Assembly (NCBI GenBank): GCA_037128595.1 | Contig: JBAXWB010000007.1 | Coordinates: forward strand, 96,588-160,587 | DNA: 64,000 nt | Direction of reading: 5' to 3' | From: a bacterium | Lineage (GTDB): Bacteria; Verrucomicrobiota; Kiritimatiellia; CAIKKV01; CAITUY01 | Shown here: positions 1 to 64,000 of the stretch, piece after piece | How positions within the stretch are numbered: position 1 is the first letter of the stretch | Layout of the letters: each line of letters opens with the position of its first letter | Position numbers and translations under genes: made by a program | Notes under the pieces: model-generated | Databases searched by the model: none | What the model saw: only the letters and a program-made list of their open reading frames with translations | What the model was told of the DNA's origin: nothing

Positions 1-872
1 TCCTGTTCCGGTGTCACCGTTATCTTGCCACGCTTCAAATCAATGTGTTTCCAGTCTAGTGGGCCATGATCGGTCTTTTCGCCATGCATCTCGACAGGGC
101 GCAAGCCTGCAAAAAGGCCAATGGCGACATAAGGGATAAGTTCTGGATCTTTCTTGACTGTGGCACGGAGCAACTGCTCGACTTCTTTCGGGGTCAAGTA
201 GGTGATCGGTTTCTTATCCAGTCGCGGCACTTCCATAATCATGACCGGGTTCTCAGCCATGAAACGCCGTTTAACAGCCCACTGAAAGAATGCGCCCAGA
301 TGCCTCATGACAGACCGACGCGTCACCATCGTAAATTTCTTTGACCGGAGCCAGTCTTCCAGAACGGCAACCGTGATGTGGGCGATTGGTTTGGAGCCAT
401 AGTCTCGGCAGAAGAAGGTTAATCTGTCAGAGTACGCCCTTACAGTAAGCGCCCTGCATCCCCGTTCTTTCCTCGACATAATAAACTCAGGCATCGCCTC
501 TGCCACCGTTTTCTTGCCATGGGCGGAGTGGTTGTGACGCATATAGAATGCGGCAGCATCAGATAATCGCACGGTTCTTTTGAGAATGCCCAGCCCTTGA
601 GCCGCGTCCATTAAATCGTCGTTCGTCAGTTTAGTGGCAAATTGACCGATCCGTTTTGACAGTGATTTCTGTCGCTCTGTATCGACATCCTTCTTCTTTC
701 CCCAGTTACGGATTGCACGCTCAGCCTGGGCAAGCGTTTTGAACGATTGGCGGGTACGCTTAGTGTTCACCTGGCCGAAGTCCACATCATAGCGCACGTA
801 CCTGTGCCCCTTGACCATGCAGACCCGCTCGTGTATCTTTGGTTCTGGTGTCTCTTGAACTTCTGTGTTCAT
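1..872 (-). CDS. tyrosine-type site-specific integrase (partial; C-terminus beyond window start)
   Basis: Absent from the ORF track because there is no stop inside the window. Minus-strand translation from ATG 872-870 is open to position 1 and reads MNTEVQETPEPKIHERV...RAYSDRLTFFCRDYGSKPIAHI...LTPKEVEQLLRATVKKDPELIPYVAIGLFAGLRPVEM...HIDLKRGKITV. That is a SAM-like core-binding region followed by the start of a catalytic domain with the GLRxxE arginine box. The start faces the 5' side of tRNA-Leu 110 bp away. Confidence 0.65.
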   Translation of the reverse strand, partial: MNTEVQETPEPKIHERVCMVKGHRYVRYDVDFGQVNTKRTRQSFKTLAQAERAIRNWGKKKDVDTERQKSLSKRIGQFATKLTNDDLMDAAQGLGILKRTVRLSDAAAFYMRHNHSAHGKKTVAEAMPEFIMSRKERGCRALTVRAYSDRLTFFCRDYGSKPIAHITVAVLEDWLRSKKFTMVTRRSVMRHLGAFFQWAVKRRFMAENPVMIMEVPRLDKKPITYLTPKEVEQLLRATVKKDPELIPYVAIGLFAGLRPVEMHGEKTDHGPLDWKHIDLKRGKITVTPEQ

Positions 873-873
873 T

Positions 874-930
874 GTTTGCGCCTTTTTTTAGGTGATTTCT
901 GCGGAAATAGTGGCGCAAACTGGCGCAAAC
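874..930. repeat. three copies of GGCGCAAAC (one inverted at 874-882; tandem direct TGGCGCAAAC x2 at 911-930) in the integrase leader
   Basis: Read directly: gtttgcgcc ... tggcgcaaactggcgcaaac between the integrase start and the tRNA. Candidate arm-type or regulatory sites. Confidence 0.5.
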
Positions 931-982
931 GTCAACACTGAAAAAGCATGATACGCCGTAAGTAGTTAACAGTCAGTATGTT

Positions 983-1064
983 GGGCGAGTGGTGAAATTG
1001 GCAGACACGCAAGACTTAGGATCTTGTGCCGCAAGGCTTGGGGGTTCAAGTCCCCCCCCGCCCA
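983..1064 (+). tRNA. tRNA-Leu (anticodon TAG), long variable arm, no encoded CCA
   Basis: Cloverleaf read by hand: acceptor GGGCGAG/CCCGCCC (one A-C mismatch); D-arm GGTGAAATTGGCAGAC typical of Leu; anticodon stem CAAGA/TCTTG with loop CTTAGGA (anticodon TAG); variable hairpin GCC-GCAA-GGC; T-arm GGGGG-TTCAAGT-CCCCC; discriminator A. Confidence 0.8.
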
Positions 1065-1084
1065 TTTAATAAAGAAGAGATACT

Positions 1085-1684
1085 ATGAGCAAAAAACACC
1101 ATCACGAACCGGCCGCAACCCCTCCTGTCGAGACGGAACCCACCCCGGTGGTTGCTGAGCCCGTGACCGAACCTGTCGTCGAGCCACTCTCCATTGACCC
1201 CAAGGATCAGGAAATTGCCGCCTTGAAGGATCGGCTCCTGCGGTTGCAGGCGGACTTCGATAATTTCCGCAAGCGCACCCTCCGGGACCGGGAAGACATG
1301 GCGCGCCGCGCCGGGGAACGCCTGCTGCAGGATCTCCTCCCTATCGTGGATCATTTCGAGCTGGGTCTTGAAGCGGCCCGCCAGAATCACATCAAACACA
1401 GCGTGATCGAGGGGTTTGAAGGCATTCTCAAACAGTTCAAAACGAATCTTGATAAAGCCGGAGTGACCCCCATTGAAACGAAGGGGCAGCTCTTCGACCC
1501 GAATTGCCATGAATGTGTCACCCAGCTCGCTTCCGAGGAGCATCCGGAAGGCACGATCATCGAGGAGACCCGCAAGGGCTATAAACTGGGCACCTACCTT
1601 CTCCGCGCCTCACAAGTGATTGTCTCGACCGGACCGGCCCGCGCGGCAGAACCGGCCGCCAGTCAAGAACCACCGGTGTCTTAA
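1085..1684 (+). CDS. grpE: nucleotide exchange factor GrpE
   Basis: 199 aa; IAALKDRLLRLQADFDNFRKRTLRDRE ... LLPIVDHFELGL motifs typical of GrpE; Pro/Glu-rich N-terminal tail. Confidence 0.9.
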   Translation: MSKKHHHEPAATPPVETEPTPVVAEPVTEPVVEPLSIDPKDQEIAALKDRLLRLQADFDNFRKRTLRDREDMARRAGERLLQDLLPIVDHFELGLEAARQNHIKHSVIEGFEGILKQFKTNLDKAGVTPIETKGQLFDPNCHECVTQLASEEHPEGTIIEETRKGYKLGTYLLRASQVIVSTGPARAAEPAASQEPPVS

Positions 1685-1699
1685 TCACGCGCACAATAG

Positions 1700-1797
1700 T
1701 TTGAACAGAAGTCACGAAGGTCATAAAGAAGATTTTTCTTAACCGCCTCCGGCGGAAAACGATTCCCCCTTCGTGGTCTTCGCGGCTTCTGTTCAAA
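1700..1797. terminator. long imperfect inverted repeat (12-bp outer stem TTTGAACAGAAG/CTTCTGTTCAAA, inner CGAAGG stems, central CCGCC-TCC-GGCGG hairpin) between convergent grpE and CDF genes; putative bidirectional terminator
   Basis: Read directly from sequence; no long T-run, so Rho-independent function is uncertain. Confidence 0.35.
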
Positions 1798-1818
1798 TTC
1801 TTTTCTGACCTGAATTCT

Positions 1819-2751
1819 TTACAGCCGCGTCAGATCCTCATGCGGTTCCGCATGGGGATTAATGTGAATCATCACATCCCCGATGTTCGGGAACTGGCAG
1901 AATAACTGGCGCTTGACGCTGGTGGCCACATCGTGGGACCGCTTGACGGTCATCAGCGCATCCATCTCAAGCTTCAAATCCACAATCAGGTATTGCCCGG
2001 ACCGGCGCCCCCTGATTTCATGAATGCCCGCCACGCCGTCAACCCCGGCGGCCGTCTGGCTCATTTCCGCCAACAGCTCCGCAGGGAGCGAGACGTCCAT
2101 CAGATCGCCCAGCGCAGGACGGAGCGTCTCCCAGCCAATCCGGATGATAAAGAAGGCCGAGACCACCGCCGCAATCGGGTCCATGATCTTCCAGCCGAGA
2201 TATGCGCCGGTGACCCCGATTAACGTGGCGATGGACGTGATGGCATCCTTGCGATGATCCTTCGCGACGGCCAGGACGGAGGGACTTTCCAGATGCCCCG
2301 CGACCCGCAGGGTATACCGGCAGAGCCCTTCCTTGATGAGAATGGTCATCGCCGCGGCGATGACCGCGATCATGGCCGGGGTTTCAAGTTGATGGATGAT
2401 CATGGTGTGGGCGGATTTCCAAACAATCCCCACCCCGGTCATCAGGATCAGGCTGGCTACCAGAATCGCCGACACACTCTCCGCCTTACCATGTCCATAG
2501 GGGTGTTGCTGATCAAACCGCTTCCGGCCCATCCGCAACGCCACCATGGCGGAGGTGATGGCAAAGAAGTCACACATGCTCTCCAGGCCGTCCGCAAACA
2601 CCGCCTCGGATTTACCATACCAGCCGGCCGTCAACTTCAATACCATCAGAAAGGCATTGACTCCGAAGCCAACCCAGATCACCAGTTCGGCCCGGTCAAA
2701 TCGGTCGTCACGGTCTTTTTTTTCGTCGCTAGACATGATGCCGGTTCCCAT
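1819..2751 (-). CDS. cation diffusion facilitator (CDF) family divalent-cation efflux transporter
   Basis: 310 aa; TM-rich N-terminal half plus cytoplasmic C-domain; LKLTAGWYGKSEAVFADGLESMCDF ... HGKAESVSAILVASLIL resembles CzcD/FieF-type CDF proteins. Confidence 0.8.
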   Translation of the reverse strand: MGTGIMSSDEKKDRDDRFDRAELVIWVGFGVNAFLMVLKLTAGWYGKSEAVFADGLESMCDFFAITSAMVALRMGRKRFDQQHPYGHGKAESVSAILVASLILMTGVGIVWKSAHTMIIHQLETPAMIAVIAAAMTILIKEGLCRYTLRVAGHLESPSVLAVAKDHRKDAITSIATLIGVTGAYLGWKIMDPIAAVVSAFFIIRIGWETLRPALGDLMDVSLPAELLAEMSQTAAGVDGVAGIHEIRGRRSGQYLIVDLKLEMDALMTVKRSHDVATSVKRQLFCQFPNIGDVMIHINPHAEPHEDLTRL

Positions 2752-2774
2752 TGATTAAGCAATTTATCCCGCCG

Positions 2775-3590
2775 TTATGGCCGGGATGCCCCCCGCGATT
2801 TTTCATATTCCACAAGGGCTTGCGGCAGTTCCGCTTCCAGCCGCTTGATGCGCGTGGCATCCACCGGATGCGTGCTGAGGAACTGGATCTGGGACCCACC
2901 CTCCTTATTGTTGAAGGCGGCAAACCGCCGCCAGAACTCCACCGCCTGCCGGGGATCATAGCCCGCGCGGGCCATATAAATCAATCCGAGATGATCCGCC
3001 TCCAATTCCTGTTGCCGTGAATGGGGCAAGGCCACTGCCAGACTGCTCCCGACGCCGTAGGCAGCCAACACCGCCAGCCGATTGACATCGGACTTATCCT
3101 TCACCACCTGATCCAGCGCCACCCCGCCCACCGCGATGAGCAGGGCCTCTGACATCCGCTCTCCGCCATGCCGGGCAATGGCATGCGACACTTCATGCCC
3201 GATCACGGTGGCCATCCCGGCTTCATCCGCGGTGATTTTCAGGATACCGGTATAGACCCCGACTTTCCCGCCCGGCAGACAAAAGGCGTTCACTGTCTTG
3301 GCATCGTCAAAGACCACAAACTCCCACTGGGCATCGGGCATCGGCGCCACGGCGGCGATCCGCGTCCCCACCCGGCGCACCAGCGCGTTGAGTTCCGCAT
3401 CCTTGGACACCGGCGTGTCTTTCTTGAGTTTCTGGAACTCCGTCAGACCCAACTGCGCTTCCGTGCCGGAACTGGTCAGCAGCAATTGCCGCCGCCCCGT
3501 CTCAGGCACGGTGGCACAGGACATCAGCAACATCGCGGCCATCAGCGCCAGGCCGAACCGGCCAAAAGAGGATAAGTGGACGAATTTCAT
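2775..3590 (-). CDS. M48 family zinc metallopeptidase (lipoprotein-type signal, LMSC)
   Basis: HExxH (VIGHEVSHAIARHGGER) in an M48/Ste24-like context; N-terminal signal ending LLMSCAT. Confidence 0.75.
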   Translation of the reverse strand: MKFVHLSSFGRFGLALMAAMLLMSCATVPETGRRQLLLTSSGTEAQLGLTEFQKLKKDTPVSKDAELNALVRRVGTRIAAVAPMPDAQWEFVVFDDAKTVNAFCLPGGKVGVYTGILKITADEAGMATVIGHEVSHAIARHGGERMSEALLIAVGGVALDQVVKDKSDVNRLAVLAAYGVGSSLAVALPHSRQQELEADHLGLIYMARAGYDPRQAVEFWRRFAAFNNKEGGSQIQFLSTHPVDATRIKRLEAELPQALVEYEKSRGASRP

Positions 3591-3639
3591 TTCACAGGAT
3601 CATAACAGGCATCGCGCGACCCGTAAAGATGCACCATAC

Positions 3640-4437
3640 TCACCGCAAGGACTTCAGCCACTTCTGCTCCATGGCCTCCACGGAGGGGAGGTCAGAGGAA
3701 TAGACTGACGTCAGGGCCGCGTCGACCGTTTTGCCGTCGCGCAAAGCTTTGCAGAACGACCCGAAGCGGGGCCCTCCATACATCGTAATCATGAACCCCA
3801 CGACGCTGGCTGATTGCGCATAGAACACAGCCACCCGCTGTTGATCCGGATCCTGGCGGATATCGGCGACCATCAACTCTTTCAACTTGAACCCCAGTCC
3901 CTGCCTGAAGCCACTGGATTTCCGCCCCTCCTGCTCCCATTGGGCGAAGCCCTCGGTCAGCCACAAGGGCACCCGGTCATGTCCCATGAAGTCCGAAAGG
4001 ATCAGATGCGACAGCTCATGGGGCAGCAGGGATGTCAGGAACCCTGCCCCGCTTTGCGGGTAGCTGGCGATTTCATGCCGCTCATAGCTGGCCCGGCCGG
4101 TGGCCCAGACGGGGGCCTGACAGGCATCGGCAAAGGCCCGGGCCGTCGGGTAGATCAGGATTTTGACCCGGTTATCCCAGACCCAGAAGTTCTGATATCG
4201 CGTAAACCCCAGATCCGCGGCTATCGCGGTATAATAGGACTCGGCTTTATCGGAGACACTGTTGGCAAAGGGTTCATCGCCGGTATGCATGACAATAAAA
4301 TGGGTGGATTTCACCACCTGCCACTCCTGGGTAGATGCGGCGGGAGCGACACGGGGAAGTGCCAGTAAGGCCATCATTACCCCAACAGCCAGTTTCCGCA
4401 CCCTGGCCAAGCATAACGGGCTCATAGTCATTATCAC
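3640..4437 (-). CDS. peptidase MA-like (Peptidase_MA_2-type) secreted zinc-dependent protein
   Basis: Signal peptide; HELSHL...LWLTEGFAQWEQEG, a zincin HExxH plus a downstream Glu. Confidence 0.5.
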   Translation of the reverse strand: MIMTMSPLCLARVRKLAVGVMMALLALPRVAPAASTQEWQVVKSTHFIVMHTGDEPFANSVSDKAESYYTAIAADLGFTRYQNFWVWDNRVKILIYPTARAFADACQAPVWATGRASYERHEIASYPQSGAGFLTSLLPHELSHLILSDFMGHDRVPLWLTEGFAQWEQEGRKSSGFRQGLGFKLKELMVADIRQDPDQQRVAVFYAQSASVVGFMITMYGGPRFGSFCKALRDGKTVDAALTSVYSSDLPSVEAMEQKWLKSLR

Positions 4438-4487
4438 CCGCTAAAGTTAGCACATTTTATCAGTCTGTAGTGGGCAAAATTCTGACG

Positions 4488-5111
4488 TCAGAGGCGTGCA
4501 TTGCTCACCCACCCGTTCAACCATCCCGCAATAAACGCCCCCTGTTTCTCCCGTATGTGCTCATGGAAGTGGACATGATCACAGTAGAGGTCCGGGCCCA
4601 GATTGCGCGTGAACGTGTAAAGGTCCAGCAACGGGACTCCTGCCTGACTCATGACGCGATCCGCCACGGCATTGTAGGCGACCCCATCGGCAGAGAAGCG
4701 ATACATACTGATACCAGGGCTGTTATGCACGGCCTCATCGCAGGGAGTGGTGCGAATCCAGACCAGTTTGACTCGCAACTCACTGGCGACAACGACAATG
4801 GAACGGAGGTTCTGTTCGTAATCATCGAGCGCTACCTGGGGTTTATTGGTCTGGAGATCCCGCCTAATGTCATGGAGCCCGCAATTCACCAGAAGGAGAT
4901 CGGCCTCAAGCCCTCCCGTTCGCGCCAATCCTTTCAAATAGGCTAACACCATCGAGGAGTCGCCCCCGTTGGCGCCCTGGGGATTGTCCAGATTCAGCAA
5001 CGCCTCGGCGTCCCCCTCCTTTCGCGCGTACTCCACTACGCCAGTCAGATAGTTCTTCAAATAGGGGCCATAGTGGATAGATATACTGTCACCGATCACA
5101 TAAATTTTCAT
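4488..5111 (-). CDS. SGNH/GDSL family hydrolase
   Basis: MKIYVIGDSIS N-terminal GDS(L) block; C-terminal DHVHF block. Confidence 0.7.
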   Translation of the reverse strand: MKIYVIGDSISIHYGPYLKNYLTGVVEYARKEGDAEALLNLDNPQGANGGDSSMVLAYLKGLARTGGLEADLLLVNCGLHDIRRDLQTNKPQVALDDYEQNLRSIVVVASELRVKLVWIRTTPCDEAVHNSPGISMYRFSADGVAYNAVADRVMSQAGVPLLDLYTFTRNLGPDLYCDHVHFHEHIREKQGAFIAGWLNGWVSNARL

Positions 5112-5146
5112 CGGATGTTCCTTAACGGCTCTCTTTACAGGCCTGG

Positions 5147-6391
5147 TTAGAGTGTAGCCACATCCACCATCCGCCCCTCACGGCGTGATTTTTCAGCGGC
5201 AAACACAATGGAATGGGTTTTCAGCGATTCCTGCGCGTTGGCCACCAGACTCCGGTCATCGCGACTGTGCAGGGCCTGGAGCCATTCACGTACGACGCGT
5301 TCATCCCCGCCTCCATGCCCCCCGGCCTCCTCCCCGATGTCAATGCGGGTGACATTCTTGTCGGCAAAGGTCTTGATCGTGATGGACTGCTGGTCAAAAC
5401 TGATATCACCCAGGGTGCCGTGGATCCGAAGCCGCCGCCCATGATCCAATGCAAACGCCGTCATCGTGAATGTAACCGTGATGTTGCCTTCGAACAGCAT
5501 ATTGACCGTCTGGTGATCCACCACGTCATTGTCACATTTCCAGACGCAACGGCCATAAGGCCCCGTCCGGATGGCCGCCATGTGCGCCTCATACGAATGA
5601 TCGGGGCTGACCACATTGGCCGGCCAGTCCTGCCGGCGGCCATGGACATAGGCTTTGATCGCCGAGTAGGTGCAGGAAGGTTCCAGCGGACAGGCCTCCG
5701 TGCAGCGGTCAGCACTACCCGCCGGGGCTTTATCGCGCCGGAAATAATTCAGGGCACCAAAGGAGCTCACCTTGAGACACGGCCGGTTCACCAGATAGGA
5801 GATATAATCAATGTCATGACAACTCTTGGCCATCAGCATGAAGGTCGCCGGTGCCTCTTTTCCCCAGTTGCCACGCACGAAACTATGAGCCTGGTGCCAG
5901 TAGGTAACCTGCTCAATATGGTCAACCGTGACGAGTTCTCCGATGACGCCACTGGAAACCAGCTCCTTCACCTTGCGGAACCCCTTCTGGTACCTGAGGG
6001 AATGACAGACGGCAACGAGCCGGCCTGTCCGCCGCTGGGCCGCCTCGATGGCCCGACAATCCTCGATCGAGGTTGCCATGGGCTTCTCCAGCAGGACATC
6101 ATACCCGAGGTCCATGCAGGCCACCGCCGGTCCGACATGGTCCTGATCCATGGTGGCAATCACCACGGCGTCGGCCATGGCAGGCCGAGCCACAAACTCA
6201 TGCCAGTCCGAAAACACCTGATTGCGGGGAATATCATGAGTCTTTGCCAGCGCTTCGCGATAGGCCTCACGAGGCTCGGCCACCGCCGTCACCTTGCCCA
6301 GGTAAGAATACTGCTGGATGAGCGTGGCAAATCCCGTGCCACGGCCACCGGCTCCAAGAATGGCGATTGTCTTCAATTTTTTCGAGGTCAT
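5147..6391 (-). CDS. Gfo/Idh/MocA family NAD(P)-dependent oxidoreductase
   Basis: LKTIAILGAGGRGTGF Rossmann start; EKPMATS motif; 414 aa. Confidence 0.8.
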   Translation of the reverse strand: MTSKKLKTIAILGAGGRGTGFATLIQQYSYLGKVTAVAEPREAYREALAKTHDIPRNQVFSDWHEFVARPAMADAVVIATMDQDHVGPAVACMDLGYDVLLEKPMATSIEDCRAIEAAQRRTGRLVAVCHSLRYQKGFRKVKELVSSGVIGELVTVDHIEQVTYWHQAHSFVRGNWGKEAPATFMLMAKSCHDIDYISYLVNRPCLKVSSFGALNYFRRDKAPAGSADRCTEACPLEPSCTYSAIKAYVHGRRQDWPANVVSPDHSYEAHMAAIRTGPYGRCVWKCDNDVVDHQTVNMLFEGNITVTFTMTAFALDHGRRLRIHGTLGDISFDQQSITIKTFADKNVTRIDIGEEAGGHGGGDERVVREWLQALHSRDDRSLVANAQESLKTHSIVFAAEKSRREGRMVDVATL

Positions 6392-6456
6392 GATCGGCTC
6401 TTTCCTTCTGGTTATTTCGATTCACTATATGTCGATGGCCACAGGGTTGCCTGGCT

Positions 6457-7668
6457 TCACTTAAACAGTTCTTCCACCCTCACCGTGCGTTCTTCACGCC
6501 GGGACAGTTCCGCAGCCTGCCCGATGGCGGTGGCCCAAAGGCCGTGCTCCGTCGTTGAGGTGTTGACCTCTTCCCCTTTCAAGACCCGGAAGAAGGAATT
6601 GATCAATTCGGGATCAGCGCCCCCATGCCCGCCGCTTTCCTCCGGAATATGATAGGTAATGACTTCCTTGCTCCAGCGGGGGCGGACCGTAATCTCCCGC
6701 TTGTCCACGCTGGCTTCAGCTTGTCCCAGCTCACCGACCACGGTGTAGAGCCGGTCTGTCACCGAGGTCACAAAACACTCCAGATGACTGGCCTTGGCCC
6801 CGTTTTCATATTCCACCATGGCGATCCCGTTATCATGGGTATCCTTGTCCGACAGGTACAGGCAGAGATCTTTGGAATAGCCATCACAGGCAACCGCACG
6901 GTCATTCCAGGGGCTTTCCTGGATATTCGGGATAATATTGATATCGGGGCAAACGGCGCCATAGGCGCATTCATGACAGGTGGGCCCCACCGGCACTCCG
7001 GGCTTCACGGCAAAGGGGAGATGTTTCGAATTGAACACATCCACCCCGGCAAAGGCGCTGACCTTGACCGGTTTGGGAAAGTCCAGCAGCCAGTTGAACA
7101 CATCAAAATCATGACTCCCCTTGTGGATCCAGAGACCGCCGCTCTTGGCATAGAGCCGGTTCCAGCGCGCCATATAGGTGCGGCCCCCATCATAGAATTC
7201 CCGGTTCTCGATCAGGAAGATGCGCCCTAACGTTCCTGAAGAAATCACTTTTTTCAGGCGCCTCACGACCGCGTGATGCCGCAAATTGAACCCCATCATG
7301 GCGACTTTTCCCGCCTTTTCGGAGGCCTTGATGATGTTCTGACAGGCTTTGACAGACGTTGCCAGGGGTTTGTCAATGAGGACATGCACCCCGCTACTCA
7401 AAGCTTCCACCGCATTGGATTCATGACAACAATCCGGGCTGGTAATCACCACCGCATCAGGCTTCTCGGCCGCAATCAGGGCGGTAATGGAGGAGTAAAA
7501 GGCAGGCTTGAGCCCCAATTCCCTGGCCGTCAGCTCCATCCGGACGGGATTAGGATCACAAAATGCCACAATCTCCGCATCCTTCCGGGTGGCGATTTCC
7601 TTGCCAAACGCCAATACACAGCGCCCCCCCGTCCCGATCAACCCTACTCTCAATTTCTGCTTATTCAT
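6457..7668 (-). CDS. Gfo/Idh/MocA family oxidoreductase (start moved to internal ATG, MNKQKLRVGLIGTGG)
   Basis: The track ORF runs to 7983, but its first 105 aa overlap the upstream gene in another frame. The true start at 7668 gives ATGAATAA, an 8-nt overlap with the stop of the FAD oxidoreductase; VGLIGTGGR ... LIDKPLATS motifs. Confidence 0.75.
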   Translation of the reverse strand: MNKQKLRVGLIGTGGRCVLAFGKEIATRKDAEIVAFCDPNPVRMELTARELGLKPAFYSSITALIAAEKPDAVVITSPDCCHESNAVEALSSGVHVLIDKPLATSVKACQNIIKASEKAGKVAMMGFNLRHHAVVRRLKKVISSGTLGRIFLIENREFYDGGRTYMARWNRLYAKSGGLWIHKGSHDFDVFNWLLDFPKPVKVSAFAGVDVFNSKHLPFAVKPGVPVGPTCHECAYGAVCPDINIIPNIQESPWNDRAVACDGYSKDLCLYLSDKDTHDNGIAMVEYENGAKASHLECFVTSVTDRLYTVVGELGQAEASVDKREITVRPRWSKEVITYHIPEESGGHGGADPELINSFFRVLKGEEVNTSTTEHGLWATAIGQAAELSRREERTVRVEELFK

Positions 7669-8902
7669 GTATTTCCTTAACGATGAATGGATCCAATAAT
7701 ACTCCTTGGCCCTGTAGCTTTTTTTGCAGGATCCGAACGTCCAAAGCATGCACATCCGTAGTCGTCTGTCTGGCCGCAAGGGCGGCGGCCGTACCCGCCG
7801 CCTCCCCTGAAACGGCACACGGCGGAATGGCCCGGGTGACATCCCATGCCGTCGTATCGGCGGAGAGGCAACGCCCGGCCGCAAGCAGGTTATCCGTATG
7901 CACCCCGCAAAGGGACCGGAACGGCAAGGCATAGACCGGTCCGGACTTCCGCCAGTCGCCCGTGAACCCGATGGCATCGTCAAACCATTGATGCAGATGC
8001 TTCTCGCCGAGACTGAATGCGCCGATCAGTCGACGCGTCATCCGGAAGCAGGCAATCGTGGCAGGCATGACAAGTTGCACATCCTTATCTGGATGAGCGG
8101 CACGCAGGGTCTCCATCGCGGAACGAAGGGTTTCCCTCGTCTTCAGGATGTGACCGGTCACCTGATCCCCATCATCACCCCGGAAGAACGGCGCCCGCCC
8201 CCCCTCCCGCGTCCCCAGGCTGCAATACTTATTCGAATGAAAGTTCAGTTTAAGTTCATCTGCCGTAAAGGTGTAAAACCACCCTGCAAACACGTTCGAA
8301 TCCAGCGATTCGGTTGCTTCACCGGCCACAAAGCACACATCGGCATCACCCGTCGCATCCACCACCACTCCACACGCGATCGCAAAACGGCCGCTCTTAT
8401 TTTCCACGATGACATGCGTGATGCGCCTGCCCTCACGCTGGATCGCGCAGAAACGGGTGTCGTATAACAGTTTGACTCCAGAATCGACCACCAGTTTCTC
8501 CAGGGCCATCATGTAGGAAGCAGGATTGAAACAGGATTCATAGCGCGCTTTCTTGCGCTCCTCCACCTTGCCACCCTGCCGCCAACATTCCGGAATCCCC
8601 TTGAAATAGGCCGAATCATTATTGCGGATCAAATCGGCGACTGATAATTTCAACAGCTCTTCGCCCAACCCGCCAATGACCTGGCGCCCACGCCCATCAC
8701 AGATCGGCAACCACATCGTGACGTTACCCAATGTCGCAAGCCCGCCCAGGGCGCTTTGCTTATCCAACAGGCAGACGGAGACCCCATTACGGGCGGCCGC
8801 CACGGCGGCGGCCACTCCCGCCACCCCGCCGCCGACCACAATCACATCAAACTTTCCGGTTACGGGGAGCTCACGTGAAGGCTCAAGTATGGTCATGTTC
8901 AT
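7661..8902 (-). CDS. FAD-dependent oxidoreductase (FAD_oxidored family)
   Basis: FDVIVVGGGVAGVAAAVAAARNGVSVCLLDK dinucleotide fold; first gene of a minus-strand operon with the two Gfo/Idh/MocA genes. Confidence 0.7.
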   Translation of the reverse strand: MNMTILEPSRELPVTGKFDVIVVGGGVAGVAAAVAAARNGVSVCLLDKQSALGGLATLGNVTMWLPICDGRGRQVIGGLGEELLKLSVADLIRNNDSAYFKGIPECWRQGGKVEERKKARYESCFNPASYMMALEKLVVDSGVKLLYDTRFCAIQREGRRITHVIVENKSGRFAIACGVVVDATGDADVCFVAGEATESLDSNVFAGWFYTFTADELKLNFHSNKYCSLGTREGGRAPFFRGDDGDQVTGHILKTRETLRSAMETLRAAHPDKDVQLVMPATIACFRMTRRLIGAFSLGEKHLHQWFDDAIGFTGDWRKSGPVYALPFRSLCGVHTDNLLAAGRCLSADTTAWDVTRAIPPCAVSGEAAGTAAALAARQTTTDVHALDVRILQKKLQGQGVLLDPFIVKEIHE

Positions 8903-8994
8903 GTGTTATTCCAGGATTCCGTCGGTTTGACACAGCACGGGCTTCTTTGTTATATAGATGTTCAGAAAATTCAGCAAATTCGTCAACTCACAGT

Positions 8995-9020
8995 TTGTGA
9001 TTTTATCGGGTGGTTTGTGA
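8995..9020 (+). promoter_or_regulatory. TTGTGA-N14-TTGTGA direct repeat (site d) in the divergent AraC / FAD-oxidoreductase intergenic region, overlapping the AraC start
   Basis: GTTTGTGAttttatcgggtgGTTTGTGACATGcg; the same architecture recurs at 15107, 21509 and 26584. Confidence 0.55.
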
Positions 9021-9021
9021 C

Positions 9022-9891
9022 ATGCGTGACTTTTTCCTCTATACACGGACGCTTCCCGGACTCCCTCAATTACCCCGGCTGATCTGCGTCGGGCTGGAAA
9101 CCCAAAGCCTGCCCACCTATGGCCAATCCGGCCGAAAGCGCGATGACCGGCCTCATGCCATTTTCCAATACACCATCGCCGGAGAGGGAGTCTTTCGCAA
9201 CGCCTCAGGGACGCATCTGATTAAGCCCGGGTGCGGATTCCTCTGCGAGTCACATGATCCTGAAATCACGTATAGCTATCCCTCTGGGGCGAAAACCCCG
9301 TGGCAGTTTCTCTTTGTCGACATTGCCGGCCGCGCCGCGCATGTTTTTATCCACGATCTGATCAATAAATTCGGGGCCCTCTACGAATTGCCACCCACCC
9401 ACCCGGTCATTGAACGACTCATGGCTTTGCGGGTCTATGATCAAGTCGGATGCCTGCTTTCAGCAACCGAAAATACCCGGTTGGTCCTCGACCTTCTCCA
9501 GGCCTTACTCGCCAGCAAGGAATCCGCACTCGAGAAAAATCCGGATCACGTCCTGATCAAGCGCGTTCACGAGTATATCCAGGCCAAGATGGCTACGCGT
9601 ATTACCGTCAGCTCCCTGGCTGATGATCTGGGTATTTCGCGTGAACACCTGACCCGTGTCTTCACGGCTCAAAGCGGGATGAGCCCCTACCAACACATCC
9701 TGGCCTGTAAGATCGAATGCGCCTGTGGGTTATTGCGCTCCGCCAACCCGCCGTCCATCAAGGAAATCACTTCGCGATTGGGGTTTGACCATGTGGATCA
9801 CTTTACCCGCGCCTTCAAACGCATCACCCACTGTGCTCCCAGGGAATTCAACCGCTTGGGCGTATTACCCACCGCTCACCGGATCAGGTAG
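9022..9891 (+). CDS. AraC family transcriptional regulator (N-terminal ligand-binding domain + C-terminal dual HTH)
   Basis: C-terminal ITVSSLADDLGISREHLTRVFTAQSGMSPYQHILACKIECACGLL...FDHVDHFTRAFKRITHCAPREF is the AraC signature. Track start 9010 is GTG; ATG at 9022 preferred. Confidence 0.8.
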   Translation: MRDFFLYTRTLPGLPQLPRLICVGLETQSLPTYGQSGRKRDDRPHAIFQYTIAGEGVFRNASGTHLIKPGCGFLCESHDPEITYSYPSGAKTPWQFLFVDIAGRAAHVFIHDLINKFGALYELPPTHPVIERLMALRVYDQVGCLLSATENTRLVLDLLQALLASKESALEKNPDHVLIKRVHEYIQAKMATRITVSSLADDLGISREHLTRVFTAQSGMSPYQHILACKIECACGLLRSANPPSIKEITSRLGFDHVDHFTRAFKRITHCAPREFNRLGVLPTAHRIR

Positions 9892-12800
9892 ATCGAGCCC
9901 GCGCCGATTCCAAACGTTGGCGCCAAACCCGTCCGCACCGTAACATCGTCAAGATAGGTTGCCCCTATCCCTGAAAAGATCAACTGACTCATCAGCGTAT
10001 TGGTCTGAACCATATGGAACCAGGAACCGGTTCGTGACAGACTGCCCTGGACCCAACTCCACCCGGCGGGATCCTCGATAGCAGCCGCCTCGTCCACACG
10101 CAACTGGAACAGGTGGTTCGAGTAGTCCTGCGCCACGGTAAACCGGGTCCAGTTTGACGTATCCACCAACGCGGCATGGGATAGCGTCAACCACTCGTTG
10201 GTCGGGGTCCCCGTCATATTCCGGTGCCAGATCACCATCTGGCGATTGGTACTGACGTAGAAGGCATACTGGAGAGTGGCATCGTTGACGGGAAGTTCCG
10301 ACATCGGCACGGGATACATCATGAAATCGAGGTATACCAGTTGCCCGGTTGAACTGTGGATTTCAGTCCGGATGTTGTCGCGCACCAGTAGCGTTTTGGT
10401 ATGGGTGGTCAGGATCGGGGGGCCGGAGAAAGAAGGATAGGGGTCCGCCAACTTGCTGTTCATGGCGGCGTTGTTGGTCACCTGGGCGGCATCGCCATAA
10501 TAGTCCGCCGTCCAGCCGTTCGTCCCCGCCAGCAGGAATCCATTAGGATAGGTTTCAAATGGCTCCTCATAGGGCACCGTGTTGATGAAAACAGTGTCAT
10601 TGATGAAAACCACACTGAAGTTGGTCTGGTAGTTCACCACTTGATCCGCATCAGCCTGGACAAAAGCCCCCTGCTGGAAGGTCAGGGTCATGTTGTAAAC
10701 CGTATCATTCGAGGCATGGGAGGTTGCGGTCCCTGTTAAATTCACACTTAACTGGTTGGCACTGTTGCGGGTGAGCTCAAACACAAGCCCGGCAGGTACG
10801 TTGGAGGTAGTATAGAGACCTGTTAAATCGGACGCAAAACTGTCCCCCGTCAGGGTGATGACCAGCGGGGTCTGGTTATCTATGGCGCCCAGGGAGCGCT
10901 CTGCAAACGTCGCCCGGCTATACGCCAGGCTCGGTGGATTTTTGAATGTAACGGCTAGATTCGTCGTTGACCCATAAATGTTGGCGGCAGCAACGGTCGA
11001 AAACGCCTCATTACTGAAAGTCAGCCGAAGATCGGCCCGTGATTGGCCGCTGGTATGCAACGCCGCCACGTTGGTCAGGGAAAGGGTAACCTGGGTGTCG
11101 CTATCCCGTATCAGACAGAGCCCCAGGCCAGCCGGCACATTCCCAAGGGAATAATGGCCTGTGAGATCGCTGGCAAAGGCCCCGTCAGTCAGGGTCACGG
11201 GCAGGGAATTCCCGATTGACCCGTTATTCCGGGATGACTCGGTGAACTCCAGACCACTGGGCAGGGCCAGGGAGGGCTGGTTGCTGAAAATAATACTGAG
11301 ATCAGTTCGTGACGCTCCCGCCAGCAGGGCCGCATTCCCTCCTGAAAAGGCCGCGTCACCAAAACTAATGGTCACATTATTGAGGCGGCTATCGGAGTTC
11401 AGATGCGCTGTGGCGTTGTTTGAAAAAACCAACACCACGCCGGCCCCGCTGTTGGTGCGGAAGGCATGGAGCTCCAGACCCGGAGGCAAATCTGAAGTCA
11501 CCGCCCCTGCTAAATCATCCCCGTCTAATCCGGCAAAGGTCTCAAAGTGAATAGCCACTACCGTCCCATTGACAGACCCGTCATTGGCTGGCTTTTCAGT
11601 AAAGGTCGTCGTCCCGTAAATCAGTGCCGGGGCATCCATGAATTGCACGGCTATGGCCGCTGTGTAATTGGACACATTTGCCGCCACCACATTGCTGGCA
11701 AATGCGCCCGCTTGAAAGGTCAGGGTCAGGTTGGTGCTGTCGGCACTGGAATTCGCCAGCGCCTTGCCCAGCAGGGTCATTTGCAACTGGGTGTCATTGA
11801 TCTTGCTGACCTGCCCTGTCAACCCCGTCGGCAGGCCGATAATGCTCAACTTGACGCTATTGGTGGCATAATCCTCACCATTATCCCCGGTGAACAGATC
11901 ATTCGTCAGATTGATGGTCAGTGCGGGTGAATTATTGATGGCGCCATCACTCACGCCCGTCATCTCCCGGAACACATTGGTGCTATACGACAGAATTCCG
12001 GTATTCCTGAAAGCAATCGTCCGGTTCCCGCTGGAGGCTCCATCAACACTGCTCGCGGACCCCAACATCAATGCGGAATCAAGAAGCGTGAAGGTCAGGT
12101 CCGAAATGCTGTTGATGGCCTCATTGGATACGGCCTGCCCCGTCAAGGCGATGCTGAGGTGGGTGTCGTTGATCTTGGTCACAACCGCCGTCAGGTTGGA
12201 AGGGAGGTTCCCCACGACATATTTGGTAGCGGCAAATATGCCATCACCGTCTGTAAAGGAGTCATAGCGCAAGCTGACGGTCAGGGGGATGGTATGGTCG
12301 ATGCTCCCATTATTGGTGACACTCTCCGTAAATCCGCCGGCGCTCCACGCAAGGGAGCGATTGGTCACCACAAAATCATCCACATAGTTGGTGCCACCGT
12401 CGCCGAAAATGACCTGCGCCATCAGGGGATTGGTCTGCACCATATAGAACCAGGAGCCAGCCGCCTGCGCCCCGCCTGCCGTGTAGCCCGCCGCGCTGGT
12501 GATCGGATCAGCCCCGTTGACGCGAACCTGAAACATCTTGTTCGAATAATCCTGTACAATCGTAAACCGCGCCCAGGTACCGGTATTGACCAGCGTCCCG
12601 GCGCCTAGGTCCAGCCATTGATTCGTCACCACCGGACTCTTACTGTGCTGCCAGATCACCACATGCTGGTTGGTCTTGATATAGAGCGCCCATTGCACAC
12701 TCGCATCATCCGGCGGATTGAGGTCGCACCAGGTCGGCATGACGGTGAAGTCCAGCACCGCCACTTTCCCGGAGGAACTCAGGATATCATTGTCCAACAA

Positions 12801-13097
12801 ATCCGTCACCGCCACTACATTGGTGTGCGAGGCCAGCGGCAGGGGATAGGCATAGGACTGGGCGTAGGTGTTGGTCAGGGCAAAGACCTGTGACACCGCA
12901 TTCGTGACCAGCCCAGCCCCTATTTTGCCGGATGACCACCCATTAGTTCCCTGAAGCAGCGTCCCACTTGAATAGGATTCAAACGAATCCGCCCACGGCG
13001 CCGAATGAGTGGCGGCCAACCCTGCCGCCGCCCAACCCAGACAAGCCATCAGGAGCGCACTCCGGAAAACCCGCCCTGGCGATGTTTTATTCATCAT
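9876..13097 (-). CDS. giant secreted repeat protein: duplicated N- and C-terminal lectin/LamG-like domains flanking ~90-aa Ig-like repeats
   Basis: Signal peptide MMNKTS...LAATHS. N-terminal domain (ADSFESYSSGTLLQGTNGW...QVRVNGADP...SWFYMVQTNPLMAQVIFGDGGTNYVDDFVV) is clearly paralogous to the C-terminal domain (FETYPNGFLLAGTNGW...QLRVDEAAA...SWFHMVQTNTLMSQLIFSGIGATYLDDVTV). Between them are repeated (L/M)TxxG(Q/K)A...S modules rich in N-x-S/T. Start chosen at ATG 13097. Confidence 0.55.
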   Translation of the reverse strand: MMNKTSPGRVFRSALLMACLGWAAAGLAATHSAPWADSFESYSSGTLLQGTNGWSSGKIGAGLVTNAVSQVFALTNTYAQSYAYPLPLASHTNVVAVTDLLDNDILSSSGKVAVLDFTVMPTWCDLNPPDDASVQWALYIKTNQHVVIWQHSKSPVVTNQWLDLGAGTLVNTGTWARFTIVQDYSNKMFQVRVNGADPITSAAGYTAGGAQAAGSWFYMVQTNPLMAQVIFGDGGTNYVDDFVVTNRSLAWSAGGFTESVTNNGSIDHTIPLTVSLRYDSFTDGDGIFAATKYVVGNLPSNLTAVVTKINDTHLSIALTGQAVSNEAINSISDLTFTLLDSALMLGSASSVDGASSGNRTIAFRNTGILSYSTNVFREMTGVSDGAINNSPALTINLTNDLFTGDNGEDYATNSVKLSIIGLPTGLTGQVSKINDTQLQMTLLGKALANSSADSTNLTLTFQAGAFASNVVAANVSNYTAAIAVQFMDAPALIYGTTTFTEKPANDGSVNGTVVAIHFETFAGLDGDDLAGAVTSDLPPGLELHAFRTNSGAGVVLVFSNNATAHLNSDSRLNNVTISFGDAAFSGGNAALLAGASRTDLSIIFSNQPSLALPSGLEFTESSRNNGSIGNSLPVTLTDGAFASDLTGHYSLGNVPAGLGLCLIRDSDTQVTLSLTNVAALHTSGQSRADLRLTFSNEAFSTVAAANIYGSTTNLAVTFKNPPSLAYSRATFAERSLGAIDNQTPLVITLTGDSFASDLTGLYTTSNVPAGLVFELTRNSANQLSVNLTGTATSHASNDTVYNMTLTFQQGAFVQADADQVVNYQTNFSVVFINDTVFINTVPYEEPFETYPNGFLLAGTNGWTADYYGDAAQVTNNAAMNSKLADPYPSFSGPPILTTHTKTLLVRDNIRTEIHSSTGQLVYLDFMMYPVPMSELPVNDATLQYAFYVSTNRQMVIWHRNMTGTPTNEWLTLSHAALVDTSNWTRFTVAQDYSNHLFQLRVDEAAAIEDPAGWSWVQGSLSRTGSWFHMVQTNTLMSQLIFSGIGATYLDDVTVRTGLAPTFGIGAGSIYLIR

Positions 13098-13138
13098 AAG
13101 CCCCCCGCGAACAAAGACGTCGTGCCCCACAGTGTCAT

Positions 13139-15046
13139 TTACTTAACCATGATCACAAACCCCGTCGCGCGGGGGCGCAATACCAGATTGGTATTCCCCA
13201 CGACCACCATTCGATGTGTCAGGGGAACCCCCTGCCAGTTAGCGGGTGAGCCCCCGGTGATATTGGCGGCCGTGAACAGGGTTAACTGGGTATCCCGGCT
13301 GATGACACTATCCATAACATTCAAGTTGACCGTTGCATTGGTCGGCAGGTTCAGGACGCCCCCCACATTCACCACCACCGCATTACCGGCCGCATTGGTC
13401 GTCCAGTTGAGTGTGGTATTTTCAGCGAGAGTACAGGCCCCTGTAATCGTCACCGCACTGTTTACCACCTCCATGGTGCCGAAGCTGTTTGTCAGCGAGC
13501 CCTCCAAGCGGGCAATAGTATTCGAGAACAGGATTGAGCCGCCCGTCCCGATCGTCACGTTACCACCCCGATAGCAGTTTGTGGCGTTCACCAATTCCAG
13601 CCTTGTGTAGTTAGCGGCACCCGGATTTGAGGCGAAGGTGTAGGTCTGGCCAGACGTTGCATTGGTCGCGTTGTTCAGGCGGAAGGCGTTCTTGCCACCT
13701 GCGGTAAAAGACATATTCGTCAGAGGAGAACCGGCTTGGTTTCCATTCACATCCACTGCTGCCACATCTCGAAAGGCAATTGTTCCCCCATTGATAACAA
13801 CTGGCCCGCCGTTCGTGTTGATCGCAGGAGTAGTCGAACTGTATACACTAAACTGGTAAACCCCACCGGCATTGCTAATGATGTTTCCTCCTCCATTTGG
13901 ACAAAGCAGGGAATTGGCATCCAGGAGACCGCCCGTGACCAGAATGGTATTATTGCTAGCGCCGGCCACATAACCTGCGGTCACCAACGTGCTACCTACC
14001 GTCCTGACTTCCCCCCCTGAAATCGTCAGTGTGCCTTTCGATGTCACACCATTGGTGGGGGAGTTGTCCCCCAACCTGACACTATTGGCAAGCCAAGACC
14101 CGCCAGACAGGGTCAGCGCTCCGACGCCACTGCTTCCAATATAAACACCGGTGGCAGCGGAGCTATCAAGAACCCCGCCTGTGATCACCACAGTACCCGT
14201 GCTACCCGAACTACTGCCTAAAGAAGAAGACGCTAAAACGACGACCGTTCCGCTCCCTGAGATATTCAATCTACCAGATGAACCTGAAGCATTACCAACG
14301 ATCAAACCTTTCATTAACCACGTCCCGCCCGAAACGTTCATCGTGGCATCATTCGCATCTCTGCCGACATACGAAGTGCAGGATCCGTTTGTCGTCACCA
14401 ATACCCCGCCTGTCAAATTAACCATTCCGACGCTCCCGGCAAGTTGGCCGACAGTTAATACACCCACACCGCCGAATAATTCATTGGTTCCCCCGTTCAG
14501 ATTTAGTAGCCCACATGATCCGGAACTATACCCAATAGTCGCCGAGTAACCTACCCAACGCCCACTCGCCACGGTCATCACTCCGGTTCCAGAAAACCCG
14601 ACAGCGGAATATGTGGTACTATTGGACGTTACGAGCAAACCATTATTAGACAGCAGGAGCGATCCACATCGACCGACGGCAGTCCCGACCTGCAGAGGGG
14701 AGACACTTCCTGCGCTCAAAACGAATGGACTGGTATTTCCAGAAATCACTATCGTGTTGGTAGCCCCACCCGGCGCACCGATATATAGGTTGGAATTCAC
14801 AAGGAAGTCTGTGGGCGTATTATTGTCAACCGTAACCGTCTTGCTCACGGCGTTTGTGATGTAGACAAAGTTATTAGACGGCGCGAGTCCCGTTGACCAA
14901 TTCGTTTCGGCACCAAAGCTCCATGCACCACCACTACTACTGGCGTTCGTCCATGTAGTGATCGCCGATTGACACATCCCCGGCGTCAAGATCAACATCA
15001 ACGTTAACCCCAACACGCCACCTCGAACAATAGTTGAATTCCTCAT
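13139..15046 (-). CDS. autotransporter-associated beta-strand repeat (PATR-like) secreted protein
   Basis: Signal peptide after MRNSTIVRGGVLGLTLMLILTPGMCQSA; long run of G/S/T/N-rich GGxxxVxxG beta-strand repeats. No recognisable beta-barrel or PEP-CTERM. ATG 15046 with AGGGGG RBS preferred over GTG 15079. Confidence 0.6.
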   Translation of the reverse strand: MRNSTIVRGGVLGLTLMLILTPGMCQSAITTWTNASSSGGAWSFGAETNWSTGLAPSNNFVYITNAVSKTVTVDNNTPTDFLVNSNLYIGAPGGATNTIVISGNTSPFVLSAGSVSPLQVGTAVGRCGSLLLSNNGLLVTSNSTTYSAVGFSGTGVMTVASGRWVGYSATIGYSSGSCGLLNLNGGTNELFGGVGVLTVGQLAGSVGMVNLTGGVLVTTNGSCTSYVGRDANDATMNVSGGTWLMKGLIVGNASGSSGRLNISGSGTVVVLASSSLGSSSGSTGTVVITGGVLDSSAATGVYIGSSGVGALTLSGGSWLANSVRLGDNSPTNGVTSKGTLTISGGEVRTVGSTLVTAGYVAGASNNTILVTGGLLDANSLLCPNGGGNIISNAGGVYQFSVYSSTTPAINTNGGPVVINGGTIAFRDVAAVDVNGNQAGSPLTNMSFTAGGKNAFRLNNATNATSGQTYTFASNPGAANYTRLELVNATNCYRGGNVTIGTGGSILFSNTIARLEGSLTNSFGTMEVVNSAVTITGACTLAENTTLNWTTNAAGNAVVVNVGGVLNLPTNATVNLNVMDSVISRDTQLTLFTAANITGGSPANWQGVPLTHRMVVVGNTNLVLRPRATGFVIMVK

Positions 15047-15106
15047 TGTTGCCCCCTTTTTACGGTTAAATTTTAGCACTTCTGCAATTCATCACATAGA
15101 GTCATT

Positions 15107-15132
15107 TTGTGACATGCTACGCCAAATTGTGA
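15107..15132 (+). promoter_or_regulatory. TTGTGA-N14-TTGTGA direct repeat (site a), 61 bp upstream of the beta-strand-repeat gene start
   Basis: tTTGTGACATGCTACGccaaATTGTGAc. Confidence 0.55.
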
Positions 15133-15147
15133 CTTGGTATATCACCT

Positions 15148-18100
15148 TCAATAAGTGCCGAAATCACGGAATCGCAGGACGGGAGTGACCTCAACCTCGT
15201 TGACTAGGTTGATCACCTGGCTACCCATCGCCACGCCAATCCCCGTAAGTTTTATCGGATAGTCAACCTTGTGATTTCCCGTCCCGTCATGTCGCCAATC
15301 CAAGGTCTCAGGCATAATACTCGGCGGCTTCAGGTGGGATTTTGAATTTATTGGAAACCTCACAAAATGCCACCCATCAAAATTGATGGAGGCCAGATCT
15401 GCCAGGTCATAAACATCGCACCCAAATCCCCCGGTGGGCCCGGAGGTCCATTGTTCACCTTCAGCATCCACAAACTCAAAAAACAATTTACCCCATCCCG
15501 AGTTACCCTTAACCCACACCCCGATGGTGTCCGGCTCACCGGGAACGGGCACAGGTCGTTTCAACTTGAGTGAGCCATACTCCTGAACGAGGAGGTGGGG
15601 CTTGTCACTCTTGCGTAACTCCAGTTCCAGGCATGCGCCTTTCTCGTCGTCATTCCCTTGACGTAATTCAAAGTTGCCCGGCTTGCGAAAACGCGTGTTT
15701 TTGGGAGCCGCCAAGACGGGAACATCAAGCAGGTCGTCTCTGCCCATAACCAATTGCCAGCCATTTGTGCCATTCATGGCATCACCAATGAATGGGGATT
15801 TTCCAGCAGGGACGGCTTCCCGCGGGAAGCTGCGTTTGCCAAGACCACCCACATTCAATGGCCGGGAGCTTGTGATATAGAATGGCTCCTCCGATATTCG
15901 CGCCTCAATTTTCTTCTCCCGGCTGGTGATTTTCACCTCCGAGCCGAATAGACCGGTTTGAATGACTTCCGCATCCTGATCCAGTAAAAGCGTGGCCTCA
16001 AGCTGCCCACGGGCCGTCCAGAAAGCATAGACGTAGCCACCCCCTCTCTTGTTAAACTCAAGGCCATACACCGTGGCAGATCCGGTATCAAGCTGCTGTT
16101 CCAGCTTGGCGCCATCGAGTATTGCCGTCATGGTGGCCGCTGCCGCATAGGCCGGATAGGGATAAACCTCGGGATAGCGGGACAAGAGCCCATCGCCCCA
16201 ACACGAGTAATAGTAGTAGTTGCCCGCATCCGTAATACTGGTGAACGGGATCCGCGGACTCCGCCACGCATGGGCTACCAGCCAATCACGGGCCGACCAG
16301 ACCGCATTCTGACGCAGCCCCTCATGCTGCACCTTGCGGTATTTCCACTCATAACAGGCAATGACTGGCTTTTCGGCCCCGAACTTACGGGAGAGTTCCC
16401 TGAGGATCCAGAAGTGACGACTCAACCCGTCTTCAGGAAGCTTATACAGCCCGCCCCCCAACTCCTCCCCGATATAATCGATATACTCGGAAGGGAATTT
16501 ATTACGATACAGAGACGCCATCACCCCGACTGAATCGCCACAGTTTCCGACCTCAAGTTTAAGTTGGGGATAATATTTCCGATAGAGCTTGGCCGTAGCC
16601 AGTGCCTCATCATAGTTTTTCTTCTCTGCCGCATCAGCCACCGCATCGGGAGGAAGGCTCTCCCCCATAAGCTCAACCGGATATCGCCCCCCCTTCCCTT
16701 CATGGAAAAGGGTTGCGGATTTCACATGGGGGAAATTGGTGAGATACCCATCCACCATCGCCCTGAAGGCATTGACATACTCCAGAGACTCAAACCCGGG
16801 AAATTTCCAATCCGCCTTGTTTCCGGCCGCTTGCTTGAACTTGTTTATAATACGACGATTTACCCAGGGAACATCGGCACTTGTAATCTGCCGGGGTTCA
16901 TAGTCTTTTTCTGAAAAGACCGGCGTGATGGTACCAATCCCCGCCCGTCCATAAATATCCTTAAGGAGTTCAGGCCGGGGAATGTCGCCATGAACGCCCC
17001 CATGACTCCAGGCAAAATAGCGGGAATCATAGCCCGCCTTCCGGGTGTCTTCGGGGAACAGGCAAAAGAATGCCGTGTGATTCAGGAGCTTCCGTCCTGT
17101 CGCTCCAGAGAGACTGAAATCAATGCTGTACCAGCCGTGCTCCGCTTGGTGCAACGCTACGGGAAACCTGGATTCATCCCCGGCCTTAGCAAGCCGGATA
17201 TCCCGTTGCCCTCCTCCTGACGCCTTGCCATCAATGTCCCGAATCGTCCATTCCAATTTATAGTCCCCTTTTTCCACAGCTCTCAACGAGGCATCCATCT
17301 CAGCGCGTTCCCCGGGCAGGTAACTATTCCCCAATACTGCGGGGAAAACGCAGAACTCAACCGGACTTTGCTCCAAGGTCGCTCCAAAAACATGGACTGA
17401 ACTGGCAACCGTATACGACGGAAGCGCTTCGCGACTGACGTAGAAATGATTCCCCTGTTCCTTTTCCCCCAACAGCTCAAAGTCAAGACGGGGCACCCTG
17501 CTTCGGTTGCTATCCTTCAGCACGCCCGGCTGCACGGACTGGAATATCAGGTCCTGGATTTTACCGGCCTCAAGCTTGATCTCGACCAGATAGAGGGGAA
17601 CGGATTTGTCATGGATCGTGATGGAACCGGCATTGGCCACTCCCTCCGGCAGCGGCTCTCCAGCCAGGGGAAGGCGAACCGTGGTATCGGCAATCTGAGG
17701 CCCCACCAGACCGCCATACCGGGTGAGCCGCGCCGTAAGAACGGGCTGTTTGGCCGGCGATTCTTCGACAGCACAAAGGACCCAGGCCCGGTAATATGGC
17801 TTATTGGGCACCGGTACCACGCAATTCTCCCTAGCGGCATTGTAGGGGTTGCGCGTCCAGTAACGTTCCCCGCCCAGATCATCCCCCCACACGTTCCTGA
17901 TGCTTGAAAGATCTACATTGTCCCCGCCACTGAGCACATTGAAAGGGATACCCGCCACTTGACTTAAGCCTCCACCACTCTTCAGGTCAAGCAGCAGAAA
18001 CCGGGAAGGCTCCTTTCGTACCGCGACAGCAATGTCCCGTATTGCCGTATTTGGCGGCATTTCAAAGGATATCTTATTAAGCGGGTTCGCCAACCCGATC

Positions 18101-19278
18101 CGGCCACAGTACCGCCCGCCGATCCAAACCTCCACGTTCGCGGGATCAGTCAAGCGAAACTCATATTTAACAAATCGTTCGGATGCCCCGGGAATCTGCG
18201 CCCAATCCCGCATATAAGCGGGTTGCGCATCCGGATCCATTTGCGAAATCTGTGGCCTCACAAAGTAGTCGATTTCATCACGGAGTCCCGCATCGAGCCC
18301 TGAAAACTTGATTGAGGCATCAGGCAACAAAACACTCCCGGGCACCTGCTTCGATACCGGTTTGTCTGCAAATTGCCCCGTTTTGTCGTCCTGCTCATAA
18401 ATACTTTGCGCCACCATCCGGGTGAAACGAAGCGGCATGACTTTCCCGGTAATCACCTTCTCGACCCCGGCCTGATCGACCAGCCTTATAGCCACTCCGC
18501 CTTTCAACCATCCAATCCTGACGCTGGCGCTGACGGTTCCGGCATCCGCCGGAACGGGAATATCCCACACGGAAAACCCATTGGCCGTGGAGATGCTGCC
18601 CTCGGCAACAAAGGCCTCTTTCCCGCGAACAGGCAAGGCCACCAATTGAATTTCATCAAAATCAATGGGAGTACTGGTTTTGAAATTGAACCCCATCAAT
18701 GGGGTCCCCAGTGTCTCGACGACCCCGAATTTAACCCATCGTCCGTCGATGGCCGCAAACGCTTCCAGAGTACGTCCGCAGGAAACCATCTTGATTTCCG
18801 ACCAACCCGATGCGGGAAACCCCGCCAGTTGAAGATCCTTGAACGACGCCATCGGCATGGCCATCCTGGATGTGGCGGCCCCATTTTTGAACGCCATCCC
18901 TTCATCGCTAATGGCAAACGTATATTTCTGCAGCTTCAGCTTGTTCCCGTCGCCTTTCGCCACGAGTTCCAGGTCAAAGGCCCTCTTGCTGTCGCGCGGA
19001 AACTGAAACTTAAAGCGAAATTCATAATCGGGGACTTGAGCCGCCGGGATCAATTGATTCATCCCCCCGGCGTAAACGGAAGCGGGCTTGTCTTCTTTCG
19101 GCCTGAACTTCAAATATCGCAGGGCCGGGGGAATTTCGCCCAGTGTGCAGGCATCGGTAAAGATGGACTGCGGAGGAATGTCGTTATAGCCATTGAAATC
19201 ATCCTTAAAAACAACGCCCTCCGCGACAGCCACGCCGGCCATTCCCGCAAGAACCAATATCATCATCCATTTTTTCAT
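15148..19278 (-). CDS. very large secreted protein (1376 aa), function unknown; possible carbohydrate-active or binding protein
   Basis: Clean signal peptide MKKWMMILVLAGMAGVAVA. No motif I can assign. Begins 19 nt after the 711-aa gene. Confidence 0.5.
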   Translation of the reverse strand: MKKWMMILVLAGMAGVAVAEGVVFKDDFNGYNDIPPQSIFTDACTLGEIPPALRYLKFRPKEDKPASVYAGGMNQLIPAAQVPDYEFRFKFQFPRDSKRAFDLELVAKGDGNKLKLQKYTFAISDEGMAFKNGAATSRMAMPMASFKDLQLAGFPASGWSEIKMVSCGRTLEAFAAIDGRWVKFGVVETLGTPLMGFNFKTSTPIDFDEIQLVALPVRGKEAFVAEGSISTANGFSVWDIPVPADAGTVSASVRIGWLKGGVAIRLVDQAGVEKVITGKVMPLRFTRMVAQSIYEQDDKTGQFADKPVSKQVPGSVLLPDASIKFSGLDAGLRDEIDYFVRPQISQMDPDAQPAYMRDWAQIPGASERFVKYEFRLTDPANVEVWIGGRYCGRIGLANPLNKISFEMPPNTAIRDIAVAVRKEPSRFLLLDLKSGGGLSQVAGIPFNVLSGGDNVDLSSIRNVWGDDLGGERYWTRNPYNAARENCVVPVPNKPYYRAWVLCAVEESPAKQPVLTARLTRYGGLVGPQIADTTVRLPLAGEPLPEGVANAGSITIHDKSVPLYLVEIKLEAGKIQDLIFQSVQPGVLKDSNRSRVPRLDFELLGEKEQGNHFYVSREALPSYTVASSVHVFGATLEQSPVEFCVFPAVLGNSYLPGERAEMDASLRAVEKGDYKLEWTIRDIDGKASGGGQRDIRLAKAGDESRFPVALHQAEHGWYSIDFSLSGATGRKLLNHTAFFCLFPEDTRKAGYDSRYFAWSHGGVHGDIPRPELLKDIYGRAGIGTITPVFSEKDYEPRQITSADVPWVNRRIINKFKQAAGNKADWKFPGFESLEYVNAFRAMVDGYLTNFPHVKSATLFHEGKGGRYPVELMGESLPPDAVADAAEKKNYDEALATAKLYRKYYPQLKLEVGNCGDSVGVMASLYRNKFPSEYIDYIGEELGGGLYKLPEDGLSRHFWILRELSRKFGAEKPVIACYEWKYRKVQHEGLRQNAVWSARDWLVAHAWRSPRIPFTSITDAGNYYYYSCWGDGLLSRYPEVYPYPAYAAAATMTAILDGAKLEQQLDTGSATVYGLEFNKRGGGYVYAFWTARGQLEATLLLDQDAEVIQTGLFGSEVKITSREKKIEARISEEPFYITSSRPLNVGGLGKRSFPREAVPAGKSPFIGDAMNGTNGWQLVMGRDDLLDVPVLAAPKNTRFRKPGNFELRQGNDDEKGACLELELRKSDKPHLLVQEYGSLKLKRPVPVPGEPDTIGVWVKGNSGWGKLFFEFVDAEGEQWTSGPTGGFGCDVYDLADLASINFDGWHFVRFPINSKSHLKPPSIMPETLDWRHDGTGNHKVDYPIKLTGIGVAMGSQVINLVNEVEVTPVLRFRDFGTY

Positions 19279-19296
19279 AGTAGGGGTCCCGGTATT

Positions 19297-21432
19297 TTAG
19301 ATATGTCGCCGCTGAAATTCCGAAGGTTTAAGGCTCACATCCATCACGCCCGTCGGCAAATGAAGCTTAAAGTCATGAGAGCGGTCAAAATCGATATTCA
19401 TCAAACAGACCGAGCGATCCTCGGGAAAATAACTGAACATGATATAGTCACACTCGGTGCGAGGCAATAGCCCGTCATCCGTAATGTAAACCGTCCCGCG
19501 CGACTTATTGGCGAGATGCTTGAAAATATAGCCAGGCAGGCCCACGGAGTCCAGCACCGCACTCGGACCCTCATCCCGGTAAAGGGCCCCGGGATAACTC
19601 CACGAATTCAGGAAATAGACCTCGCCCTTTCCGAATTGATGACGGACCATGAGCGGAGAAAAATCCTCATCATCGCAAAGCATCACCTCCACGTCGCCGG
19701 TTATCTCCATCTCCCCCATGCACGTGTGCATGGTGCCGAAACGACGGGGATAGGCAAACTCGAACTGGCTGTTCATCCGGGAAGACTCGGAGGTCGCCCA
19801 ATAGAAACGCTTGCCCCGCCCCTTGACCTTAACCCCGCACAATTCAGAGAAATCACCGCCCCGCACCAGTTCTGTAACGGCATAATTCCCATAATTGCGG
19901 GTTTCATTGGTTGAAAGATGAGGGATCGAGATGAAAATACGCCCTCCCCGCCTAACATACTGCGAGATCAAAGCATATTGTTCTTCCGAACAGGTATTCC
20001 AGCCGGTAAAAATCAAGGTTTGATAATTCTCCACCAGGAAATCGACATCTATTTTCCCGGATAAACTCACGATATCCACGGGTCCGTAAGGGGTCCCTGA
20101 AATATAGCGGTTATAGTATTTCCCGGTAATATTCCGCCTTGGGAAAAAGACTTTCTTGGCGAGATCCCAACCCCGTTCCGGCGCCCCTTCAAACCAGAGC
20201 GGGTTTTGGTCCGCGAGGTTGTAGGCCCCGGCAATAGCCCGGTTGGGATTGAATTCGTCACAACACGTCAACAGGTCAAGGTTCCCTTTAGCTAATGCGA
20301 TCCTCGTCTCCGGCTGTCCCGCTGGGGTCCCGTTCTCCTTTACATAATCATAGAAGTCGGAGATTTCCTGCCGGTACCGCCGGGCGTGCGGCGAGTCGTA
20401 GTTAATGGTGTGATAGTGACGACGGGCCTCGTCCACGTAATCAGCCGAACGATTGTAATCATTTTTCCGCCCGGGTTGATGCAACTTTGGCATTTCAGTC
20501 ACCATCGGGGAATCCTCACAGAGATTTGACTGCAAGTACCAGTTCCCGCATTCATTGATCAACATTTTCGAGCCTGACATGTACTTGATATACATGCCGT
20601 TCCGGAACGATTCAAACCGGTATTTACAGCTATAGGGCAACCACGCATACCACTCGTGATTCATATGGGTGCCCCACCCCGCCAGGCCATATTGCCGGGC
20701 AAGGCCCCGACACAGCGCCGAGGCCATATTGTCGGCATAATCTTCAAACAGCGGAAATTCTATGCCGGCCTGAATCTCGTAATCCACGGCAAATGAGCCG
20801 CCGGTCGACATCAGCATCCCCCACCCCGCCTGATGATATTCATCGCACTTCGCCTTGACGGTGGCCCGGAAACCGTCAGCAAGCTGACTGAGCTTCACCC
20901 CTTCGGCGGCGCTGATCGATGTCAGGGACTCGTCAAACCGGAATGTAAATATCTCCCCGAAATCGGAGCCAAGATACCTGTCGCCAAAGCGCGAAAGCAT
21001 TTCAGAATATTTCTTTTCTGCGTGGGAATAGATGACCATGGAATACAAGTTCTTTTCTGCCGCCTTTTCAATGAAATCAATCATCCCTTCGCCGAAACGC
21101 GCATCACTCTTCGCAATTTCAGGCCAATCCCCCGGGGAGAGCATCTTCCGGTTTTTCCAGTCTGGCTGCGGAATGTCGACGCCGTCCTTAAACATCCCTC
21201 GCCACCAGGCCGCCGCCTTCAATTGGCTGCCAAGACAGTTTGGCCAAAGCTGGACAATGTTCCCCTGGTTCTCTTCGATCGTCTTGTCCAAATACCATTC
21301 CGGCGCATGATCCTCAGGGTTCCAACAGGTGAACAGGCGTCCAAGTCCGATGGTGTAATCGGCAAAAGACACATAGATGGCTGAGCCAATGAATATTCCG
21401 CACGGAGGCAACCGTAATATTCTGTCCGACAT
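19297..21432 (-). CDS. hypothetical 711-aa protein (no signal peptide)
   Basis: ATG with GGGAGAGAG RBS; first gene of an operon with the 1376-aa protein; no recognised motifs. Confidence 0.5.
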   Translation of the reverse strand: MSDRILRLPPCGIFIGSAIYVSFADYTIGLGRLFTCWNPEDHAPEWYLDKTIEENQGNIVQLWPNCLGSQLKAAAWWRGMFKDGVDIPQPDWKNRKMLSPGDWPEIAKSDARFGEGMIDFIEKAAEKNLYSMVIYSHAEKKYSEMLSRFGDRYLGSDFGEIFTFRFDESLTSISAAEGVKLSQLADGFRATVKAKCDEYHQAGWGMLMSTGGSFAVDYEIQAGIEFPLFEDYADNMASALCRGLARQYGLAGWGTHMNHEWYAWLPYSCKYRFESFRNGMYIKYMSGSKMLINECGNWYLQSNLCEDSPMVTEMPKLHQPGRKNDYNRSADYVDEARRHYHTINYDSPHARRYRQEISDFYDYVKENGTPAGQPETRIALAKGNLDLLTCCDEFNPNRAIAGAYNLADQNPLWFEGAPERGWDLAKKVFFPRRNITGKYYNRYISGTPYGPVDIVSLSGKIDVDFLVENYQTLIFTGWNTCSEEQYALISQYVRRGGRIFISIPHLSTNETRNYGNYAVTELVRGGDFSELCGVKVKGRGKRFYWATSESSRMNSQFEFAYPRRFGTMHTCMGEMEITGDVEVMLCDDEDFSPLMVRHQFGKGEVYFLNSWSYPGALYRDEGPSAVLDSVGLPGYIFKHLANKSRGTVYITDDGLLPRTECDYIMFSYFPEDRSVCLMNIDFDRSHDFKLHLPTGVMDVSLKPSEFQRRHI

Positions 21433-21508
21433 AGCGACACTCTCTCCCTGTCAGTTATTCTGACTCCCTTGATCGTCACACGCCATAACCGGGCGAACAA
21501 GTCGCCAT

Positions 21509-21534
21509 TTGTGACATGTTGCGCTGTATTGTGA
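21509..21534 (+). promoter_or_regulatory. TTGTGA-N14-TTGTGA direct repeat (site b), 77 bp upstream of the 711-aa gene
   Basis: aTTTGTGACATGTTGCGctgtATTGTGAc. Confidence 0.55.
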
Positions 21535-21561
21535 CATAGAACGGGACAAGAGATCAGCACC

Positions 21562-23247
21562 TCACCCTGCAGACGAAGAGGTACTTCTGTCCCGATCGGC
21601 ATCTTGCGGTATGACAGGTAGAATCAGTCGCGATGGGTATTCCCGCGAATGGTAAACCATCTGGACCGATTCCTGTAGTTCAGCTTCATCGCCCGCCGTC
21701 CTGCCGGTATTCGGGTTACGGGAATAATGAGGAAAATTGCTTCCGGCAATTTCCAGCCGGACGCCATGCCCCTGCATGAAGACATAGGCGGTTACATCCA
21801 CTTCAAAACTGAATTCATATACGGTACCGGGGTTCATCAGTTGCGGCTCCTTTTCGATTCCGCCGCGGAAACGTGCCCGCATGATCCCGTCACAGACATT
21901 ATACGGCCTTCCGTCAGGATACACATCCACCAGCTTGACGGCAAAATCAGCATCAGGCGTTGAGGCGGCGGCGAAAAGCGTAACGGACACAGGACCGGTT
22001 ACCTCCATCGGTTGTTCCAATGGCGGCAAGGTGTAAACCAGCACATCCTGTCTATTTTCGATATCAGACTGGTCGCGTTGCCCCGCATTTCCCACCCCGC
22101 GACCGCCACAGGTAGGGACCGGGTTTTGAGGGTCACTGATAAAGATATCCGGCGGACACTCATTCCCGTCAAGCTTGAACCGGCTCAGACGCCCATCCCC
22201 GCTCGCTGTATTGGCATGCCCATTGCCCCCGAGATAAAAAGGAGTCCAGTTCGTCCGCTTAAGCGGCCATTCATTCTCAAACCGCCATTTGTTTTCGCCC
22301 ATGACGAAAATCTGGAGAGGCGACGGATTCCCAGCTGATTCCGGGACCTGGCCTTTCAATAAGCATGTCAGGAAGTCGATTTCATGGTCTTCAGTAACGA
22401 GGGCAGCCGGGCCATAATCCAATTCACCCTCCTTGACATTAACCCCATGCCCCCAAGGGCCGATTCTCAAGCAAGAATACTTTTGACGCGGGGTTGAAGC
22501 AATGCCCGGGCTGTTGATGATTTCACTGAAAAAGGTAAACACTTTTGAGCCGATATGGTCGAACCAGCTATTCTGAAGAAATACGCCTACCTCGGTATCC
22601 CGGAAGCGGATTTTACTGGTTTTTTCTTTCCAATAGTTGTCCCTGCCATCGTGAGCCACAATCTCTTTCCATGAGGGACAAGGAATGCCGGCCTCGTCGT
22701 CTAACGAGGAAAGCGGTGTTTTCTTCAATAGTTCCGGCCAGTCTGGCAAAAGAGTCCCTTCGCTTTTGCGTTGTGTCATCCCCACATGCCAGGCGAGCAT
22801 GAAAGCCAACGTCAATACTCCATGGGTGTAATACACCGAGTAAAGATCGTTCTGAATGGCGGACGGCGCGATCGCTTTGAGTGCGGGATGCCGGCTGGCC
22901 GCCGCCGCCAACTGGGTAAAGCCGGCGTAGGAGCCTCCCACCATGCCGATATTGCCGTCACACCACGACTGTCCCTGTATCCACTCAAGCAGCGCATAGG
23001 CATCATCCTGCTCATTCACCCATGGCGTGAAATTACCACCAGACTTAAACCGGCCTCGACAATCCGCACATACAAAGGCAAACCCGTGCCCGGCCCACTT
23101 CATCGCAGCTGGAAGATGACCACTGGTGACATCATAGGGGGACAGGAGCAGGACGACAGGGTACGCCCTGGCGTCATCGGGAGGCAGATACACATTGCAC
23201 GTCAACTTCACGCCATCGCGCATGATTACTGGTTCATCAGTGATCAT
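21562..23247 (-). CDS. CocE/NonD family hydrolase (X-Pro dipeptidyl-peptidase S15-like alpha/beta hydrolase)
   Basis: GMVGGSYAG nucleophile elbow; PYDVTSG ... VCADCRG typical of CocE/NonD. Start taken at ATG 23247 (MITDEPVIMRDGVKL) rather than the upstream track start. Confidence 0.7.
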   Translation of the reverse strand: MITDEPVIMRDGVKLTCNVYLPPDDARAYPVVLLLSPYDVTSGHLPAAMKWAGHGFAFVCADCRGRFKSGGNFTPWVNEQDDAYALLEWIQGQSWCDGNIGMVGGSYAGFTQLAAAASRHPALKAIAPSAIQNDLYSVYYTHGVLTLAFMLAWHVGMTQRKSEGTLLPDWPELLKKTPLSSLDDEAGIPCPSWKEIVAHDGRDNYWKEKTSKIRFRDTEVGVFLQNSWFDHIGSKVFTFFSEIINSPGIASTPRQKYSCLRIGPWGHGVNVKEGELDYGPAALVTEDHEIDFLTCLLKGQVPESAGNPSPLQIFVMGENKWRFENEWPLKRTNWTPFYLGGNGHANTASGDGRLSRFKLDGNECPPDIFISDPQNPVPTCGGRGVGNAGQRDQSDIENRQDVLVYTLPPLEQPMEVTGPVSVTLFAAASTPDADFAVKLVDVYPDGRPYNVCDGIMRARFRGGIEKEPQLMNPGTVYEFSFEVDVTAYVFMQGHGVRLEIAGSNFPHYSRNPNTGRTAGDEAELQESVQMVYHSREYPSRLILPVIPQDADRDRSTSSSAG

Positions 23248-24718
23248 TTTTTGAATCCTCAGAAAGGGGCCTACTTTCCCCATGGAACACGCACGCCTCT
23301 CCACCGCGTTTCTTCCATTCCTTGTATACCATGGCGAGCAATATCAAACCCAAGCTAGCGAAAAAAAGTTGCCAGCCCGGAATTAACCGGTAACAGAAGT
23401 CTTGCCCGTAGATCATATCCGGGTAAATCCGCCGCATCCGATCGATGTACAGGCCCCCGATGATACCTGAGGCCACACCGACCAGCGCGGTACAAATTGC
23501 CAGAAACGAACAGAACTGGCCAAATTGCTCACGGGGGAAGAGGCGCATGTAAAGCGGCATGAGCGTTGCGGCATAGATTTGCCAGAAGATCACACTAATG
23601 ACGTTCAAACTCAAAAGGATCTTGAAATTAACGGATGGCTCGAAATGGGTGAACAGCCACACGAAGTTGAGCGGCATCCAGATGACCATCCCCAGCTTCA
23701 GCCACACCATCACCCGCATGGGATGGAACCGGTCCGCCAGCATTCCCGCCGGATAGGCCAGCAACCCTGTCGCCACACTCGTAATACCGGCAAGGATCCC
23801 GATTTGTGCCAGCGTGAGGCCCAATGACAAATACATGAACACAAGGAATGCGGCACAAGCCGAGGCCAGGGTCCACACCATGGTATGCAGGTAAAGGAGC
23901 ACGAATAACTTCTGATGGAGACACTCCTTCACATAGACGCGTATCCTGGCCAGGGAGCCATCACCCACCGGGCGCGAGGAAGGAGGGGGATACTCCCCTT
24001 CTTTCACGCGGAAACACATCATCACAAATCCGACGCAATACAGTAAGCCGGCCACTACAAAAATAACCCTCATGTGGGTCAGCGCGTGCTGGAAAACGAA
24101 AAATTCATAGAGCGCGCCCCCAGCCAGGCCTACCACACGGGCCAAGGCAAGGAAACGGGCAATCACCTCCCGCGGAACCACATCGTTGAAAAAATAGTAG
24201 AACAGCGTACTGATGAATAATTCAGCAATCCGGAATAGAGCAATAACGGCACCAATCACCCCGATGGTAATGGCACTCAAGCTTAACCCGGTTGCCCGCC
24301 CAAGCCCGAGATCGTACAAACCCCGTCCAATTTCTGGGAAAAACCCCATTACACACAGGAGGATCCCGATAAATGGCGAGGCGATCAGCATAAAAGGACG
24401 GCGCCTGCCCCACGAACTGCGATAACGGTCACTGGCGGTACTGATCAACGGATTGAGGAGCAAGTTGAGAATCTGGGGTAGACTCACCATGACGGCGCCG
24501 ATCACCCAGTTTGGCGCCTGAAGTTCCTTGATCTTCAGGGGGATAATGCTGGCCCACACCTTCTCCATGATGACGAAACAGAAGTCGCCCCATAGCAGCC
24601 AGAAGAACAGCGTGACCAGCCCGGCGGCCGTATAGGTCAGCGTGCCGGCCTGGTACGTTTTACAAGGTACCCCGTCAGCGGATGCCGAAGGACCCTCGGG
24701 TGTCAGCGGGCTATTCAT
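23237..24718 (-). CDS. MFS transporter, glycoside-pentoside-hexuronide (GPH) cation symporter family
   Basis: About 12 TM segments; DRYRSSWGRRRPF, the GPH family D-R-x-x-x-x-G-R-R-R-P signature. Confidence 0.75.
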   Translation of the reverse strand: MNSPLTPEGPSASADGVPCKTYQAGTLTYTAAGLVTLFFWLLWGDFCFVIMEKVWASIIPLKIKELQAPNWVIGAVMVSLPQILNLLLNPLISTASDRYRSSWGRRRPFMLIASPFIGILLCVMGFFPEIGRGLYDLGLGRATGLSLSAITIGVIGAVIALFRIAELFISTLFYYFFNDVVPREVIARFLALARVVGLAGGALYEFFVFQHALTHMRVIFVVAGLLYCVGFVMMCFRVKEGEYPPPSSRPVGDGSLARIRVYVKECLHQKLFVLLYLHTMVWTLASACAAFLVFMYLSLGLTLAQIGILAGITSVATGLLAYPAGMLADRFHPMRVMVWLKLGMVIWMPLNFVWLFTHFEPSVNFKILLSLNVISVIFWQIYAATLMPLYMRLFPREQFGQFCSFLAICTALVGVASGIIGGLYIDRMRRIYPDMIYGQDFCYRLIPGWQLFFASLGLILLAMVYKEWKKRGGEACVFHGESRPLSEDSKNDH

Positions 24719-24726
24719 AATCAGGA

Positions 24727-26538
24727 CTATTCAGCGACCGGGGCCCTGCTTTTCTTGCGCTTTATACCCAACCCTGATTCCGCGATCTCGCCTTTGCAGT
24801 TATCAACCATCACATCGATATCCGGACCTTTTGCCTCGTATACGATGGAACAATCGCTGAACTCACAGTTTTTGAAGTGAACCAGACGGGTGTCGCTGTC
24901 GGCAATGAAGTGCACATTTGTGAGATTGCAGTCCACGAAACTGAAATAGGTTCCCTTGATCCGCTTGACGTCGTTAAGGGTTTCGTGTTCGAACCTGAGA
25001 GGACGCGTTTCAACGGACTTCGCCGGCGTGTGGACGAAGCCGTCATTAAATCCCTTGGGATCAAATATGATAGAGAGGGTCTGGAATTTTTCGTAAAGAT
25101 TTCCCTGCATACTGGCAACGCCCGTCCGTGTCTTGAAGCCGGTGTCGCCCATGAAATGGTTCTTACGGAAGGTATAGTTGTGCGTACGGCCCCACACGTA
25201 CACATTCTTCTCGAATTGATTCCCTTCAAATATCATCTCACTCCCGGCGCAAACCACGAGGTCGCCCTTGCGGTTGTCCTTGAAGGTGTTGTTCCTGAAC
25301 ACGACATCCTGCATAAAGTCCCACCCATCTTCAAAATCGATACCACACCCCGGTGCGGTACCCCCGTTTCCTTCAAATCGGTTTTCCTCGATGAGCCATC
25401 GCTGCCCCCCGCAAAACGCGAAGCCCAACCGCCTGTTGCCCGCGAGAATGTTATGATGAAAATGCACGTCCATCGGGGGGCGGGAACTGAGAACGGCCCC
25501 GTAGAGTGAAGGAGCTTCAGGGCCTTTGGCCTCAGGCTGATTAAATTCCAAACGAACGAATTTCCCGCCTTCCGGTATCGCTGTTTTCTTAAACTGAATA
25601 CAGGATTTCTTCTGAAGGAACTTCATATCCTTGTCATAGAAGCATGCCTGATAATACCGATCCATCACCGCCGGATAACTCATATACCCGAACATGAACC
25701 CGAACTCGAGTTCCCCATTGAATTCCTCACCCGGCAGTTCATAGGGTTTTATCGTCCGCGTCTTCAGTGCATCCGGCTCCGGTACGCCGGCGTTTGAAAG
25801 GGCACCCTGTTCAAGGTTTTTCGCCATCACCTTCAGACAGCGCTTGGCGTCCTTGAACGGAAGACCGGCATTGGAACGGATGCCATCGCCGGTACAATTG
25901 GTGACGGTGACATGATCGACCTCCAAATTGACGCCTCCATCGAAGACCAGACCGCACCCCCACTCGTGCGTCCCCGGCACGGTCTTGTAGTCATGTGACT
26001 CCTTGTCCCCGCACAGTCGGCCGTTAGTAAGTCTGACATTTTCAGCCCCGTGCTCAAACCTGAAGATGGCATATTTCGGGAGCCCGTTTGGATTGATCCT
26101 GAACGTTGCCCCATTCAGGTCAATGATCATATCCTTGTTGATGATCACCACCGGGTTTGACTCGCCAATCAGGTAGGTCCCGGGCGGAAATACAATCCGA
26201 TTGGCTCCTGCCGCCTGAGCCTCCCGAAGGGCCAGGTTGATTCCTTGCGAGGTTTCAACAGGATTTGTGGCATTGCAGCTGATGTGAAATTTATCGAGGT
26301 CAATGCGGTATTCCCGGGTATGCTTCGAGTCGTCCGCCGTCGCTTTCGGGGTTTTAGTAATCGCGACCGGCGTCGCTTTCAAGTTCCCATGATAGGCCCC
26401 GTCCATTTTGCCGTTTCGGGCTTCTTCAGGCACCCACTCGTACTTGTTTTCCGAACTGAAGCAAGGATGGACGAGCACACATGCCGCCATGAGTGCTGTG
26501 ATAATGGCCTCTTTTGCTTTTTCAGGAAGGGTTAACAT
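24727..26538 (-). CDS. right-handed parallel beta-helix repeat protein (pectate-lyase-fold glycoside hydrolase / polysaccharide lyase candidate)
   Basis: Signal peptide MLTLPEKAKEAIITALMAACVLVHP (start moved to ATG 26538). Repeated NxxxxN/GxxG beta-helix rungs: HFHHNILAGNRRLGFAFCGGQ, NNTFKDNRKGDLVV, GNQFEKNVYVWG. Confidence 0.6.
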   Translation of the reverse strand: MLTLPEKAKEAIITALMAACVLVHPCFSSENKYEWVPEEARNGKMDGAYHGNLKATPVAITKTPKATADDSKHTREYRIDLDKFHISCNATNPVETSQGINLALREAQAAGANRIVFPPGTYLIGESNPVVIINKDMIIDLNGATFRINPNGLPKYAIFRFEHGAENVRLTNGRLCGDKESHDYKTVPGTHEWGCGLVFDGGVNLEVDHVTVTNCTGDGIRSNAGLPFKDAKRCLKVMAKNLEQGALSNAGVPEPDALKTRTIKPYELPGEEFNGELEFGFMFGYMSYPAVMDRYYQACFYDKDMKFLQKKSCIQFKKTAIPEGGKFVRLEFNQPEAKGPEAPSLYGAVLSSRPPMDVHFHHNILAGNRRLGFAFCGGQRWLIEENRFEGNGGTAPGCGIDFEDGWDFMQDVVFRNNTFKDNRKGDLVVCAGSEMIFEGNQFEKNVYVWGRTHNYTFRKNHFMGDTGFKTRTGVASMQGNLYEKFQTLSIIFDPKGFNDGFVHTPAKSVETRPLRFEHETLNDVKRIKGTYFSFVDCNLTNVHFIADSDTRLVHFKNCEFSDCSIVYEAKGPDIDVMVDNCKGEIAESGLGIKRKKSRAPVAE

Positions 26539-26583
26539 GCCGCTTATTCTTCCACGTCTCTTCAGGGCACACAAGACTCCCAT

Positions 26584-26609
26584 TTGTGACATGTTACGGT
26601 GAATTGTGA
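26584..26609 (+). promoter_or_regulatory. TTGTGA-N14-TTGTGA direct repeat (site c), 46 bp upstream of the beta-helix gene start
   Basis: aTTTGTGACATGTTACGgtgaATTGTGAt. Confidence 0.55.
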
Positions 26610-26625
26610 TGACCCTCGCTTTTAT

Positions 26626-26703
26626 TTGGTCGTAGACCATCCCTGCTTCGCTAAAGCTACGCAGGGCAGGCCGTAGCTCAAGCCGAACGGCGCCGAGCGA
26701 AGG
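26626..26703. repeat. copy A of a ~47-bp flank repeat (TTGGTCGTAGACCATCC ... CCGTAGCTCAAGCCGAACGGCGCCGAGCGAAGG), split by a 28-bp GC hairpin insert
   Basis: Near-identical to 27023-27070, which abuts the tRNA-Gly 3' end. The insert is CCCTGCttcgctaaagctacGCAGGG. Confidence 0.7.
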
Positions 26704-26946
26704 CTACCAAAGGTGCTTGTGCGCGAAGGCATGTCCAGATCCGGTCTTGAAATATTGCTCAAGCCGCCGGGCCTGATCTTCAGTACGTACTGCCACGTAC
26801 GTAACGATTTCCCACGGGCAAAACCTTGAAGTATAGGGGCATTCCCCGGCATTGTGGGTAATCAGTCGAGATTCAACATCCGAAGTCATTCCCACATACG
26901 TTTTATTGGGCCGAGAGATGCTTCGAATCAAATAGACAAAGTACAT
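26704..26946 (-). CDS. GIY-YIG family nuclease (stand-alone, 80 aa)
   Basis: MYFVYLIRSISRPNKTYVGMTSDVESRLITHNAGE is the canonical GIY-(x10)-YVG ... R ... HN GIY-YIG core; sits between the two copies of the flank repeat. Confidence 0.7.
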   Translation of the reverse strand: MYFVYLIRSISRPNKTYVGMTSDVESRLITHNAGECPYTSRFCPWEIVTYVAVRTEDQARRLEQYFKTGSGHAFAHKHLW

Positions 26947-27022
26947 CCTGTGATCGTGCCCTCCTACGCCCTGCGGCTTCGCCTTGTGCTTCGCAGGGCA
27001 TCCTTCGCTCGGCGCCTATGGC

Positions 27023-27070
27023 TTGGTCGTAGACCATCCGTAGCTCAAGCCGAACGGCGCCGAGCGAAGG
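27023..27070. repeat. copy B of the flank repeat, immediately 3' of tRNA-Gly; its last 15 nt (GGCGCCGAGCGAAGG) are also present inverted at 27002-27016
   Basis: Read directly; see copy A. Confidence 0.7.
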
Positions 27071-27071
27071 A

Positions 27072-27147
27072 TGGAGCGGGCGACCGGGTTCGAACCGGCG
27101 ACCATCTGCTTGGAAGGCAGAGACTCTACCAACTGAGTTACACCCGC
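27072..27147 (-). tRNA. tRNA-Gly (anticodon TCC) with encoded CCA
   Basis: Reverse complement GCGGGTG-TA-ACTC-AGTTGGTA-GAGT-C-TCTGC-CTTCCAA-GCAGA-TGGTC-GCCGG-TTCGAAC-CCGGT-CGCCCGC-T-CCA. All stems pair. Confidence 0.85.
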
Positions 27148-27260
27148 TTTGTGTGGTAAGACAGCGCTTCTTATATCAGACGCTGCTGGAAGCGTCAACA
27201 TTGTGCGCTGGACTCCAAAATCAGGCGTGGTATGATTGACCGAATATTTAGGAGAAACCC

Positions 27261-28664
27261 ATGAAAAAGAAGAATGATTTTATCGTTAAAGACATGTCGC
27301 TGGCCGCTTTCGGCCGCAAGGAAATCGAACTGGCCGAGAAGGAAATGCCCGGCCTGATGGCCATGCGCGCGGAATTCGGCAAGAAGAAACCCCTCAAGGG
27401 CGCCCGTATCACCGGCTCGCTCCATATGACGATTCAGACCGCCGTCCTGATCGAAACGCTCCAGGATCTGGGCGCCAAGGTCCGCTGGGCCAGCTGCAAT
27501 ATCTTCTCCACCCAGGATCATGCCGCCGCCGGCATCGCCGCCACGGGTACCCCGGTCTTCGCCGTCAAGGGCGAGTCCCTGGAAGACTACTGGGATTACA
27601 CCGACCGGATTCTGGACTGGGGTAACGGACAGGGTCCGAATATGATTCTCGATGACGGCGGCGATGCGACCCTGTTTGTGCATCTGGGCTTCCGGGCCGA
27701 GGAAGATCCCTCCATCCTCAACCGCAAACCGGAGAGCCATGAGGAAGCCATCCTGCTGGCCCAGCTCAAGAAGTCCCTCAAGAAGGACCCCAAGCGCTTC
27801 CACCGGATTATCAAGGAGATTCGCGGCGTCAGCGAAGAGACCACCACCGGGGTTCACCGCCTGGAGCAGATGCACGCCCGGGGCGAACTGATGATGCCGG
27901 CCTTCAACGTCAATGACTCGGTCACCAAGTCGAAGTTCGACAACCTCTACGGCTGCCGCCACTCCCTGACGGACGGGATCATGCGCGCCACCGATGTGAT
28001 GCTGGCCGGCAAAATCTGTGTCGTGGCCGGCTACGGCGACGTCGGCAAGGGCTGTTGCCAGTCCCTGCGTGGCCAGGGCGCCCGCGTGATCGTGACGGAA
28101 ATCGATCCGATCTGCGCCTTGCAGGCCGCGATGGAAGGGTATCAGCTCATGACGATGGATGAGGCCTGCCCGATCGCCGACGTCTTTGTCACCGCCACCG
28201 GCTGCAGTGATGTGATCACCGAGAAGCACATGCGCCAGATGAAGGACATGGCCATCGTCTGTAACATCGGCCACTTCGACAGCGAAATCCAGGTCGAGGC
28301 GGTTAAGAAGTATAAGTGGCTGGAAATCAAGCCGCAGGTCCACAAAATCACGTTCCCCAGCAAGCGCAGCATCATCATGCTGGCCGAGGGACGGCTCGTG
28401 AATCTGGGTTGCGCCACGGGTCACCCCAGCTTTGTGATGTCGGCCAGCTTCACCAATCAGGTGATGGCCCAGATCGAGCTCTACACGGACACGGCCAAGT
28501 ATCCCGTGGGCGTGTACGTGCTGCCCAAGCGGCTGGACGAGAAGGTCGCGGCCCTGCACCTTGGCAAGCTCGGTGTCAAACTCGAGAAGCTTACCAAGAA
28601 ACAGTCCAAATATCTCGGAATCCCTGAAAATGGTCCCTTCAAGCCCGCGCATTACCGGTATTGA
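27261..28664 (+). CDS. ahcY: adenosylhomocysteinase (S-adenosyl-L-homocysteine hydrolase)
   Basis: 467 aa; [28 protein letters not shown]; NAD domain [40 protein letters not shown]; highly characteristic. Confidence 0.95.
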
Positions 28665-29680
28665 TGGGCGACCGTCTCACATTCCCGCCCAACTCCGTGG
28701 CACTGGTTACCGGTGCCACGGGCTTTACCGGGGCCGTACTCATAAAAAAACTTTGTGAGTGCGGGATCCGCGTCAGCGCCATCGCCCGCGCCTCCTCCAA
28801 CCGGGAGGCCTTGCAGGCGCTTCCGATTGAATGGATCGAAGGCAATGTCTACGATCCCGACACCGTCACACGGGCCGTCGCGGGCGTGGATTTCATTTTT
28901 CATGTGGCTGCGGCCTACCGGGAAGCCGGCATTGCCGATGAGACTTACCGTAAAGTTCATGTGGACAGCACCCAGTTACTGGCTCGTGCCGCGCTCAACA
29001 ACCCCGGCTTCAAGCGGTTTGTGCATGTGTCCACGGTCGGCGTGCATGGGCATATCGAGACCCCTCCCGCCAATGAGTTGTATCCCTTCAGTCCGGGCGA
29101 TATCTATCAGCAAACCAAGGCGGAAGCGGAATTATGGCTCCGGGATTTCGCGCCAAAAAACGGACTGCCCTTCACGGTCATCCGGCCGGCGGCCATCTAT
29201 GGCCCCGGTGACCGGCGTCTGCTGAAGATTTTCAAGATGGCGACCTGGCCGGTTTTCCCGGTTCTCGGCCGTTCCCGCGGTCAGTTGTACCACCTTATCC
29301 ACGTCGAGGATCTGGCGGGAATTTTCATTCAGGCGGCCCTGCATCCCAAGGCGCAGGGGGAAGTGTTTATCGGCGGCGATCCCCGCGCCCTGGCCCTGGC
29401 GGACATCGTCAGTATCATCAGCACCGAATATGGCCGCCAGGCCCGGATGCTGCGCATCCCTGCCTGGCCCTTCTTCTGGCTGGCCGCCCTGTGCGAAACC
29501 GTATGCCGGCCCTTCGGAATTGCCCCGCCGATCTATAGGCGCCGGGTCGCTTTTTTCACGAAGGACCGTTCATTTGACACCACGAAGCTGCGAACGCTCC
29601 TGGACTTTCACTACAGCCGGACCACCGAGCAGGGCCTGCGCGAAACCGCCCGCTGGTATCGGGACCATAACTGGATATAA
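28661..29680 (+). CDS. NAD-dependent epimerase/dehydratase (extended SDR) family protein
   Basis: [18 protein letters not shown] Rossmann start; YxxxK region (YQQTKAEAE); 4-nt overlap with the ahcY stop. Confidence 0.75.
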
Positions 29681-29781
29681 GAACAATGGAGGGCGCCGCT
29701 CTGTCGGCGCCAGCGTGAATCACTTGACTTTATCGAGCTAAGGCGTAATCAATATCACCCTATTTATAGCAGGAGTAACTG

Positions 29782-30408
29782 ATGAATGACGTAAGTATTA
29801 TCGATATGATGATCCGTGGGTGGCCGGTTCTGGCCATTCTGCTGGTGATGTCCATTTTTTCCGTGACCATTATCGTGGACCGGGTGCGCCTCATCCGCCG
29901 TTTCAAAGTCAATGAGCGCTCCTTCATGGCGCGCCTGCTCCGTATTCTTGCCGAACAAGGGCACGCCGCAGCGTTGGAGTTCTGCCGCAAATACGACTTC
30001 CCGATTGCCGCGGTGTCCGCTGAAATCCTGTCCCAGCCCGGTGGACGCGAAGCCAAGGAGCGGGCGATGCAACATGGCATTCAGGCGCAGGAGCGAAAAC
30101 TGGGTGCCATGGTTCCGGTACTCGGCACCGTCGCAGGCACGGCCCCCTTTGTGGGTCTGTTCGGTACCGTCATCGGGATCATCAAGGCCTTTGCCAGTAT
30201 TGCCGCCAATAGCGGCGGCGGCCCGGAAGTGGTCTCGGCCGGTATCGCCGAGGCCCTGATCACCACCGCCTGTGGTCTGGTGGTCGCGATTCCCGCCCTG
30301 ATCGGCTACAACTACTGCATCCACATGACCGAAGTCCTGATGACCGATGCGGAACTCCTGGCGTTTGACCTGATCGAGACGCTCTGTCCGGAAGGCAAGC
30401 CCGCGTGA
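29782..30408 (+). CDS. exbB: MotA/TolQ/ExbB proton-channel family protein
   Basis: 208 aa, three TM; LGTVAGTAPFVGLFGTVIGII signature. Confidence 0.8.
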   Translation: MNDVSIIDMMIRGWPVLAILLVMSIFSVTIIVDRVRLIRRFKVNERSFMARLLRILAEQGHAAALEFCRKYDFPIAAVSAEILSQPGGREAKERAMQHGIQAQERKLGAMVPVLGTVAGTAPFVGLFGTVIGIIKAFASIAANSGGGPEVVSAGIAEALITTACGLVVAIPALIGYNYCIHMTEVLMTDAELLAFDLIETLCPEGKPA

Positions 30409-30827
30409 AGGCCCCCTCCCGGGCGTCCGGCAAGCACCGCATCATGGCGGACATCAATATGATCCCGTTCATTGATGTATCGCTGGTATTGCTGCTGATC
30501 TTCATGATCATGACCCCGCTGATGGTGCGTTCCCAGCTGAAGATCAACCTGCCAAGCACCAAGGACTCCCAGCAGGACATTACCCGCAAGGAAACCATTC
30601 AGGTTCAGGTCGACCGGACCGGTACGGCCTATCTTTCCGGCATGCCGGTGGCACCCGACCTGCTTGAGAGCCGTCTGCGCCAGCTTTTGAAAGATCCGAA
30701 TCAGCCCGTTGTGGTCGAGGCCGACAAGGACGTTCCCTTCCAGTTCGTGATCACCGTCATGGATGCGGCCAAACGCATTGGCGCCCTCAAACTCGCCGTC
30801 TGCGTGAAGAAGCAGGGAAAGAAATGA
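30405..30827 (+). CDS. exbD: ExbD/TolR biopolymer transport protein
   Basis: INMIPFIDVSLVLLLIFMI N-terminal TM and periplasmic domain; translationally coupled to exbB (ATGA overlap). Confidence 0.8.
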   Translation: MKAPSRASGKHRIMADINMIPFIDVSLVLLLIFMIMTPLMVRSQLKINLPSTKDSQQDITRKETIQVQVDRTGTAYLSGMPVAPDLLESRLRQLLKDPNQPVVVEADKDVPFQFVITVMDAAKRIGALKLAVCVKKQGKK

Positions 30828-30946
30828 AGTGGGGGCTGCTCTGCGTGGGATTGCTGGCTCTGATTCTCCTCCGCAATCAGCCCTGGGATTGTCTCACCGG
30901 ATATGACCAGGCCAAACAGGCGTACGTCTCACTGGAAATGGTCTAG
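30824..30946 (+). CDS. small hypothetical membrane protein (40 aa), translationally coupled to exbD
   Basis: ATGA overlap with the exbD stop; AGGGAAAG RBS; one TM (LLCVGLLALILL). Ends at TAG 30944-30946, in the same frame as the downstream ORF 31037-31489. Confidence 0.3.
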   Translation: MKWGLLCVGLLALILLRNQPWDCLTGYDQAKQAYVSLEMV

Positions 30947-31036
30947 GATGGGCACTGGTGGCACCAGCATCTCCCGACCGGCCGACCGGCCACCAAGCCT
31001 CCGCTGGCAGGCTGGGCTTCAGCCGCCCTCTATCCC

Positions 31037-31489
31037 GTGATGGGCGGCTGGTGGGAAGGCGCCTGGCGGGCCCCGTCCCTCCTCGCCTATATCGGAATGC
31101 TGTTTATCCTGGGGCGGGCGGCCTGGCACGTGAGCCGGGAATGGGGCGGCTATACCGCGTATTGGCATCTGGACACCCGGAATCAGGAAAAGAACAAGGA
31201 ACTTGCCCGGCATGACTTGTGCCATCAGGTCACCGACTTTGCACACAAAACCGGGGTTGACATCAAAGGGGCAAGGCCGGTTTCAGACTTGAACCAGTCC
31301 CTGTTGACCACCCTGCGCTGCACGCGCCCCATCGGACAGAATCAACTGAGGGGCGAGTTGGATAAAGGCAACGCCGTCCTCCTGCCCTTGCCGAAGGAGG
31401 CTAAATCCAACGAGGCATGGCTTGTGGTGGTCTCGAGTGATCGCGTCACCGAGGCCGGCCGTGGCTATGGCTTACTCTATCGAAAGTGA
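31037..31489 (+). CDS. hypothetical protein (150 aa, one predicted TM)
   Basis: GTG/ATG start; in frame with the preceding 40-aa ORF; no known motifs. Confidence 0.35.
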   Translation: MMGGWWEGAWRAPSLLAYIGMLFILGRAAWHVSREWGGYTAYWHLDTRNQEKNKELARHDLCHQVTDFAHKTGVDIKGARPVSDLNQSLLTTLRCTRPIGQNQLRGELDKGNAVLLPLPKEAKSNEAWLVVVSSDRVTEAGRGYGLLYRK

Positions 31490-31534
31490 ACACCGTATGT
31501 TAACCCGTGTTTTAAATAACCGGCCGTTATCTCG

Positions 31535-31969
31535 CTACGGAATCATCGCGCTGGTCTCACTATTCTTCCTGCTTTGCCTGCCCCAGTTGCCTTGGTCGTT
31601 GAGTGTGATGTTCAGGGTCTCCGCCCCGTTGGTATAACCGACCGTCGTCAGCAGGTAGTTGCTCGATGTCACAGCGGTTAGGGTATAGCCATCAGTCTTG
31701 AAGAATTTGCCATCAAAATCCCTGTTTGTAACGCACAGATCTGTGATTTCCGTTAAGTTTTTCCCGGAATCTCCTGTTGGATAGTGCCCATTTTCTGCTT
31801 GGTACGCCTCCATCGCCCTGCGGATTGTGCTCAATCCCACCCGTGCCTCGGCCACCATGGTCCTGTTTTTAGTTCCCGTTATTAGTGGCGCAACCACCGC
31901 CACCACAATGGCTATAGTAGTCGCAACCATCAAAAATTCCGCTAACGCAAAACCGGCTTTAATCTTCAT
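31535..31969 (-). CDS. prepilin-type N-terminal cleavage/methylation domain protein (type II secretion pseudopilin / type IV pilin-like)
   Basis: MKIKAGFALAEFLMVATTIAIVVAV is the class-III signal: G|F cleavage site, Glu at +5, hydrophobic helix. Start taken at the internal ATG (MKIKAG). Confidence 0.7.
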   Translation of the reverse strand: MKIKAGFALAEFLMVATTIAIVVAVVAPLITGTKNRTMVAEARVGLSTIRRAMEAYQAENGHYPTGDSGKNLTEITDLCVTNRDFDGKFFKTDGYTLTAVTSSNYLLTTVGYTNGAETLNITLNDQGNWGRQSRKNSETSAMIP

Positions 31970-32034
31970 ATTTTTCCTGACGTGAACTTGACCACCCGGC
32001 ATACATATAATTAACTGCCGCTAAGAACGATTTT

Positions 32035-33423
32035 TCATGTTTCTCGATCGCCATTGTCTCCATGCGTAGGCTTAGCTCCTTCGCAAGCGTTGTCCGTTCT
32101 GAATTCTGTTGGAGTAACACCAATAACTGATTCGTCGGGTGTCAGGCTTTTGACAACCCTTATTGCACCCCATAGCAGCGGTGGGATGGCGGCCAGCAGG
32201 ATCCAGGATGGGCCACCCACAAATTGCCAGAATACATGGGCGGTGTGGAGAAATAAAATTCTGAAACTGCCCGGGGGAAGGGTGATGCTGGCCCAGGCGA
32301 GGGCTGTTCCGGTCAGAACCCAGATCCACCCCGGCTTCGGGAAGGACTTGACCAGCATGGCCGCGCCCAACATGGGCAGGGGCGCCAGCATGAGAAGATG
32401 ACGGGAATTAGTCTGTGGACTGAAGATAAGCGCCAGCGCGATCAGAACCGCCCACTCCAAGGCGATTAAGGCTTGCCAGGGTTGCTGTTGCTGTTGACTC
32501 GCGTCGGGCCAGTGAAGTCGGGGGATGCCGCCCCGCCGATAGACCCATGCGCCGAAAACAATGATCGCCAGGAAGATGGTTCCCACGGCGGCCCAAGCCA
32601 GGAGTTCATGGCCGGGGCCAACCATTCTAACAATGCCGCTGGGGAGCGAAACGCTATAGGAGGCCGTCACATCCTTGATCTGGGCTTTTTGATGAACCCC
32701 AGTTTGTATTCCGAGAAGTGACAGGAACCCTCCCGAGGACTGCGCCAGATATTGCAGATTTGTTTTCCATCCAAGCGCTCCCGCCGGGAGTAGTCCGAAT
32801 GCTATCGTGGTTATCACCATGGACGCTGCGGACCGGTACCGTCGCCTGAATAAAAGGTAAGGCAACATGATGATAGGGAAGGCTTTGATGTTCATCGCCA
32901 AGCCGAGGGCGGCTCCCGCCAAAAATGGGCGGCGATCGAGCCAGCGTAACGAAAGAACTAGGAGGAATAGCAGAAGGGAGTTGACTTGAAACATCTGCAG
33001 ATCGGACTTGATCCGGTCCTCCATGATCGCAAATGAAATGAGGAGCGTAATTCCGAACAGAAGGGGGGTGACAGGAACATTGAACCTACGCAGGATTTCC
33101 CGGACTCCCCAGGAAAAGGAAAGCAGGATCGCGGCGACCATGACCGGTACGTAAGCCATGGCCGCAATATTGGCGGGAAGTAAGGCCAAAGGCATGCAGA
33201 GTGTCGCAAAGAGAGGAGGGTAAATATATGGTCTTTCCGCGAAAACGTATGGGTCGTTGTGTTCGCAGAGCGCTTTGGCGGCAACATAATAGGCCTGAAA
33301 ATCGCAGAGGTCGCCGCGGGCCGCTTTTTTAAAGGCGTGAGCCGTGAAGGCAAGCATCATGGTGCTGATGACAAGGGAAATGAGAAGGATCCATTTTTGG
33401 GGTGAAATGCTACTCTGTTTCAT
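32035..33423 (-). CDS. GT-C type integral-membrane glycosyltransferase (GT87 / DUF2029-like)
   Basis: 462 aa polytopic protein; AYYVAAKALCEHNDPY...YIYPPLFA N-terminal block typical of DUF2029/GT87 mannosyltransferase-like proteins. Confidence 0.55.
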   Translation of the reverse strand: MKQSSISPQKWILLISLVISTMMLAFTAHAFKKAARGDLCDFQAYYVAAKALCEHNDPYVFAERPYIYPPLFATLCMPLALLPANIAAMAYVPVMVAAILLSFSWGVREILRRFNVPVTPLLFGITLLISFAIMEDRIKSDLQMFQVNSLLLFLLVLSLRWLDRRPFLAGAALGLAMNIKAFPIIMLPYLLFRRRYRSAASMVITTIAFGLLPAGALGWKTNLQYLAQSSGGFLSLLGIQTGVHQKAQIKDVTASYSVSLPSGIVRMVGPGHELLAWAAVGTIFLAIIVFGAWVYRRGGIPRLHWPDASQQQQQPWQALIALEWAVLIALALIFSPQTNSRHLLMLAPLPMLGAAMLVKSFPKPGWIWVLTGTALAWASITLPPGSFRILFLHTAHVFWQFVGGPSWILLAAIPPLLWGAIRVVKSLTPDESVIGVTPTEFRTDNACEGAKPTHGDNGDRET

Positions 33424-33457
33424 GTTGTTTAGCCCTGTGATTAAGGTCTAGAGAGTA

Positions 33458-34651
33458 ATGATAGAGCAGCGTGATGTCGATGGCATTCCTGCGGGGTGGC
33501 CGGGGCTGTTGAAGTCAACGGTGTTTCTCCTTGACGGGTCTTCTTGCTCGGATGATGATATCGCTCATTTTCAGCGAGCATATATGAAAGTATTACTGGT
33601 AGCGGGGGTTGGTGATCGGCCGGAAGCGTATCTTTTTCCGGAACTGGCGGCTAGGGGCGTGCAGGTTAAGCTCCTTTGCGATTCCACATCCCCATACTTT
33701 GATTCCCTGAAGGAATCGGGTTTCCCGATGACCCATTTTGTCATGAAGGCCCGGATTGATCCTGCGGCGATTCGAGTCCTCTGGCGGACACTTCGGACAG
33801 ATTCTTATGATATTGTGCACGCGTTTAATAGCCGGGCACTTTCGAATAGCCTGCTTGCCTCTATGGGAATGAACCTGAAACGCATCGGGTTTTGTGGTAC
33901 CATGGGACATCTCAAACGGTGGGACCCCTCAGCCCGCTTGGCGGTGTTGAGTTCACGCGCCGACCGGATTGTATGCGTCTCACGGGCGGTTAAGGGTTAT
34001 CTTCGCGAACTTGGAGTCCCCGACAGTCGCCTTCTCACGATTTATGCCGGGCACGATCCGTCCTGGTTTGCTCCTGCGCCCCGCTCGGCTCTTCGGGAGT
34101 TTGGCATCCCGGATAATGCCGTGGTAATTGCCTGTACTGCGAAGGCCCGACCGATCAAGGGGGTGCCCATCCTCATGCAGGCGGTTCGCCGCCTGGCGGC
34201 TGATTTCCCCGTCCATGTCCTGCTGATCGGACAAAATGACGATGCTGAAATCAGCGAACTTCTTGGCGATCATGTGTTGCGCGAGCGAATTCACCTGACT
34301 GGCTTTCGAATGGATGCACCAGCACTGATGGGGGCCTGCGACTTGTTTGTGATGCCGACTCTCAGGAATGAAGGGTTATCCAAGGCCGTCGCGGAGGCGA
34401 TGTGCATGGGTGTGCCCTCCATCATATCGGCCGTTGGTGGAATGGTGGAACTCGTGGAGAATGGTAAAACCGGGCTAATCGTTCCCCCGGGAGATCCTGC
34501 CCCGTTAGCGGAGGCGATAACGAAATATGTCCGCGACCCCTTGATGCGGAAACAGCATGGTGCTTCCGCCCGTGAACGTCTGCTCGCTTCTTTTTCATTC
34601 ACGCAAATGGCAGATCAGACGGTGGCGATGTATCGTTCCCTTGTCGCGTAA
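33458..34651 (+). CDS. glycosyltransferase family 4 (GT-B, group 1)
   Basis: C-terminal CDLFVMPTLRNEGLSKAVAEAMCMGVPSIISAVGGMVELVENGKTGLIV EX7E-type motif. Confidence 0.8.
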   Translation: MIEQRDVDGIPAGWPGLLKSTVFLLDGSSCSDDDIAHFQRAYMKVLLVAGVGDRPEAYLFPELAARGVQVKLLCDSTSPYFDSLKESGFPMTHFVMKARIDPAAIRVLWRTLRTDSYDIVHAFNSRALSNSLLASMGMNLKRIGFCGTMGHLKRWDPSARLAVLSSRADRIVCVSRAVKGYLRELGVPDSRLLTIYAGHDPSWFAPAPRSALREFGIPDNAVVIACTAKARPIKGVPILMQAVRRLAADFPVHVLLIGQNDDAEISELLGDHVLRERIHLTGFRMDAPALMGACDLFVMPTLRNEGLSKAVAEAMCMGVPSIISAVGGMVELVENGKTGLIVPPGDPAPLAEAITKYVRDPLMRKQHGASARERLLASFSFTQMADQTVAMYRSLVA

Positions 34652-34672
34652 ACTTATCCGGCACCACAGTCA

Positions 34673-35734
34673 ATGAAAGTCCCAGGAAAACATCGATACG
34701 CTGCGCCCCTTTTGACGGTGGCGCTGGTCTTGGCCGTGGCGGTATTCGCCTATCCCCATGATACTCAGATCTTCCGTGCCATGCAGTCACTCTCCATCCG
34801 GGCAGGAAAATTCCATGTTATACGGGAATTTCTAGAGATGTTCCGCCCCTTCGGGCAGGCGGATGTCATTTTGGTGATTGCTGCCGGCATGGGGTTGTGC
34901 GGGGCGCGCCGCCGCGCCCTGCATATCATTCTGGCGCTTGCGGTGATGAGCCTTCTAATCTGGCCGGTCAAGGTCGGGGTCGGCCGGGAGCGCCCCGCCT
35001 TCAAGAACTTCCAGTCGTTCCCCAGCGGAGATGTTGCCACAGCTGCCGCATTTGTGACGCCGCTGGTAGGCTTATCTTACTGGATGGCCCCTGCCGCGGT
35101 CTTTGGGACCGGGGGCGTTGCCCTGGAACGGGTATATTATGGCCGCCACTATGCCAGCGATGCCCTGGCGGGGGCCGGATTTGGAGTTTTGTCCGCTGTC
35201 ATCGCCATGGCTATTCTTCGACGGTGGCGGTGGCGCCCCAAACGGTGCTGGTTCGTTCTGGCGGGGCTTCTCCTGATGGTAACCCCATTGATTGCCAGCC
35301 TCCTGCGTTCCCGCGGGGCACCCTATCTTTTCGATGTTCTTCGTGTCTGGGGGCCTTTTGGCGCCTTCCTCATTTCGGCACGCCTAATTCCCGGTTTGAT
35401 CCGGAAACGCAGAACGAAGACCGGTCTCCCTCCGCGACCATTCTCCTCCGGTGGAGTCGGGGTCCAAATGTTGCTGGTCGCCAGTATCGCGGGAGGCTTC
35501 ATGCTTCTGGTCACCCCCTGGTTTATGCCCGTCTTCGGGCTACGCCTCCCCCTTGTGACTATGGGACTGATTACCCTGGCCATGGCTCGCAGCGTCTGGC
35601 GGTTGAACCGGAAAAAGCGAGGGGAGGCCATCCCCGCTGTAACGCTCATGGGCCTGGTGTGTGCGCTCCTGTCGACCGGACTCGCGCTCCTTCCTGCCTT
35701 TCTCGCTTATCGGGATTCGGTGCTGACTTTCTAG
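34673..35734 (+). CDS. PAP2 (phosphatidic acid phosphatase type 2) superfamily membrane protein
   Basis: KVGVGRERP ... FPSGDV ... RVYYGRHYASDA is the three-box PAP2 signature, with extra C-terminal TM helices. Confidence 0.7.
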   Translation: MKVPGKHRYAAPLLTVALVLAVAVFAYPHDTQIFRAMQSLSIRAGKFHVIREFLEMFRPFGQADVILVIAAGMGLCGARRRALHIILALAVMSLLIWPVKVGVGRERPAFKNFQSFPSGDVATAAAFVTPLVGLSYWMAPAAVFGTGGVALERVYYGRHYASDALAGAGFGVLSAVIAMAILRRWRWRPKRCWFVLAGLLLMVTPLIASLLRSRGAPYLFDVLRVWGPFGAFLISARLIPGLIRKRRTKTGLPPRPFSSGGVGVQMLLVASIAGGFMLLVTPWFMPVFGLRLPLVTMGLITLAMARSVWRLNRKKRGEAIPAVTLMGLVCALLSTGLALLPAFLAYRDSVLTF

Positions 35735-35824
35735 ATACGATTCTTCCGTCTTGACTCCATTCCCCATGGAAAGTAGCTTGCTAAGCAATGATTTCGAGGC
35801 CATGAGCCGGAAAGTGTTTCAACG

Positions 35825-36931
35825 ATGATGATAGGTGATGTTCTTTTCATAATCAACGGGTTAGGGATGGGGAACAGTACCCGTTGCCATGCCATCATAG
35901 AACATCTCATGGATCAGGGGATCCGGATCCATGTACTCACATCGGGAAACGGGCTCATGTATTTCTCTGGCGTCAAGGAAATTGCCTCGCTGACTCCGAT
36001 GGAGTCTTTTTTTTATTCAGGCAAAAACGGCGGAGTGAGCGGGTGGCGGACTTTCGCTTCTATTCACGCGTTATATGGTCGCGCTACGGTCAAAAAGCGG
36101 CAGCTTGAAGCCTTCCTCCAAACACATCACATTGATGTTGCCGTGGTTGACTCGGAATACATCACCTCGCCGTTGCGCAGACGAAAAATCCCCATCATCG
36201 GACTGAACAACGCCGATGTGGTGGTCTCGGAATACTTGAAGCTGAAAAATCCGCCCCCCGAAATCCGCAGCCATTTCTGGCTCGTTGAATTTACGGACTA
36301 CCTGTTCCACCGGTTTTTCTGCAATTGGGTGATTAGTCCTTCTGCAGTTCCCGGAGAACTCCGTCATTCCCGTATTCGGCGCGTGGGGCTCATTGTCCGC
36401 CGATCGATCCTCAACGTGCTTCCTGCGGAGCCCTCGGTCCCGGTACACCCGGCGGAGATGAAGTCCATGGTGTTTCTGTTGAGCGGTTCCGTATACGCCT
36501 CCCAGATCGAGATGGGGGACGGAAAATTTGCGTTCCCGGTTGATGTGGTTGGCCGGGAGGGTGAGAACATCGGGGATGTGACTTATCGTGGACGGATGAT
36601 GGACAACATCGCGTATCTTCAAAAGGCTGACGCCATGGTCATCAATGGCGGCTTTTCGGCGGTCAGCGAAGCCATGGCGCTCGGAAAAATCACTTTTGTC
36701 ATTCCCGTCCCTGGCCATGCGGAACAGCACATCAACGCCCGGATCCTTGCCGACATGGGGTACGGCTATGTTGTCAAGGAGAACGAGGTGGTAGCCAAAC
36801 TCAAGGAGTTGTGCCGGGGCAACCACTGGGAGGGTTTGAAGCCGCGCCAACCCATCTTGGGTGTGCAGGGTGCCCGCGAAGCTGCGGATATCATCAGTGA
36901 GGTTGTGCGGAATCGGTGTCCCAAGTCCTGA
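35825..36931 (+). CDS. MurG-like / GT28-GT1 family UDP-glycosyltransferase
   Basis: C-terminal ADAMVINGGFSAVSEAMALGKITFVIPVPGHAEQHINA resembles the MurG/MGT donor-binding region. Confidence 0.6.
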   Translation: MMIGDVLFIINGLGMGNSTRCHAIIEHLMDQGIRIHVLTSGNGLMYFSGVKEIASLTPMESFFYSGKNGGVSGWRTFASIHALYGRATVKKRQLEAFLQTHHIDVAVVDSEYITSPLRRRKIPIIGLNNADVVVSEYLKLKNPPPEIRSHFWLVEFTDYLFHRFFCNWVISPSAVPGELRHSRIRRVGLIVRRSILNVLPAEPSVPVHPAEMKSMVFLLSGSVYASQIEMGDGKFAFPVDVVGREGENIGDVTYRGRMMDNIAYLQKADAMVINGGFSAVSEAMALGKITFVIPVPGHAEQHINARILADMGYGYVVKENEVVAKLKELCRGNHWEGLKPRQPILGVQGAREAADIISEVVRNRCPKS

Positions 36932-36943
36932 TGGAGCATTGTC

Positions 36944-37741
36944 ATGATCGTGTGTGCCGATGATTTCGGGTTGTCCAGTGACATTGATCGCGCCATTCTC
37001 CAACTTTCGGAAAGCGGCAGGATTTCAGCAGTGTCATGCATGGTGGGCCTCAGCCACTTCGACCGGGTGGCGTTTTCAAAACTGCTCCGTTTGGGAGGCC
37101 GGGTGGATATCGGTCTTCATCTGACACTTACGGATATTCCGCCCCTCCATGCCGTATCCGGTGTGGTTTCGCTGCTCCAGTCAAGGGGTGTTTTTCATCC
37201 CATGGATGTCTTACTGAGGCGGGGAGTGCTGGGGCGGATCAAACCGGATGATGTGACTCGCGAGACTCAAAGTCAGTATGATCGCTTCATTCAGTTTGCA
37301 GGACGTCCTCCGGACTATCTGGATAGTCATCTCCACATTCATCAGTTCCCGGGTGTCCGGGAAGGTATTCTGAAGTTTCTGGACGGGATGGGACCTGAAG
37401 CCGCGCCCTATGTCCGGAATTCCGCCATGACCCTCCGTAAAATCATCCGGCAGGGAGTCTCTCCCTTGAAATGTATGGCCATCGGTTTTTTGGGAAATCA
37501 TTTCCGCAAGGCCCTTCAATTACGGGGGTTGAAAACCAATGACGGGTTTGCCGGTATTTATGCTTATGACGGGCATCGTGCCTACCCAGAGTACCTCAGG
37601 CGCTTTGTGGATTGCATGGAAAGCCGGAATGGAATTCTAATGACCCATCCCGGTGAGAGCGAGGCCTGGCGGAAATGCGAATACAAAACGTTGCTTGAGT
37701 CTGACAATCTTCCGGGCCTGCTCAACCGGTTTGGCGGATAA
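36944..37741 (+). CDS. ChbG/HpnK (YdjC) family carbohydrate deacetylase
   Basis: MIVCADDFGLSSDIDRAILQL plus a DSHLHIH metal-site block. Confidence 0.75.
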   Translation: MIVCADDFGLSSDIDRAILQLSESGRISAVSCMVGLSHFDRVAFSKLLRLGGRVDIGLHLTLTDIPPLHAVSGVVSLLQSRGVFHPMDVLLRRGVLGRIKPDDVTRETQSQYDRFIQFAGRPPDYLDSHLHIHQFPGVREGILKFLDGMGPEAAPYVRNSAMTLRKIIRQGVSPLKCMAIGFLGNHFRKALQLRGLKTNDGFAGIYAYDGHRAYPEYLRRFVDCMESRNGILMTHPGESEAWRKCEYKTLLESDNLPGLLNRFGG

Positions 37742-37930
37742 GGCTGTTGTTCTTTTTGGACGAGTCGCTTTTTTCTAATAAAATCCGGCGACATGGCTCG
37801 GCATGACTCTTCCAGGGTGCCCTAGATGTTTTCTGGCCGGTGGCTGAGTTGCGGGTTATTCGAGATGTTAAACACTGAGACGGTGCCGCCCCACTTGGGA
37901 GCCGCAACCCTCATCCCTTTCGCCCGCGGC

Positions 37931-38521
37931 TCAGTAAAGTTTATACAGCGTGGGCAGGATGCCCGCGTTCCTTAAGGCCTCAGCCATCTGGATGATTCCC
38001 AGAATCCACACGAACCAGATCGCGTCCAGCAAGGCATGCCGGAATTTGACGGGCGAGACGATATACTCTTCAGGTTCCACAATCTTAAAGTTGCGCGGCC
38101 AGAAGCGCGGCACGCTGGCCATGTAGGCCTTGAAGGGCTCCCCGTGCAGTTCGGCCAGCTTCGTCTCCTCATCGCGGATGACTTTCGGATAGAACACCGC
38201 AAACAGGAGCGCCAACACAAAGGGAATGGTGAGCGTCTCGGTGGCAAACCCGAGCCCGACCGCCCCGATGGAGCTGAAGACATACAGGGGATTCCGGGAT
38301 AAGGAATACGGTCCGCTGGTGACCAGGTGCTTGGTCTTGTACGCGCAGATGTACTGGGAACACCACAGCCGGCCGATGGCGGCCGTACTCACAAACACAC
38401 ACCCGATCAGGAAGAGCAAGCCGCGCAACACAAACTGCTGCTCCCATTGAGAGCCCGCGAGAATGATCCCCACGGCGAGAGGCCAGACAATTAGTCGTGA
38501 AGTACGTATTCTGTAGCGCAT
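37931..38521 (-). CDS. isoprenylcysteine carboxyl methyltransferase (ICMT/PEMT) family membrane methyltransferase
   Basis: SRNPLYVFSSIGAVG ... EETKLAELHGEPFKAYMASVPRFWP matches the ICMT C-terminal signature. Confidence 0.7.
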   Translation of the reverse strand: MRYRIRTSRLIVWPLAVGIILAGSQWEQQFVLRGLLFLIGCVFVSTAAIGRLWCSQYICAYKTKHLVTSGPYSLSRNPLYVFSSIGAVGLGFATETLTIPFVLALLFAVFYPKVIRDEETKLAELHGEPFKAYMASVPRFWPRNFKIVEPEEYIVSPVKFRHALLDAIWFVWILGIIQMAEALRNAGILPTLYKLY

Positions 38522-38738
38522 AAAAATCTACCCTCTCGCGGCTTGCTTTTGAAGCATACTTAGTTTTAAGACATTCAAAAAATCGACTGAAACTACAGTG
38601 GTCACAGCAAAATGTAAATTGGAGGCTGGCCGCCTCTAACTATTCGGCAGAATCAAGATAATCTGACAGAATTTACAGAATGTATAAAATGGTGAAACAA
38701 ACCCTTGCAAACGCATCTCTGTGTTTTGGCTCCACCCT

Positions 38739-40160
38739 TCAGGGCTCAATAAACACGTACAGGATCGTTTTTCGCTGCAGCAGGGGGGCAACGAACTCGC
38801 GGAACGCCCCGTACCTCATGGATGGGGGGACAAACGCCAGGATGACCCCCGGCACGTCTTCTTTGGACGTCAACGCAGGGATGAGTTGAGCCGCCGTTGG
38901 AACGGGAAGACGGGTCTCGCTGAAGGTGGGCGTGGAGTCGTCCCCCTTCCACTCCATACTCACCAGGACCAGGGTTCCCGTGGCCCCTGTGGCTCCGTTT
39001 TCAAGAATCAACTCTGCCGCCAGGGCCGGCCGGGCTTCCCGTTTCCGATGCTGTTCGTTGGGAAGAAAGGCCCGGAAATAAGGATGACCCGGTGGCGGCG
39101 CATCCACCCGGACGCCATGTTCCGAATCCAGTTTATCCAGCAGCCTCGCCACTTTCTGCAAGGATACCATGGTCAGGGACTCCTCCGGATGGAAAGTCAG
39201 ATACGCGGCCTGATCGATACCGGAGAAGCCTTCGAGCACATCGAGCACCCCTGAGAGGGTCCGGTTCGTATTCACCGGCTGTCCCGCCGCATCCTGTAAC
39301 GTGTAAGCCAGATCCGCGGTATTGCTTCCTGAGCCCGGGCCGACCGTCAATACGAAATCAAAGTCATGTGCACGCCCGTCCTTGAAATAAGGTTCAAAGG
39401 TCACCTCGATCACCTGGTTGGAAGGGAGCCGCAGGGCTGGATTGGGGACTTGATAGGAATAGACTTCACTTTGGGCGTCACGGCGGGGCACATCCAGCAC
39501 CGTCGTCCGTTCATTGTAATGCGACACAATGCAACCCGGGGTGAACGCATCGGCGGCATACACCCGGCCGGTGACCGGCTCCGTCACCTCCGTCCACTCG
39601 GACCCCGTGAACACAAAGCCATTCTCAGGCAGCGTTTTCCCCGTGCGGGTATCAATGGTCAATCGAGCGGCCGGAATATGGACCTGGTTGGTAAGGGTGG
39701 GATCCTGGTAATGGAAGGTGACGGCCACGCGGTCCCCCCTCGGCCAGAACTGGAGAGCGCCCGCATCCACCCCGTGGCCTGGTTTCAACCCGATGAACTG
39801 CAAGGCATTATGAATATCCAATGCGGCAGCGAACGCCACCGCATGCGCCTCGTAATCCTTCCCGCTGGTCGCGGTCACCAGCGGGAACTCGGCCGGGCTG
39901 CCCGGCTCCAGCCTAAGCGACTCCGCTGACACCCGGACGATGCGGCCGGTTTTGTCAGCCAGCAATCCGGGACGCACCATAAAATTATCCTGCCCGCCAT
40001 ACTGCTTCAGCCGGGCGGCATCGAACGCCTGAACGCTGACGAGGGCTTTTTCACGTGGGGTCAGTTCCACCGGCGGCGCAGCTACCGCACCCACCTGCAT
40101 CCTGTTGAGCGCCCACACGGCGCCGAGAAGTCCCATCCATTGCTGGCTACGCATCATCAT
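38739..40160 (-). CDS. hypothetical secreted protein (473 aa)
   Basis: Signal peptide MMMRSQQWMGLLGAVWALN; no recognised motifs; 21 nt upstream of the MipA-like gene end. Confidence 0.45.
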   Translation of the reverse strand: MMMRSQQWMGLLGAVWALNRMQVGAVAAPPVELTPREKALVSVQAFDAARLKQYGGQDNFMVRPGLLADKTGRIVRVSAESLRLEPGSPAEFPLVTATSGKDYEAHAVAFAAALDIHNALQFIGLKPGHGVDAGALQFWPRGDRVAVTFHYQDPTLTNQVHIPAARLTIDTRTGKTLPENGFVFTGSEWTEVTEPVTGRVYAADAFTPGCIVSHYNERTTVLDVPRRDAQSEVYSYQVPNPALRLPSNQVIEVTFEPYFKDGRAHDFDFVLTVGPGSGSNTADLAYTLQDAAGQPVNTNRTLSGVLDVLEGFSGIDQAAYLTFHPEESLTMVSLQKVARLLDKLDSEHGVRVDAPPPGHPYFRAFLPNEQHRKREARPALAAELILENGATGATGTLVLVSMEWKGDDSTPTFSETRLPVPTAAQLIPALTSKEDVPGVILAFVPPSMRYGAFREFVAPLLQRKTILYVFIEP

Positions 40161-40181
40161 GATTCCTGTTGAAGAGTCCGT

Positions 40182-41138
40182 TTATGGTTTCGCCCGCTTC
40201 ACCTGATTTTTTGACTGGGCGATTTTCCAGGTGAACCCCAGGCCCACCATATAGCTGTTCTGCGCCCGCACCAGGGGACTGTCCTCATAAACCGCCCCCG
40301 CGACATTATCCATCCGGGCGTAAAGAGCCGCCGATACCCCATCGAACAGGCGGCGGGACAGCCAGCCGGAGGCAAACGCCCCGCTATATCCGCCCTGACT
40401 GTGATAATAGGGCCGGGCAGAAGTGACGTAAGCCTCATCCACATCATAGAAATACCCGTGGTAATCCCGGTCCGAAAAATCCAGCCCTGTTTTCAGGCCG
40501 GCCGTCCATAGCGAGGTGGGCGTCGGCTTGAACCCGGCCAGCACCAGACTGAGACTGCTTTTCAGTCCTTCATAGCCGGGGCTCAGATCATCCATATCGA
40601 TGGAAATGACCCCGCGGACGGCGGCTTCCAGAAAGATGGCCCTCACTTTTTCCCCGTTATACAAATAGAATCGGGCCGCCGGCCCCAGCTCAAGCAGCGG
40701 GTTCAAATCCGGCATCCCGGTTCGCGCGCCCCCCTCGTCCGTTACCGGAGGATTGCCGCTCATCGATAGTTCAAGCTCGAACCGGTACCCCTTGTAAAAT
40801 GAACCCCGGACGCCATCCTTGTCCGCCTGGATATAGTCCCCGCGATAGATGAAGAACGGGAGGGGAAAGGCATAGGTTTTATACTCATCGGAGCCACGGT
40901 AAAACGGGACACGGGCGGCCATTCCAAAGACGCCAACCTCCCATTTCGGCAACCCCGGCGGAACCGGGGGGCCGGCGGGGGCATTGGAGATCGCGATATC
41001 CGCAAACCCGTAAGTCCCCATTCCCAGGAGGAGCACGCCCATTATTATTAATTTAATCAATTTGATCTCATTTACCGGCCACGATAAGACCTGAAACACT
41101 TGTCGGGCTAAACTAACGGGCCAGCCATCAGCATGCAA
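40182..41138 (-). CDS. MipA/OmpV family outer-membrane scaffolding protein (start uncertain)
   Basis: Alternating beta-strand pattern rich in Tyr/Gly; YKGYRFELELSMSGNP ... SYMVGLGFTWKI resembles MltA-interacting protein family. Confidence 0.55.
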   Translation of the reverse strand: MHADGWPVSLARQVFQVLSWPVNEIKLIKLIIMGVLLLGMGTYGFADIAISNAPAGPPVPPGLPKWEVGVFGMAARVPFYRGSDEYKTYAFPLPFFIYRGDYIQADKDGVRGSFYKGYRFELELSMSGNPPVTDEGGARTGMPDLNPLLELGPAARFYLYNGEKVRAIFLEAAVRGVISIDMDDLSPGYEGLKSSLSLVLAGFKPTPTSLWTAGLKTGLDFSDRDYHGYFYDVDEAYVTSARPYYHSQGGYSGAFASGWLSRRLFDGVSAALYARMDNVAGAVYEDSPLVRAQNSYMVGLGFTWKIAQSKNQVKRAKP

Positions 41139-41259
41139 CTATTTTGACTCGCCTGTTCCAATATCTATATTGACAGCAGCAGAGGCGAAAGCTTAGGCTT
41201 TCCTGCAATTGGGACCTTTGAGTCGCATTTAAGACATACGACAGCAAACAGGAGGTAGC

Positions 41260-41550
41260 ATGAAGAAAATAATAATGGGTTTGGTCATCACCAGCGTCTT
41301 GCTCGGAACCGTGTGTCCGTCCCAGGCGATTAATGAAAAACGTGGCGGATTAATGGGCTTCATCGCCGGTTGCTGCTTTGGCATCCGTGCTGGAGCCGCT
41401 TATAATGACGGCAGAGAGATCCACTGGCGCGAATGGGTTATGCTGATTCCGTATGTCAATATCGTGTTCGCGATCTGGAACGGAATTGACGGCGCCAACG
41501 GCATGCAAACGTCTGATTATACCAAGAAATACGGCGCTGCGTTTTATTGA
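41260..41550 (+). CDS. small secreted TM2-domain-like protein (paralog 1, 96 aa)
   Basis: AGGAGG RBS; signal peptide (...CPSQA|INE); GFIAGCCFGIRAGAAYNDG ... IVFAIWNGIDGANG resembles the TM2 two-helix G-rich / IWxxID pattern. Confidence 0.5.
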   Translation: MKKIIMGLVITSVLLGTVCPSQAINEKRGGLMGFIAGCCFGIRAGAAYNDGREIHWREWVMLIPYVNIVFAIWNGIDGANGMQTSDYTKKYGAAFY

Positions 41551-41605
41551 GTTGTTTCGCGGATAAATTGACAATTACTAAATTCAGATATATTCAGGAG
41601 AAATA

Positions 41606-41896
41606 ATGAAAAAAATAGTCATGTGTTTGACGATCAGCGGCATACTGTTCAGTTCGGTAAGTCCGTCTATGGCCATTAACGAACAACGCGGCGGGTTGAT
41701 GGGTTTCATCGCCGGATGCTGCTTCGGCATTCGTGCTGGAGCTGCCTATAATGATGGTAAAGACATTCACTGGCGTGAATGGATTTTGTTGATTCCTATC
41801 GTCGGTTTTGTGGCATCCATCTGGAATGGAATCGATGGCGCCAATGGAATGCAAAAGGCTGATTACGCGAAGCAATATGGCTCTACGTTTTATTGA
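41606..41896 (+). CDS. small secreted TM2-domain-like protein (paralog 2, 96 aa; ~70% identical to paralog 1)
   Basis: AGGAGA RBS; same architecture; tandem duplicate. Confidence 0.5.
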   Translation: MKKIVMCLTISGILFSSVSPSMAINEQRGGLMGFIAGCCFGIRAGAAYNDGKDIHWREWILLIPIVGFVASIWNGIDGANGMQKADYAKQYGSTFY

Positions 41897-41919
41897 GACA
41901 CCCTGCCATTTAATAAAAA

Positions 41920-41953
41920 GGATTCCGGGCTTTTTGACCGGAATCCTTTTTTT
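41920..41953 (+). terminator. Rho-independent terminator (GGATTCCGG-gctttttga-CCGGAATCC + T7)
   Basis: Perfect 9-bp stem followed by TTTTTTT, directly after the paralog 2 stop. Confidence 0.7.
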
Positions 41954-41969
41954 ATTTCTGCCCTTCCGG

Positions 41970-42737
41970 GTGACTGCGGCGGATACGGACTTAGCCGATC
42001 AACTATTTCAAGAGGGGAACTGGACGACCTGCATGCAGGAAAGCCAGCGGATCTTGTGCCATACCCCCTCCAACGAACAGGCCCTCCTGCTCTACACCAC
42101 CTCCGCCCTGCGATCCGGCAAGGCTCATGCCACCAATAGCCTGCCCGCCCTGCTTCACCTCTCGAACCTGGCCCGGCAGCCTGATATCCGGGCACAAGCC
42201 GCCAATGAGGCCGCCTGGCTTCTGGCCCGTCAGAACCGGCTTCAGGAAGCCTGGCCCCTTGCCGAACAGGCGTTTCTATCATCTTCCCAGACCCCGATCT
42301 TCCTTTCCAGCGGGGCCCTGTTGCTGCGACTCATGACCGCTCATTCCCAGCTCTTCACCCCCTCCGAAAGCCTTCGACTCCAGCTGGAAAGTTGCGACCC
42401 TATCCTGCGAGACGTTCTCCCGCCTCCTATCGGCGCCCTCCCCTCAAAACCGGCCTCCCTTCTGTCCAGACCGGGACAATGGGTCGTCGCCTTCTACCGA
42501 CGCGCCATTCGCCCGGCCATTGGGGCACGCTGTTCGCTGAAACCGCACTGTTCGGAATATTTCCTGCAGGCAGGGCGGGCCCATCCGCTCCTCGCCCTCC
42601 CCATGATCGCCGACCGGCTCGTGCGTGAACCCAGCGTGGTCAACTCCGGTACATCGGACGTCGTCCAGGAAAATGGCACGACCTTTTACAAAGATCCGCT
42701 TTCAAATCATGACTTCTGGATGACCACACACCTATGA
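41970..42737 (+). CDS. YidD-domain (membrane protein insertion efficiency factor-like) protein with N-terminal TPR-like extension
   Basis: C-terminal FYRRAIRPAIGARCSLKPHCSEYFLQAGRAHPLLALPMIADRLVRE matches the YidD/DUF37 core (YxxxISPxxGxxCRFxPTCSxY). The track ORF start (41808) overlaps the upstream gene and the terminator; GTG 41970 is the first plausible start. Confidence 0.5.
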   Translation: MTAADTDLADQLFQEGNWTTCMQESQRILCHTPSNEQALLLYTTSALRSGKAHATNSLPALLHLSNLARQPDIRAQAANEAAWLLARQNRLQEAWPLAEQAFLSSSQTPIFLSSGALLLRLMTAHSQLFTPSESLRLQLESCDPILRDVLPPPIGALPSKPASLLSRPGQWVVAFYRRAIRPAIGARCSLKPHCSEYFLQAGRAHPLLALPMIADRLVREPSVVNSGTSDVVQENGTTFYKDPLSNHDFWMTTHL

Positions 42738-43624
42738 CACACCCTTCTCCCCCCCTCTTGACCATCTTTTCCCTGGGACTGGCCTTCTGCCTGCTGCCCC
42801 TCCTTCCCGCCCGTGGGACTGACCCTGCCGATGCCAACATCCTCCTGGCCAACACACTCGGCGAGGAAGGCCATCACACAGCGGCAGCCGTGGAATTCCG
42901 CCGACTGGCCCTCCTGTCCCCCGCCCCGAGCGACCAGGCCTCCTTCTCCTGTGCGGCAGCCTATGAATACCAGCGTGCGGGAGATATCTTGCTTGCCGAA
43001 AAAATGCTCGATCAGGCGGAAAATGAGTATTCTGGGATCACCCCGGAAATCCTCCTGTTCCGGGGCAAGAACGCCATGTCGGCCGGAAACTGGACGGAGG
43101 CCTCATTCTATTTCCAGGGTCTGACCCAGGGGGCGACGCAGCCCGTCACACGGTTGGCCAGCCGTTCGCTAGCCGTAACCCAACTCCATCTCAAGGATCC
43201 TGCAGGGGCCAAAAAATCCCTCACCGAATCCCCCGGCGATGAAACTGAGGGACTCAAGGCTCTTGAGCACTACTCCCGCGGCTCCGACAAGAGTCCCCGC
43301 ATCGGAGGACTCCTCGGCATGATCCCCGGCATGGGCTACGCCTACTCAGGGGAATACCCGAACGCCGCACGCTCTTTGATCCTGAATGGCATCTTTATCT
43401 TCGGTATGGTCTCCACGGCGGAAGAGGATCTCTGGGGGGCCTTCACCGTCATCAGTTTCTTTGAAGTGACCTGGTACTCGGGAAGTATCTATGGCGGTGT
43501 CGACGCCGCCAACCGCTACAATCAGAACCGCCTGGACACCTGCACCTCCGCCATCTACCGGGAGAGTCAGGCCAGACCGGACTATACCCAACTGCCCCTC
43601 TTGCGCCTTCAATACAAGTTTTAA
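42734..43624 (+). CDS. hypothetical signal-peptide protein, TPR-like N-terminus, Gly-rich TM2-like C-terminus
   Basis: 4-nt overlap with upstream gene; signal peptide LGLAFCLLPLLPARG; C-terminal GLLGMIPGMGYAYSGEYPNAARSLILNGIFIFG. Confidence 0.45.
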   Translation: MTHPSPPLLTIFSLGLAFCLLPLLPARGTDPADANILLANTLGEEGHHTAAAVEFRRLALLSPAPSDQASFSCAAAYEYQRAGDILLAEKMLDQAENEYSGITPEILLFRGKNAMSAGNWTEASFYFQGLTQGATQPVTRLASRSLAVTQLHLKDPAGAKKSLTESPGDETEGLKALEHYSRGSDKSPRIGGLLGMIPGMGYAYSGEYPNAARSLILNGIFIFGMVSTAEEDLWGAFTVISFFEVTWYSGSIYGGVDAANRYNQNRLDTCTSAIYRESQARPDYTQLPLLRLQYKF

Positions 43625-43654
43625 TGGAAAAAACGAACCCCTCAGGAGCTCCCC

Positions 43655-44416
43655 ATGACCCCACGCCTTGAATCGATTGCACTGGCCCTAGTGTTTGTGT
43701 TAGGTTCCGCCACCATGAATTCCGCCAGCACCCTTGTTGACCAGTTGATTGCCGGATACGAGACCATCCAGTCCGTATCCTGCGATGTGCGGCGTGACGC
43801 CGAATCATCGGGCAACAAGGTGCGTGCCCTGAGCCGCGTCTTCTTCGAGAAACCTGATAAACTTCATGTGGATAATGTCACGCCGCTGCCCCGCCGGATT
43901 ATTTGCGACGGAGTCACGTTCTTCAGTTTTTTGGAGGGGGACCCCAAGGGGTATTCCCGCCCGGTAAGTAAGCTGGAAAATGACATGCTGATTTCGTTAC
44001 GGAAAGTACCTGCCACCGCCATGGATCACCTGCTCCGGTTGCGCGGTATGGCGGAAACAAATCTGGAGGCCACCAGCACGTATCCCGTCCGCAAGGGGTA
44101 TGATACCGGCAAGATGTTTGCCGTGCTCTCCCTGGACACCTCCAATCGCCTCACTCGCATTGAAATGTTCACCTCGGCGGACTTGAAACAGCTGATTGCC
44201 CGGATGGATTACGGAAATTTCGTTGAAGCCGTACCCGGCGTCTGGCTGGCGGCTCTCCATCAGAGTTCCATGTGGTTGGGGGGAAAAGAAAGCAAGGAGA
44301 CCTCCCGCTTCGATCATCTCACCATCAATCAACCCATTGCGCAGGATCTATTCAAGGCGTCCCTCTATTTCAAGGGCATTGAGTTTGTTTCCAGCTTTGA
44401 ACAAATGTATCCATGA
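43655..44416 (+). CDS. LolA-like / outer-membrane lipoprotein-sorting fold protein
   Basis: Signal peptide; LIAGYETIQSVSCDVRRD ... N-terminal pattern common to LolA-like (DUF2092/LolA_like) proteins; weak. Confidence 0.45.
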   Translation: MTPRLESIALALVFVLGSATMNSASTLVDQLIAGYETIQSVSCDVRRDAESSGNKVRALSRVFFEKPDKLHVDNVTPLPRRIICDGVTFFSFLEGDPKGYSRPVSKLENDMLISLRKVPATAMDHLLRLRGMAETNLEATSTYPVRKGYDTGKMFAVLSLDTSNRLTRIEMFTSADLKQLIARMDYGNFVEAVPGVWLAALHQSSMWLGGKESKETSRFDHLTINQPIAQDLFKASLYFKGIEFVSSFEQMYP

Positions 44417-44495
44417 AGGTAGCCAGAAGTCAGAATTCTGAATACCTGAGCGGTTCCCCACGAAGAAGCCCGACGAACTAGGAAAACACCCCCTC

Positions 44496-46022
44496 ATGTC
44501 TGATCCCACCATTGAAGAACTCAAAGCGGCGACCGCGCTGCTCAAACAAGTCGCCGGCAACCGGGCGTTATTAGCGGAACTCTCCCTGGAAGACCGCAAG
44601 CATCTGATCTCCGCCGCGGGCGATGTCTACTGCCCGGATATGTTTGAACGCCGGCGTCTGGTCCGCGCCACTGAACGCCGCCGTAAAGCCGAATTGATCG
44701 CCCGCGATCAGGCGAAACTCGCGGACACAGGAATCCGCAAACTGCGCCAGAAGCCCGTCTTCACCACCCCCAACATCCTGCCTCCCGCCCAGTTTGAGCA
44801 GCAGGATGTCGAGGGCGACCCGGAATTCCGCGATGTGGTGGAGCCCCGCAACTGCTATACCTGCAAACAGAACTATACGTCGATCCACCATTTCTACGAT
44901 CATCTCTGCCCCGCCTGCGCCACCTTGAACTTCCATAAACGCACCGAGTCCGCCAATTTGAGCGGCCGAGTCGCCCTGCTGACCGGTGGCCGCGTGAAAA
45001 TCGGCTATCAGGCGGGCATCAAGCTACTGCGGGCCGGCGCCCACCTGATCGTCTGCACGCGCTTCCCCCGCGATTCGGCCACCCGCTATGCCGCGGAAGC
45101 GGATTTCGCGGAGTGGGGACACCGGCTGGAAATCTTCGGCCTGGATTTCCGCCACACGCCCAGTGTCGAGGCCTTCTGCCGGCATCTGCTGGCCACCCTG
45201 CCCCGGCTGGACTTCATTATCAATAACGCCTGCCAGACGGTGCGGCGTCCGCCCGACTTCTATCAGCATATGATGGCGGGCGAAACCGCCGCCATTCAGG
45301 ATATGCCGGAGGCGACCCGGCGCTTGCTGGGCGCCTATGAAGGTTTGCGCGGCTACCATCTGTTACCGGAAGGCGATGCCGTGGTTGCCCAGAAGCGGAT
45401 GTCCGAGGTCGTCGGCATGACCCATGCCGCCGAACTGTCACAGATCCCCCTGCTCCCCGATGAACTGGCGGCCCAGCAGTCCCTCTTCCCGCAAGGCCGG
45501 CTCGACCAGGATCTGCAACAGGTCGATCTGCGCACCACCAACTCCTGGCGGATGCTGATGGCCGATGTGCCGGCCGTGGAGTTACTGGAAGTTCACCTGG
45601 TGAACGCCGTGGCCCCCTTCCTGCTGAATGCGCGGCTCAAACCGCTGATGCTGCGTACACCGGAGCGCGACAAACATATTGTGAATGTCTCGGCCATGGA
45701 AGGCCAGTTCTACCGCAAGCTCAAAACCACCCGCCATCCCCACACGAACATGGCCAAGGCCGCCTTGAACATGATGACCCGCACCTCGGCCACCGACTAT
45801 TTCAACGATGGCATCCATATGAACGCCGTGGATACCGGCTGGGTGACCGACGAAGACCCCATCGAGCTGGCCGAGATGAAGACCAAGATGCACCGCTTCC
45901 ACCCGCCACTGGACATCGTGGACGGTGCCGCCCGGATTGTGGACCCCATTATCGACGGCTTCAATACCGGCACCCACGTCTGGGGCAAGTTCCTGAAGGA
46001 CTACAAGCCGACGGATTGGTGA
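44496..46022 (+). CDS. SDR family oxidoreductase with ~160-aa N-terminal extension
   Basis: [31 protein letters not shown] (TGxxxxIG Rossmann); NNAC motif; YRKLK Tyr-Lys catalytic dyad. Confidence 0.7.
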
Positions 46023-46080
46023 GGAGAGAGGTCGAAGTCGTGAGTTGCGAGTCCAAAGCCGAACGTGGGCACTCGTGACT

Positions 46081-47181
46081 TTATTCGCTTAGGCGATAGC
46101 TTGTGCTCCGCCCGCGACTCGGATTCAGCATCAGGGTGCCACGCTCGAGAAGTTCCCTTATATCACGCAAGGCAGTGTCGGCGGAACAGTGCGCCAGCTT
46201 GGCATATTTGGATGAGGTCAGGTTCCCCTCAAACCCATCCAAAAGCCGGTTGACCACCAGGCGCTGACGGTCATTGATGGCTGACATGTTGATTTTCTCC
46301 CAGATCCGGGCTTTTCGCAAGACACCGGCCAGCGTCGTGTGCGCAAGCTCCAAGGCACGACCCAGACATTCAAGAAACCATTTCATCCACAGGGTGATCT
46401 CGATGGTGCCCTTCTGGCTGGACTCCAAAATCTGATAATAGTCTTTTCGTTCCGCTTCAATCTGGGCTGACATGCTGTAAAACCGAGTAGCCGTGCCATC
46501 AGCTCTGGCCAGGGCCATGTCCGCGATGGCACGGGCAATACGCCCGTTTCCATCCTCAAACGGATGGATCGTCACAAACCAGAAATGCGCCAAAGCGGCC
46601 TTCAATACCGGATCGACGGCAGGCGGCGCGTTGAACCATTGAAGAAACGCGTTCACCTCGGCATCCAGTCTGAGAGCGGCAGGAGCCTCGAAGTGCACCT
46701 TTTCGCGGCCGATTCCACCGGACACCACTTGCATTGGCCCCGACTCCATCGTACGCCATGCCCCCACGGTGATCTTTCTCATATTGCTATAGCCTGTAGG
46801 AAACAGCGCAGCGTGCCAGGAGAAAAGTCGTTCCTGAGTCAGGGGTTCGGCATACTTTTGCGTGGCATCAAGCATCATCTCCACCACGCCCTCAATGTGC
46901 CGGGACGACAGAGGTGTCCCGCCAGTCTCCATCCCCAGTTTACGAGCCAGGGAGGAGCGAACTTCGCCCGCATCCAGTGACTCGCCCTCTATAGCAGCAG
47001 ACTTCACAATATCAACGGTCAAGGTGGCAAGGTGCGCTTCATCACGCAAATGGAACCCCAACGCTTCCATTCGCCCCAGAAGCCGGCCTTGCCGATGCCG
47101 AATTTCCACCAGCGCAGGAGCCAATAGCGCATCATCCCACTTGAAATTCGGCCAATCTCGATCTTCGTATATGTACGGCAT
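46081..47181 (-). CDS. Fic family protein (AMPylase/adenylyltransferase fold) with C-terminal wHTH
   Basis: HPFEDGNGRIARAIADMALAR is the canonical HPFx(D/E)GNGRxxR Fic motif; start moved to MPYIYEDRDWPNFKWDD, the typical Fic N-terminus. Confidence 0.85.
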   Translation of the reverse strand: MPYIYEDRDWPNFKWDDALLAPALVEIRHRQGRLLGRMEALGFHLRDEAHLATLTVDIVKSAAIEGESLDAGEVRSSLARKLGMETGGTPLSSRHIEGVVEMMLDATQKYAEPLTQERLFSWHAALFPTGYSNMRKITVGAWRTMESGPMQVVSGGIGREKVHFEAPAALRLDAEVNAFLQWFNAPPAVDPVLKAALAHFWFVTIHPFEDGNGRIARAIADMALARADGTATRFYSMSAQIEAERKDYYQILESSQKGTIEITLWMKWFLECLGRALELAHTTLAGVLRKARIWEKINMSAINDRQRLVVNRLLDGFEGNLTSSKYAKLAHCSADTALRDIRELLERGTLMLNPSRGRSTSYRLSE

Positions 47182-47347
47182 AAACACCTCACCTGATCGA
47201 GATACTGAACTTTTAACGCGAATAGCGCAAGTATTTACCGCATATCCTGCGGTGATTAAGACGCTTATTCGCCGCAAATACCATCATCTCTCCTTCTGTT
47301 CTGGCTCCTGGATACGGTCATTTTTCGCCTCTTGATTTTATCAATAG

Positions 47348-47380
47348 CCAATGCTAAACAGCTTGAGCATGAGCAAGACC
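47348..47380. repeat. copy 1 of a ~33-bp direct repeat (CCAATGCTAAACAGCTTGAGCATGAGCAAGACC) spanning the start codon of the LacI-HTH gene
   Basis: Second copy at 48947-48979 (about 27/33 identical), immediately after the same gene's stop. Confidence 0.7.
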
Positions 47381-48943
47381 GCTACGTTAAAAGATGTGGC
47401 CATAGCCGCCGAAGTGGATCCTTCGACAGCCTCTTTTGTCATCAACGGCAAAGGAGATAAGCTCCGGATCAGTCCCTCCACCCAGGCTCGGATTATGGCT
47501 GCAGCCCGCCAGTTGGGATACCGCCCGAACGCCATTGCCAGGGATGTCGCTCTGGGGCGCGGTGTCGAGCCGATTATCACAAGTGACGCCTCGTCCACGT
47601 CGGCAATACCGAGAGAGCGGCAAATCGGCCTTGTGCTCTCGGCCACCAGTCCGGGCGAAACCCTGGCCTTGATCCCCAGGCTGGAGCCGCCACTCTCCGC
47701 CGCAGGCTACCAGTTGGTCGTGATCACCCTTCCTGTTGATGAGAGTGCAGTCCGGGAACGAGTGTTGAAACTTGGGTTTGCCGGACTCATCTGCTGTCCC
47801 ACCGTCTACGCCACCGTGTCCACGCTGGTCGCCGGGGTATGTCCCACCATCGTTTTATGGGAAGGCGCAGGGAAGGCGATCTTGATTGCGGTGAGCCCGC
47901 CACGAGCGGATGCAACCGTGGAGGGCAGTAGGCAGTCGGCAGTGAGCAATCCACAGCCTCCGGTACAACCCGCACCACCCATCCTTCAACCCAAACCGAT
48001 AGCCGTTGCGCCAGTTGCAACACCGAAGCCGGTCATCGTGGCTCCAACGCCGAGACCCGTTCCCGCGCCGACACCGGAGCCAATACCTGTGCCTGACACG
48101 GTCCCAGCGCCGGTCTTTACGCCCGAACCCGAGCTGGCTCCGGTGTCGGAGCCGAGTCCGGCCTTGGCCGATCCTGAACCGGTGTTATCGCCTTTGTCGC
48201 CGGAAGCCAGCATGTCAACACCGGCAACACCGGAATTGGATTCCAACCCGGTGCCGGAGACCGCAACACCGGAGCCCATTCCGGTGTCAGAGCCGAGTCC
48301 GGCCTTGGCCGATCCTGAACCCGTATCGTCGCCTTTGTCGCCGGAAGCCAGCGTGTCAACACCGGCAACACCGAAATTGGATCCCAGCCCGGCGACGGAG
48401 GCCGCAACACCGGTGCCGGTCATTGAGCCCAGTGAACTCACGCCGGTCACGGTGGCAGACCCTGCCGCTGACAACCCTTCGACAAGCTCAGGGCAGGCGG
48501 CGGCTACTACAGAAGAAAATTCAATTCCGGTTGTGACCGACGAGGTGCACGCTGCACCTGTAGTAACCGGTGTATCGCCGGTAGAAGCCAATCCAGAGCC
48601 ACAACCGGAACCTGCCCCGGAACCCGTGCCGACATTTACGCCAATCGTTACTTCAGCTCCGGCTCCCGAACCAGTAGCCCCACCCCCTGAACCCATCGCA
48701 GATCCACCGCCAGTGGTTTCCCCGCCGCCCGCGCCAGTGATACCTGCTGAGCCGCCACCTATCATTCCGGTCCCGGCTCCGGCAGAAGTTCTACCGCCAA
48801 CTGATTTTCCGATTCCCGAGGCACCTTCAGCCGACCCGCTGTCAGCAGCGAATGAGGCAACCATCGACACCGATTCGCCGATGTCAGAAACTGATTCGCA
48901 AGCTACGATTTCGCCCGATAAGCAGGCACCACCAATTCAATAA
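47351..48943 (+). CDS. LacI-type HTH protein with degenerate periplasmic-binding-like domain and long Pro/Ala/Thr/Glu-rich low-complexity tail
   Basis: N-terminal ATLKDVAIAAEVDPSTASFVINGKG...ISPSTQARIMAAARQLGYRPNAIARDV is the LacI/GalR HTH. The tail has PEPxP / PAP repeats including a 47-aa tandem duplication. Possible start at the second ATG (MSKTATLKDVA). Confidence 0.6.
   Translation: MLNSLSMSKTATLKDVAIAAEVDPSTASFVINGKGDKLRISPSTQARIMAAARQLGYRPNAIARDVALGRGVEPIITSDASSTSAIPRERQIGLVLSATSPGETLALIPRLEPPLSAAGYQLVVITLPVDESAVRERVLKLGFAGLICCPTVYATVSTLVAGVCPTIVLWEGAGKAILIAVSPPRADATVEGSRQSAVSNPQPPVQPAPPILQPKPIAVAPVATPKPVIVAPTPRPVPAPTPEPIPVPDTVPAPVFTPEPELAPVSEPSPALADPEPVLSPLSPEASMSTPATPELDSNPVPETATPEPIPVSEPSPALADPEPVSSPLSPEASVSTPATPKLDPSPATEAATPVPVIEPSELTPVTVADPAADNPSTSSGQAAATTEENSIPVVTDEVHAAPVVTGVSPVEANPEPQPEPAPEPVPTFTPIVTSAPAPEPVAPPPEPIADPPPVVSPPPAPVIPAEPPPIIPVPAPAEVLPPTDFPIPEAPSADPLSAANEATIDTDSPMSETDSQATISPDKQAPPIQ
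48120..48405 (+). repeat. 141-bp tandem duplication (x2) inside the Pro-rich coding region
   Basis: GAGCCGAGTCCGGCCTTGGCCGATCCTGAACC recurs at 48149 and 48290; encodes TPEP...SEPSPALADPEPV(L/S)SPLSPEAS(M/V)STPATP(E/K)LD twice. Confidence 0.75.
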
Positions 48944-48946
48944 TAA

Positions 48947-48979
48947 CTAATGCTCAACAGCTTGAGCACAAGCAAATAG
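48947..48979. repeat. copy 2 of the 33-bp repeat; contains the perfect palindrome TGCTCAA-CAGC-TTGAGCA (48951-48968) and would encode MLNSLSTSK*
   Basis: Read directly; it recapitulates the first 9 codons of the LacI-HTH gene, then hits TAG. Confidence 0.7.
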
Positions 48980-48986
48980 CGAGGTA

Positions 48987-49616
48987 TCAAATCTTCGTGG
49001 ACACAGTGGACTTTGCTGACGGGGTTGACCAAGGACGTGGCGAACGTTTCTCGGAGCGGATCCGGTAGAGGCGTTCAGTGAAACCGCCTTCGGCCTCAAA
49101 AGCAGAGGCTTGAGATGCAATTTGGCGATCAAGCAAACTGCAGGCAACCGCCAGCAAAACCAGCGCCGCATTGGCCGCAAGTTCAGGATATGGGTTTTGT
49201 CCACTTGGTCCACCCAGTCCACTCCCCCGATTATCCCGCACCCAGACAGCCACATCATCCGCGGTCACGCAACGGCGATCAATCAGGTTTTGTCGGCGAG
49301 GATCCTCGCGCTTCCAGATCGGCATGCTTCTCTGGCGAAGGAAATCTTCGTAATCGAGGCGGAGTTCTTCCAAACTGGCACGGGCCACATTCGTAAGTTT
49401 CAGTTCGGTCTTTTTGGAAGTTCCCGAAGCCTGGCTCCCTTCGGCAATATTCTGGACCCCGGACCGCGCCGCCTGGACCATCTGGTCATGGGTACGACTT
49501 CGCCGGTCAATGAATCGGTCGCAAAAACGCACGGTGATATCGAAAGCCAATTGAGCGACCTGAAAGCTTTTGAGCTTCCGGTAGCCTCCATGCACAGGTA
49601 TGAGCGGCTCGGCCAT
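48987..49616 (-). CDS. four-helix-bundle protein (TIGR02436-like, 23S rRNA IVS protein family) with C-terminal extension
   Basis: GYRKLKSFQVAQLAFDITVRFCDRF ... AARSGVQNIAEG ... NVARASLEELRLDYEDFLRQ matches the family pattern (YRxL, NIAEG, SLxEL). Confidence 0.6.
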   Translation of the reverse strand: MAEPLIPVHGGYRKLKSFQVAQLAFDITVRFCDRFIDRRSRTHDQMVQAARSGVQNIAEGSQASGTSKKTELKLTNVARASLEELRLDYEDFLRQRSMPIWKREDPRRQNLIDRRCVTADDVAVWVRDNRGSGLGGPSGQNPYPELAANAALVLLAVACSLLDRQIASQASAFEAEGGFTERLYRIRSEKRSPRPWSTPSAKSTVSTKI

Positions 49617-49798
49617 TATTCATCAACTCCTGCTTATTAAGCAGGTAATATGACAGCACCAGCCGAGTTTCGTCTATCTGCGCCAGTAACGATTTTTCTA
49701 TCAGCGAATGTTGGAGCAGAGCGGTGTTGTTGCGGTATTGCAACTTACTCAGCTTCGTACTATTGTTTCAGAACATTACAGGGAGACAAACCTTCAGC

Positions 49799-50500
49799 AT
49801 GCCAGACAAACACACAGATATTCGCTACACGCCCCTTTACCGACTGCCCGAAGTAGCAATGTACACGCATGGCAACTTGAGCACGCTTCGCACATGGGTT
49901 ATGGGGCGTTCACACGCCACCAAAGATGGCCAAAAATACCAGCCAGTAATCAAGGTCGAACAACCTAACCGCGCGGATGCCTTAAGTTTTATCAACTTGA
50001 TCGAAAGTCACGTTCTGGTGGCATTGAGGAGGACTCATCAAGTTCCCCTGCCTAAAATCAGGGATGCCGTCCTTTGGCTCCAGCAGGAAACGGGTTCAGA
50101 ACATCCTCTGGCAGAACTCCAGATCGAGACAGACGGACTTAATGTTTTCTTTCGCCATTTAAATCAAATCATTAGTGCTTCCGAGAAAGGCCAAGTGGTA
50201 ATTCGGGATGTCATGGAGCGCTACCTGCGCCGGATCGAACGTGACGCCAAAGGCATTCCTATCAGTTTTTGCCCCTTCACCCTTTCGGATCCTTTGCGTG
50301 ATTCTCAAACCGATATCATCATGGATCCTGCCGTTGCATTCGGACGCCCAGTGATCCGGGGAACACGCATTGCAACCGCCACAATTTTGGAGCGCTATAA
50401 AGCGGGGGAAGGCCTGACTGACCTCTCAAAAGACTATGACTTGGAGATGAGACTCATTGAAGAAGCACTCCGCTGCGCAATCGACCAGCAAGCCGCCTGA
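49799..50500 (+). CDS. DUF433-domain (antitoxin-like) protein with long N-terminal extension
   Basis: C-terminal IIMDPAVAFGRPVIRGTRIATATILERYKAGEGLTDLSKDYDLEMRLIEEALR is the DUF433 fold. ATG 49799 with GGGAGA RBS preferred over GTG 49724. Confidence 0.6.
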   Translation: MPDKHTDIRYTPLYRLPEVAMYTHGNLSTLRTWVMGRSHATKDGQKYQPVIKVEQPNRADALSFINLIESHVLVALRRTHQVPLPKIRDAVLWLQQETGSEHPLAELQIETDGLNVFFRHLNQIISASEKGQVVIRDVMERYLRRIERDAKGIPISFCPFTLSDPLRDSQTDIIMDPAVAFGRPVIRGTRIATATILERYKAGEGLTDLSKDYDLEMRLIEEALRCAIDQQAA

Positions 50501-50888
50501 CGCTTTCCGACTGGTTCTTGACGAAACCTTGGCCGGAAAATCCATTCTGGAAGGACTGCAGCAACAAGGTATTCCTGCAATCCCCTTAACTGAATTCGTT
50601 CCCAGGGGAGCGACAGATGAAGCGGTGCTGGAAGCATTGGCGCAAAAGGGAGACCTGTACTTTATCACCCGCGACCATCATTTCCGGTATCATCCAGGGG
50701 TCAAAGAAAGACTTCTTGCAGGTGGAGTGGGTGCATTTGTCATCACATCAGCAGGGAATAAGACGGCCGCGCAAATAGTTGAGCTTTTGTTAGCAGCCTG
50801 GCCCCACATTAATAAATTTGTGAGTACCCACCAACGGCCCTTTGCAGCCAAGGTAGCCGCATCCGGGAAAATCGAGTTACACTCGTAA
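50457..50888 (+). CDS. DUF5615-family (Mut7-C / PIN-like) putative toxin; start uncertain (TTG)
   Basis: FRLVLDETLAGKS ... GDLYFITRDHHFRY resembles the DUF5615 N-terminal LxDENL and D-rich core; partners with the DUF433 protein. Confidence 0.5.
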   Translation: MKKHSAAQSTSKPPDAFRLVLDETLAGKSILEGLQQQGIPAIPLTEFVPRGATDEAVLEALAQKGDLYFITRDHHFRYHPGVKERLLAGGVGAFVITSAGNKTAAQIVELLLAAWPHINKFVSTHQRPFAAKVAASGKIELHS

Positions 50889-50945
50889 CAGTCCCGTTAC
50901 GCATTGCAGAATGTCGCTTCCACCAGGTTGAGATAATCTAGTCCG

Positions 50946-52058
50946 CTAAATTCCGCGTTTGTCTTCAATTAACTTGAAGTAATTCATCAGCGCCTTCGGC
51001 CGGTATTTCGGATCGCCATCCCACCGCGACAAGACACTGGCATGCAAAGACTGGGTTGGATCAATTGAGGGGGCCGTTTTACGCGATTCGGCAGGGCCTG
51101 AAGGCTGGCCGATGGCACGATCTATACCGAAGGTGGGCCAATAGACGCCGGTTTTGGAGTTATGCAGTTTGGCGAGAGGATCAGGATGGATCAAATGGGT
51201 TTGAATTACACCTTCATCAAAGACCAATCCGGCTCCGCGTGCCTTCTCAATCATCCATCCCAGGGCAATATCCGAATGTCCACATTCCGAGGCCGGATAC
51301 CCGCCGCCGATATCACTATGCGCACCACAAAACCAGACTTGTTCAACTGTCTGCCCCGGTTTCGGCACATAGTCCCATATTGACGGGGCGAATGGGGCGC
51401 GATGCTCATCAATGGCTAGGGCGTGGTAAGCAGATTCAACCGTCTTACTTAATTCCGTGTCGTGGAACTGAAAATCATGCCGGGTAAGATACCGCAATCC
51501 CCGTAACGGTATACCAAGCGCACCCACCGTATCCCAAACCCCAATAAACTTAATGGGAATATTTTCGGCACCACAAATGGAAAAGTCCGTCCTGAATTTA
51601 AGCGGCTGCTCATCGTCGGGATGGACGTCCATCTTCCTGTACAAATCAATTGCGTCCCGGTAATGCTGAACAAATTCACGCTTGAGAATGCCACATTTGC
51701 GAATCATCCCGGCAATACTGCGAGCGGTAAAGGCCCCGCGACTAAACCCAAACAGAAAAATCTCATCCCCAGGCTCATAATTGGCCACCAGAAACCGATA
51801 GGCATCATGAATATTGGCCTCCAACCCTTCGCCAAAAGCCCCACCTGTCGCCCTATCGACCGAATTCCCCGTCCCAACCCCCTGATCGTAATAGATGATC
51901 TGAGGAATATCGCCATCCCGCTTGGCCACTCGATAGGCAATTTTTACGACATTAGAGGGGCAAGGAACGCCATTATCATCTTCCTGGTCGGGCTTATTCC
52001 AGGTGCCGTCACAACAAAGAATGAGTCTTTTCACTTTTACCCCATAATTCTGATTCAC
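50946..52058 (-). CDS. DUF2235 alpha/beta-hydrolase (T6SS Tle1-type phospholipase fold), last gene of the four-gene system
   Basis: LILCCDGTWN N-terminal block and GFSRGA nucleophile elbow (GxSxG) are hallmarks of DUF2235/Tle1; GTG start, 22 nt after the ATPase gene. Confidence 0.7.
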   Translation of the reverse strand: MNQNYGVKVKRLILCCDGTWNKPDQEDDNGVPCPSNVVKIAYRVAKRDGDIPQIIYYDQGVGTGNSVDRATGGAFGEGLEANIHDAYRFLVANYEPGDEIFLFGFSRGAFTARSIAGMIRKCGILKREFVQHYRDAIDLYRKMDVHPDDEQPLKFRTDFSICGAENIPIKFIGVWDTVGALGIPLRGLRYLTRHDFQFHDTELSKTVESAYHALAIDEHRAPFAPSIWDYVPKPGQTVEQVWFCGAHSDIGGGYPASECGHSDIALGWMIEKARGAGLVFDEGVIQTHLIHPDPLAKLHNSKTGVYWPTFGIDRAIGQPSGPAESRKTAPSIDPTQSLHASVLSRWDGDPKYRPKALMNYFKLIEDKRGI

Positions 52059-52080
52059 TGCCTACATGCCCTTGCACCCC

Positions 52081-53802
52081 CTAGAAACGACGGCCGAATA
52101 GTCCGCCATCTTCCTTTGCATCGGTCAGGACGACAGGTAAAACATGTTCTCGTAGGTCAAACCCATCCGTCTTCTCTTTGTAAGCATCATCTTCGTTCAT
52201 TGTGACAATATATTGGAATCTAAGCTCCCGAGCAGTTTCCGCCCCCACCTTCAACGCACTGACAACTTGTCGTCCATCCACCCCATCAAAAAGGTGGCTG
52301 TCATGCACCAAAAAACCGGGGCCAATCCCACGCTTCGCACAAAGGCGCATAAGCATCATATCAAAACAGAATATCTGCATGTTCTTTATACCCCTACTAC
52401 GCGCGCCCTGCATGGGAAATTGAAAAACGGGCCCGTTGGAGGTTTCCTCGATAGTCATACTGCCGGCTGACTCATAAAGGCGTTTTGACGTCTCTTCGAA
52501 AGCGAGAATTGCCTCTGCCAAACGACCCTTTTGTTCTGAAAAATCCCGACGCAGGCGTATTGCTAGGTGATTTCGTTCAATTTCAAGCTCGTTTTTGGTG
52601 CCTTCCAACTGCTCGGCAGACTCAAAGCGTTGGCGTAACGATGCCACCTCCGATTCAAGACGGCCTGCTTCACCTTGCAGTTTTGCAAACTGCTCCAAAG
52701 CCCCGTGACTATCCAACACGCTCATAACTTCGGCTCGACGCTGATCGAGGCGTCGCTTCTCCACGCCTCGGGAGGCCATTCGCTCTTTGGCTGCGCCTAA
52801 TTCCCCTGATAGGTAATCGCGTCGGTTACGGATTATCGACTCATGGAAACATCGTACTTCCTCGTAGCGTTTGACAGTTAGTCCCGGCAAGGCGACCCCC
52901 GCTTCAGCATAAATACTTTCAATCTCGATCTGTGATGGCGGCGCCTCTCCTTTCATAGCACTCTCAAGGTCATGGATTGCCGCAGTGTCTATGATGTTGA
53001 CGTTGGATATGGTCTTAATTTGTTTCGTAATCTGATCCGCTTCTGCTTCAAGTAGTTCATATTGTGGCAACACGCGAAAGGCAGTAATTTGAGACTGCAA
53101 ATCGATCAGTCGAGATTCAGCAACTGTCAGTTGCGTTCGAAGGTCGGCAGCCTTGCCAATGATGCTCCCGAAGGCGCCAGCTCCGGCGGCCTTCTTAAGT
53201 GCGGCAAGCGTTTTTTCTCGGTCGCGCACTTTCTGCCAGTCGCTCGCGATTTTCCAATCTAGACCAAGCAAAAACAACAGAGCCACCTGATAGTCTCCGG
53301 CCTGTTGCATGGCAGCCTGCTTCTCAGGTGTCATGAATGCCCCGCTATGTTGACGCCGGACGAAGTATGCAAAAAGTGATCTAAAGGTTGGGACGCGTCC
53401 CTCCATTTCGGATATAGCCTTCAATCCGAACATCTTTTCCCCAAGCGCCTGAACCCACTCAGAATTGGACAGGCTTGTTTTCCCATTTAGAAAAGCACCG
53501 CCCTCAACAAAAATTTTTGATTTCTCCTTTCCACAGCGCTTCACCGCTGCTCGATCTACACCAAGATCGAGATCAATGCCGAACATTTCACCGGCAACCG
53601 CTTCCCCTCGGAAAAGTGAATCTTTCCCAGCCTCAGAACCCGTGAGAAAATGAATAATCTCAATCAAGCTTGTTTTACCTGCCCGGTTCCGGGTTTGCTT
53701 TTCGGTTGCACCCGACTCCTTCTGAGCAATCAAGACATTTAGTCCATGGGTGAATTCAAGATTCTTAAAAGTTGTGAGGCTGCTAGAAATGCTATGAATC
53801 AT
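52081..53802 (-). CDS. ABC/SMC-like ATPase with central coiled-coil insertion (ABC-three-component-type ATPase candidate)
   Basis: Walker A NRAGKTSLIEIIHFLTG near the N-terminus; about 250 aa of heptad-rich coiled coil (LEAEADQITKQIK...LESEVASLRQRFESAEQLEGTKNELEIERNHL); C-terminal Walker-B/D-loop-like GFLVHDSHLFDGVD. ATGA overlap with the upstream 81-aa gene. Confidence 0.6.
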   Translation of the reverse strand: MIHSISSSLTTFKNLEFTHGLNVLIAQKESGATEKQTRNRAGKTSLIEIIHFLTGSEAGKDSLFRGEAVAGEMFGIDLDLGVDRAAVKRCGKEKSKIFVEGGAFLNGKTSLSNSEWVQALGEKMFGLKAISEMEGRVPTFRSLFAYFVRRQHSGAFMTPEKQAAMQQAGDYQVALLFLLGLDWKIASDWQKVRDREKTLAALKKAAGAGAFGSIIGKAADLRTQLTVAESRLIDLQSQITAFRVLPQYELLEAEADQITKQIKTISNVNIIDTAAIHDLESAMKGEAPPSQIEIESIYAEAGVALPGLTVKRYEEVRCFHESIIRNRRDYLSGELGAAKERMASRGVEKRRLDQRRAEVMSVLDSHGALEQFAKLQGEAGRLESEVASLRQRFESAEQLEGTKNELEIERNHLAIRLRRDFSEQKGRLAEAILAFEETSKRLYESAGSMTIEETSNGPVFQFPMQGARSRGIKNMQIFCFDMMLMRLCAKRGIGPGFLVHDSHLFDGVDGRQVVSALKVGAETARELRFQYIVTMNEDDAYKEKTDGFDLREHVLPVVLTDAKEDGGLFGRRF

Positions 53803-54044
53803 GGTGTTCTCCGGGATAAAAGCCCATTTTGAAGGTCAATTGCACCAATGAGAAAAAGAAGGTCAAGAGCAAGAACAAAGCTGTCATAGCGCAAGGGTGG
53901 CACAATATTCCGCCCGATGTCCCTTCGCGGCAATTCTTCCCATAATGCGGACATCGTTTTCGGCTGTGGCAAGTGATGCAAGATCCGAGCCCCTATCGAG
54001 AGAAGCGCGCGGTCTTGAGAAAGATGTTTCGATGGCAGGATCAT
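53799..54044 (-). CDS. small alpha-helical protein (81 aa); candidate middle component
   Basis: ATGA overlaps on both sides (coupled to the 301-aa gene and to the ATPase). No motif recognised; size, position and predicted helicity fit ABC-3C middle components. Confidence 0.45.
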   Translation of the reverse strand: MILPSKHLSQDRALLSIGARILHHLPQPKTMSALWEELPRRDIGRNIVPPLRYDSFVLALDLLFLIGAIDLQNGLLSRRTP

Positions 54045-54946
54045 AACTCAAGAGTTTTAGGTTCTTCAAAAATATCACACCTCTCAAAATAATAAGCAAT
54101 CACCGTCAAGACTGCCAGTTCATGCTCTGGCGTGCCGCGGTGGCCACCTCCAGCCCATGATTGTAGCTCAAAAAAAACCTCATTTGGGCTAAATTTAGTC
54201 CGGAGTTCTTGATATTTGGCCTTGAATGATTCAGCGATGCGCTCCCCTAACGTTTCGTCATGCCACTTGCTGAAGAAAGTTTCGACTAACAATGCCTTGG
54301 TGATACCAACCTTCAATAAATCGGTGACGCTTATAGACAATGCATTAGCTTCGATCTTCCCCATGGGCACTTCCCTCACCGCAAGTGCTGTCAGCACTGG
54401 TCGTTTTGCGATGGTTTCTAACACAACTTGTAAATCTTTAAAACCCAAATGAGTCTTGGTCTCTTCTGAAGGAACAGGTCCAAACCAAGACTGGAGGTCG
54501 TCGTGTGACAATCTACGAAATACGAGGCGAAATTCCTCTAAACCCCATGTTTCCAGCGTAATACCTGAATTGGCTACTTCAAAGTCGAGCACAAACTTTT
54601 GAACATGCGGAGGAATTCCCCCAGTTGCGTTGTGCGCGAAAACCCATTTATCAAAATGTTTACCCCAGTAGGCTTTGGCCCCCTCAAAATCCTCGGTAAT
54701 TTTCGAAATTGCCTTGGATGCCTCCATCTCGTTTGGCGCATATACTTGAAATAATCTTCTTTCTGATTTCAGAAAACCATCGTTCTTACGGTCTCCCTGA
54801 TTCCCCCATGGCCGACAAGCCATAAAATCAGCCTTGTAAGCCAAGCCCATCAATCTTTCGAAAAGTGACTGAAATTCGTTACCCTTCGCCCGGAGAAAGG
54901 CAATCTCGAAACCTTGCTCATAAAATGCTTTTTGTAGGCGGTCCAT
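54041..54946 (-). CDS. hypothetical 301-aa protein; candidate effector/C-terminal-domain component (possible degenerate Mrr-like nuclease N-domain)
   Basis: Starts 3 nt after the hsdMS stop. N-terminal FMACRPWGNQGDRKNDGFLKSERRLFQVYAP loosely resembles Mrr-cat (GDxGxDG...QxK); the C-terminal half is helical. Confidence 0.45.
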   Translation of the reverse strand: MDRLQKAFYEQGFEIAFLRAKGNEFQSLFERLMGLAYKADFMACRPWGNQGDRKNDGFLKSERRLFQVYAPNEMEASKAISKITEDFEGAKAYWGKHFDKWVFAHNATGGIPPHVQKFVLDFEVANSGITLETWGLEEFRLVFRRLSHDDLQSWFGPVPSEETKTHLGFKDLQVVLETIAKRPVLTALAVREVPMGKIEANALSISVTDLLKVGITKALLVETFFSKWHDETLGERIAESFKAKYQELRTKFSPNEVFFELQSWAGGGHRGTPEHELAVLTVIAYYFERCDIFEEPKTLEL

Positions 54947-54949
54947 GTT

Positions 54950-57481
54950 TTAACCCTCCGTGTTTGCTATTTCTTCTCCCCACACCCGCCCCAACGTCGT
55001 CTGGATCTTCTTCTCAAATCGGACGATCAGTTCGCGGTTCGCCGCTACCAGCGCTTGCTCGGCTTCGATCTCCGCAATGATCGCTTTCTGCGTGGCGAGG
55101 GGCGGGAGGGGAATTTGAACGGAAGACAGAATGCCTTGGTTTAAGTTCTTCATTGTGACGCCAATGGCTTGTTCTTCGAGATATGCCCTAACCTTTTGAG
55201 ATGCAATTTGGAAGAAAGCGAATCGAGGGAGGCACTTGCTTTTTAAACGAATGACAAAACTCCCAGTACCGCAAAGCCAGCCAGCCATGTCCGCAGAGAC
55301 CACTGCACACCTTCCCATTTCACCTCGCCTACCGATAACAATGTCATTCCCCTGGACAGTGAATTCTTTTAGGCGGTCTCTGGTGGCAGCGGACACCATC
55401 TTTACACCATCAGTGCTTATAGCTCCATCGACTATGTTTTGCGGATTGATGACAGGTATTCCATCCGCGACGTAATCACTTTGGTGTAGAGCAGTTCCGA
55501 ATGGACCGGTCATTATGGCCTCACACACCTCCCCCAACTCCACCATCGGCCACCCGGGGTCAATAGTGATGTGGGGGCAGTAGTTATCGAGGACGGCGCG
55601 GGCACCATCGATGACTTTCTGGTAACCCTCGATCTCTGTCACGATCTCCTTCTGTATCTCTAATGGCGGAAGGGGGATTTGAATCGACCTCAAGATCGGC
55701 ATATTTAAACCGCTTCGTTCATTGTCTCCCGTTAATGCCCGAATTTCTGCATACATCGAGCGAAGCACCCAAAAGACAAACTCTACGACTGCTCGGGGTG
55801 GTTGCGCCGGGGTAATAGCAACGAGAGATTGGTTACAAGTAGCACCTTCCATACGCAGCAATGCAACTGTCCCGCGCGTTTTCCCCTGCCCATTAAGCGC
55901 GATTAAAACACTGTCCTTTGGTAAGATTCGGGCATTCGAGTTCTCCACTGCCTTCCGGGTAATGCGCTTCTCGCAATCCCAAATCTCAAACCCATGAATA
56001 TCACCCGATACCAACCATGGAACGGACCCATTCTCGTAATATTCCGCGAGGGTTGAGGTTGGTGTTCCCCCAGTCATAAAAGTGCATATTTCTCCAAGTG
56101 AAACGGTTGGCCATTTTCCCTGAAGCATCCGTGTTTGCTCGCTATACCGCTCTCCACTGAGGTTGTAGTCGCCATTGGCGCCTATCTTTTCTTTTGGAAC
56201 GATGAGTCCCGTGGTGATGGCTATGCTCTCGACTCGCTGCTTGGCTCGGATTGCTTGAAGGTAGGACTCCAATTCACCCTGCACTTGCGGAAGGTCATTT
56301 TTATTGAAGGCGCGGCGCTGAGCCCCGAGGCCGAAACCGTCGTTTTCAACTTTGAAAAAGGCGATGGTCTGGCATTGCCGGGCCAGGGATTTGTCGAGAA
56401 TGAGAATACTGGTCTTCACTCCTGAGTAGGGATTGAAACAGCCCGCTGGCAGGGAGATGACGGCGACCAGGCTGGTATCCACCAGCATCTTGCGTAGTTC
56501 TTTGTAGGCGGTCTGGCTCTGGAAGATGATTCCCTCTGGCACAATGATGGCGGCGCGGCCGGTAGGCGTAAGATGCTCGGCCATGTAATCCACAAACAGG
56601 ACTTCACTGCGCTTGGCCTGGATGGAGAAGCGCTTATGGGGCTTGATCCCGCCTTTGGGTGACATGAAGGGCGGGTTGGCCAGAATGACATCGGAAAAAT
56701 CGTTCCAGCGCTCTTCGGAGGTAAGGGTGTCGTATTCGTAAATGTGGGGATCGGTAAAGCCATGAAGATAAAGGTTCACCAGGGAGAGGCGTACCATGTC
56801 GGGCGAGATGTCATAGCCCTTGAAATTCTTGGCGAGGCGCCCTTTGTCGTCAGGCGTCAATTTGCTGTGGCCCTTGGCGTCGGTGTTGTTGCGAAGAATA
56901 TGCTTATAGGCAGAGATGAGGAAACCGGCGGTACCGCAGGCGGGATCAAGGATGCTCTCGCTTTTCTTCGGCGCGAGCACCTCTACCATGAAGTCGATGA
57001 TATGGCGTGGAGTCCGGAACTGCCCAGCATCGCCCTGACTGCCCAACACGGAAAGCAGATACTCAAAGGCGTCGCCCAGCTTTTCGCTATGGTCATAGCT
57101 GAACTCGTTAACGATCTTGAGGAAAGACTTGAGCGTCTCGGGGTCACGGTACGGGAGATAGGCGTTTTTGAAGATATCGCGAAAGAGCGGCGGGATGCCG
57201 GGATTCTCCGGCATCCTGGAAATGCCTTCACCGTAGAGGCCAAGCATCTCGTGCCCACCAAGTGAGGGCGCCATGAGTTTGGCCCAGCCGTAGCGGGCGA
57301 ACTCCTTGGTGAAAAACTTGCGCTTTCCCCCAAGCTCCTCGGATTCGGCATCCATGTCATCCATGAATTTATAGATCAGCGCAATGGTGATCTGCTCAAC
57401 CTGGGATTTGGGATCAGGCACTTTGCCAACAAGAATGTCACGAGCGGAGTCGATGCGGCGTTTGGTGTCAGTATCTAGCAT
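54950..57481 (-). CDS. hsdM: type I restriction-modification methyltransferase and specificity subunits fused in one ORF (HsdM-HsdS)
   Basis: N-terminal HsdM N-domain; QFRTPRHIIDFMVEVL; DPACGTAGFLISAY (motif I); ILANPPF (motif IV); IVPKEKIGANGDYNLSGERY HsdM C-terminus. This continues without a stop into two TRDs (KWPTVSLGEICTFMTGGTPTST and GWPMVELGEVCEAIMTGPFGT) with the conserved LPPLEIQKEIV and LPPLATQKAIIAEIE HsdS coiled-coil repeats. Start at ATG 57481 (MLDTDTKRRID). Confidence 0.8.
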   Translation of the reverse strand: MLDTDTKRRIDSARDILVGKVPDPKSQVEQITIALIYKFMDDMDAESEELGGKRKFFTKEFARYGWAKLMAPSLGGHEMLGLYGEGISRMPENPGIPPLFRDIFKNAYLPYRDPETLKSFLKIVNEFSYDHSEKLGDAFEYLLSVLGSQGDAGQFRTPRHIIDFMVEVLAPKKSESILDPACGTAGFLISAYKHILRNNTDAKGHSKLTPDDKGRLAKNFKGYDISPDMVRLSLVNLYLHGFTDPHIYEYDTLTSEERWNDFSDVILANPPFMSPKGGIKPHKRFSIQAKRSEVLFVDYMAEHLTPTGRAAIIVPEGIIFQSQTAYKELRKMLVDTSLVAVISLPAGCFNPYSGVKTSILILDKSLARQCQTIAFFKVENDGFGLGAQRRAFNKNDLPQVQGELESYLQAIRAKQRVESIAITTGLIVPKEKIGANGDYNLSGERYSEQTRMLQGKWPTVSLGEICTFMTGGTPTSTLAEYYENGSVPWLVSGDIHGFEIWDCEKRITRKAVENSNARILPKDSVLIALNGQGKTRGTVALLRMEGATCNQSLVAITPAQPPRAVVEFVFWVLRSMYAEIRALTGDNERSGLNMPILRSIQIPLPPLEIQKEIVTEIEGYQKVIDGARAVLDNYCPHITIDPGWPMVELGEVCEAIMTGPFGTALHQSDYVADGIPVINPQNIVDGAISTDGVKMVSAATRDRLKEFTVQGNDIVIGRRGEMGRCAVVSADMAGWLCGTGSFVIRLKSKCLPRFAFFQIASQKVRAYLEEQAIGVTMKNLNQGILSSVQIPLPPLATQKAIIAEIEAEQALVAANRELIVRFEKKIQTTLGRVWGEEIANTEG

Positions 57482-57484
57482 TTT

Positions 57485-57511
57485 GGATTTCTGATTGAGG
57501 ATTTCTGATTG
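57485..57511. repeat. tandem GGATTTCTGATTG x2 between the four-helix-bundle gene and hsdM
   Basis: Inverted relative to 57902-57928 ((T/C)AATCAGAAATCC, CATTCAGAAATCA); together they bracket the four-helix-bundle gene. Confidence 0.7.
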
Positions 57512-57531
57512 TATGGCACGTATTGTGAAAA

Positions 57532-57894
57532 TTATTGATTGTTTTGTTTGGCGGTACGGCCAGATGCGACAAATATAGCGGTGAGTTCCCCGGCTTCTTG
57601 ATGTAGTTGCGCAACCTTCCCTGCGGGAAGAAGCCCACCTTCCATAATTAATTCCATCCAAAGGGAACTTTCATCGGCTTCCTCGGCAACGACGCCAATC
57701 TTGGCGACAAACTCTGCTTTAGAACGGCTTCGGCATGAGGCACGATAATTGGCACCTACAGAGGTACCACTGCGCACAAGTTGATTTCCGATGGCTCGAC
57801 CTGCAGTGGTTTTCGGCAACGCATCGACGAGTTTCAGCACTCTCAATGCAAAAACCTTCGTCCGTTGCTTCAGTTCTGCCTCGTTCATGAGCAT
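57532..57894 (-). CDS. four-helix-bundle protein (TIGR02436, 23S rRNA intervening-sequence protein family)
   Basis: 120 aa; LKQRTKVFALRVLKLVDALPKTTAGRAIGNQLVRSGTSVGANYRASCRSRSKAEFVAKIGVVAEEADESSLWMELI is the textbook family pattern. Inserted between hsdR and hsdM. Confidence 0.8.
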   Translation of the reverse strand: MLMNEAELKQRTKVFALRVLKLVDALPKTTAGRAIGNQLVRSGTSVGANYRASCRSRSKAEFVAKIGVVAEEADESSLWMELIMEGGLLPAGKVAQLHQEAGELTAIFVASGRTAKQNNQ

Positions 57895-57901
57895 TTTCTC
57901 C

Positions 57902-57928
57902 TAATCAGAAATCCGCATTCAGAAATCA
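57902..57928. repeat. TAATCAGAAATCC / CATTCAGAAATCA, inverted partner of 57485-57511
   Basis: Lies between the hsdR stop and the four-helix-bundle start. Confidence 0.7.
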
Positions 57929-57937
57929 AAAATCACT

Positions 57938-60472
57938 TTAAGCCGCAAATTGGTTCAGTGACACGTAGTCTTTAATATATTCCGGGATCAGTGTCCGGTA
58001 TTTCGCGGGAACGGCCTTGAAGTCTTTTGTTGAGAAAGCAGGATTCGTGGCAAGATCGGCGTATTCTTTTTCGTCAATGATGTGGCGGACACGGCCGTCG
58101 GTGATGTAGGCCTTGAAGTAAGTTTTAATTGCCGGGATGGCCTCGGCTTCTTCGGGCTTGGTGTCGGCCACAAATTTGGCGAATTCCTCCTCCAGCAACT
58201 CGTCCTTGGATTTGAAACTGGGAATGAGACCGAAGATTTTCTCCAGGATCTCCCGCAAGGTGAGGCGCCGGTCCACTGCGGCCGCTTTGCGCAGTTTGTC
58301 CAGGGTGTAATATTCCCGGGGTTTGTCAAAAACCTCGCGGTTGACATAGTCAATGACTCGGTCCCACTGACCCGCCTCAATGGCGGCGGCAATGGTCTTG
58401 TTATCGCGTACGGCATCCTCGAATTTCTCAAAGAACATCCGGTCGATTTTCATCCCCTCATAGCCAATGGTCGCCTCCTTGACCGAGGCGATGATGTCCG
58501 CACCTTTATGATCATAAATACCACCAGGTGGGGGCGGTGGGTTGGGCCCCTCCCCACCTTTACCTTTCGGCTTGGGTAACTTCAGCACCTCGTCATACTT
58601 GAACTCCTGTTCGAAGTATTCGCAGTTGGCAAAAAAATCGAAAAGTTTATAGGCGCTCTTCTGGGGCTTTGTCACCCCCTCCTTGATGGCCGGATCAAAG
58701 ACCTGTTCCAGAAAGTTGTGCTTACGGGTGCCGCGTCCCTTGATCTGAATGAAATCAGTAGGCGAGAAAATGGGACGGAACAGTCCGAGGTTCAGGATAT
58801 CCGGACAATCATAACCGGTGGTCATCATGCCCACAGTCACACAGACCCGGGCCTTACTGGTCTTGTAGGCCGGAATGAAGTTGGCGGAACCCAGCAATTT
58901 GTTGTTGGTGAAGTTGATGGTGTGCTGCTGGGCTCCATCCACCTGAGAGGTCACCTGCACGGCAAAATCCGACTGGTATTTGCCGGGGAACATGCGGTCG
59001 GCCATCTGGTTCAGGATTTGCGTCAATTTGGCCGCATGGTTCTGGCTGACCGCAAAGATAATCGACTTGCCAATCTCACCGCTGACAGGATCACGAAGAG
59101 CATTTTCGATGAACGTCTTGCAAAACAACTGATTGGTGGAATCGGCAAAAAACCGCTTTTCAAACTCGCGCTGTTTATAGGCCTCCTCCTGGTCTTCCCC
59201 GGCATCATCCTTAAAGGTAACGACAAATCCCTCTTCGGAAAGAAGTTCGGTGGTGATTTCGGTGCGGGCATCCACCACCGTGGGATTAATCAAATACCCC
59301 TCCTTGACGCCATCAAGCAGGGAGTAGCGGTAAGTGGGCTGGCTGTTTTCGCACCCGAAAGTGCGGTACGTATCCAACAACAGTCGGCGCTCGGCTTCAC
59401 GCGGGTCACGCGTGGAGGCCTTGGCATGATCAAACCGCTTGAGGTAGTCACGGGGGGTGGCCGTCAACCCCAGTTTATACCCGATAAAATAATCAAACAC
59501 CGCGCGGGCATTGCCGCCAATGGAGCGGTGAGCTTCGTCAGAGATCACCAGGTCGAAATCCGTCGGCGAGAAAAGCTTCTGATATTTGTTATTGAACAAC
59601 AGGGACTGCACAGTGGTCACTACAATTTCCGCATGACGCCAGTCGTCCCGGTTTTCCTTGTAAATGACGGTCTTGAAGTCGGCCGAAAGCTGGGCATCGA
59701 ATGCTTTCTGGGCCTGGGTTTCCAACTCAAGACGGTCCACCAGAAACAGCACACGCCGGGCGTTGCCGGACCGCAAGAATAACTTGATCACCGCAGCGGC
59801 CGTCAAGGTCTTGCCGGTCCCCGTGGCCATCTCGAAAAGAAACCGGTCCTTCCCTTCTTTTACGGCCCGCTGTAAGGCATGGATGGCGTTCAACTGGTAA
59901 GGACGCAGAAAGCGGAGTTTATTGACCTGGATATAGCCGGGCCGCTCGGCTTCATTTTTCCAGGCCGCCTCGGATTGGTAGTTGGGGCACTGGGTCAGGA
60001 CGATATAGTCCGCACCGACCTGATCCTCGCCCAGTTGTTCCGGATTGGGCTTAACCTGCTGGTAGCCGGCAACGGAATCCGGCGTAGGGAAAGATGTGAT
60101 GAGGCAGGGATTTCCGCGTTCGAGATCCCAGAAATAATGCAGATTGCCATTGGAGAGGATGACAAAGCGGCAGTTTTGCGACTTCGCATACTTACGCGCC
60201 TGTTCTTTGCCGACCAGCGGGTCCTTGTTTTCGGCCTTGGCCTCCAGCACGAGGAAAGGGAAGCCTTTGGCATTGAGCAGGAGAAAGTCGATGAACCCTT
60301 TCCCGGCCTTCTCGAAGTTATTACCCAACGCATCAAGGTCATGCGCCTTAAGCACCACGCTGGGTTCAAGCTGAATGTTGGCGGGGCCGGCGTCGTCTGC
60401 AAAGAAACGCCAGCCGGCGGCTTCGAGCAGTTTATTGATCTTGATACGGGCGGTTGCTTCTTTATCAGCCAT
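57938..60472 (-). CDS. hsdR: type I restriction endonuclease subunit R (HsdR)
   Basis: 844 aa; N-terminal nuclease region; DEAD-box helicase motifs (EMATGTGKT Walker A, DEAH-like VISDEAHRS, TATP); C-terminal HsdR domain. Confidence 0.9.
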   Translation of the reverse strand: MADKEATARIKINKLLEAAGWRFFADDAGPANIQLEPSVVLKAHDLDALGNNFEKAGKGFIDFLLLNAKGFPFLVLEAKAENKDPLVGKEQARKYAKSQNCRFVILSNGNLHYFWDLERGNPCLITSFPTPDSVAGYQQVKPNPEQLGEDQVGADYIVLTQCPNYQSEAAWKNEAERPGYIQVNKLRFLRPYQLNAIHALQRAVKEGKDRFLFEMATGTGKTLTAAAVIKLFLRSGNARRVLFLVDRLELETQAQKAFDAQLSADFKTVIYKENRDDWRHAEIVVTTVQSLLFNNKYQKLFSPTDFDLVISDEAHRSIGGNARAVFDYFIGYKLGLTATPRDYLKRFDHAKASTRDPREAERRLLLDTYRTFGCENSQPTYRYSLLDGVKEGYLINPTVVDARTEITTELLSEEGFVVTFKDDAGEDQEEAYKQREFEKRFFADSTNQLFCKTFIENALRDPVSGEIGKSIIFAVSQNHAAKLTQILNQMADRMFPGKYQSDFAVQVTSQVDGAQQHTINFTNNKLLGSANFIPAYKTSKARVCVTVGMMTTGYDCPDILNLGLFRPIFSPTDFIQIKGRGTRKHNFLEQVFDPAIKEGVTKPQKSAYKLFDFFANCEYFEQEFKYDEVLKLPKPKGKGGEGPNPPPPPGGIYDHKGADIIASVKEATIGYEGMKIDRMFFEKFEDAVRDNKTIAAAIEAGQWDRVIDYVNREVFDKPREYYTLDKLRKAAAVDRRLTLREILEKIFGLIPSFKSKDELLEEEFAKFVADTKPEEAEAIPAIKTYFKAYITDGRVRHIIDEKEYADLATNPAFSTKDFKAVPAKYRTLIPEYIKDYVSLNQFAA

Positions 60473-60704
60473 TCGTTTCCCTATTCCACAGATATGTTTT
60501 CGAGAGTGTCAAAAGGCCACCGGGAAGGCAAGAGCGATGACTTCACCGGTCCGGTTATTTCTTTTCGAGCACCGCCAGGACCCGGTCCAGTTTCGCATTC
60601 AACTGCTTCACCTCGACACTGTTCTTATAGGCCATGGCCACCACTTTAACGGATATCAGAAAGACACCCGCCTCCAGGAACAGGTCGTGAGTCATTCCTT
60701 TGAC

Positions 60705-60795
60705 AAAAAAAAAGGATTCAGAACCCAGAATCCAGGAAGTGATCTCACTCCCCATTCTGACTCCTGAATCCTGACTTCTGGATTCTGTCTTTTTT
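60705..60795. terminator. bidirectional Rho-independent terminator (A9 - nested GGATTCAG / CTGAATCC and CAGAATCCAG / CTGGATTCTG hairpins - T6) downstream of the cyclophilin gene
   Basis: Read directly; the minus-strand transcript of the PPIase gene meets a hairpin followed by a U9 run. Confidence 0.55.
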
Positions 60796-61372
60796 ATTTC
60801 CGCTTCACGGACTTGATCATGACCGCAGTGGCGGGGACATCGCCCATGCCATTCTTGTTGGTCGTCTTGACGGCGGCGATCTTATCCACCACGTCCATAC
60901 CGGCCGTCACCTTGGCGAACACCGCATATCCGAAATCACGGCTGCCGTTATTGAGGAAGTCGTTATTGGCCACATTGATGAAGAACTGCGAGGTCGCGCT
61001 GTCCACCACCGCCGTGCGGGCCATGGCCAGGGTGCCGCGATCATTCTTGAGCCCGTTCTTAGCCTCATTCTTGATCGGCGCCTTGGTGCTCTTCTGGCTC
61101 ATATTGGCTTCGAAACCGCCACCCTGGATCATGAAATTGGGGATCACGCGGTGAAAGACCGTGTTGTCATAAAAGGCCGCATCCACATAGGCCAGGAAAT
61201 TACTGACCGACACCGGGGCCTTGTCCGCAAACAGTTCGATCTCGATATCGCCCTCGGACGTCGCCATCACCACCACTGTATTCGCTGTCACATTCGTCGT
61301 CATATTTGTCTCTCCTGCACTCACGGACCCCGCGAGCAGCATTGTTGTTAACGCCATCATTGATAGTTTCAT
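60794..61372 (-). CDS. peptidyl-prolyl cis-trans isomerase, cyclophilin type (secreted)
   Basis: Signal peptide; [15 protein letters not shown] ... cyclophilin core. Confidence 0.9.
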
Positions 61373-61467
61373 AACTGACTCCTTAACCTAAACGCCGCTT
61401 ATGGTATTACAGCCTGCGCTGCCGGTCAATATCGCCGCATTGCCAGCCCGATTCCTTTATTGCTATA

Positions 61468-62256
61468 GTGCATTCCATGACACCTCTTGAACTCATCCGC
61501 ACGAAAACCGGTTTTATCTGCGACATGGACGGCGTGGTCTACCACGGAAACCAGCTCCTGCCCGGAGTCGTGGAATTTGTGAACTGGCTCAAGGCCGAAC
61601 AAAAGAAATTCCTCTTCCTGACCAACAGCAGCGAGCGGTCCCCGCGCGAGTTGTGCCACAAACTCAAACGACTCGGCCTTGACGTCAGTGAAGACCATTT
61701 TTACACCAGCGCCCTGGCCACCGCCGCCTTCCTGGCCAGCCAGCATCCCGGCGGCAGCGTCTATGTCATCGGCGAAGGCGGCCTGAACAATGCCCTCTAT
61801 GACGCCGGACTCACCAATAATGACATCAACCCGGACTATGTCGTGGTCGGCGAATCGCATGACTATACCTATGAGCGCATCTGCCGGGCAGTCAAACTGG
61901 TCCTCAAGGGCGCCAAGCTGATTGGCACCAACCCCGACCTGACAGGCCCGGTCGAAGGCGGACTGGTGCCCGCCACCGGCGCCCTGATGGCGCCCATAGA
62001 ACTGGCCACCGGCAGCAAGGCGTACTATGTGGGCAAGCCCAATCCGCTGATCATGCGCAACGCCCTCAAGAAACTCGGTTGCCGCCGGGAGGAGTCGGTG
62101 ATCATCGGCGACCGGATGGACACGGACATCATCGCCGGCGTGGAGTCTGAAATTGACACCATCCTGGTCCTGACCGGGGTCAGCACGGAGGCGGATTTAA
62201 AGCATTTCGCCTATCGTCCGCACCATGTGATCAAAGACCTGCAGACACTTTTATAA
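61468..62256 (+). CDS. HAD-IIA family hydrolase (NagD-like sugar-phosphatase)
   Basis: FICDMDGVVY (DxDG motif I), LTNSS, GKP, IGDRMDTD motifs. Confidence 0.85.
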   Translation: MHSMTPLELIRTKTGFICDMDGVVYHGNQLLPGVVEFVNWLKAEQKKFLFLTNSSERSPRELCHKLKRLGLDVSEDHFYTSALATAAFLASQHPGGSVYVIGEGGLNNALYDAGLTNNDINPDYVVVGESHDYTYERICRAVKLVLKGAKLIGTNPDLTGPVEGGLVPATGALMAPIELATGSKAYYVGKPNPLIMRNALKKLGCRREESVIIGDRMDTDIIAGVESEIDTILVLTGVSTEADLKHFAYRPHHVIKDLQTLL

Positions 62257-64000
62257 GCCGCCCGCCAGTAACTCCATGATGGTCTCCGCCACCTGGTCGG
62301 CGGTGGGTGTCGTCGTATCCACCTGATGAGGAATGGCGGCATACAGGGCCTTGCGTTTCTCCAGAAGCTCCACAATCCGCTGCATGCGGTCTTTCTCTTC
62401 CAACAGGGGCCGGTTGCGGTCCTTGGCGGTACGTTTGAAAATGGCCTCCGGCGTGGCCGTCAGACACACCACCCGCCCAGTCCGGCCATAGTCCCGGACA
62501 TTGTCGGGATCAAGCACCACCCCGCCGCCACAGGCGATCACCAGCCCGTGTTGCCGGGAAAGCTCCTGCGACAAGGCCCGCTCCAGGGCACGGAAATGCG
62601 GTTCCCCTTCCTCGGCAAAAATCCGGGCAATCGGCTTTCCCGCCCGCTCCACCAGGATCGCATCCATATCCAGGAACCGCATGCCGAGCCGATGCGCCAA
62701 TACCCGGCCAACCGTGCTTTTGCCGGTCCCCATAAAGCCCATAAGGACGATGTTGGAGAGGTTGTTATTGGTTATCAGTTCCTGGTGATTGGGACAGGTG
62801 GGGGCGGACCAGATCAGCTTTCCATCACAGAATGTTTTGATGGCGCGACCGATCAGCGGCCACCCGTCAAAGGGAGTGTTGCGGGATTTGGACGCAAACT
62901 CATCAGCGTTGACTACCCATTCATGTTCAAGATCCAACAGGACCAGATCCGCAGGCGCCCCCGGGGCCAGGGTGGGCGCAGGCCGGCCGATAATGCGGGC
63001 CGGCTCGGTCGTCCAGCGGGCGGCCCAGTCGAGTGCCGTCATCAGCCCCTTTTTGACCAGCAGGGTATAAGTGACCCCGACAGCCGTTTCGAGGCCAACC
63101 ACTCCAAAGGGCGCGGTCAGAAATCCCTTGGCCTTGGTCGCCGCCGTGTGGGGCGCATGATCAGTGGCAAAACACGCCAACGAGCCATCCAACAAGCCCG
63201 CCACCAGGGCGGTGCGATCCGCCTCGCTCCGGACGGGCGGATTCATTTTGTAACATTCCGGTTTCGCCGCATCGACCATGGCATCAGTCAGCGCCAGATG
63301 ATGCGGGGTCAGTTCGCCCGACACCCGCAGCCCGTCCTGACGGGCTGTCCGGATGAGATCCACCGATCCGGCCGCTGACACATGCTGGATATGCATCGCA
63401 CAACCGGTGGTGCGGGACAGTTGAATGTCGCGCTCCACAATCACGGTTTCTGCCGCCGAGGGAATTCCCGCCAGGCCCAGGGCGCGGGAATACACCCCTT
63501 CGTGCATCACCCCCCGGCCGGCCAGTTTTCCATCCAGGGCATGATCCATCACGGGAATATTCAGCCGACCGGCTTCCTGCATGGCCCTTTCCATTACCTC
63601 ATTACTGGATACCGTGCACCCATCATCGGTGAAAGCCACGGCTCCGGCCCGGGCCAGGGCGGCCAGATCAGCCACCTCATACCCCGACCGGCTCCGGGTA
63701 ATGCAGGGCGCGGGCAAGACATGAATCAGGTTTGCGGCAGCGGCCCGCTCCGCCAGGGCGGCCACCTGCGCGGGCGTATCCAGCGCCGGATTGGTGTTGG
63801 GCATCACCACGATCGCAGTGAAGCCGCCGCGCGCGGCCGCCTGACATCCGGTGGCTACCGTCTCCGCCGCTTCATGCCCGGGCTCGCGGAGATGGACATG
63901 AAGATCGATCAGGCCCGGGACCGCCACCAACCCTTTTGCATCCATCACCACGGCGTCAGGCGGCAAAACATCGGGCACGGCGGCAAACACCCCGTCCTGG
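62251..64000 (-). CDS. dihydroorotase fused in-frame to shikimate kinase (5' end beyond window)
   Basis: N-terminal about 410 aa: PGLIDLHVHLREPG ... FATDHAPH (cyclic amidohydrolase/DHOase). It continues without a stop into NIVLMGFMGTGKSTVGRVLA ... (AroK P-loop, about 165 aa). The reading frame stays open to position 64000, and the expected DHOase N-terminal ~20 aa are missing. Confidence 0.7.
   Translation of the reverse strand, partial: QDGVFAAVPDVLPPDAVVMDAKGLVAVPGLIDLHVHLREPGHEAAETVATGCQAAARGGFTAIVVMPNTNPALDTPAQVAALAERAAAANLIHVLPAPCITRSRSGYEVADLAALARAGAVAFTDDGCTVSSNEVMERAMQEAGRLNIPVMDHALDGKLAGRGVMHEGVYSRALGLAGIPSAAETVIVERDIQLSRTTGCAMHIQHVSAAGSVDLIRTARQDGLRVSGELTPHHLALTDAMVDAAKPECYKMNPPVRSEADRTALVAGLLDGSLACFATDHAPHTAATKAKGFLTAPFGVVGLETAVGVTYTLLVKKGLMTALDWAARWTTEPARIIGRPAPTLAPGAPADLVLLDLEHEWVVNADEFASKSRNTPFDGWPLIGRAIKTFCDGKLIWSAPTCPNHQELITNNNLSNIVLMGFMGTGKSTVGRVLAHRLGMRFLDMDAILVERAGKPIARIFAEEGEPHFRALERALSQELSRQHGLVIACGGGVVLDPDNVRDYGRTGRVVCLTATPEAIFKRTAKDRNRPLLEEKDRMQRIVELLEKRKALYAAIPHQVDTTTPTADQVAETIMELLAGGL

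What the first reader, a model, noticed from the sequence alone, without database searches (positions are those of the whole stretch)
47348..48979. LacI-HTH / proline-rich gene exactly delimited by a 33-bp direct repeat that duplicates its own first 9 codons
The segment from 47348 is repeated at 48947, immediately after the stop codon. The second copy reads ATG CTC AAC AGC TTG AGC ACA AGC AAA TAG (MLNSLSTSK*), a stub of the gene start. Copy 2 contains a perfect 7-4-7 palindrome, TGCTCAAcagcTTGAGCA, which is plausibly a LacI-type operator or a recombination core. The encoded protein is unusual: a LacI HTH, a short degenerate sugar-binding-like domain, then about 350 aa of PEPxP low complexity including a 141-bp tandem duplication. 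The pattern suggests cassette duplication or insertion, or an autoregulatory operator at both ends.
Basis: seen in the sequence. Interest (0 to 1): 0.55.

Follow-up and report, generated by a model that had tools for sequence, protein, structure and literature searches.

The report
Repressor gene bracketed by its operators
The 33-bp repeat is real and is most likely the binding site of the LacI/Cra-type DNA-binding protein encoded between the two copies, placed once on the gene's start codon and once just behind its stop codon, a layout that recurs with lineage-specific site sequences across an undescribed protein family in freshwater Kiritimatiellia-like bacteria.

Summary
Window 47343-47376 and 48942-48975 match at 29 of 34 bases, and nothing else in the window resembles them. 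Each copy holds a 20-bp palindrome, ATGCTMAACAGCTTGAGCAY.

The gene between them has a Cra/FruR-type LacI helix-turn-helix, only the first ~90 residues of the LacI core, and a ~330-residue proline-rich tail. Homologues put the true start at ATG 47369, giving 524 aa.

The repeat is not a private accident of this window. Six lineages of the same protein family carry one copy on the start codon and one 2-117 nt after the stop. They use four different element sequences, and the two copies change together. The 16-bp cores match the published Cra box GCTGAAnC/GnTTCAGC at 11-12 of 14 positions.

The best reading is a promoter-overlapping autoregulatory operator plus a 3' auxiliary operator. Binding has not been shown.

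A ~90%-identical relative (L043) has lost the gene exactly between the repeats. So the repeats also act as recombination substrates, although no recombinase was found. The "stub ORF" in copy 2 has no meaning.

This is a new variant of a known kind, of moderate interest.

The parts
47343..47376 (+). Repeat copy 1: the promoter/operator module on the gene start. It holds the 20-bp palindrome ATGCTAAACAGCTTGAGCAT (47351-47370) and the 16-bp Cra-like box GCTAAACAGCTTGAGC (47353-47368). It ends in the probable start codon, ATG 47369.
   Evidence: The same element lies on the start codon of homologues in L001, L002, L003, L018, L084 and L090. It matches the Cra box at 11 of 14 positions (consensus from PMC7897506).
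47352..47360 (+). TGCTAAACA, an extended -10-like motif (TGn + TAAACA) ending 8 nt before ATG 47369. A TTGATT lies 17 nt upstream (47333-47338), and there is no Shine-Dalgarno sequence. This is a candidate promoter for a leaderless mRNA. It is inferred only.
   Evidence: Read directly from the sequence. All gene-start copies keep TGCTAAA, and six of seven have TTG at the -35-like position. Non-start copies lack the TTG and are often TGCTCAA. The generic sigma-70 scan did not call this site.
47369..48943 (+). Gene for a 524-aa protein (530 aa if started at 47351). It has a Cra/FruR-type LacI HTH (nt ~47384-47530), a disordered linker, a truncated LacI-core N-subdomain (nt ~47618-47893) and a proline-rich tail (nt ~47936-48940).
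   Evidence: The family has about 99 clusters at 50% identity.
48127..48408 (+). In-frame 141-bp (47-aa) tandem duplication within the proline-rich tail.
48942..48975 (+). Repeat copy 2, overlapping the stop codon. Its palindrome is ATGCTCAACAGCTTGAGCAC (48950-48969), with a perfect 7-4-7 at 48951-48968 and the Cra-like box GCTCAACAGCTTGAGC at 48952-48967. It is the proposed auxiliary operator.
   Evidence: An equivalent copy lies 15, 24, 2, 40 and 117 nt after the stop in L084, L018, L110, L113 and L111. Read on the minus strand it also fits a weak terminator pattern for the convergent gene.
46031..47298 (-). Flank, not part of the system: an inserted SoFic-type Fic/DUF4172 gene (ORF 46081-47277). 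It is absent from L043 and L084, where the SDR gene abuts the element.
48976..60750 (.). Flank, not part of the system: a variable defence island directly after copy 2. It holds a four-helix-bundle gene, DUF433/PIN, a Tle1-like gene, PDC-M68 (DUF2326 + CTD10) and a type I R-M system. It is absent in L084, where the cyclophilin gene (window 60794-61372) follows copy 2.

Best explanation
The two repeat copies are binding sites (operators) for the protein encoded between them. That protein is a dimeric LacI/Cra-type helix-turn-helix protein that has lost the effector-binding half of the LacI core and gained a long proline-rich tail.

Copy 1 overlaps an extended -10-like promoter element and the start codon. 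A bound protein there would shut off its own, probably leaderless, transcription. In this reading copy 1 stays an imperfect palindrome (TGCTAAA) because it must also serve as the promoter.

Copy 2 is a promoter-dead but perfect palindrome (TGCTCAA) immediately behind the stop codon. It would act as a high-affinity auxiliary site. It could cooperate with copy 1 by looping out the gene, or act as a protein roadblock at the 3' end of a gene that has no intrinsic terminator.

What is shown: the repeat, the domain architecture, the family-wide start plus after-stop layout, the co-variation of the copies, and the similarity to the Cra box.

What is inferred: binding itself, the promoter and leaderless start, and looping or roadblock.

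As a side effect the direct repeats are substrates for recombination. One relative has deleted the gene precisely between them.
For: 1. The element is conserved on the start codon of homologues that share only 51-68% protein identity, where neutral DNA would be unalignable.

2. A second copy lies 2-117 nt after the stop in six lineages, with gene lengths from 259 to 524 aa. Four different element sequences are used, and the two copies match each other within each lineage:
- Window, L084 and L018: GCTMAACAGCTTGAGC.
- L110: GCTAAACAGGTTGCRC.
- L113: a perfect 23-nt repeat holding ATGCTAAAGCGCTTTAGCAT.
- L111: TTGCGCAAC..GTTGCGCA.

3. Both the window and L084 keep copy 1 as A-type and copy 2 as C-type. 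The copies have therefore evolved separately, and both were preserved.

4. The best solved-structure match of the HTH is the E. coli FruR/Cra DNA-binding domain. The alignment is ungapped through the GKxxxxRxS loop (three residues longer than in the other LacI-family proteins aligned), and the recognition helix is TASFVING against Cra's TASYVING.

5. The published FruR/Cra operator is the 16-bp GCTGAAnC/GnTTCAGC (PMC7897506; PMC5888115). The window cores match 11 of 14 specified positions with the same length and centre, and L113 matches 12 of 14.

6. L001 has a symmetric half-site change (GCTAAC..GTGAGC) together with a changed recognition helix (TTASAVLNG). Other element types go with other helices.

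7. There is no Rfam match, and the sense-strand RNA hairpins are weak.
Against: - No binding data exist.
- The truncated core may or may not dimerise, and there is no obvious tetramerisation module for looping.
- The LacI hinge helix (YRPNAIARDV) is present in the window and L018 proteins but absent in L084, L090, P0001 and P0002.
- 11 of 14 matches to the Cra box is only about p = 0.01 once palindromy is allowed for. Two unrelated sites in the window reach the same score.
- L008 carries a perfect window-type element, inverted, after a related gene whose recognition helix is different.
- L090 has no downstream copy. Its second copy lies upstream instead.
- Element copies often lie exactly at borders of variable DNA. 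A pure operator model explains this only indirectly.
Confidence: 0.7

Rival explanations
1. The repeats are att-like core sites of a site-specific or Campbell-type recombination system. The gene, and the neighbouring defence islands, would be cassettes that insert and excise at the element, leaving a copy on each side.
For: - L043, about 90% identical in the flanks, has one hybrid copy and no gene. The junction lies inside the repeat.
- In L086 copy A keeps the upstream flank and copy B keeps the first ~14 codons of the gene, with 3.8 kb between them.
- In L091 a 9-kb type I R-M + RadC island lies between an orphan copy and the gene-start copy. In L112 a RhuM gene lies between two copies.
- Islands abut the copies in the window, L099, L094 and L095.
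Against: - No integrase or recombinase gene is visible in the parts annotated: the window from 43.6 to 64 kb, and the genes listed for the related contigs. Window 1-43 kb and many related-locus ORFs were never run against a domain library.
- Each genome has only 1-2 copies and no arrays.
- Four different element sequences would each need a matching target site.
- The window's 11.8-kb island and the SoFic insertion are not flanked by two copies.
- L002 lost the R-M island by deletions that do not use the element.
- The deletion and the L086 structure are equally explained by ordinary unequal or short-homology recombination between two operators.
Confidence: 0.1
2. The palindromes act as RNA stem-loops at the 5' and 3' ends of the mRNA, affecting translation start, stability or termination. 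They would not be protein-binding DNA sites.
For: - Every element type is an inverted repeat, and symmetric changes keep the pairing (L001, L108, L111, L113).
- Copy 2 read on the minus strand folds at -12.6 kcal/mol (z = -2.5) and is followed by a T-rich stretch. It is called terminator-like for the convergent four-helix-bundle gene.
- In L008 the element is oriented as hairpin plus U-run after the gene.
Against: - On the sense strand the copy 1 hairpin is not even the minimum-energy fold (z = -0.96), and copy 2 is weak (-8.3 kcal/mol, z = -1.9) with no U-tract.
- The gene-start copies consistently keep the A/G mismatch.
- If the mRNA is leaderless, most of copy 1 is not transcribed.
- In L099 the downstream gene is co-oriented, and in L084 the convergent gene has its own terminator. 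A terminator role for the antisense strand is therefore not general.
- There is no Rfam match.
Confidence: 0.1
3. Copy 2 is a functionless relic of an old duplication of the gene's 5' end, for example a lost tandem paralogue. Its only significance is as a deletion-prone direct repeat.
For: - The repeat includes the first three codons (ATGAGCAA versus ACAAGCAA).
- Orphan copies in L091 and L086 carry decayed gene starts.
- In four lineages copy 2's ATG is in frame with the ORF.
Against: - The 20-nt core of copy 2 is 19-20 of 20 conserved between the window, L084 and L018 while all surrounding DNA has diverged.
- The arrangement recurs with three other element sequences.
- A neutral relic would not survive or co-vary in this way.
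Confidence: 0.05

Closest known systems
Cra/FruR (catabolite repressor/activator) of Enterobacteria, Vibrio and Pseudomonas, and its 16-bp operator GCTGAAnC/GnTTCAGC
   Same: It is the best sequence match for the HTH, with an ungapped alignment that includes the GKxxxxRxS insertion and a near-identical recognition helix. The candidate operators have the same 16-bp length, the same centre and the GCTnAA....TTnAGC frame, at 11-12 of 14 positions. FruR also uses several operators around one promoter (PMC7897506).
   Different: The family here has no fructose-1-phosphate-binding core, only the first ~90 residues of the N-subdomain. It has a ~300-residue proline-rich tail. Positions 4 and 13 of the box, and the centre, differ. 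No sugar genes are nearby, and the second site lies behind the stop codon.
LacI, GalR, PurR and DeoR systems with auxiliary operators and DNA looping (lac O1/O2/O3, gal OE/OI, the two purR autoregulatory operators). This comparison rests on general knowledge.
   Same: There is a primary operator over the promoter or transcription start, plus a second, distant operator of the same sequence inside or beyond the transcribed region. The imperfect primary site is paired with a more symmetric auxiliary site.
   Different: The auxiliary site is consistently placed just after the regulator's own stop codon, 0.8-1.6 kb away. No tetramerisation domain is recognisable. The only evident target is the regulator gene itself.
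Transcriptional roadblocks by LacI-family proteins (LacI, CcpA). This comparison rests on general knowledge.
   Same: A high-affinity palindrome sits in the path of RNA polymerase at the end of a gene that lacks an intrinsic terminator.
   Different: Known roadblocks lie within the target genes of the regulator. They are not known as a self-made 3' boundary of the regulator's own gene. This was not tested here.
Integron gene cassettes (attC) and genomic islands flanked by att direct repeats
   Same: A single gene is bounded by direct repeats that contain an inverted repeat. There is a presence/absence polymorphism with one hybrid copy left behind (L043). Variable defence and toxin-antitoxin genes lie next to the copies.
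   Different: No integrase was seen. The copies are identical in sequence rather than being cassette-specific attC sites. The inverted repeat is a simple 8-4-8, not the R''-L''/L'-R' structure of 57 bp or more. There are only 1-2 copies per genome.
Regulators at the head of defence islands (BrxR/CapW-type WYL regulators). This comparison rests on general knowledge.
   Same: A small autoregulated DNA-binding protein with inverted-repeat operators is found next to many different defence systems. Nine of about fourteen contexts here have this.
   Different: The fold is unrelated (LacI HTH rather than wHTH-WYL). The orientation relative to the island genes is inconsistent. Some loci (L084, L111, L113) have no defence genes.

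Membership tests
LacI/GalR family transcription factor | N-terminal LacI-type helix-turn-helix domain | tested here: met
   Pfam PF00356, E = 2.6e-12, full-length match 1-46 of 46. NCBIfam and PDB hits are to Cra, CcpA, PurR and LacI.
LacI/GalR family transcription factor | Complete two-lobed periplasmic-binding-protein-type core with an effector pocket | tested here: not met
   There are no Peripla_BP hits. The alignment to full-length members stops after beta4. The AF2 model has four beta-alpha units and then disorder. Foldseek core-only matches cover only 86-89 residues.
LacI/GalR family transcription factor | Hinge helix after the HTH that inserts at the operator centre | tested here: inconclusive
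   YRPNAIARDV aligns to Cra's YHPNAVAAGL in the window protein, and L018 has it too. It is replaced by unrelated sequence in L084, L090, P0001 and P0002. Model confidence there is low.
LacI/GalR family transcription factor | Binds a 14-20-bp palindromic operator at its target promoter | not testable with these tools
   A suitable 16-20-bp palindrome overlaps the start codon and co-varies across the family. Binding itself needs an experiment.
Cra/FruR subfamily | Cra-type HTH: three-residue insertion after the recognition helix, and the TASYVING helix | tested here: met
   The alignment to 1UXC/7DOA is ungapped, with TASFVINGKGDKLRIS against TASYVINGKAKQYRVS. Other LacI members need a 3-residue gap.
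Cra/FruR subfamily | Operator matching GCTGAAnC/GnTTCAGC | tested here: inconclusive
   11 of 14 in the window copies and 12 of 14 in L113, with the same length and centre (consensus). Allowing for palindromy this is about p = 0.01. Two other window sites also reach 11 of 14.
Cra/FruR subfamily | Fructose-1-phosphate-responsive core and linkage to fru or central-carbon genes | tested here: not met
   The core is truncated. NCBIfam scores of ~46 bits fall far below the equivalog cut-offs of 385-390. The neighbours are SDR, Fic, defence genes and a PPIase.
Integron cassette / attC | Integron integrase and attI nearby; arrays of cassettes | tested here: not met
   No integrase domain was found in the ORFs that were scanned: window 43.6-64 kb, and selected ORFs or the called genes of the related loci. 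Window 1-43 kb and many related-locus ORFs (for example most of L091, L086, L087 and L090) were never run against a domain library, so absence is not established for the whole window. Each genome holds 1-2 copies.
Integron cassette / attC | attC structure: two nested imperfect inverted repeats, 57-141 bp, with extrahelical bases | tested here: not met
   The conserved unit is about 34 nt with a single 8-4-8 inverted repeat.
Genomic island with att direct repeats | Direct repeats flank DNA that is absent from a related genome, leaving a single hybrid site | tested here: met
   Window versus L043. L086 copies A and B.
Genomic island with att direct repeats | A cognate recombinase is encoded in or next to the island | tested here: not met
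   None was found in the window or in any related contig examined.
Rho-independent terminator | GC-rich stem-loop directly followed by a U-tract on the transcribed strand | tested here: not met
   Nothing is called on the sense strand after the stop codon. Only the antisense reading of copy 2 fits a relaxed pattern, with an interrupted T-run.
Known structured RNA (Rfam) | Match to a curated covariance model | tested here: not met
   Only two hits were found, at E ~ 1 and far below gathering scores, and both lie elsewhere in the gene.

The most novel reading that the evidence does not exclude
The element is more than an operator. The protein-bound palindromes bracketing this gene would form a fixed boundary and recombination hotspot, and defence and toxin-antitoxin islands would be gained, lost and swapped at this point: SoFic, type I R-M, PDC-M68, HipBA, AbiE, MNT/HEPN, RhuM and Druantia fragments all lie directly against the copies. 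In that case this family of truncated LacI proteins with proline-rich tails would mark and help organise a defence-island insertion site in freshwater Kiritimatiellia. The transcription-factor site would double as the crossover site, and the tail would recruit other factors.
Probability: 0.12. Interest if true: 0.75.

Novelty: new variant of a known kind. Interest (0 to 1): 0.45.

Why it matters
The protein family has about 100 clusters at 50% identity, none carrying a more specific source name than "LacI family" in the few members where names were shown, and no description in the one literature search run. It keeps the DNA-reading head of a sugar repressor, has discarded the sugar-sensing half, and has added a long disordered proline-rich tail.

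If the two sites are operators, the family has a consistent and unusual wiring. The regulator's own gene is bracketed by its binding sites, one fused to a probably leaderless promoter and start codon, and one right after the stop codon. That gives a simple natural system for studying long-range operator cooperation, or protein roadblock termination, outside model organisms.

It also offers co-varying protein and site pairs (at least four site types) for studying the LacI-family recognition code.

The case further shows how a pair of regulatory sites can make a gene deletion-prone, and why it sits at a variable, defence-rich locus.

Tried and rejected
- **Repeated or mobile element in the window:** only two copies exist.
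- **Public scans with the DNA pattern:** the genome scan returned about 70 chance hits alongside the true relatives, as expected from the information content of the pattern. The viral-contig hits all lack the conserved flanks and were taken as chance. The metagenome hits L088, L097, L101 and L093 look coding. L096/L098 lies inside a 651-aa ORF and encodes ..PMLNSLSS..; it was also taken as chance.
- **Known RNA families:** none matched.
- **RNA hairpin as the main function:** the folds are weak.
- **Sigma-70 scan:** no promoter was called at either copy. The extended -10 reading is my own inference.
- **PADLOC:** the protein matches no known or candidate defence protein, although its neighbours do.
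- **Recombinase search:** none was found among the ORFs of the island and related loci that were annotated.
- **Regulon search within 64 kb:** only weak extra sites turned up.
- **Closest full-length LacI relative (P0004, L107):** its upstream region has GCTAAAACG-type half-sites but not the same 16-bp frame, which is only weak support.
- **Profile search of the word-indexed protein database with the mid-domain alignment:** it returned only 3 hits. The exhaustive HMMER scan was needed to see the family.
- **Literature search for a LacI/proline-rich protein in Kiritimatiellia:** nothing relevant was found.
- **My codon-level guess that P0031's MLKRFS encodes the exact Cra consensus:** this was wrong in detail. 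The DNA is ATGCTAAAGCGCTTTAGC, a perfect palindrome matching the Cra box at 12 of 14.
Full report
**1. The observation**

The repeat is real. Window 47343-47376 and 48942-48975 share 29 of 34 bases, with start-to-start spacing of 1599. The local alignment scores 43, against 14.6 +/- 2.3 for shuffled sequence. The 20-mer AATGCTMAACAGCTTGAGCA occurs nowhere else in the 64-kb window even with three mismatches; 0.01 are expected by chance.

Each copy contains an inverted repeat:
- Copy 2 has the perfect 7-4-7 TGCTCAAcagcTTGAGCA (48951-48968).
- Copy 1 has TGCTAAA on the left arm.
- With the outer bases included, the unit is a 20-bp palindrome, ATGCTMAACAGCTTGAGCAY.

Copy 2 overlaps the TAA stop codon (48941-48943). 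The 141-bp in-frame tandem duplication at 48127-48408 is also confirmed.

**2. The gene**

Pfam finds only a LacI-type HTH. The best solved-structure match is the E. coli FruR/Cra DNA-binding domain. The alignment is ungapped and includes the three-residue insertion (GKGDKLRIS against GKAKQYRVS), which the other LacI-family proteins aligned here lack. The recognition helix is nearly identical, TASFVING against TASYVING.

The next ~100 residues align with the first four beta-alpha units of the LacI core and then stop. An AlphaFold model (mean pLDDT 74) shows exactly that, followed by disorder. Foldseek returns LacI, CcpA and PurR, and core-only matches cover just 86-89 residues. There is therefore no effector pocket. 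The remaining ~330 residues are proline-rich.

An exhaustive HMMER scan with the mid-domain alone finds 99 cluster representatives, 77 of them at E <= 1e-10. The 14 representatives whose sequences I read all have the same architecture and are 344-647 aa long. This is a real family. The only source name seen for any member is a generic "LacI family DNA-binding transcriptional regulator". One literature search found nothing on it.

Homologues begin MSSYPTLKDVA or MTSSATLKDVA, and all family members read GC-ATG/GTG-AGC at the start. The start codon is therefore most likely ATG 47369, giving 524 aa. 'MLNSLS' is the element read as codons.

**3. Relatives**

The same element lies on the start codon of homologues that share only 51-68% protein identity: L001, L002, L003/L018, L084 and L090.

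A second copy lies just behind the stop codon in six lineages:

| Locus | Distance of second copy after the stop (nt) |
|---|---|
| window | 6 |
| L084 | 15 |
| L018 | 24 |
| L110 | 2 |
| L113 | 40 |
| L111 | 117 |

The more distant family members have the same layout but different element sequences:
- L110 has AATGCTAAACAGGTTGCAC at its GTG start and AATGCTAAACAGGTTGCGC after the stop.
- L113 has a perfect 23-nt repeat, CAATGCTAAAGCGCTTTAGCATG, at both places. Its core is a perfect 20-bp palindrome with a CG centre.
- L111 has TTGCGCAACTC-N9-GAGTTGCGCA at the start and a 77%-identical copy after the stop.

In total, six lineages with four element types and gene lengths of 259-524 aa all place one copy on the start codon and one just behind the stop.

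Two further points bear on selection. The window and L084 both keep copy 1 as TGCTAAA and copy 2 as TGCTCAA, so the copies have evolved separately and both were preserved. In other lineages the second copy is upstream instead. It lies at -318 bp in L002, and at -9 kb in L091 with a type I R-M + RadC island in between. In L112 it lies at -1148 bp with a RhuM gene in between.

**4. What the element looks like**

The published FruR/Cra operator is the 16-bp GCTGAAnC/GnTTCAGC (PMC7897506) or gcTGAAtCGaTTCAgc (PMC5888115). Matches to the 14 specified positions are:
- GCTAAACAGCTTGAGC and GCTCAACAGCTTGAGC (window): 11 of 14, with the same length and centre.
- GCTAAAGCGCTTTAGC (L113): 12 of 14.

Taken alone this is modest. 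Allowing for palindromy it is about p = 0.01, and two unrelated window sites also reach 11 of 14. It does agree with the Cra-type HTH.

L001 shows a symmetric change of both half-sites (GCTAAC..GTGAGC) together with an altered recognition helix (TTASAVLNG). The other element types also accompany different helices.

At gene starts the left arm is always TGCTAAA. This reads as an extended -10 (TGn TAAACA) ending 8 nt before the ATG. There is a TTG at the -35-like position and no Shine-Dalgarno sequence. That suggests a leaderless mRNA, and it would explain why the start copy stays imperfect. The C of the perfect copy 2 would destroy the -10. This promoter reading is inference; the generic scan did not call it.

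**5. Mechanism**

I conclude that both repeats are most likely operators of the encoded protein. Copy 1 gives autorepression by overlapping the promoter and start. Copy 2 is a higher-symmetry auxiliary site.

The constant feature of copy 2 is its position just after the stop, not its distance from copy 1. The gene also has no intrinsic terminator on its own strand. I therefore consider a self-made roadblock at the 3' boundary, or a loop enclosing the gene, the most plausible roles. Neither is shown.

An RNA-hairpin role is weak on the sense strand: copy 1 has z = -0.96, and copy 2 folds at -8.3 kcal/mol with no U-tract. There is no Rfam match. Read on the minus strand, copy 2 does resemble a weak terminator for the convergent four-helix-bundle gene. 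This cannot be general, because in L099 the next gene is co-oriented and in L084 the convergent gene has its own terminator.

**6. The cassette idea**

L043 is a Kiritimatiellia MAG contig with ~88-92% nucleotide identity in the flanking regions. It runs from the SDR gene straight into one hybrid element and then into the four-helix-bundle gene. It lacks both the LacI-like gene and the upstream Fic gene.

L084 is more distant but keeps SDR, element, gene, element. L043 is therefore a deletion between the repeats rather than an empty ancestral site.

L086 shows the complementary picture. One copy keeps the upstream flank. A second copy, 3.8 kb away, keeps the first ~14 codons. This can be the trace of unequal crossing-over or of a Campbell-type insertion.

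Element copies frequently lie against variable defence or toxin-antitoxin DNA:
- SoFic upstream of copy 1 and an 11.8-kb island after copy 2 in the window.
- A type I R-M system after copy 2 in L099.
- A type I R-M + RadC island between the copies in L091.
- HipBA in L094.
- AbiE in L095.
- MNT/HEPN in L108.
- hsdM fragments, IS66 and DruA in L109.
- RhuM in L112.

Against a dedicated recombination system:
- No recombinase was seen among the ORFs annotated.
- There are only one or two copies per genome.
- The window's own islands are not flanked by two copies.
- L002 lost its island without using the element.

I therefore treat recombination as a consequence of having two operators in direct orientation, not as their purpose. 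A dedicated hotspot function remains open at about 10%.

**7. Comparison and verdict**

The system works like a LacI-family autoregulator with an auxiliary operator. The protein is a member of the LacI family by its HTH only. It fails the family's defining core test, and it fails the functional tests for Cra. It is not an integron cassette.

It is best called a new variant of a known kind. The novel features are the architecture (Cra-type head, half a core, proline-rich tail) and the family-wide bracketing of the gene by its own sites.

Three things remain unexplained:
- The inverted lone element after a divergent homologue in L008.
- The role of the tail.
- A possible regularity in the spacings of the two copies (see the noticed items).

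Noticed in passing
window 46031-47298 (ORF 46081-47277, minus strand): A Fic/DUF4172 gene matching the SoFic defence protein (PADLOC, 2.3e-38) is a clean 1.27-kb insertion between the SDR stop codon and the element's upstream region. It is absent in L043 and L084.
   Followed up: partly
window 48976-60750: An 11.8-kb defence island lies between copy 2 and the cyclophilin gene and is absent in L084. It holds a four-helix-bundle protein with a TIGR04258 suffix domain, DUF433 + PIN_10 (ORFs overlapping by 44 nt), a Tle1-like DUF2235 phospholipase, PDC-M68 (DUF2326 + CTD10, ABC-3C type) and a type I R-M system. The R-M system has a fused HsdM-HsdS (903 aa), with a second 23S-rRNA-IVP four-helix-bundle gene between hsdR and hsdMS.
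   Followed up: partly
window 47351 and 48950; L084, L018, L110, L113, L111: Centre-to-centre spacings of the two copies are 1599, 1578, 1536 and 801 bp (all equal to 3 modulo 21) and 1543 and 1123 bp (both equal to 10 modulo 21). The first four are also multiples of 3, so copy 2's ATG is in frame with the ORF. This was noticed after the fact with few data points. It might reflect helical phasing (21 bp is two turns).
   Followed up: no
L008 (CAZOZF010000256), element 30 nt after the stop of a 292-aa HTH + proline-rich gene: A perfect window-type element, CCAATGCTCAACAGCTTGAGCA, lies inverted after a divergent homologue. That homologue has a different recognition helix and no element at its own start. 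The same MAG also carries a proper family member with a different element type (L110). This is unexplained.
   Followed up: partly
L086 1651 and 5489; L094 621: In one lineage the family gene is reduced to about 14 codons, and element copies lie inside what looks like a FecCD / ABC-ATPase / TonB-receptor transport cluster. A HipBA module replaces part of it in a close relative.
   Followed up: partly
window 37720-37735: GCTCAACCGGTTTGGC shares the C-type half-site and matches the Cra box at 11 of 14. It lies at the 3' end of ORF 36944-37741. It may be chance.
   Followed up: no
L001, L002, L100 and others (contig ends): Several assemblies break inside the proline-rich tail of family genes. The repetitive tail, which includes tandem duplications as in window 48127-48408 and L111 5625-5944, probably hampers short-read assembly and hides the family from annotation.
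   Followed up: no
window 47924-47943: A small 7-nt tandem repeat (GGCAGTA x 2.9) lies at the junction between the globular domain and the proline-rich tail.
   Followed up: no

Follow-up and report, generated by a model that had tools for sequence, protein, structure and literature searches.

Two separate parts in a probable mosaic defence island: a type II Lamassu-like ABC-3C cassette behind a type I restriction-modification operon, and a juxtaposed DUF2235 hydrolase

Closely spaced genes within a defence island can represent either a single functional system or unrelated cargo that has come to lie side by side. This question is raised by four genes located in the 64,000-nt stretch of DNA analyzed here (the window), which follow a type I restriction-modification operon and had been read as one candidate anti-phage system with a DUF2235 lipase as its effector. 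We found that the first three genes are an ABC-3C, type II Lamassu-like cassette attached to the restriction-modification operon, and that the fourth is a juxtaposed neighbor, neither a component nor an effector of it. With a probability of about 0.8, we interpret the region as a mosaic defence island in which two separate parts, a restriction-modification plus ABC-3C unit and an independent DUF2235 hydrolase, have been placed next to each other.

All four open reading frames are present on the minus strand at exactly the positions originally predicted: gene 1 (54041-54946, 301 aa), gene 2 (53799-54044, 81 aa), gene 3 (52081-53802, 573 aa) and gene 4 (50946-52058, 370 aa with a GTG start). Chance open reading frames are excluded, and homologues of genes 1, 3, and 4 number in the thousands. 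Gene 1 starts 3 nt past the hsdMS stop codon (TAA AAC ATG), and ATGA overlaps link gene 1 to gene 2 and gene 2 to gene 3, as had been described. The lower local GC content was likewise borne out, with values of 0.45-0.51 in genes 1-4 vs. 0.553 across the whole window. The reported 22-nt gap before gene 4, however, applies only if the first in-frame GTG is taken as the start. The true start is probably the GTG at 52034, which gives a protein of 362 aa and a 46-nt spacer (52035-52080, not assigned to a strand), because all 24 aligned relatives start there, at MK(R/K)LI..CCDG, and DNA homology to DUF2235 loci begins at 52033-52041.

The assignment of genes 1-3 to ABC-3C, which equals LmuACB (10.1101/2025.03.14.643221; 10.1101/2025.06.23.660979), agrees with the original prediction and is supported by CTD10, MC6, and DUF2326 matches above the Pfam cut-offs in genes 1, 2, and 3, respectively, and by a gene order that runs from the effector through the middle component to the ABC ATPase. 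The LmuA-like effector encoded by gene 1 combines an N-terminal domain of PD-(D/E)xK fold (aa 1-160) with a C-terminal CTD10 (aa 171-294), one of the CTD1-CTD12 series, which also matches the PADLOC model PDC-M68A (1.3e-21). A possible degenerate Mrr-like N-domain had been suspected, and the fold is indeed that of FokI/Mrr-like restriction endonucleases. The canonical D...(D/E)xK motif was not found on strands 2 and 3 of this domain: strand 2 begins with D56, and strand 3 carries Q67-V-Y69, invariant in 41 sequences, in place of (D/E)xK. As the active site is non-canonical, nuclease activity is only putative, although the invariant K54 and K82 could substitute for the canonical catalytic residues. 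Gene 2 encodes MC6, an LmuC-like member of the MC1-MC8 series of small middle components (1.8e-15, 57.1 bits vs. a cut-off of 27.2), and is kept in synteny at 79 of 80 related loci.

Gene 3 encodes an LmuB-like ABC ATPase of the DUF2326/YydD type (Pfam DUF2326, 4.2e-41). It matches PADLOC PDC-M68B end to end (1.3e-147), while the matches to PADLOC LmuB models are weak and partial (4.5e-9 and 1.8e-4). The predicted SMC/Rad50-like architecture with a coiled-coil insert was recovered: a Walker A motif (AGKTS, aa 41-45) and a variant Walker B motif (FLVHDS, aa 497-502) flank long helices that span approximately aa 183-445 of the structural model. The Walker B sequence agrees with the short-Lamassu pattern hhhhD[Q/S/T/E] (10.1101/2025.04.02.646746). 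A Foldseek search with the gene 3 model returned YydD as the top match (6.7e-16), followed by four Lamassu LmuB chains (6e-9 to 2e-7) and then by Rad50 (1.6e-6), SMC, and JetC. A CxxC zinc hook was not found in the coiled coil, the only conserved cysteines being C479 (nearly invariant) and C488 (invariant), both in the C-terminal head. Such a hook is located at the coiled-coil apex of many LmuB proteins and has been lost in some short-Lamassu clades, so its absence from gene 3 is not disqualifying (10.1101/2025.04.02.646746).

Genes 1, 2, and 3 occur in the same order at 77 of 78 informative loci (those of the 80 related loci with room for all three genes), distributed over many phyla, and are also syntenic on two viral contigs. 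In other genomes the slot behind the ATPase is occupied by an MmeI-type IIG restriction-modification gene, by DUF2130 plus SIR2, by PDC-S21 (unrelated to PDC-S19), or by a deaminase. The cassette has already been catalogued as the PADLOC candidate PDC-M68, with a predicted anti-phage role, and is a further member of an already known kind. We found no paper that deals with PDC-M68 or with a role of DUF2326 in defence, and no experimentally tested member of the MC6/CTD10/DUF2326 branch in the literature.

The operon upstream of the cassette, also on the minus strand, is the first part of a composite module that begins with hsdR (57938-60472), an 844-aa type I restriction subunit with Pfam ResIII (5e-38) and HSDR_N_2 domains and a match to PADLOC REase_I (1.2e-58). 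It is followed by a small gene for a four-helix-bundle protein of the 23S rRNA IVP family (57532-57894; NCBIfam TIGR02436, 3.1e-21; PF05635) and by hsdMS (54950-57481), a fused methyltransferase and specificity subunit of 843 aa, counted from the ATG that gives MLDTDTKRR, with an N6_Mtase domain (1.3e-49) and two Methylase_S stretches. The cassette was found directly behind the same kind of hsdR-hsdMS operon in 10 loci, with an hsdMS homologue on the same strand ending at most 150 nt before gene 1. Relatives of hsdR with 61-86% amino acid identity occupy the equivalent position in eight cassette-carrying loci.

We therefore propose that the first part of the island, comprising hsdR, the four-helix-bundle gene, hsdMS, and the three-gene PDC-M68 cassette, acts as a conserved functional unit. 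If the cassette works like those LmuACB complexes of Lamassu whose structures have been solved, the gene 3 ATPase dimer together with MC6 would keep the gene 1 effector inactive via CTD10. Foreign DNA structures, for example double-stranded DNA ends arising from phage replication, may trigger effector release, and ends left by the neighboring type I restriction enzyme are a possible further trigger. Once released, the effector would oligomerize via the CTD, and DNA degradation by its restriction-endonuclease-fold N-domain would abort the infection.

Gene 4 is a short, stand-alone DUF2235 alpha/beta-hydrolase (PF09994, 5.8e-89, 298.7 bits) that carries the LILCCDGTWN and GFSRGA blocks noted originally. 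Its Ser-Asp-His triad is intact, with S106, D176, and H247 invariant, and by eye its N-terminus has no resemblance to a signal peptide. It is probably active as a cytoplasmic serine hydrolase. We detected no CTD-type docking domain in it, and its C-terminal region is common to relatives in housekeeping contexts.

Several lines of evidence separate gene 4 from the cassette. First, a DUF2235 gene was found beside the cassette at 0 of the 80 other loci (tblastn E ≤ 1e-3, up to 10 kb on either side), of which 72 offer at least 1.2 kb of sequence downstream of the ATPase, and it is absent from both viral cassette loci. Second, the spacer contains a breakpoint between two blocks of homology: homology to cassette DNA ceases at the gene 3 stop codon (most of the 80 loci have its end at 52082-52094, and in none does it extend below 52082), and homology to DUF2235 loci takes over from 52033-52041. 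As far as gene 4 is concerned, these results contradict the reading of the four genes as one system, and the close relatives of gene 4 adjoin other genes. In one locus (L100), an hsdMS 3′ end near-identical to that of the window is followed after 3 nt by PDC-S19 and, after a further 16 nt, by a 92%-identical DUF2235. In L102, DUF2235 also lies behind a cargo gene other than the cassette, and the PIN protein is 82% identical to that of the window. The P0125 contig has PDC-S19, a 77%-identical DUF2235, and then the same PIN_10/DUF433/IVP block as the window, and other close relatives lie in front of PDC-M66.

In the window, this block consists of DUF433/HTH_66 (49724-50500) and PIN_10 (50457-50888), a pair of Pfam-assigned plus-strand genes convergent with gene 4, and of a second 23S_rRNA_IVP-like four-helix-bundle gene on the minus strand (48987-49616; PF05635 at 1.1e-6, under the curated cut-off), which synteny with the P0125 contig places in it. 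The PIN_10/DUF433 pair travels with DUF2235. Gene 4 probably belongs with this downstream block as the second, independent part of the island and was probably brought beside the cassette through cargo turnover. It lies on the same strand as gene 3, 22-46 nt downstream, and no promoter-like or terminator-like site is predicted in the spacer. In this genome, transcription of the cassette probably continues into gene 4.

Alternatively, the DUF2235 clade at ≥77% identity may itself be a defence-island gene, either a stand-alone abortive-infection lipase or esterase or a promiscuous accessory to the PDC-M68, PDC-S19, and PDC-M66 sensor modules. All five contexts found for it adjoin PADLOC defence candidates, at distances of -4 to 64 nt, and gene 4 itself sits between a defence cassette and the PIN/DUF433 pair. 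However, the hsdMS flank of the window recurs in L100 and its PIN/DUF433 flank in the P0125 contig, so these contexts resemble one chromosomal locus in related organisms and are not independent. In addition, relatives at 52-72% identity stand alone in housekeeping neighborhoods, beside trp genes, ArgRS, ThrRS, and transporters, and gene 4 has neither a PADLOC nor a PHROG match, nor did we find relatives of it on viral contigs. We consider this explanation unlikely.

If all four genes formed one ABC-3C system, the ATPase complex would activate the separate DUF2235 lipase as a (second) effector that destroys membrane lipids and aborts infection; this would fit the strand, short spacer, and intact triad of gene 4. 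Some Lamassu systems do have lipase or hydrolase effectors (10.1101/2025.04.02.646746), and in one locus (L080) a CTD10-only ORF lies behind a separately encoded SIR2 protein, which makes unfused effectors conceivable. Against this stand the lack of co-occurrence, the breakpoint, the absence of a docking domain, and the presence of the same DUF2235 behind different cargo in L100 and L102, and the conserved effector domain is already supplied by gene 1. An effector role for gene 4 within the system is thus very improbable, although a lineage-specific functional recruitment to the cassette may have taken place. That gene 3 is a housekeeping DNA-repair protein in a cluster unrelated to defence, as its Rad50-, SMC-, and RecN-like fold might suggest, is effectively refuted by its best matches being YydD and LmuB, by its strict association with ABC-3C-specific MC6 and CTD10 partners, and by its patchy cross-phylum distribution (65-82% identity), low GC, variable defence-gene neighbors, and presence on viral contigs.

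Compared with T6SS Tle1 phospholipases, gene 4 shares the PF09994 catalytic domain with its Ser-Asp-His triad, the GxSxG nucleophile motif, and an HSD(I/V)GGGY block, but at 362-370 aa it lacks the large multi-domain architecture of the 779-aa solved Tle1-domain protein 9j3f, to which it has a weak match (9j3f_A, E = 2e-4, aa 159-263). No VgrG, Hcp, PAAR, adaptor, Tli immunity, or other T6SS gene was found at approximately 9-64 kb of the window or near any gene 4 relative examined. The suggestion that a Tle1-type lipase is an undescribed effector is weakened, as alpha/beta-hydrolases and lipases have already been described as effectors of Lamassu/ABC-3C systems (10.1101/2025.03.14.643221; 10.1101/2025.04.02.646746). 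These LmuA variants form a hydrolytic, non-nuclease effector class, validated for Ec-Lipase by a catalytic-His mutant (10.1101/2025.04.02.646746). In Ec-Lipase, however, the enzyme is the N-terminal domain of LmuA, fused to the CTD (10.1101/2025.03.14.643221; 10.1101/2025.04.02.646746), whereas here DUF2235 is a separate, non-co-conserved gene and the LmuA equivalent already has a nuclease-fold domain.

The nearest structural neighbor of gene 3 is YydD of the Bacillus subtilis YydB-YydD complex (PDB 9a6c, an integrative model). Both are DUF2326 proteins, and JGI names the homologues "YydD (DUF2326 family)," but their sequence identity is only 16% and the partner effector differs from gene 1, YydB being presumably a metallophosphoesterase-type protein. 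In PADLOC, PDC-M68B covers gene 3 from end to end and PDC-M68A the C-domain of gene 1, from aa 165 onward, leaving the N-terminal nuclease domain uncovered; genes 2 and 4 are matched by no model. From type II Lamassu (LmuA-LmuC-LmuB = DdmABC = ABC-3C) the cassette differs in the DUF2326/YydD branch of its ATPase, with only a partial PADLOC LmuB match, in the missing zinc hook, and in being filed apart as PDC-M68. In solved Lamassu complexes, MC3 accompanies a Cap4 nuclease that carries CTD7 or CTD12, whereas gene 1 has a predicted FokI/Mrr-like nuclease domain with an unusual, invariant Q-x-Y, and no solved LmuA matches this domain. The cassette nevertheless has the same gene order as type II Lamassu, an effector that joins an N-terminal enzymatic domain to a CTD1-12-series domain (here CTD10), a middle component of the MC1-8 series (here MC6), the D-S Walker B of short Lamassu, an ATPase model that matches the solved LmuB chains 9hqu_A, 9uxh_F, 9ux7_A, and 9hqx_B, and a location within a defence island.

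Genes 1 to 3, which follow the hsdR/hsdMS type I restriction-modification (R-M) genes on the minus strand, constitute a standard ABC-three-component (ABC-3C) cassette. Gene 1 (54041-54946, 301 aa) begins 3 nt after the hsdMS stop codon, and gene 2 (53799-54044, 81 aa) and gene 3 (52081-53802, 573 aa, with its stop codon at 52081-52083) are each reached through an ATGA overlap. We found these three ORFs and gene 4 (50946-52058, minus strand, 370 aa, GTG start) exactly where the original prediction had placed them, together with the lower local GC content that it reported (0.45-0.51 in genes 1-4 compared with 0.553 across the whole window). Pfam matches well over the curated cut-offs were obtained for CTD10 on aa 171-294 of gene 1 (1e-18), for MC6 on gene 2 (1.8e-15) and for DUF2326 on aa 439-573 of gene 3 (4e-41). 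Among the PADLOC models, PDC-M68B matched gene 3 end to end (1.3e-147) and PDC-M68A matched the C-domain of gene 1, while LmuB models gave weak, partial matches to gene 3 (4.5e-9). An NCBIfam search with genes 1-4 returned nothing useful; NCBI labels the window's own proteins 'ABC-three component system protein'. We used the definitions of ABC-3C given in the Lamassu structure preprints, according to which LmuACB, DdmABC and ABC-3C are the same system (10.1101/2025.03.14.643221; 10.1101/2025.06.23.660979). By these definitions the cassette has every testable ABC-3C feature but the zinc hook. The HMM searches thus bear out the ABC-3C reading of genes 1-3, and the cassette is already catalogued computationally, as MC6/CTD10/DUF2326 in Pfam and PDC-M68 in PADLOC.

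When one genome per species was scanned, ATPase relatives at 65-78% identity turned up in 80 loci. These belong to many phyla, among them Pseudomonadota, Verrucomicrobiota, Acidobacteriota, Chlorobiota, Nitrospirota, Desulfobacterota, Bacteroidota and Planctomycetota. Gene 1, with both of its domains, and gene 2 were syntenic in 77 of the 78 loci that had enough upstream sequence. The sole exception (L080, a Solidesulfovibrio MAG, 5337-10004) carries a 1300-aa SIR2_2 protein, a separate 144-aa ORF with CTD10 only, MC6 and the ATPase; it is either a cassette truncated beside another defence gene or a variant with a split or unfused effector. The complete trio was also present on two IMG/VR contigs classed as viral (L107 and L108), in which the ATPase matches phrog_5467 (6.6e-41), so the system is sometimes phage- or prophage-borne. 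In 10 loci a same-strand hsdMS homologue ends at most 150 nt before gene 1, and 8 of the 10 also have a relative of hsdR (61-86% aa identity) upstream. Given the synteny of the trio, the viral copies and the repeated linkage to hsdMS and hsdR, the comparative evidence indicates that hsdR-hsdMS-cassette is a recurring, horizontally mobile composite. This pattern is consistent with the idea of 'embedded defence genes', put forward in a study that showed ABC-3C components among its multi-gene candidates (10.1101/2024.01.29.577857). The MC6/CTD10/DUF2326 (YydD-type) branch as a whole is widespread: its homologues at 65-82% identity number in the thousands and come from different phyla. We found no relevant functional literature on PDC-M68, DUF2326 or YydD, and no experimental test of the branch.

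The N-domain of gene 1 had been described as possibly degenerate and Mrr-like. Across 41 sequences ten of its residues are invariant (D52, K54, N55, D56, Q67, Y69, K82, D86, H105 and N106), which argues against degeneracy in the sense of decay, but its motif is indeed non-canonical, with Q-x-Y in strand 3 where (D/E)xK is expected. We therefore consider the domain a putative nuclease, whose catalysis remains putative because of this substitution; an invariant Q-x-Y at this position is unusual in a nuclease domain. A Foldseek search of the PDB with the gene 1 model gave weak REase-fold matches only, with no LmuA chain among them, and comparison of the gene 1 sequence with PDB sequences gave only noise.

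The description that fits gene 4 best is a stand-alone DUF2235 hydrolase that is short and cytoplasmic; it is probably active, since its Ser106-Asp176-His247 triad is invariant. The contexts of its relatives are informative. In L100 (Logan contig SRR21524749, 1-2824), hsdMS is followed after 3 nt by a DUF3644/PDC-S19 gene and then by a 92%-identical DUF2235 gene (P0121); this hsdMS has a near-identical copy of the window's conserved S-subunit frame and a different target-recognition domain (TRD2). The two related genomes carry the same flanks and different cargo at one 3-nt hsdMS junction, which neatly illustrates how cargo is exchanged within a defence island. A 77% relative (P0125) also has PDC-S19 upstream, and downstream it has the window's PIN_10/DUF433/23S_rRNA_IVP block, with the PIN protein 82% identical. 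For relatives at 84-86% identity (on the P0122 contig and in L101, 1012-3688), the neighbour is a HipA_2 and DUF3037 pair (PDC-M66), with which they share a 4-nt overlap; L101 also has a Sel1-repeat protein upstream. All five contexts at 77% identity or more thus border PADLOC candidates, the neighbours so far being PDC-M68, PDC-S19 and PDC-M66. This may indicate that the close clade is a previously unrecognised defence-island gene, acting either as a stand-alone abortive-infection lipase or esterase or as a portable accessory effector co-transcribed with an adjacent sensor module. However, the five contexts share flanks and are probably copies of one locus on the chromosomes of related organisms, and the wider family is found in housekeeping neighbourhoods, with relatives at 52-72% identity standing alone beside trp genes, ArgRS, ThrRS, amidohydrolases, transporters and signalling proteins. 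We therefore regard a defence role for this clade as unlikely. Gene 4 had no match in PADLOC or PHROG, a DUF2235 scan of metagenomes returned only 10 distant loci, the viral scan found no gene 4 relatives on viral contigs, and the DUF2235 papers that we found concern T6SS or eukaryotes, with none on defence.

The original prediction had joined all four genes into one ABC-3C-like anti-phage system with gene 4 as its Tle1-type effector, which, if true, would be a new ABC-3C architecture. Co-occurrence and breakpoint data contradict this model. While co-conservation held for genes 1-3, a tblastn search for DUF2235 (E<=1e-3) extending up to 10 kb either side of the 80 cassette loci, 72 of which have 1.2 kb or more of sequence beyond the ATPase, gave no match at all, so the trio is kept and the ATPase-hydrolase pair is not. 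The slot occupied here by gene 4 is filled elsewhere by various other defence genes, among them an MmeI-type IIG R-M enzyme, DUF2130 with SIR2, PDC-S21/DUF4917, a deaminase-HATPase protein and recurrent gene pairs with no assigned function. For most of the 80 loci, DNA homology to the cassette ends at 52082-52094, and in none does it extend below 52082; DUF2235 homology starts at 52033-52041, which places a breakpoint in the spacer. The latter position, together with the N-termini of gene 4 relatives (24 of 24 aligned sequences start at MK(R/K)LI..CCDG), suggests that gene 4 probably starts at 52034, at the second GTG in frame, giving 362 aa; of the predicted junctions, then, the ATGA overlaps and the 3-nt hsdMS spacing stand, but the 22-nt gap between genes 3 and 4 is probably 46 nt. 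No ABC-3C or T6SS gene was seen in any DUF2235-relative context examined, and T6SS families are absent from the genes of the window between ~9 and 64 kb, in agreement with the prediction that this DUF2235 gene lies outside a T6SS context. The sole argument for a functional link is that no promoter-like or terminator-like site was predicted between genes 3 and 4, so gene 4 is probably transcribed by read-through from the cassette in this genome. A four-gene system is thus highly improbable, and the data instead show a standard three-gene cassette and a passenger gene. Nor is the general idea of a lipase effector new, since lipase/hydrolase effectors have been described in Lamassu as N-terminal LmuA domains, one of them validated (10.1101/2025.03.14.643221; 10.1101/2025.04.02.646746). 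The main value of our analysis is corrective.

Immediately after the ATPase, at least seven loci have a recurrent same-strand pair of genes for proteins of ~420 and ~350 aa (L045, 11791-14108; L048, L052, L054, L060, L068 and L077), as probably does L046. The L045 pair had no match in Pfam or PADLOC and may be an uncatalogued defence pair. Several other loci have a second recurrent downstream partner of ~260 aa, which in L050 had no Pfam or PADLOC match and is followed by a PDC-S21/DUF4917 gene. The island of the window has two four-helix-bundle/23S rRNA IVP-family genes, one (57532-57894) nested between hsdR and hsdMS and the other (48987-49616) on the far side of the PIN/DUF433 pair. At its far edge, this low-GC island carries a DUF4172-Fic protein (46081-47277) and a 530-aa protein with an N-terminal LacI-type HTH only (47351-48943). 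The island appears to be bounded by two core genes, one for a PPIase (60794-61372) and one for a short-chain dehydrogenase (44496-46022). Its ends have neither a tRNA nor an integrase, the window's tRNAs being at 982 and 27072 only. Elsewhere, four consecutive large minus-strand ORFs (9876-21432; 1084, 646, 1376 and 711 aa) lack any precomputed Pfam match; the genes that flank them encode an AraC-type regulator, an MFS transporter and an S15 peptidase.

From the solved LmuACB complexes (10.1101/2025.03.14.643221; 10.1101/2025.04.02.646746; 10.1101/2025.06.23.660979), we infer by analogy a sequestration and release mechanism for genes 1-3. A gene 3 dimer with gene 2 would hold gene 1 through CTD10. 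On engaging dsDNA ends or intermediates of replication, the complex would release gene 1, which would then oligomerise via its C-terminal domain, bringing the nuclease domains together to cut DNA and abort infection. Because the cassette is recurrently coupled to a type I R-M operon, one may also speculate about a two-layer arrangement in which ends made by the R-M enzyme could feed the Lamassu-type sensor. A cassette that is repeatedly joined to one kind of hsdR-hsdMS operon, at its 3′ end, offers a clean case for asking this question.

The predicted SMC/Rad50-like ABC ATPase with a coiled-coil insert was upheld for gene 3, whose model (pLDDT 71) has an ABC head interrupted by ~260 aa of long helices. 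The best Foldseek match was the integrative model of B. subtilis YydD-YydB (6.7e-16), followed by four Lamassu LmuB chains (6e-9 to 2e-7) and then by Rad50, SMC, cohesin and JetC; a housekeeping SMC/RecN identity is effectively excluded. Pfam CTD10 (PF20275) matched at full length both gene 1 aa 171-294 (54065-54436) and gene 3 aa 275-400 (52603-52980), each at ~1e-19, and the match in the coiled-coil middle affects all ATPase homologues in the database. Homology between the two regions was rejected, as BLASTP, hhalign with database alignments, and hhalign and hmmsearch with 78-sequence alignments detected no similarity; the double match is a quirk of the Pfam model that probably stems from a heterogeneous seed. 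With respect to known systems, gene 4 is weakly similar to the solved Tle1-domain protein but half its size. We found no conserved CxxC zinc hook in the gene 3 family, and some short-Lamassu clades are reported to have lost theirs (10.1101/2025.04.02.646746), so the hook is dispensable in part of the family. The Walker A motif of gene 3 is AGKTS, and its Walker B motif, FLVHDS, fits the hhhhD[Q/S/T/E] pattern reported for short Lamassu (10.1101/2025.04.02.646746).

Follow-up and report, generated by a model that had tools for sequence, protein, structure and literature searches.

Why does a short gene of the TIGR02436 four-helix-bundle family lie between the hsdR and hsdM genes of a restriction-modification (R-M) operon, and what are the inverted tandem repeats at its two ends? 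The original prediction for this 64-kb stretch of DNA (64,000 nucleotides, hereafter the window) had offered two answers: a small mobile or insertion cassette, belonging to a protein family known from the intervening sequences (IVSs) of 23S rRNA, or operators coordinating the expression of hsdR and hsdM.

The gene and its heptamer frame

The gene is read on the minus strand (57532..57888) and encodes 118 aa, or 120 aa from an alternative ATG at 57894. The longer ORF (57532–57894) scored above the cut-offs for both PF05635 (50.6 bits, cut-off 33.8) and TIGR02436 (75.6 bits, cut-off 24). A Shine-Dalgarno (SD)-like AGGAG, read from the sequence (57898..57902, minus strand), lies 9 nt before the ATG at 57888 and 3 nt before that at 57894, and the ATG at 57888 is the likely start codon. 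The predicted family and position of the gene are both confirmed, as is a second, longer family member at 48987–49616 (minus strand), where TIGR02436 is accompanied by a TIGR04258 suffix domain.

The AlphaFold2 model of the protein (pLDDT 96.2) consists of four helices (residues 3–23, 28–52, 57–83 and 89–115) in a four-helix-bundle fold like that of BT_0352 and Xcc0516. Foldseek matched it to 2RLD (TM 0.80–0.90) and 2GSC (TM 0.76–0.83), with an overall range of 0.75–0.9 for 2RLD, 2GSC and 4DWL, and the phmmer match to 2RLD had E = 8.7e-14. The deposited entries 2RLD and 2GSC contain five chains each, and the protein of 2GSC, Xcc0516, has been described as a homopentamer (PMC4990558). Of the motif GxxRxxxSxxxNxxE (PMC3936711), the window's protein has R-SGT-S-VGA-N, that is RxxxSxxxN, with the final E replaced by A (NYRA) and the leading G displaced, deviations that are common to the protein's subfamily. 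The fold is likewise that of Avd from diversity-generating retroelements (DGRs; 4DWL and 8UB7, TM 0.71–0.82), although the structure-based sequence identity is only 8–9%. Avd is a pentamer that binds a structured RNA beside its own gene. No reverse transcriptase, which a DGR would have adjacent, was found among the main ORFs of 48987–61860 scanned with Pfam; these comprise R-M, ABC-3C, Tle1-like lipase and cyclophilin genes.

The repeat GGATTTCTGATTG occurs exactly on the plus strand at 57485–57497 and 57499–57511, and its reverse complement is found at 57902–57914 (one mismatch) and 57916–57928 (two mismatches). Other matches with up to two mismatches in the window, at 10936 and 63114, are at chance level (2.4 expected per 64 kb). 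The inverted pairs at both gene ends are real, but the unit is not the 13-mer that had been proposed: it is a heptamer, KGATTKN, set in 14-nt double units, and each '13-mer' is a pair of 7-nt units with a GATT core. TRF gave a period of 14 for the exact GGATTTCTGATTG pair. Each arm has four GATT cores spaced 7 nt apart. Three or more GATT/AATC cores in a row at this spacing are found exactly twice in the window, both times at the cassette (shuffle mean 0.04).

A repeat search returned an inverted repeat at 57480–57510/57903–57933, with 31-nt arms complementary at 28 of 31 positions (90%) and 392 nt between them; its ungapped score was 22, and 300 sequences resampled from a first-order Markov model scored 10.9 ± 1.9, the highest of them 24. 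The 5′ arm (57903..57933, minus strand; operon strand ATTTTTGATTTCTGAATGCGGATTTCTGATT) holds ∼4.5 GATT-core heptamers and begins 4 nt past the hsdR stop codon, and the 3′ arm (57480..57510, plus strand) carries the two exact copies of GGATTTCTGATTG at 14-nt spacing, which are AATC units on the operon strand, and adjoins the hsdM start codon. A degenerate third copy, TGAAAATTATTGATTGT (57526..57542, plus strand; 76% identity), overlaps the stop codon of the ORF and is probably an eroded older portion of the 3′ array, judging from relatives whose arrays begin at the matching position. Array, SD, ORF and inverted array together span 454 bp (57480..57933, minus strand), in agreement with the predicted terminal-inverted-repeat-like frame of about 440 bp. 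Since scans for sigma-70 promoters and intrinsic terminators over 57200–58200 returned nothing, nothing marks the heptamer arrays as an obvious promoter or terminator. An Rfam search of 57300–58100 at a permissive threshold found no rRNA, and gave only two sub-threshold snoRNA chance matches.

Insertion at the hsdR–hsdM junction

The cassette lies between an hsdR-like restriction subunit gene upstream (57938..60472, minus strand; 844 aa; Pfam ResIII at 131 bits, SWI2_SNF2, DEAD and HSDR_N_2), for which the best NCBIfam match, the EcoAI/FtnUII-family R subunit, was below cut-off, and a fused hsdM-hsdS gene downstream (54950..57481, minus strand; 843 aa; Pfam N6_Mtase at 169.8 bits and two Methylase_S stretches). 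In place of the cassette, orthologues have a 12–13-nt spacer (TAAAGGAGACCCCATG), the typical empty-site junction being TAA-AGGAG-ACCCC-ATG. Neither the gene nor GATT/AATC arrays are present in the 80 closest orthologous hsdM loci (82–95% amino acid identity), and the hsdR–hsdM gap was 2–28 nt in 52 of the 73 of these in which both flanking genes were visible. The nearest hsdM relatives of the window (93–95% identity) all have empty sites. In most empty-site orthologues an SD-like sequence precedes hsdM (AGGAG, or the variants AGGA and GGGA); in the window its ATG (57479–57481) directly follows the 3′ array, with no SD. Comparison with these loci shows that the cassette was inserted into a type I-like R-M operon between hsdR and hsdM-S, as had been suspected, and replaced the native SD spacer. 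Cassette-bearing operons occupy at least four separate places on the hsdM tree. Such scattered places could reflect homologous exchange between related operons rather than transposition.

The ORF in the window ends at a TAA 50 nt ahead of the hsdM ATG, and most relatives read on through the 3′ array. Among 99 readable tails from the top 120 homologues, 66 end in ...KC or ...QC, which is the translated AATC array, with a TAG stop overlapping the hsdM ATG; the C-terminal tails of homologues are 13, 20, 26–28 or 49 aa long. With the cassette in place, hsdM-S is left without an SD of its own; in most relatives translation of hsdM-S is coupled to the cassette ORF, the stop of which overlaps the hsdM ATG in AAAATGCTAG, and in the window the early TAA loosens this coupling. 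The stop/start overlap, present in about two-thirds of close relatives, suggests that operon expression has come to include the gene, which may benefit the host instead of being selfish.

The same unit in other contexts

The comparison set comprised ∼22 short four-helix-bundle genes, each an independent case, drawn from phage-like contigs, isolate plasmids and many phyla. Every one had heptamer arrays on one side or both, and ∼19 had inverted arrays at both ends, the cassettes in 19 loci other than the window spanning 412–602 bp. Within 150 nt of the ends of the four-helix-bundle genes, heptamer arrays were 27-fold denser than in the rest of the same loci. In relatives of 70–82% identity located in other R-M operons (L016, L026, L029 and L110), GATT arrays lie upstream and AATC arrays downstream, and the same frame is present between BREX genes, at brxC|DUF1016 (L118) and between pglX and the next ORF (L120). 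The expected recurrence of the repeats around such genes therefore holds with the GATT/AATC sequence in close relatives and with other units in distant ones: the unit differs by locus (AGTAGGG, GTTGGCT, AACGTTG, GTAGTCT, GGAACTA and others), while cognate arms are complementary.

RNAduplex energies on long flanks were too noisy to assess arm covariation, and ungapped complementarity scores were used. The mean score was 15.9 for cognate arms and 8.1 for non-cognate arms, and the cognate value was attained in 0 of 20000 permutations. In the window's subfamily cognate arms were only marginally better matched than non-cognate ones, because the GATT consensus is common to all its arrays; constancy there is confined to the GATT core and the K after it, with the other positions varying. 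Arms contain ∼4–6 heptamer units each, and among L026, L027 and L028, which come from a single sample, a difference of one GGATTGT unit sets L026 apart from the other two. The window's cassette was identical in two further samples, and no polymorphism of it was thus visible.

Cassettes were also found inside ORFs, among them those for PglX (L120 and L136) and DnaE (L126), where an insertion of some 125–190 aa would be encoded in the +2 frame, and, antisense, between phage genes (L132, L135), and genes of the TIGR02436 type have been reported inside cas operons (PMC3936711). ORF-less heptamer arrays on the same contig as a cassette have the unit of that local cassette, and the brxC hairpins at L118 are copies inside an ORF that keep its frame open. 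Scans of viral contigs with protein patterns, built on poor peptides that had been picked automatically, yielded no more than 2 and 5 loci, and a degenerate DNA pattern for AAxSIxSNIAEG did better. Plasmid matches for the gene are mostly from Nostoc, Calothrix and Anabaena, the taxa of the STRR heptamer repeats. Arrays can also stand apart from the gene: a 25-nt pattern from the window was found in intergenic heptamer arrays of 15 other species, 14 of which had no four-helix-bundle gene within the 2.5–8 kb around the match. The arrays of these 14 species bear in part on the possibility raised in the original prediction that the repeats are generic, REP-like elements, but in the window the arrays occur at the gene only.

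Across these loci, the comparison shows that gene and arrays occur as one unit in unrelated contexts. The repeats were also considered as operators that would coordinate the two R-M genes. Where orthologous R-M operons lack the gene they lack the repeats too, and in BREX operons the repeats are present along with it; the operator alternative is not borne out, the repeats accompanying the gene into unrelated operons.

Origin and meaning of the cassette

The likeness to rRNA intervening sequences extends beyond the protein family. In Azospirillum lipoferum 4B (L141), a 23S rRNA gene (Rfam LSU, 2140 bits) contains a true intervening sequence with a four-helix-bundle ORF between inverted heptamer arrays, and its predicted fold closes the heptamer-array stem (z = −9.25). 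ORF-bearing 23S IVSs (Leptospira, Coxiella burnetii S23p, Brucella and A. lipoferum 4B) resemble the window's cassette in having one protein family in the loop, in size (454 bp in the window, ∼469 bp in L141, and 428–444 nt in Coxiella, where a 28-bp terminal stem is cut by RNase III in its middle; PMC4990558), and in being closed by a terminal inverted repeat of ∼28–36 bp. The cassette has the long stem of an IVS (31-nt arms, 28 pairs) and the S23p-family ORF in the loop of an element of about 0.4–0.75 kb; the arms of L141 too are heptamer arrays. It differs in its host, a protein-coding operon junction (flanked by hsdR and hsdM-S coding sequence) rather than the tip of an rRNA helix (23S helices 9, 25 and 45, or 16S), and in its ORF, which has a good SD and is translationally coupled in relatives, whereas Coxiella S23p is reported to be probably untranslated.

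Based on these observations, we consider it probable, at roughly 0.6, that the locus is an IVS-type cassette: a self-contained unit of ∼454 bp in which inverted heptamer arrays surround an S23p/Avd-like TIGR02436 ORF that has an SD of its own. In the predicted RNA, both the minimum-free-energy and the centroid structure close the 31-nt-arm stem, so modelled pairing of the arrays (∼31 bp) could loop the ORF out of the operon transcript or of single-stranded DNA. For the 501-nt region as a whole the folding energy is unremarkable (z = −1.73), and wobble-compatible mismatches number 25 in sense and 21 in antisense; this absence of strand bias means that nothing shows RNA-level selection for pairing. 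By analogy with rRNA IVSs, the stem may be an RNase III substrate and the cassette RNA may be cut from the host transcript, which would account for cassettes being tolerated in rRNA, at operon junctions and even inside ORFs. The arrays presumably change through 7-nt slippage, the arms would stay matched because pairing is selected for or because template switching acts on the quasi-palindrome, and the GATT core with its 7-nt spacing may be a recognition element, possibly of the pentameric four-helix-bundle protein.

The cassette is presumably mobile. No target-site duplication is present outside the inverted repeats at the locus (flanks AAAGTG and GCTAGA); an 8-nt direct repeat, AGCATTTT, at 57477–57484 and 57890–57897 does not bracket them and may be due to chance. 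The search for a transposase or recombinase found none, the sole ORF of the cassette being the four-helix-bundle gene, and no further copy of cassette or repeat exists in the 64-kb window, which thus lacks the multiple copies typical of an IS or MITE. MITEs, Rickettsia palindromic elements and REP/REPIN sequences resemble the cassettes in being short and bounded by inverted repeats, and the likeness to MITEs and palindromic elements extends to ORF-less hairpin versions with the local unit and to copies tolerated inside ORFs with the frame open. The cassettes differ from MITEs and REPs in that their arms are tandem heptamer arrays whose sequence varies between genomes, and in that no target-site duplication is seen. 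We know of no transposase or RAYT partner for them. Integron cassettes are also promoterless small ORFs inserted in an expressed array, and attC is a folded imperfect palindrome with variable sequence and conserved structure; however, attC lies on one side of the ORF (57–141 bp) whereas the palindrome here spans the whole ORF, no IntI, attI or R/L core sites are apparent at the window's cassette, and no integrase was found among the Pfam-scanned neighbour genes.

Heptanucleotide direct repeats of bacteria include the STRR sequences of cyanobacteria. TAACTGA repeats are known from Beggiatoaceae, Cyanobacteria and Bacteroidetes (PMC4679880). Like the window's arrays, these STRR/TAACTGA repeats are tandem 7-nt units in 2–6 copies or more, intergenic, often just before start codons and scattered over phyla, but they were described as direct and without an associated gene, whereas those in the window form two inverted arrays around a specific gene family. 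That such arrays are a common and unexplained class in many genomes (PMC4679880) is the one argument for regarding the repeats as chance or low-complexity sequence unrelated to the gene; with two arrays per 64 kb, both at the gene ends (0.04 in shuffles), the 27-fold enrichment at such ends and the arm-matching permutations (0/20000), this is very improbable. Hardly more credible is an inversion switch, in which the 31-bp inverted repeats flip the 392-bp segment as in phase-variable type I systems. Inverted repeats around a short segment within a type I R-M operon would fit it, but the gene has one orientation, that of the operon, in all R-M-embedded copies seen, namely six independent loci in which both flanks are visible (window, L016, L026, L029, L110 and L118a), the 66 protein tails require that orientation, no recombinase gene is adjacent, and the cassette is identical in three samples. 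The switch was rejected, the orientation of the gene being constant.

Two other explanations are in our judgement improbable as well, though less so than the preceding pair. The gene could be a domesticated accessory of defence operons and the arrays hypermutable repeats, the copy number of which tunes the ORF tail and its coupling to hsdM-S (phase or dose variation). The varied tail lengths, the 66 of 99 tails ending in ...KC/QC with TAG overlapping the hsdM ATG, one-unit copy-number differences between strains, the loss of an SD before the window's hsdM, the occurrence of such genes inside cas operons (PMC3936711) and the translational control proposed for heptamer repeats just before start codons (PMC4679880) are all consistent with it. 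It leaves unexplained that the upstream array is invariably complementary, in inverted orientation, to its downstream counterpart and that the frame occurs in 23S rRNA, inside ORFs and antisense between phage genes, and the closest orthologous operons manage without the gene. Alternatively, the arrays would be candidate iterons with 7-nt spacing, bound by a pentameric four-helix-bundle protein or a partner for autoregulation or for RNP assembly, as with Avd and DGR RNA, their inversion being a by-product of two-sided binding. The constancy of only the GATT core and next K in the window's subfamily, the ∼4–6 units per arm beside the five chains of 2RLD and 2GSC and the Xcc0516 homopentamer (PMC4990558), the match of the fold to Avd in the DGR RNP (8UB7), and the shared unit of ORF-less arrays and local cassette on one contig point this way. 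Yet common descent of cassettes as wholes predicts the match between gene subfamily and unit type just as well, and at 14 of 15 other-species loci with exact GGATTTCTGATTG arrays the fetched 2.5–8 kb contain no four-helix-bundle gene.

The relatives examined suggest that cassettes of this kind are widespread and, as it seems, so far undescribed. In the open-access literature, PMC4679880 included, we found no paper linking TIGR02436 four-helix-bundle genes with heptamer arrays, which is weak evidence of novelty. More tentatively, and with clearly less confidence than for the cassette itself, short TIGR02436 genes with inverted heptamer arrays might constitute a pan-bacterial 'gene-in-a-hairpin' class, of which 23S and 16S rRNA IVSs would be the special case that landed in rRNA. 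ORF-less array hairpins, including at least some STRR/heptamer repeats, would then be non-autonomous derivatives, and an Avd-like pentamer would recognise the 7-nt units and maintain or spread them, at sites that include operon junctions and even essential ORFs in which the host frame stays open.

For the window's R-M family, the hsdR|hsdM junction emerges as a slot that takes alternative small genes. Since cassettes occur in R-M and BREX operons and are reported from cas operons, how they affect the expression of defence systems is worth measuring. For annotation, the arrays account for odd N- and C-terminal extensions in many database entries of TIGR02436/S23p proteins, and they may produce spurious ORF calls such as 'LRISDCGF' and 'IRNPQSAIRN'. 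Three puzzles have stood unconnected for some thirty years: the origin of rRNA IVSs, the role of the abundant TIGR02436/S23p proteins, and the commonness of heptanucleotide repeats in cyanobacteria, Bacteroidota and other phyla. All three come together here, at this locus and in its comparison set, through one architecture: an ORF between inverted heptamer arrays that are free in sequence and keep their complementarity and 7-nt period.

The repeat-framed gene at the hsdR-hsdM junction

All genes concerned lie on the minus strand. An array of GATT-core heptamers (57933-57903), reading ATTTTTGATTTCTGAATGCGGATTTCTGATT on the operon strand, begins 4 nt past the end of the hsdR-like gene (60472-57938; ResIII, SWI2/SNF2 and HSDR_N domains). 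It is followed by AGGAG and, 9 nt further on, by the ATG (57888) of a 118-aa ORF with its stop at 57532, which passes the curated score thresholds of PF05635 and TIGR02436, the four-helix-bundle family of 23S intervening sequence (IVS) proteins. After a short non-repetitive stretch comes a downstream array in which CAATCAGAAATCC occurs twice without mismatch at a spacing of 14 nt (57511-57485), and then the ATG (57481) of a fused hsdM-hsdS gene (N6_Mtase and two Methylase_S domains). Together the arrays form a 31-nt inverted repeat, complementary at 28 of 31 positions with 392 nt between the arms, which scored 22 against 10.9 ± 1.9 for resampled sequence. GATT or AATC runs at 7-nt spacing occur at this gene and nowhere else in the 64 kb. 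The original prediction of a four-helix-bundle gene framed by repeats between hsdR and hsdM was thus correct, since repeats, inverted repeat and genes were all re-found; the inverted repeats stand, but their unit is a heptamer rather than 13 bp. A long-range stem around the ORF is closed in both the minimum-free-energy and the centroid predicted RNA folds. The folding energy of the whole 501-nt region is unexceptional (z = -1.73), and Rfam, promoter and terminator scans gave no matches at the locus.

The first 300 residues of HsdM, used as query in a metagenome scan, retrieved the 80 closest orthologous loci (82-95% identity), none of which has the short four-helix-bundle gene or any GATT/AATC array. 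Only 2-28 nt separate the hsdR stop from the hsdM start in 52 of the 73 loci that show both flanking genes, a typical empty junction being TAA-AGGAG-ACCCC-ATG-CTC-GAC. In 15 of the 73 the same junction is occupied by 0.67-1.2 kb of other genes (L038, L042, L051, L052, L056, L060, L062, L064, L068, L069, L073, L081, L085, L088 and L091, the L numbers denoting comparison loci); they include KilA-N (about 275 aa), a long four-helix-bundle-plus-suffix gene (about 220 aa), DUF3800, a 383-aa unknown and nested KilA-N remnants. On the hsdM distance tree, cassette-bearing operons fall at at least four separate places, and the nearest relatives of the window's hsdM (93-95% identity) are all empty. Judged from sequence comparison, the cassette in the window (57480-57933, 454 bp) is an insertion and, because of the empty sites, the alternative inserts and the scattered cassettes, this R-M family has a variable slot at the junction. 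The window's cassette has taken the place of the native SD spacer, with the result that hsdM-S lacks an SD.

An 8-nt direct repeat, AGCATTTT (57477-57484 and 57890-57897), reads AAAATGCT on the operon strand and lies just 5' of the four-helix-bundle ATG and at the hsdM ATG; a similar AAAATGC precedes the four-helix-bundle gene in L026, a related operon. The repeat could be chance (about 1 × 10−2) or the trace of a duplicated hsdM start.

The setting is a defence island. Directly 3' of hsdM-S (50946-54946, minus strand) are an ABC-3C system, made up of a CTD10 protein (54041-54946), MC6 (53799-54044) and a CTD10+DUF2326 protein (52081-53802), and next to it a Tle1-like lipase (50946-52058); further along come a DUF433/HTH gene, a LacI-type regulator and a Fic/DOC protein. 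In a long four-helix-bundle gene (48987-49616, minus strand), inverted arrays that repeat every 9 nt (GTGGACnnn, then GTCCACnnn; especially 49195-49225 and 48995-49020) frame the TIGR04258 suffix domain within the ORF. The theme of a module between inverted arrays recurs here with a repeat length that leaves the reading frame intact; homologues in L051, L085 and L088 have matching low-complexity stretches (SGQ.., STKSTPST).

Gene and arrays across the family

The window protein has thousands of homologues, the best 120 at 70-82% identity. In the contexts retrieved for several of them, GATT arrays upstream and AATC arrays downstream recur in other hsdR-x-hsdMS operons (the L016, L026, L029 and L110 groups), between the BREX genes brxC/pglY and a DUF1016 nuclease (L118), and between pglX and the next ORF (L120); by this comparison, gene and arrays form one unit. 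In most relatives the ORF reads through the AATC array, and of the 99 C-terminal tails that could be read, 66 have ...N(P/Q)KC or QC as their last residues, which is the translated array, with the stop TAG overlapping the hsdM ATG in AAAATGCTAG. Tails are 13, 20, 26-28 or 49 residues long. The window copy is atypical, as a TAA ends the ORF 50 nt earlier. The arrays slip, since L026 is one GGATTGT unit apart from L027 and L028, strains of the same sample. These three loci also hold, between hsdR and the four-helix-bundle gene (3890-3990), a complete ORF-less hairpin in the order GATT array, 17-nt loop, AATC array, AAAATGC, which looks like a second cassette minus its ORF.

Independent genes were retrieved from viral contigs with a degenerate DNA pattern of the family motif and from isolate plasmids by tblastn. 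Each was flanked by a heptamer array on one side at least, and almost all were flanked on both sides. The upstream/downstream units were AGTAGGG/CCTACTC (L124), GTTGGCT/CAACAGC (L132), GTAGTCT/AGACTAC (L134), ATAGGGT/CTATCCC (L135), GGAACTA/TAGTTCC (L126), AGTGGTT/AACCACT (L136), AGTGGGA/TCCCACT (L120a), AGGGTGT/CTACACC (Calothrix, L144), AAAGGGA/CTTTTCC (Geminocystis, L143) and GGTTTAA/TAAACCT (Riemerella, L142), with AACGTTG on both sides in L127 and L133. Arms of the same locus matched at 15.9 against 8.1 for non-cognate arms (0 of 20 000 permutations; 15 loci), and the density of arrays of period 7, 14 or 21 was 27-fold higher in the 150 nt next to the gene ends than elsewhere (18 loci). 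Stems measure 22-46 nt, apart from one of 89 nt; the elements are 412-602 bp long. What is held constant, as the comparison of arms indicates, is their complementarity and the 7-nt period, the unit sequence being free. In the window's subfamily a GATT consensus is common to all arms, and only the window and L029 show more than weak cognate specificity. Two Nostoc sp. PCC 7120 loci (L139, L140) have only the right array (CTCTGCC), the left being gone because an ISL3 element adjoins that side. One protein, WP_010994075.1, is encoded there on plasmids alpha and gamma, each copy with an ISL3-family transposase gene upstream and the CTCTGCC array downstream; IS element and cassette seem to have moved together.

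Contigs with cassettes also carry ORF-less hairpins of the local cassette's unit type. L127 has ten arrays over 11.8 kb, the ORF-less ones sharing AACGTTG with the cassette; shared units are likewise seen in L132 (3427-3504; GCTGTTA/AGCCAAC) and L134 (2741-2770 and 6091-6191; AGACTNC). The pattern is like that of autonomous and non-autonomous elements, or of a trans-acting factor specific to the genome. The exact 25-nt pattern of the window arrays, GGATTTCTGATTG, recurs in intergenic heptamer arrays of 15 other species from at least seven phyla (L001-L015), several as adjacent inverted pairs. A four-helix-bundle gene adjoins the array in L011 only; the other 14 loci have none in the 2.5-8 kb fetched around the match. 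Intergenic inverted heptamer arrays abound in these genomes, with several types of unit (GTCCAAA/CTTTGGA, CGTATTG/TACGCAA), for example in Chloracidobacterium (L009, 1366-5942), Marinoscillum (L002, 5318-6231) and Anaerolineales (L004, 1334-1410 and 2535-2610), and the spurious ORFs 'LRISDCGF' and 'IRNPQSAIRN' derive from them.

Cassettes within rRNA and protein-coding genes

A match on the AZO_p2 plasmid of Azospirillum lipoferum 4B (L141) proved to be a 23S rRNA gene (Rfam LSU_rRNA_bacteria, 2140 bits). Its four-helix-bundle ORF lies in the helix-45 region between the arrays CAGAGGA-CGGATGA... and CCGTCCT-CTGTCTT..., which pair in the predicted fold (z = -9.25). The Coxiella IVS is 428-444 nt long, has a 28-bp terminal stem enclosing the S23p ORF and is cut by RNase III in mid-stem (PMC4990558). 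The window cassette (454 bp, 31-bp predicted stem) has the same build; unlike in the rRNA IVS, however, its host is an mRNA operon. The family has already been recorded inside cas operons (PMC3936711) and in 16S and 23S insertions of CPR bacteria (PMC11270868). The classification that fits the locus best is that of an IVS-type cassette located outside rRNA.

Three cassettes lie inside ORFs: two within BREX-1 PglX (L120, IMGVR_UViG_3300025408_000073, 1296-1870, 771.7 bits; L136, 560-1050), at the same profile position (about 1010-1019), and one within a DnaE-type polymerase, between NTPase and finger domains (L126, 1000-1760). The host frame (+2 relative to the four-helix-bundle frame) is stop-free across the cassette in all three, whereas it has 1-8 stops in 12 other family genes, a contrast suggesting that continuity of the host protein is under selection. 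Within the brxC/pglY ORF of L118 (GCA_003194495.1, PQXE01000002.1), two ORF-less heptamer-array hairpins lie in frame (2120-2206 and 2513-2581); their units (GGTTxxx/AACCxxx) are of the type found around the four-helix-bundle gene 2 kb downstream.

Possible mechanism and alternatives

The stem would form in the transcript and, by analogy with rRNA, would be processed by RNase III, so that the cassette would be harmless to the host transcript. A test of G·U strand bias (25 versus 21) favours neither RNA nor DNA pairing. Selection may keep the arms matched, or else quasi-palindrome template switching, which is an established mutational mechanism. The protein is modelled with confidence as a four-helix bundle, closest to BT_0352 (2RLD), Xcc0516 (2GSC) and Avd (4DWL, 8UB7), a cofactor of diversity-generating retroelements. 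Avd is a pentamer and binds structured RNA. The 2RLD and 2GSC depositions have five chains each, and Xcc0516 is described as a homopentamer (PMC4990558). Given the pentameric fold relatives, a GATT core that is conserved every 7 nt and arms of ∼4-6 units, binding of the protein to its own arrays is a reasonable hypothesis.

The original prediction took a small mobile or insertion cassette to be plausible, and the cassette reading is supported by the empty orthologous junctions, by the joint occurrence of gene and arrays elsewhere and by an rRNA IVS with the same frame; its alternative, that the repeats are operators coordinating hsdR and hsdM expression, is not. Among other explanations most weight goes to hypermutable repeats that tune translational coupling, and next to arrays acting as protein-binding iterons. 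An inversion switch, ranked third, is ruled out by the constant gene orientation, and chance, ranked last, was also rejected.

Direct repeats of heptamer units have been recorded as a class without explanation (PMC4679880), and no paper linking them to the four-helix-bundle family was found in the open-access literature. Inverted heptamer arrays as a frame of the short TIGR02436 family as a whole appear to be undescribed, and they are worth a systematic census.
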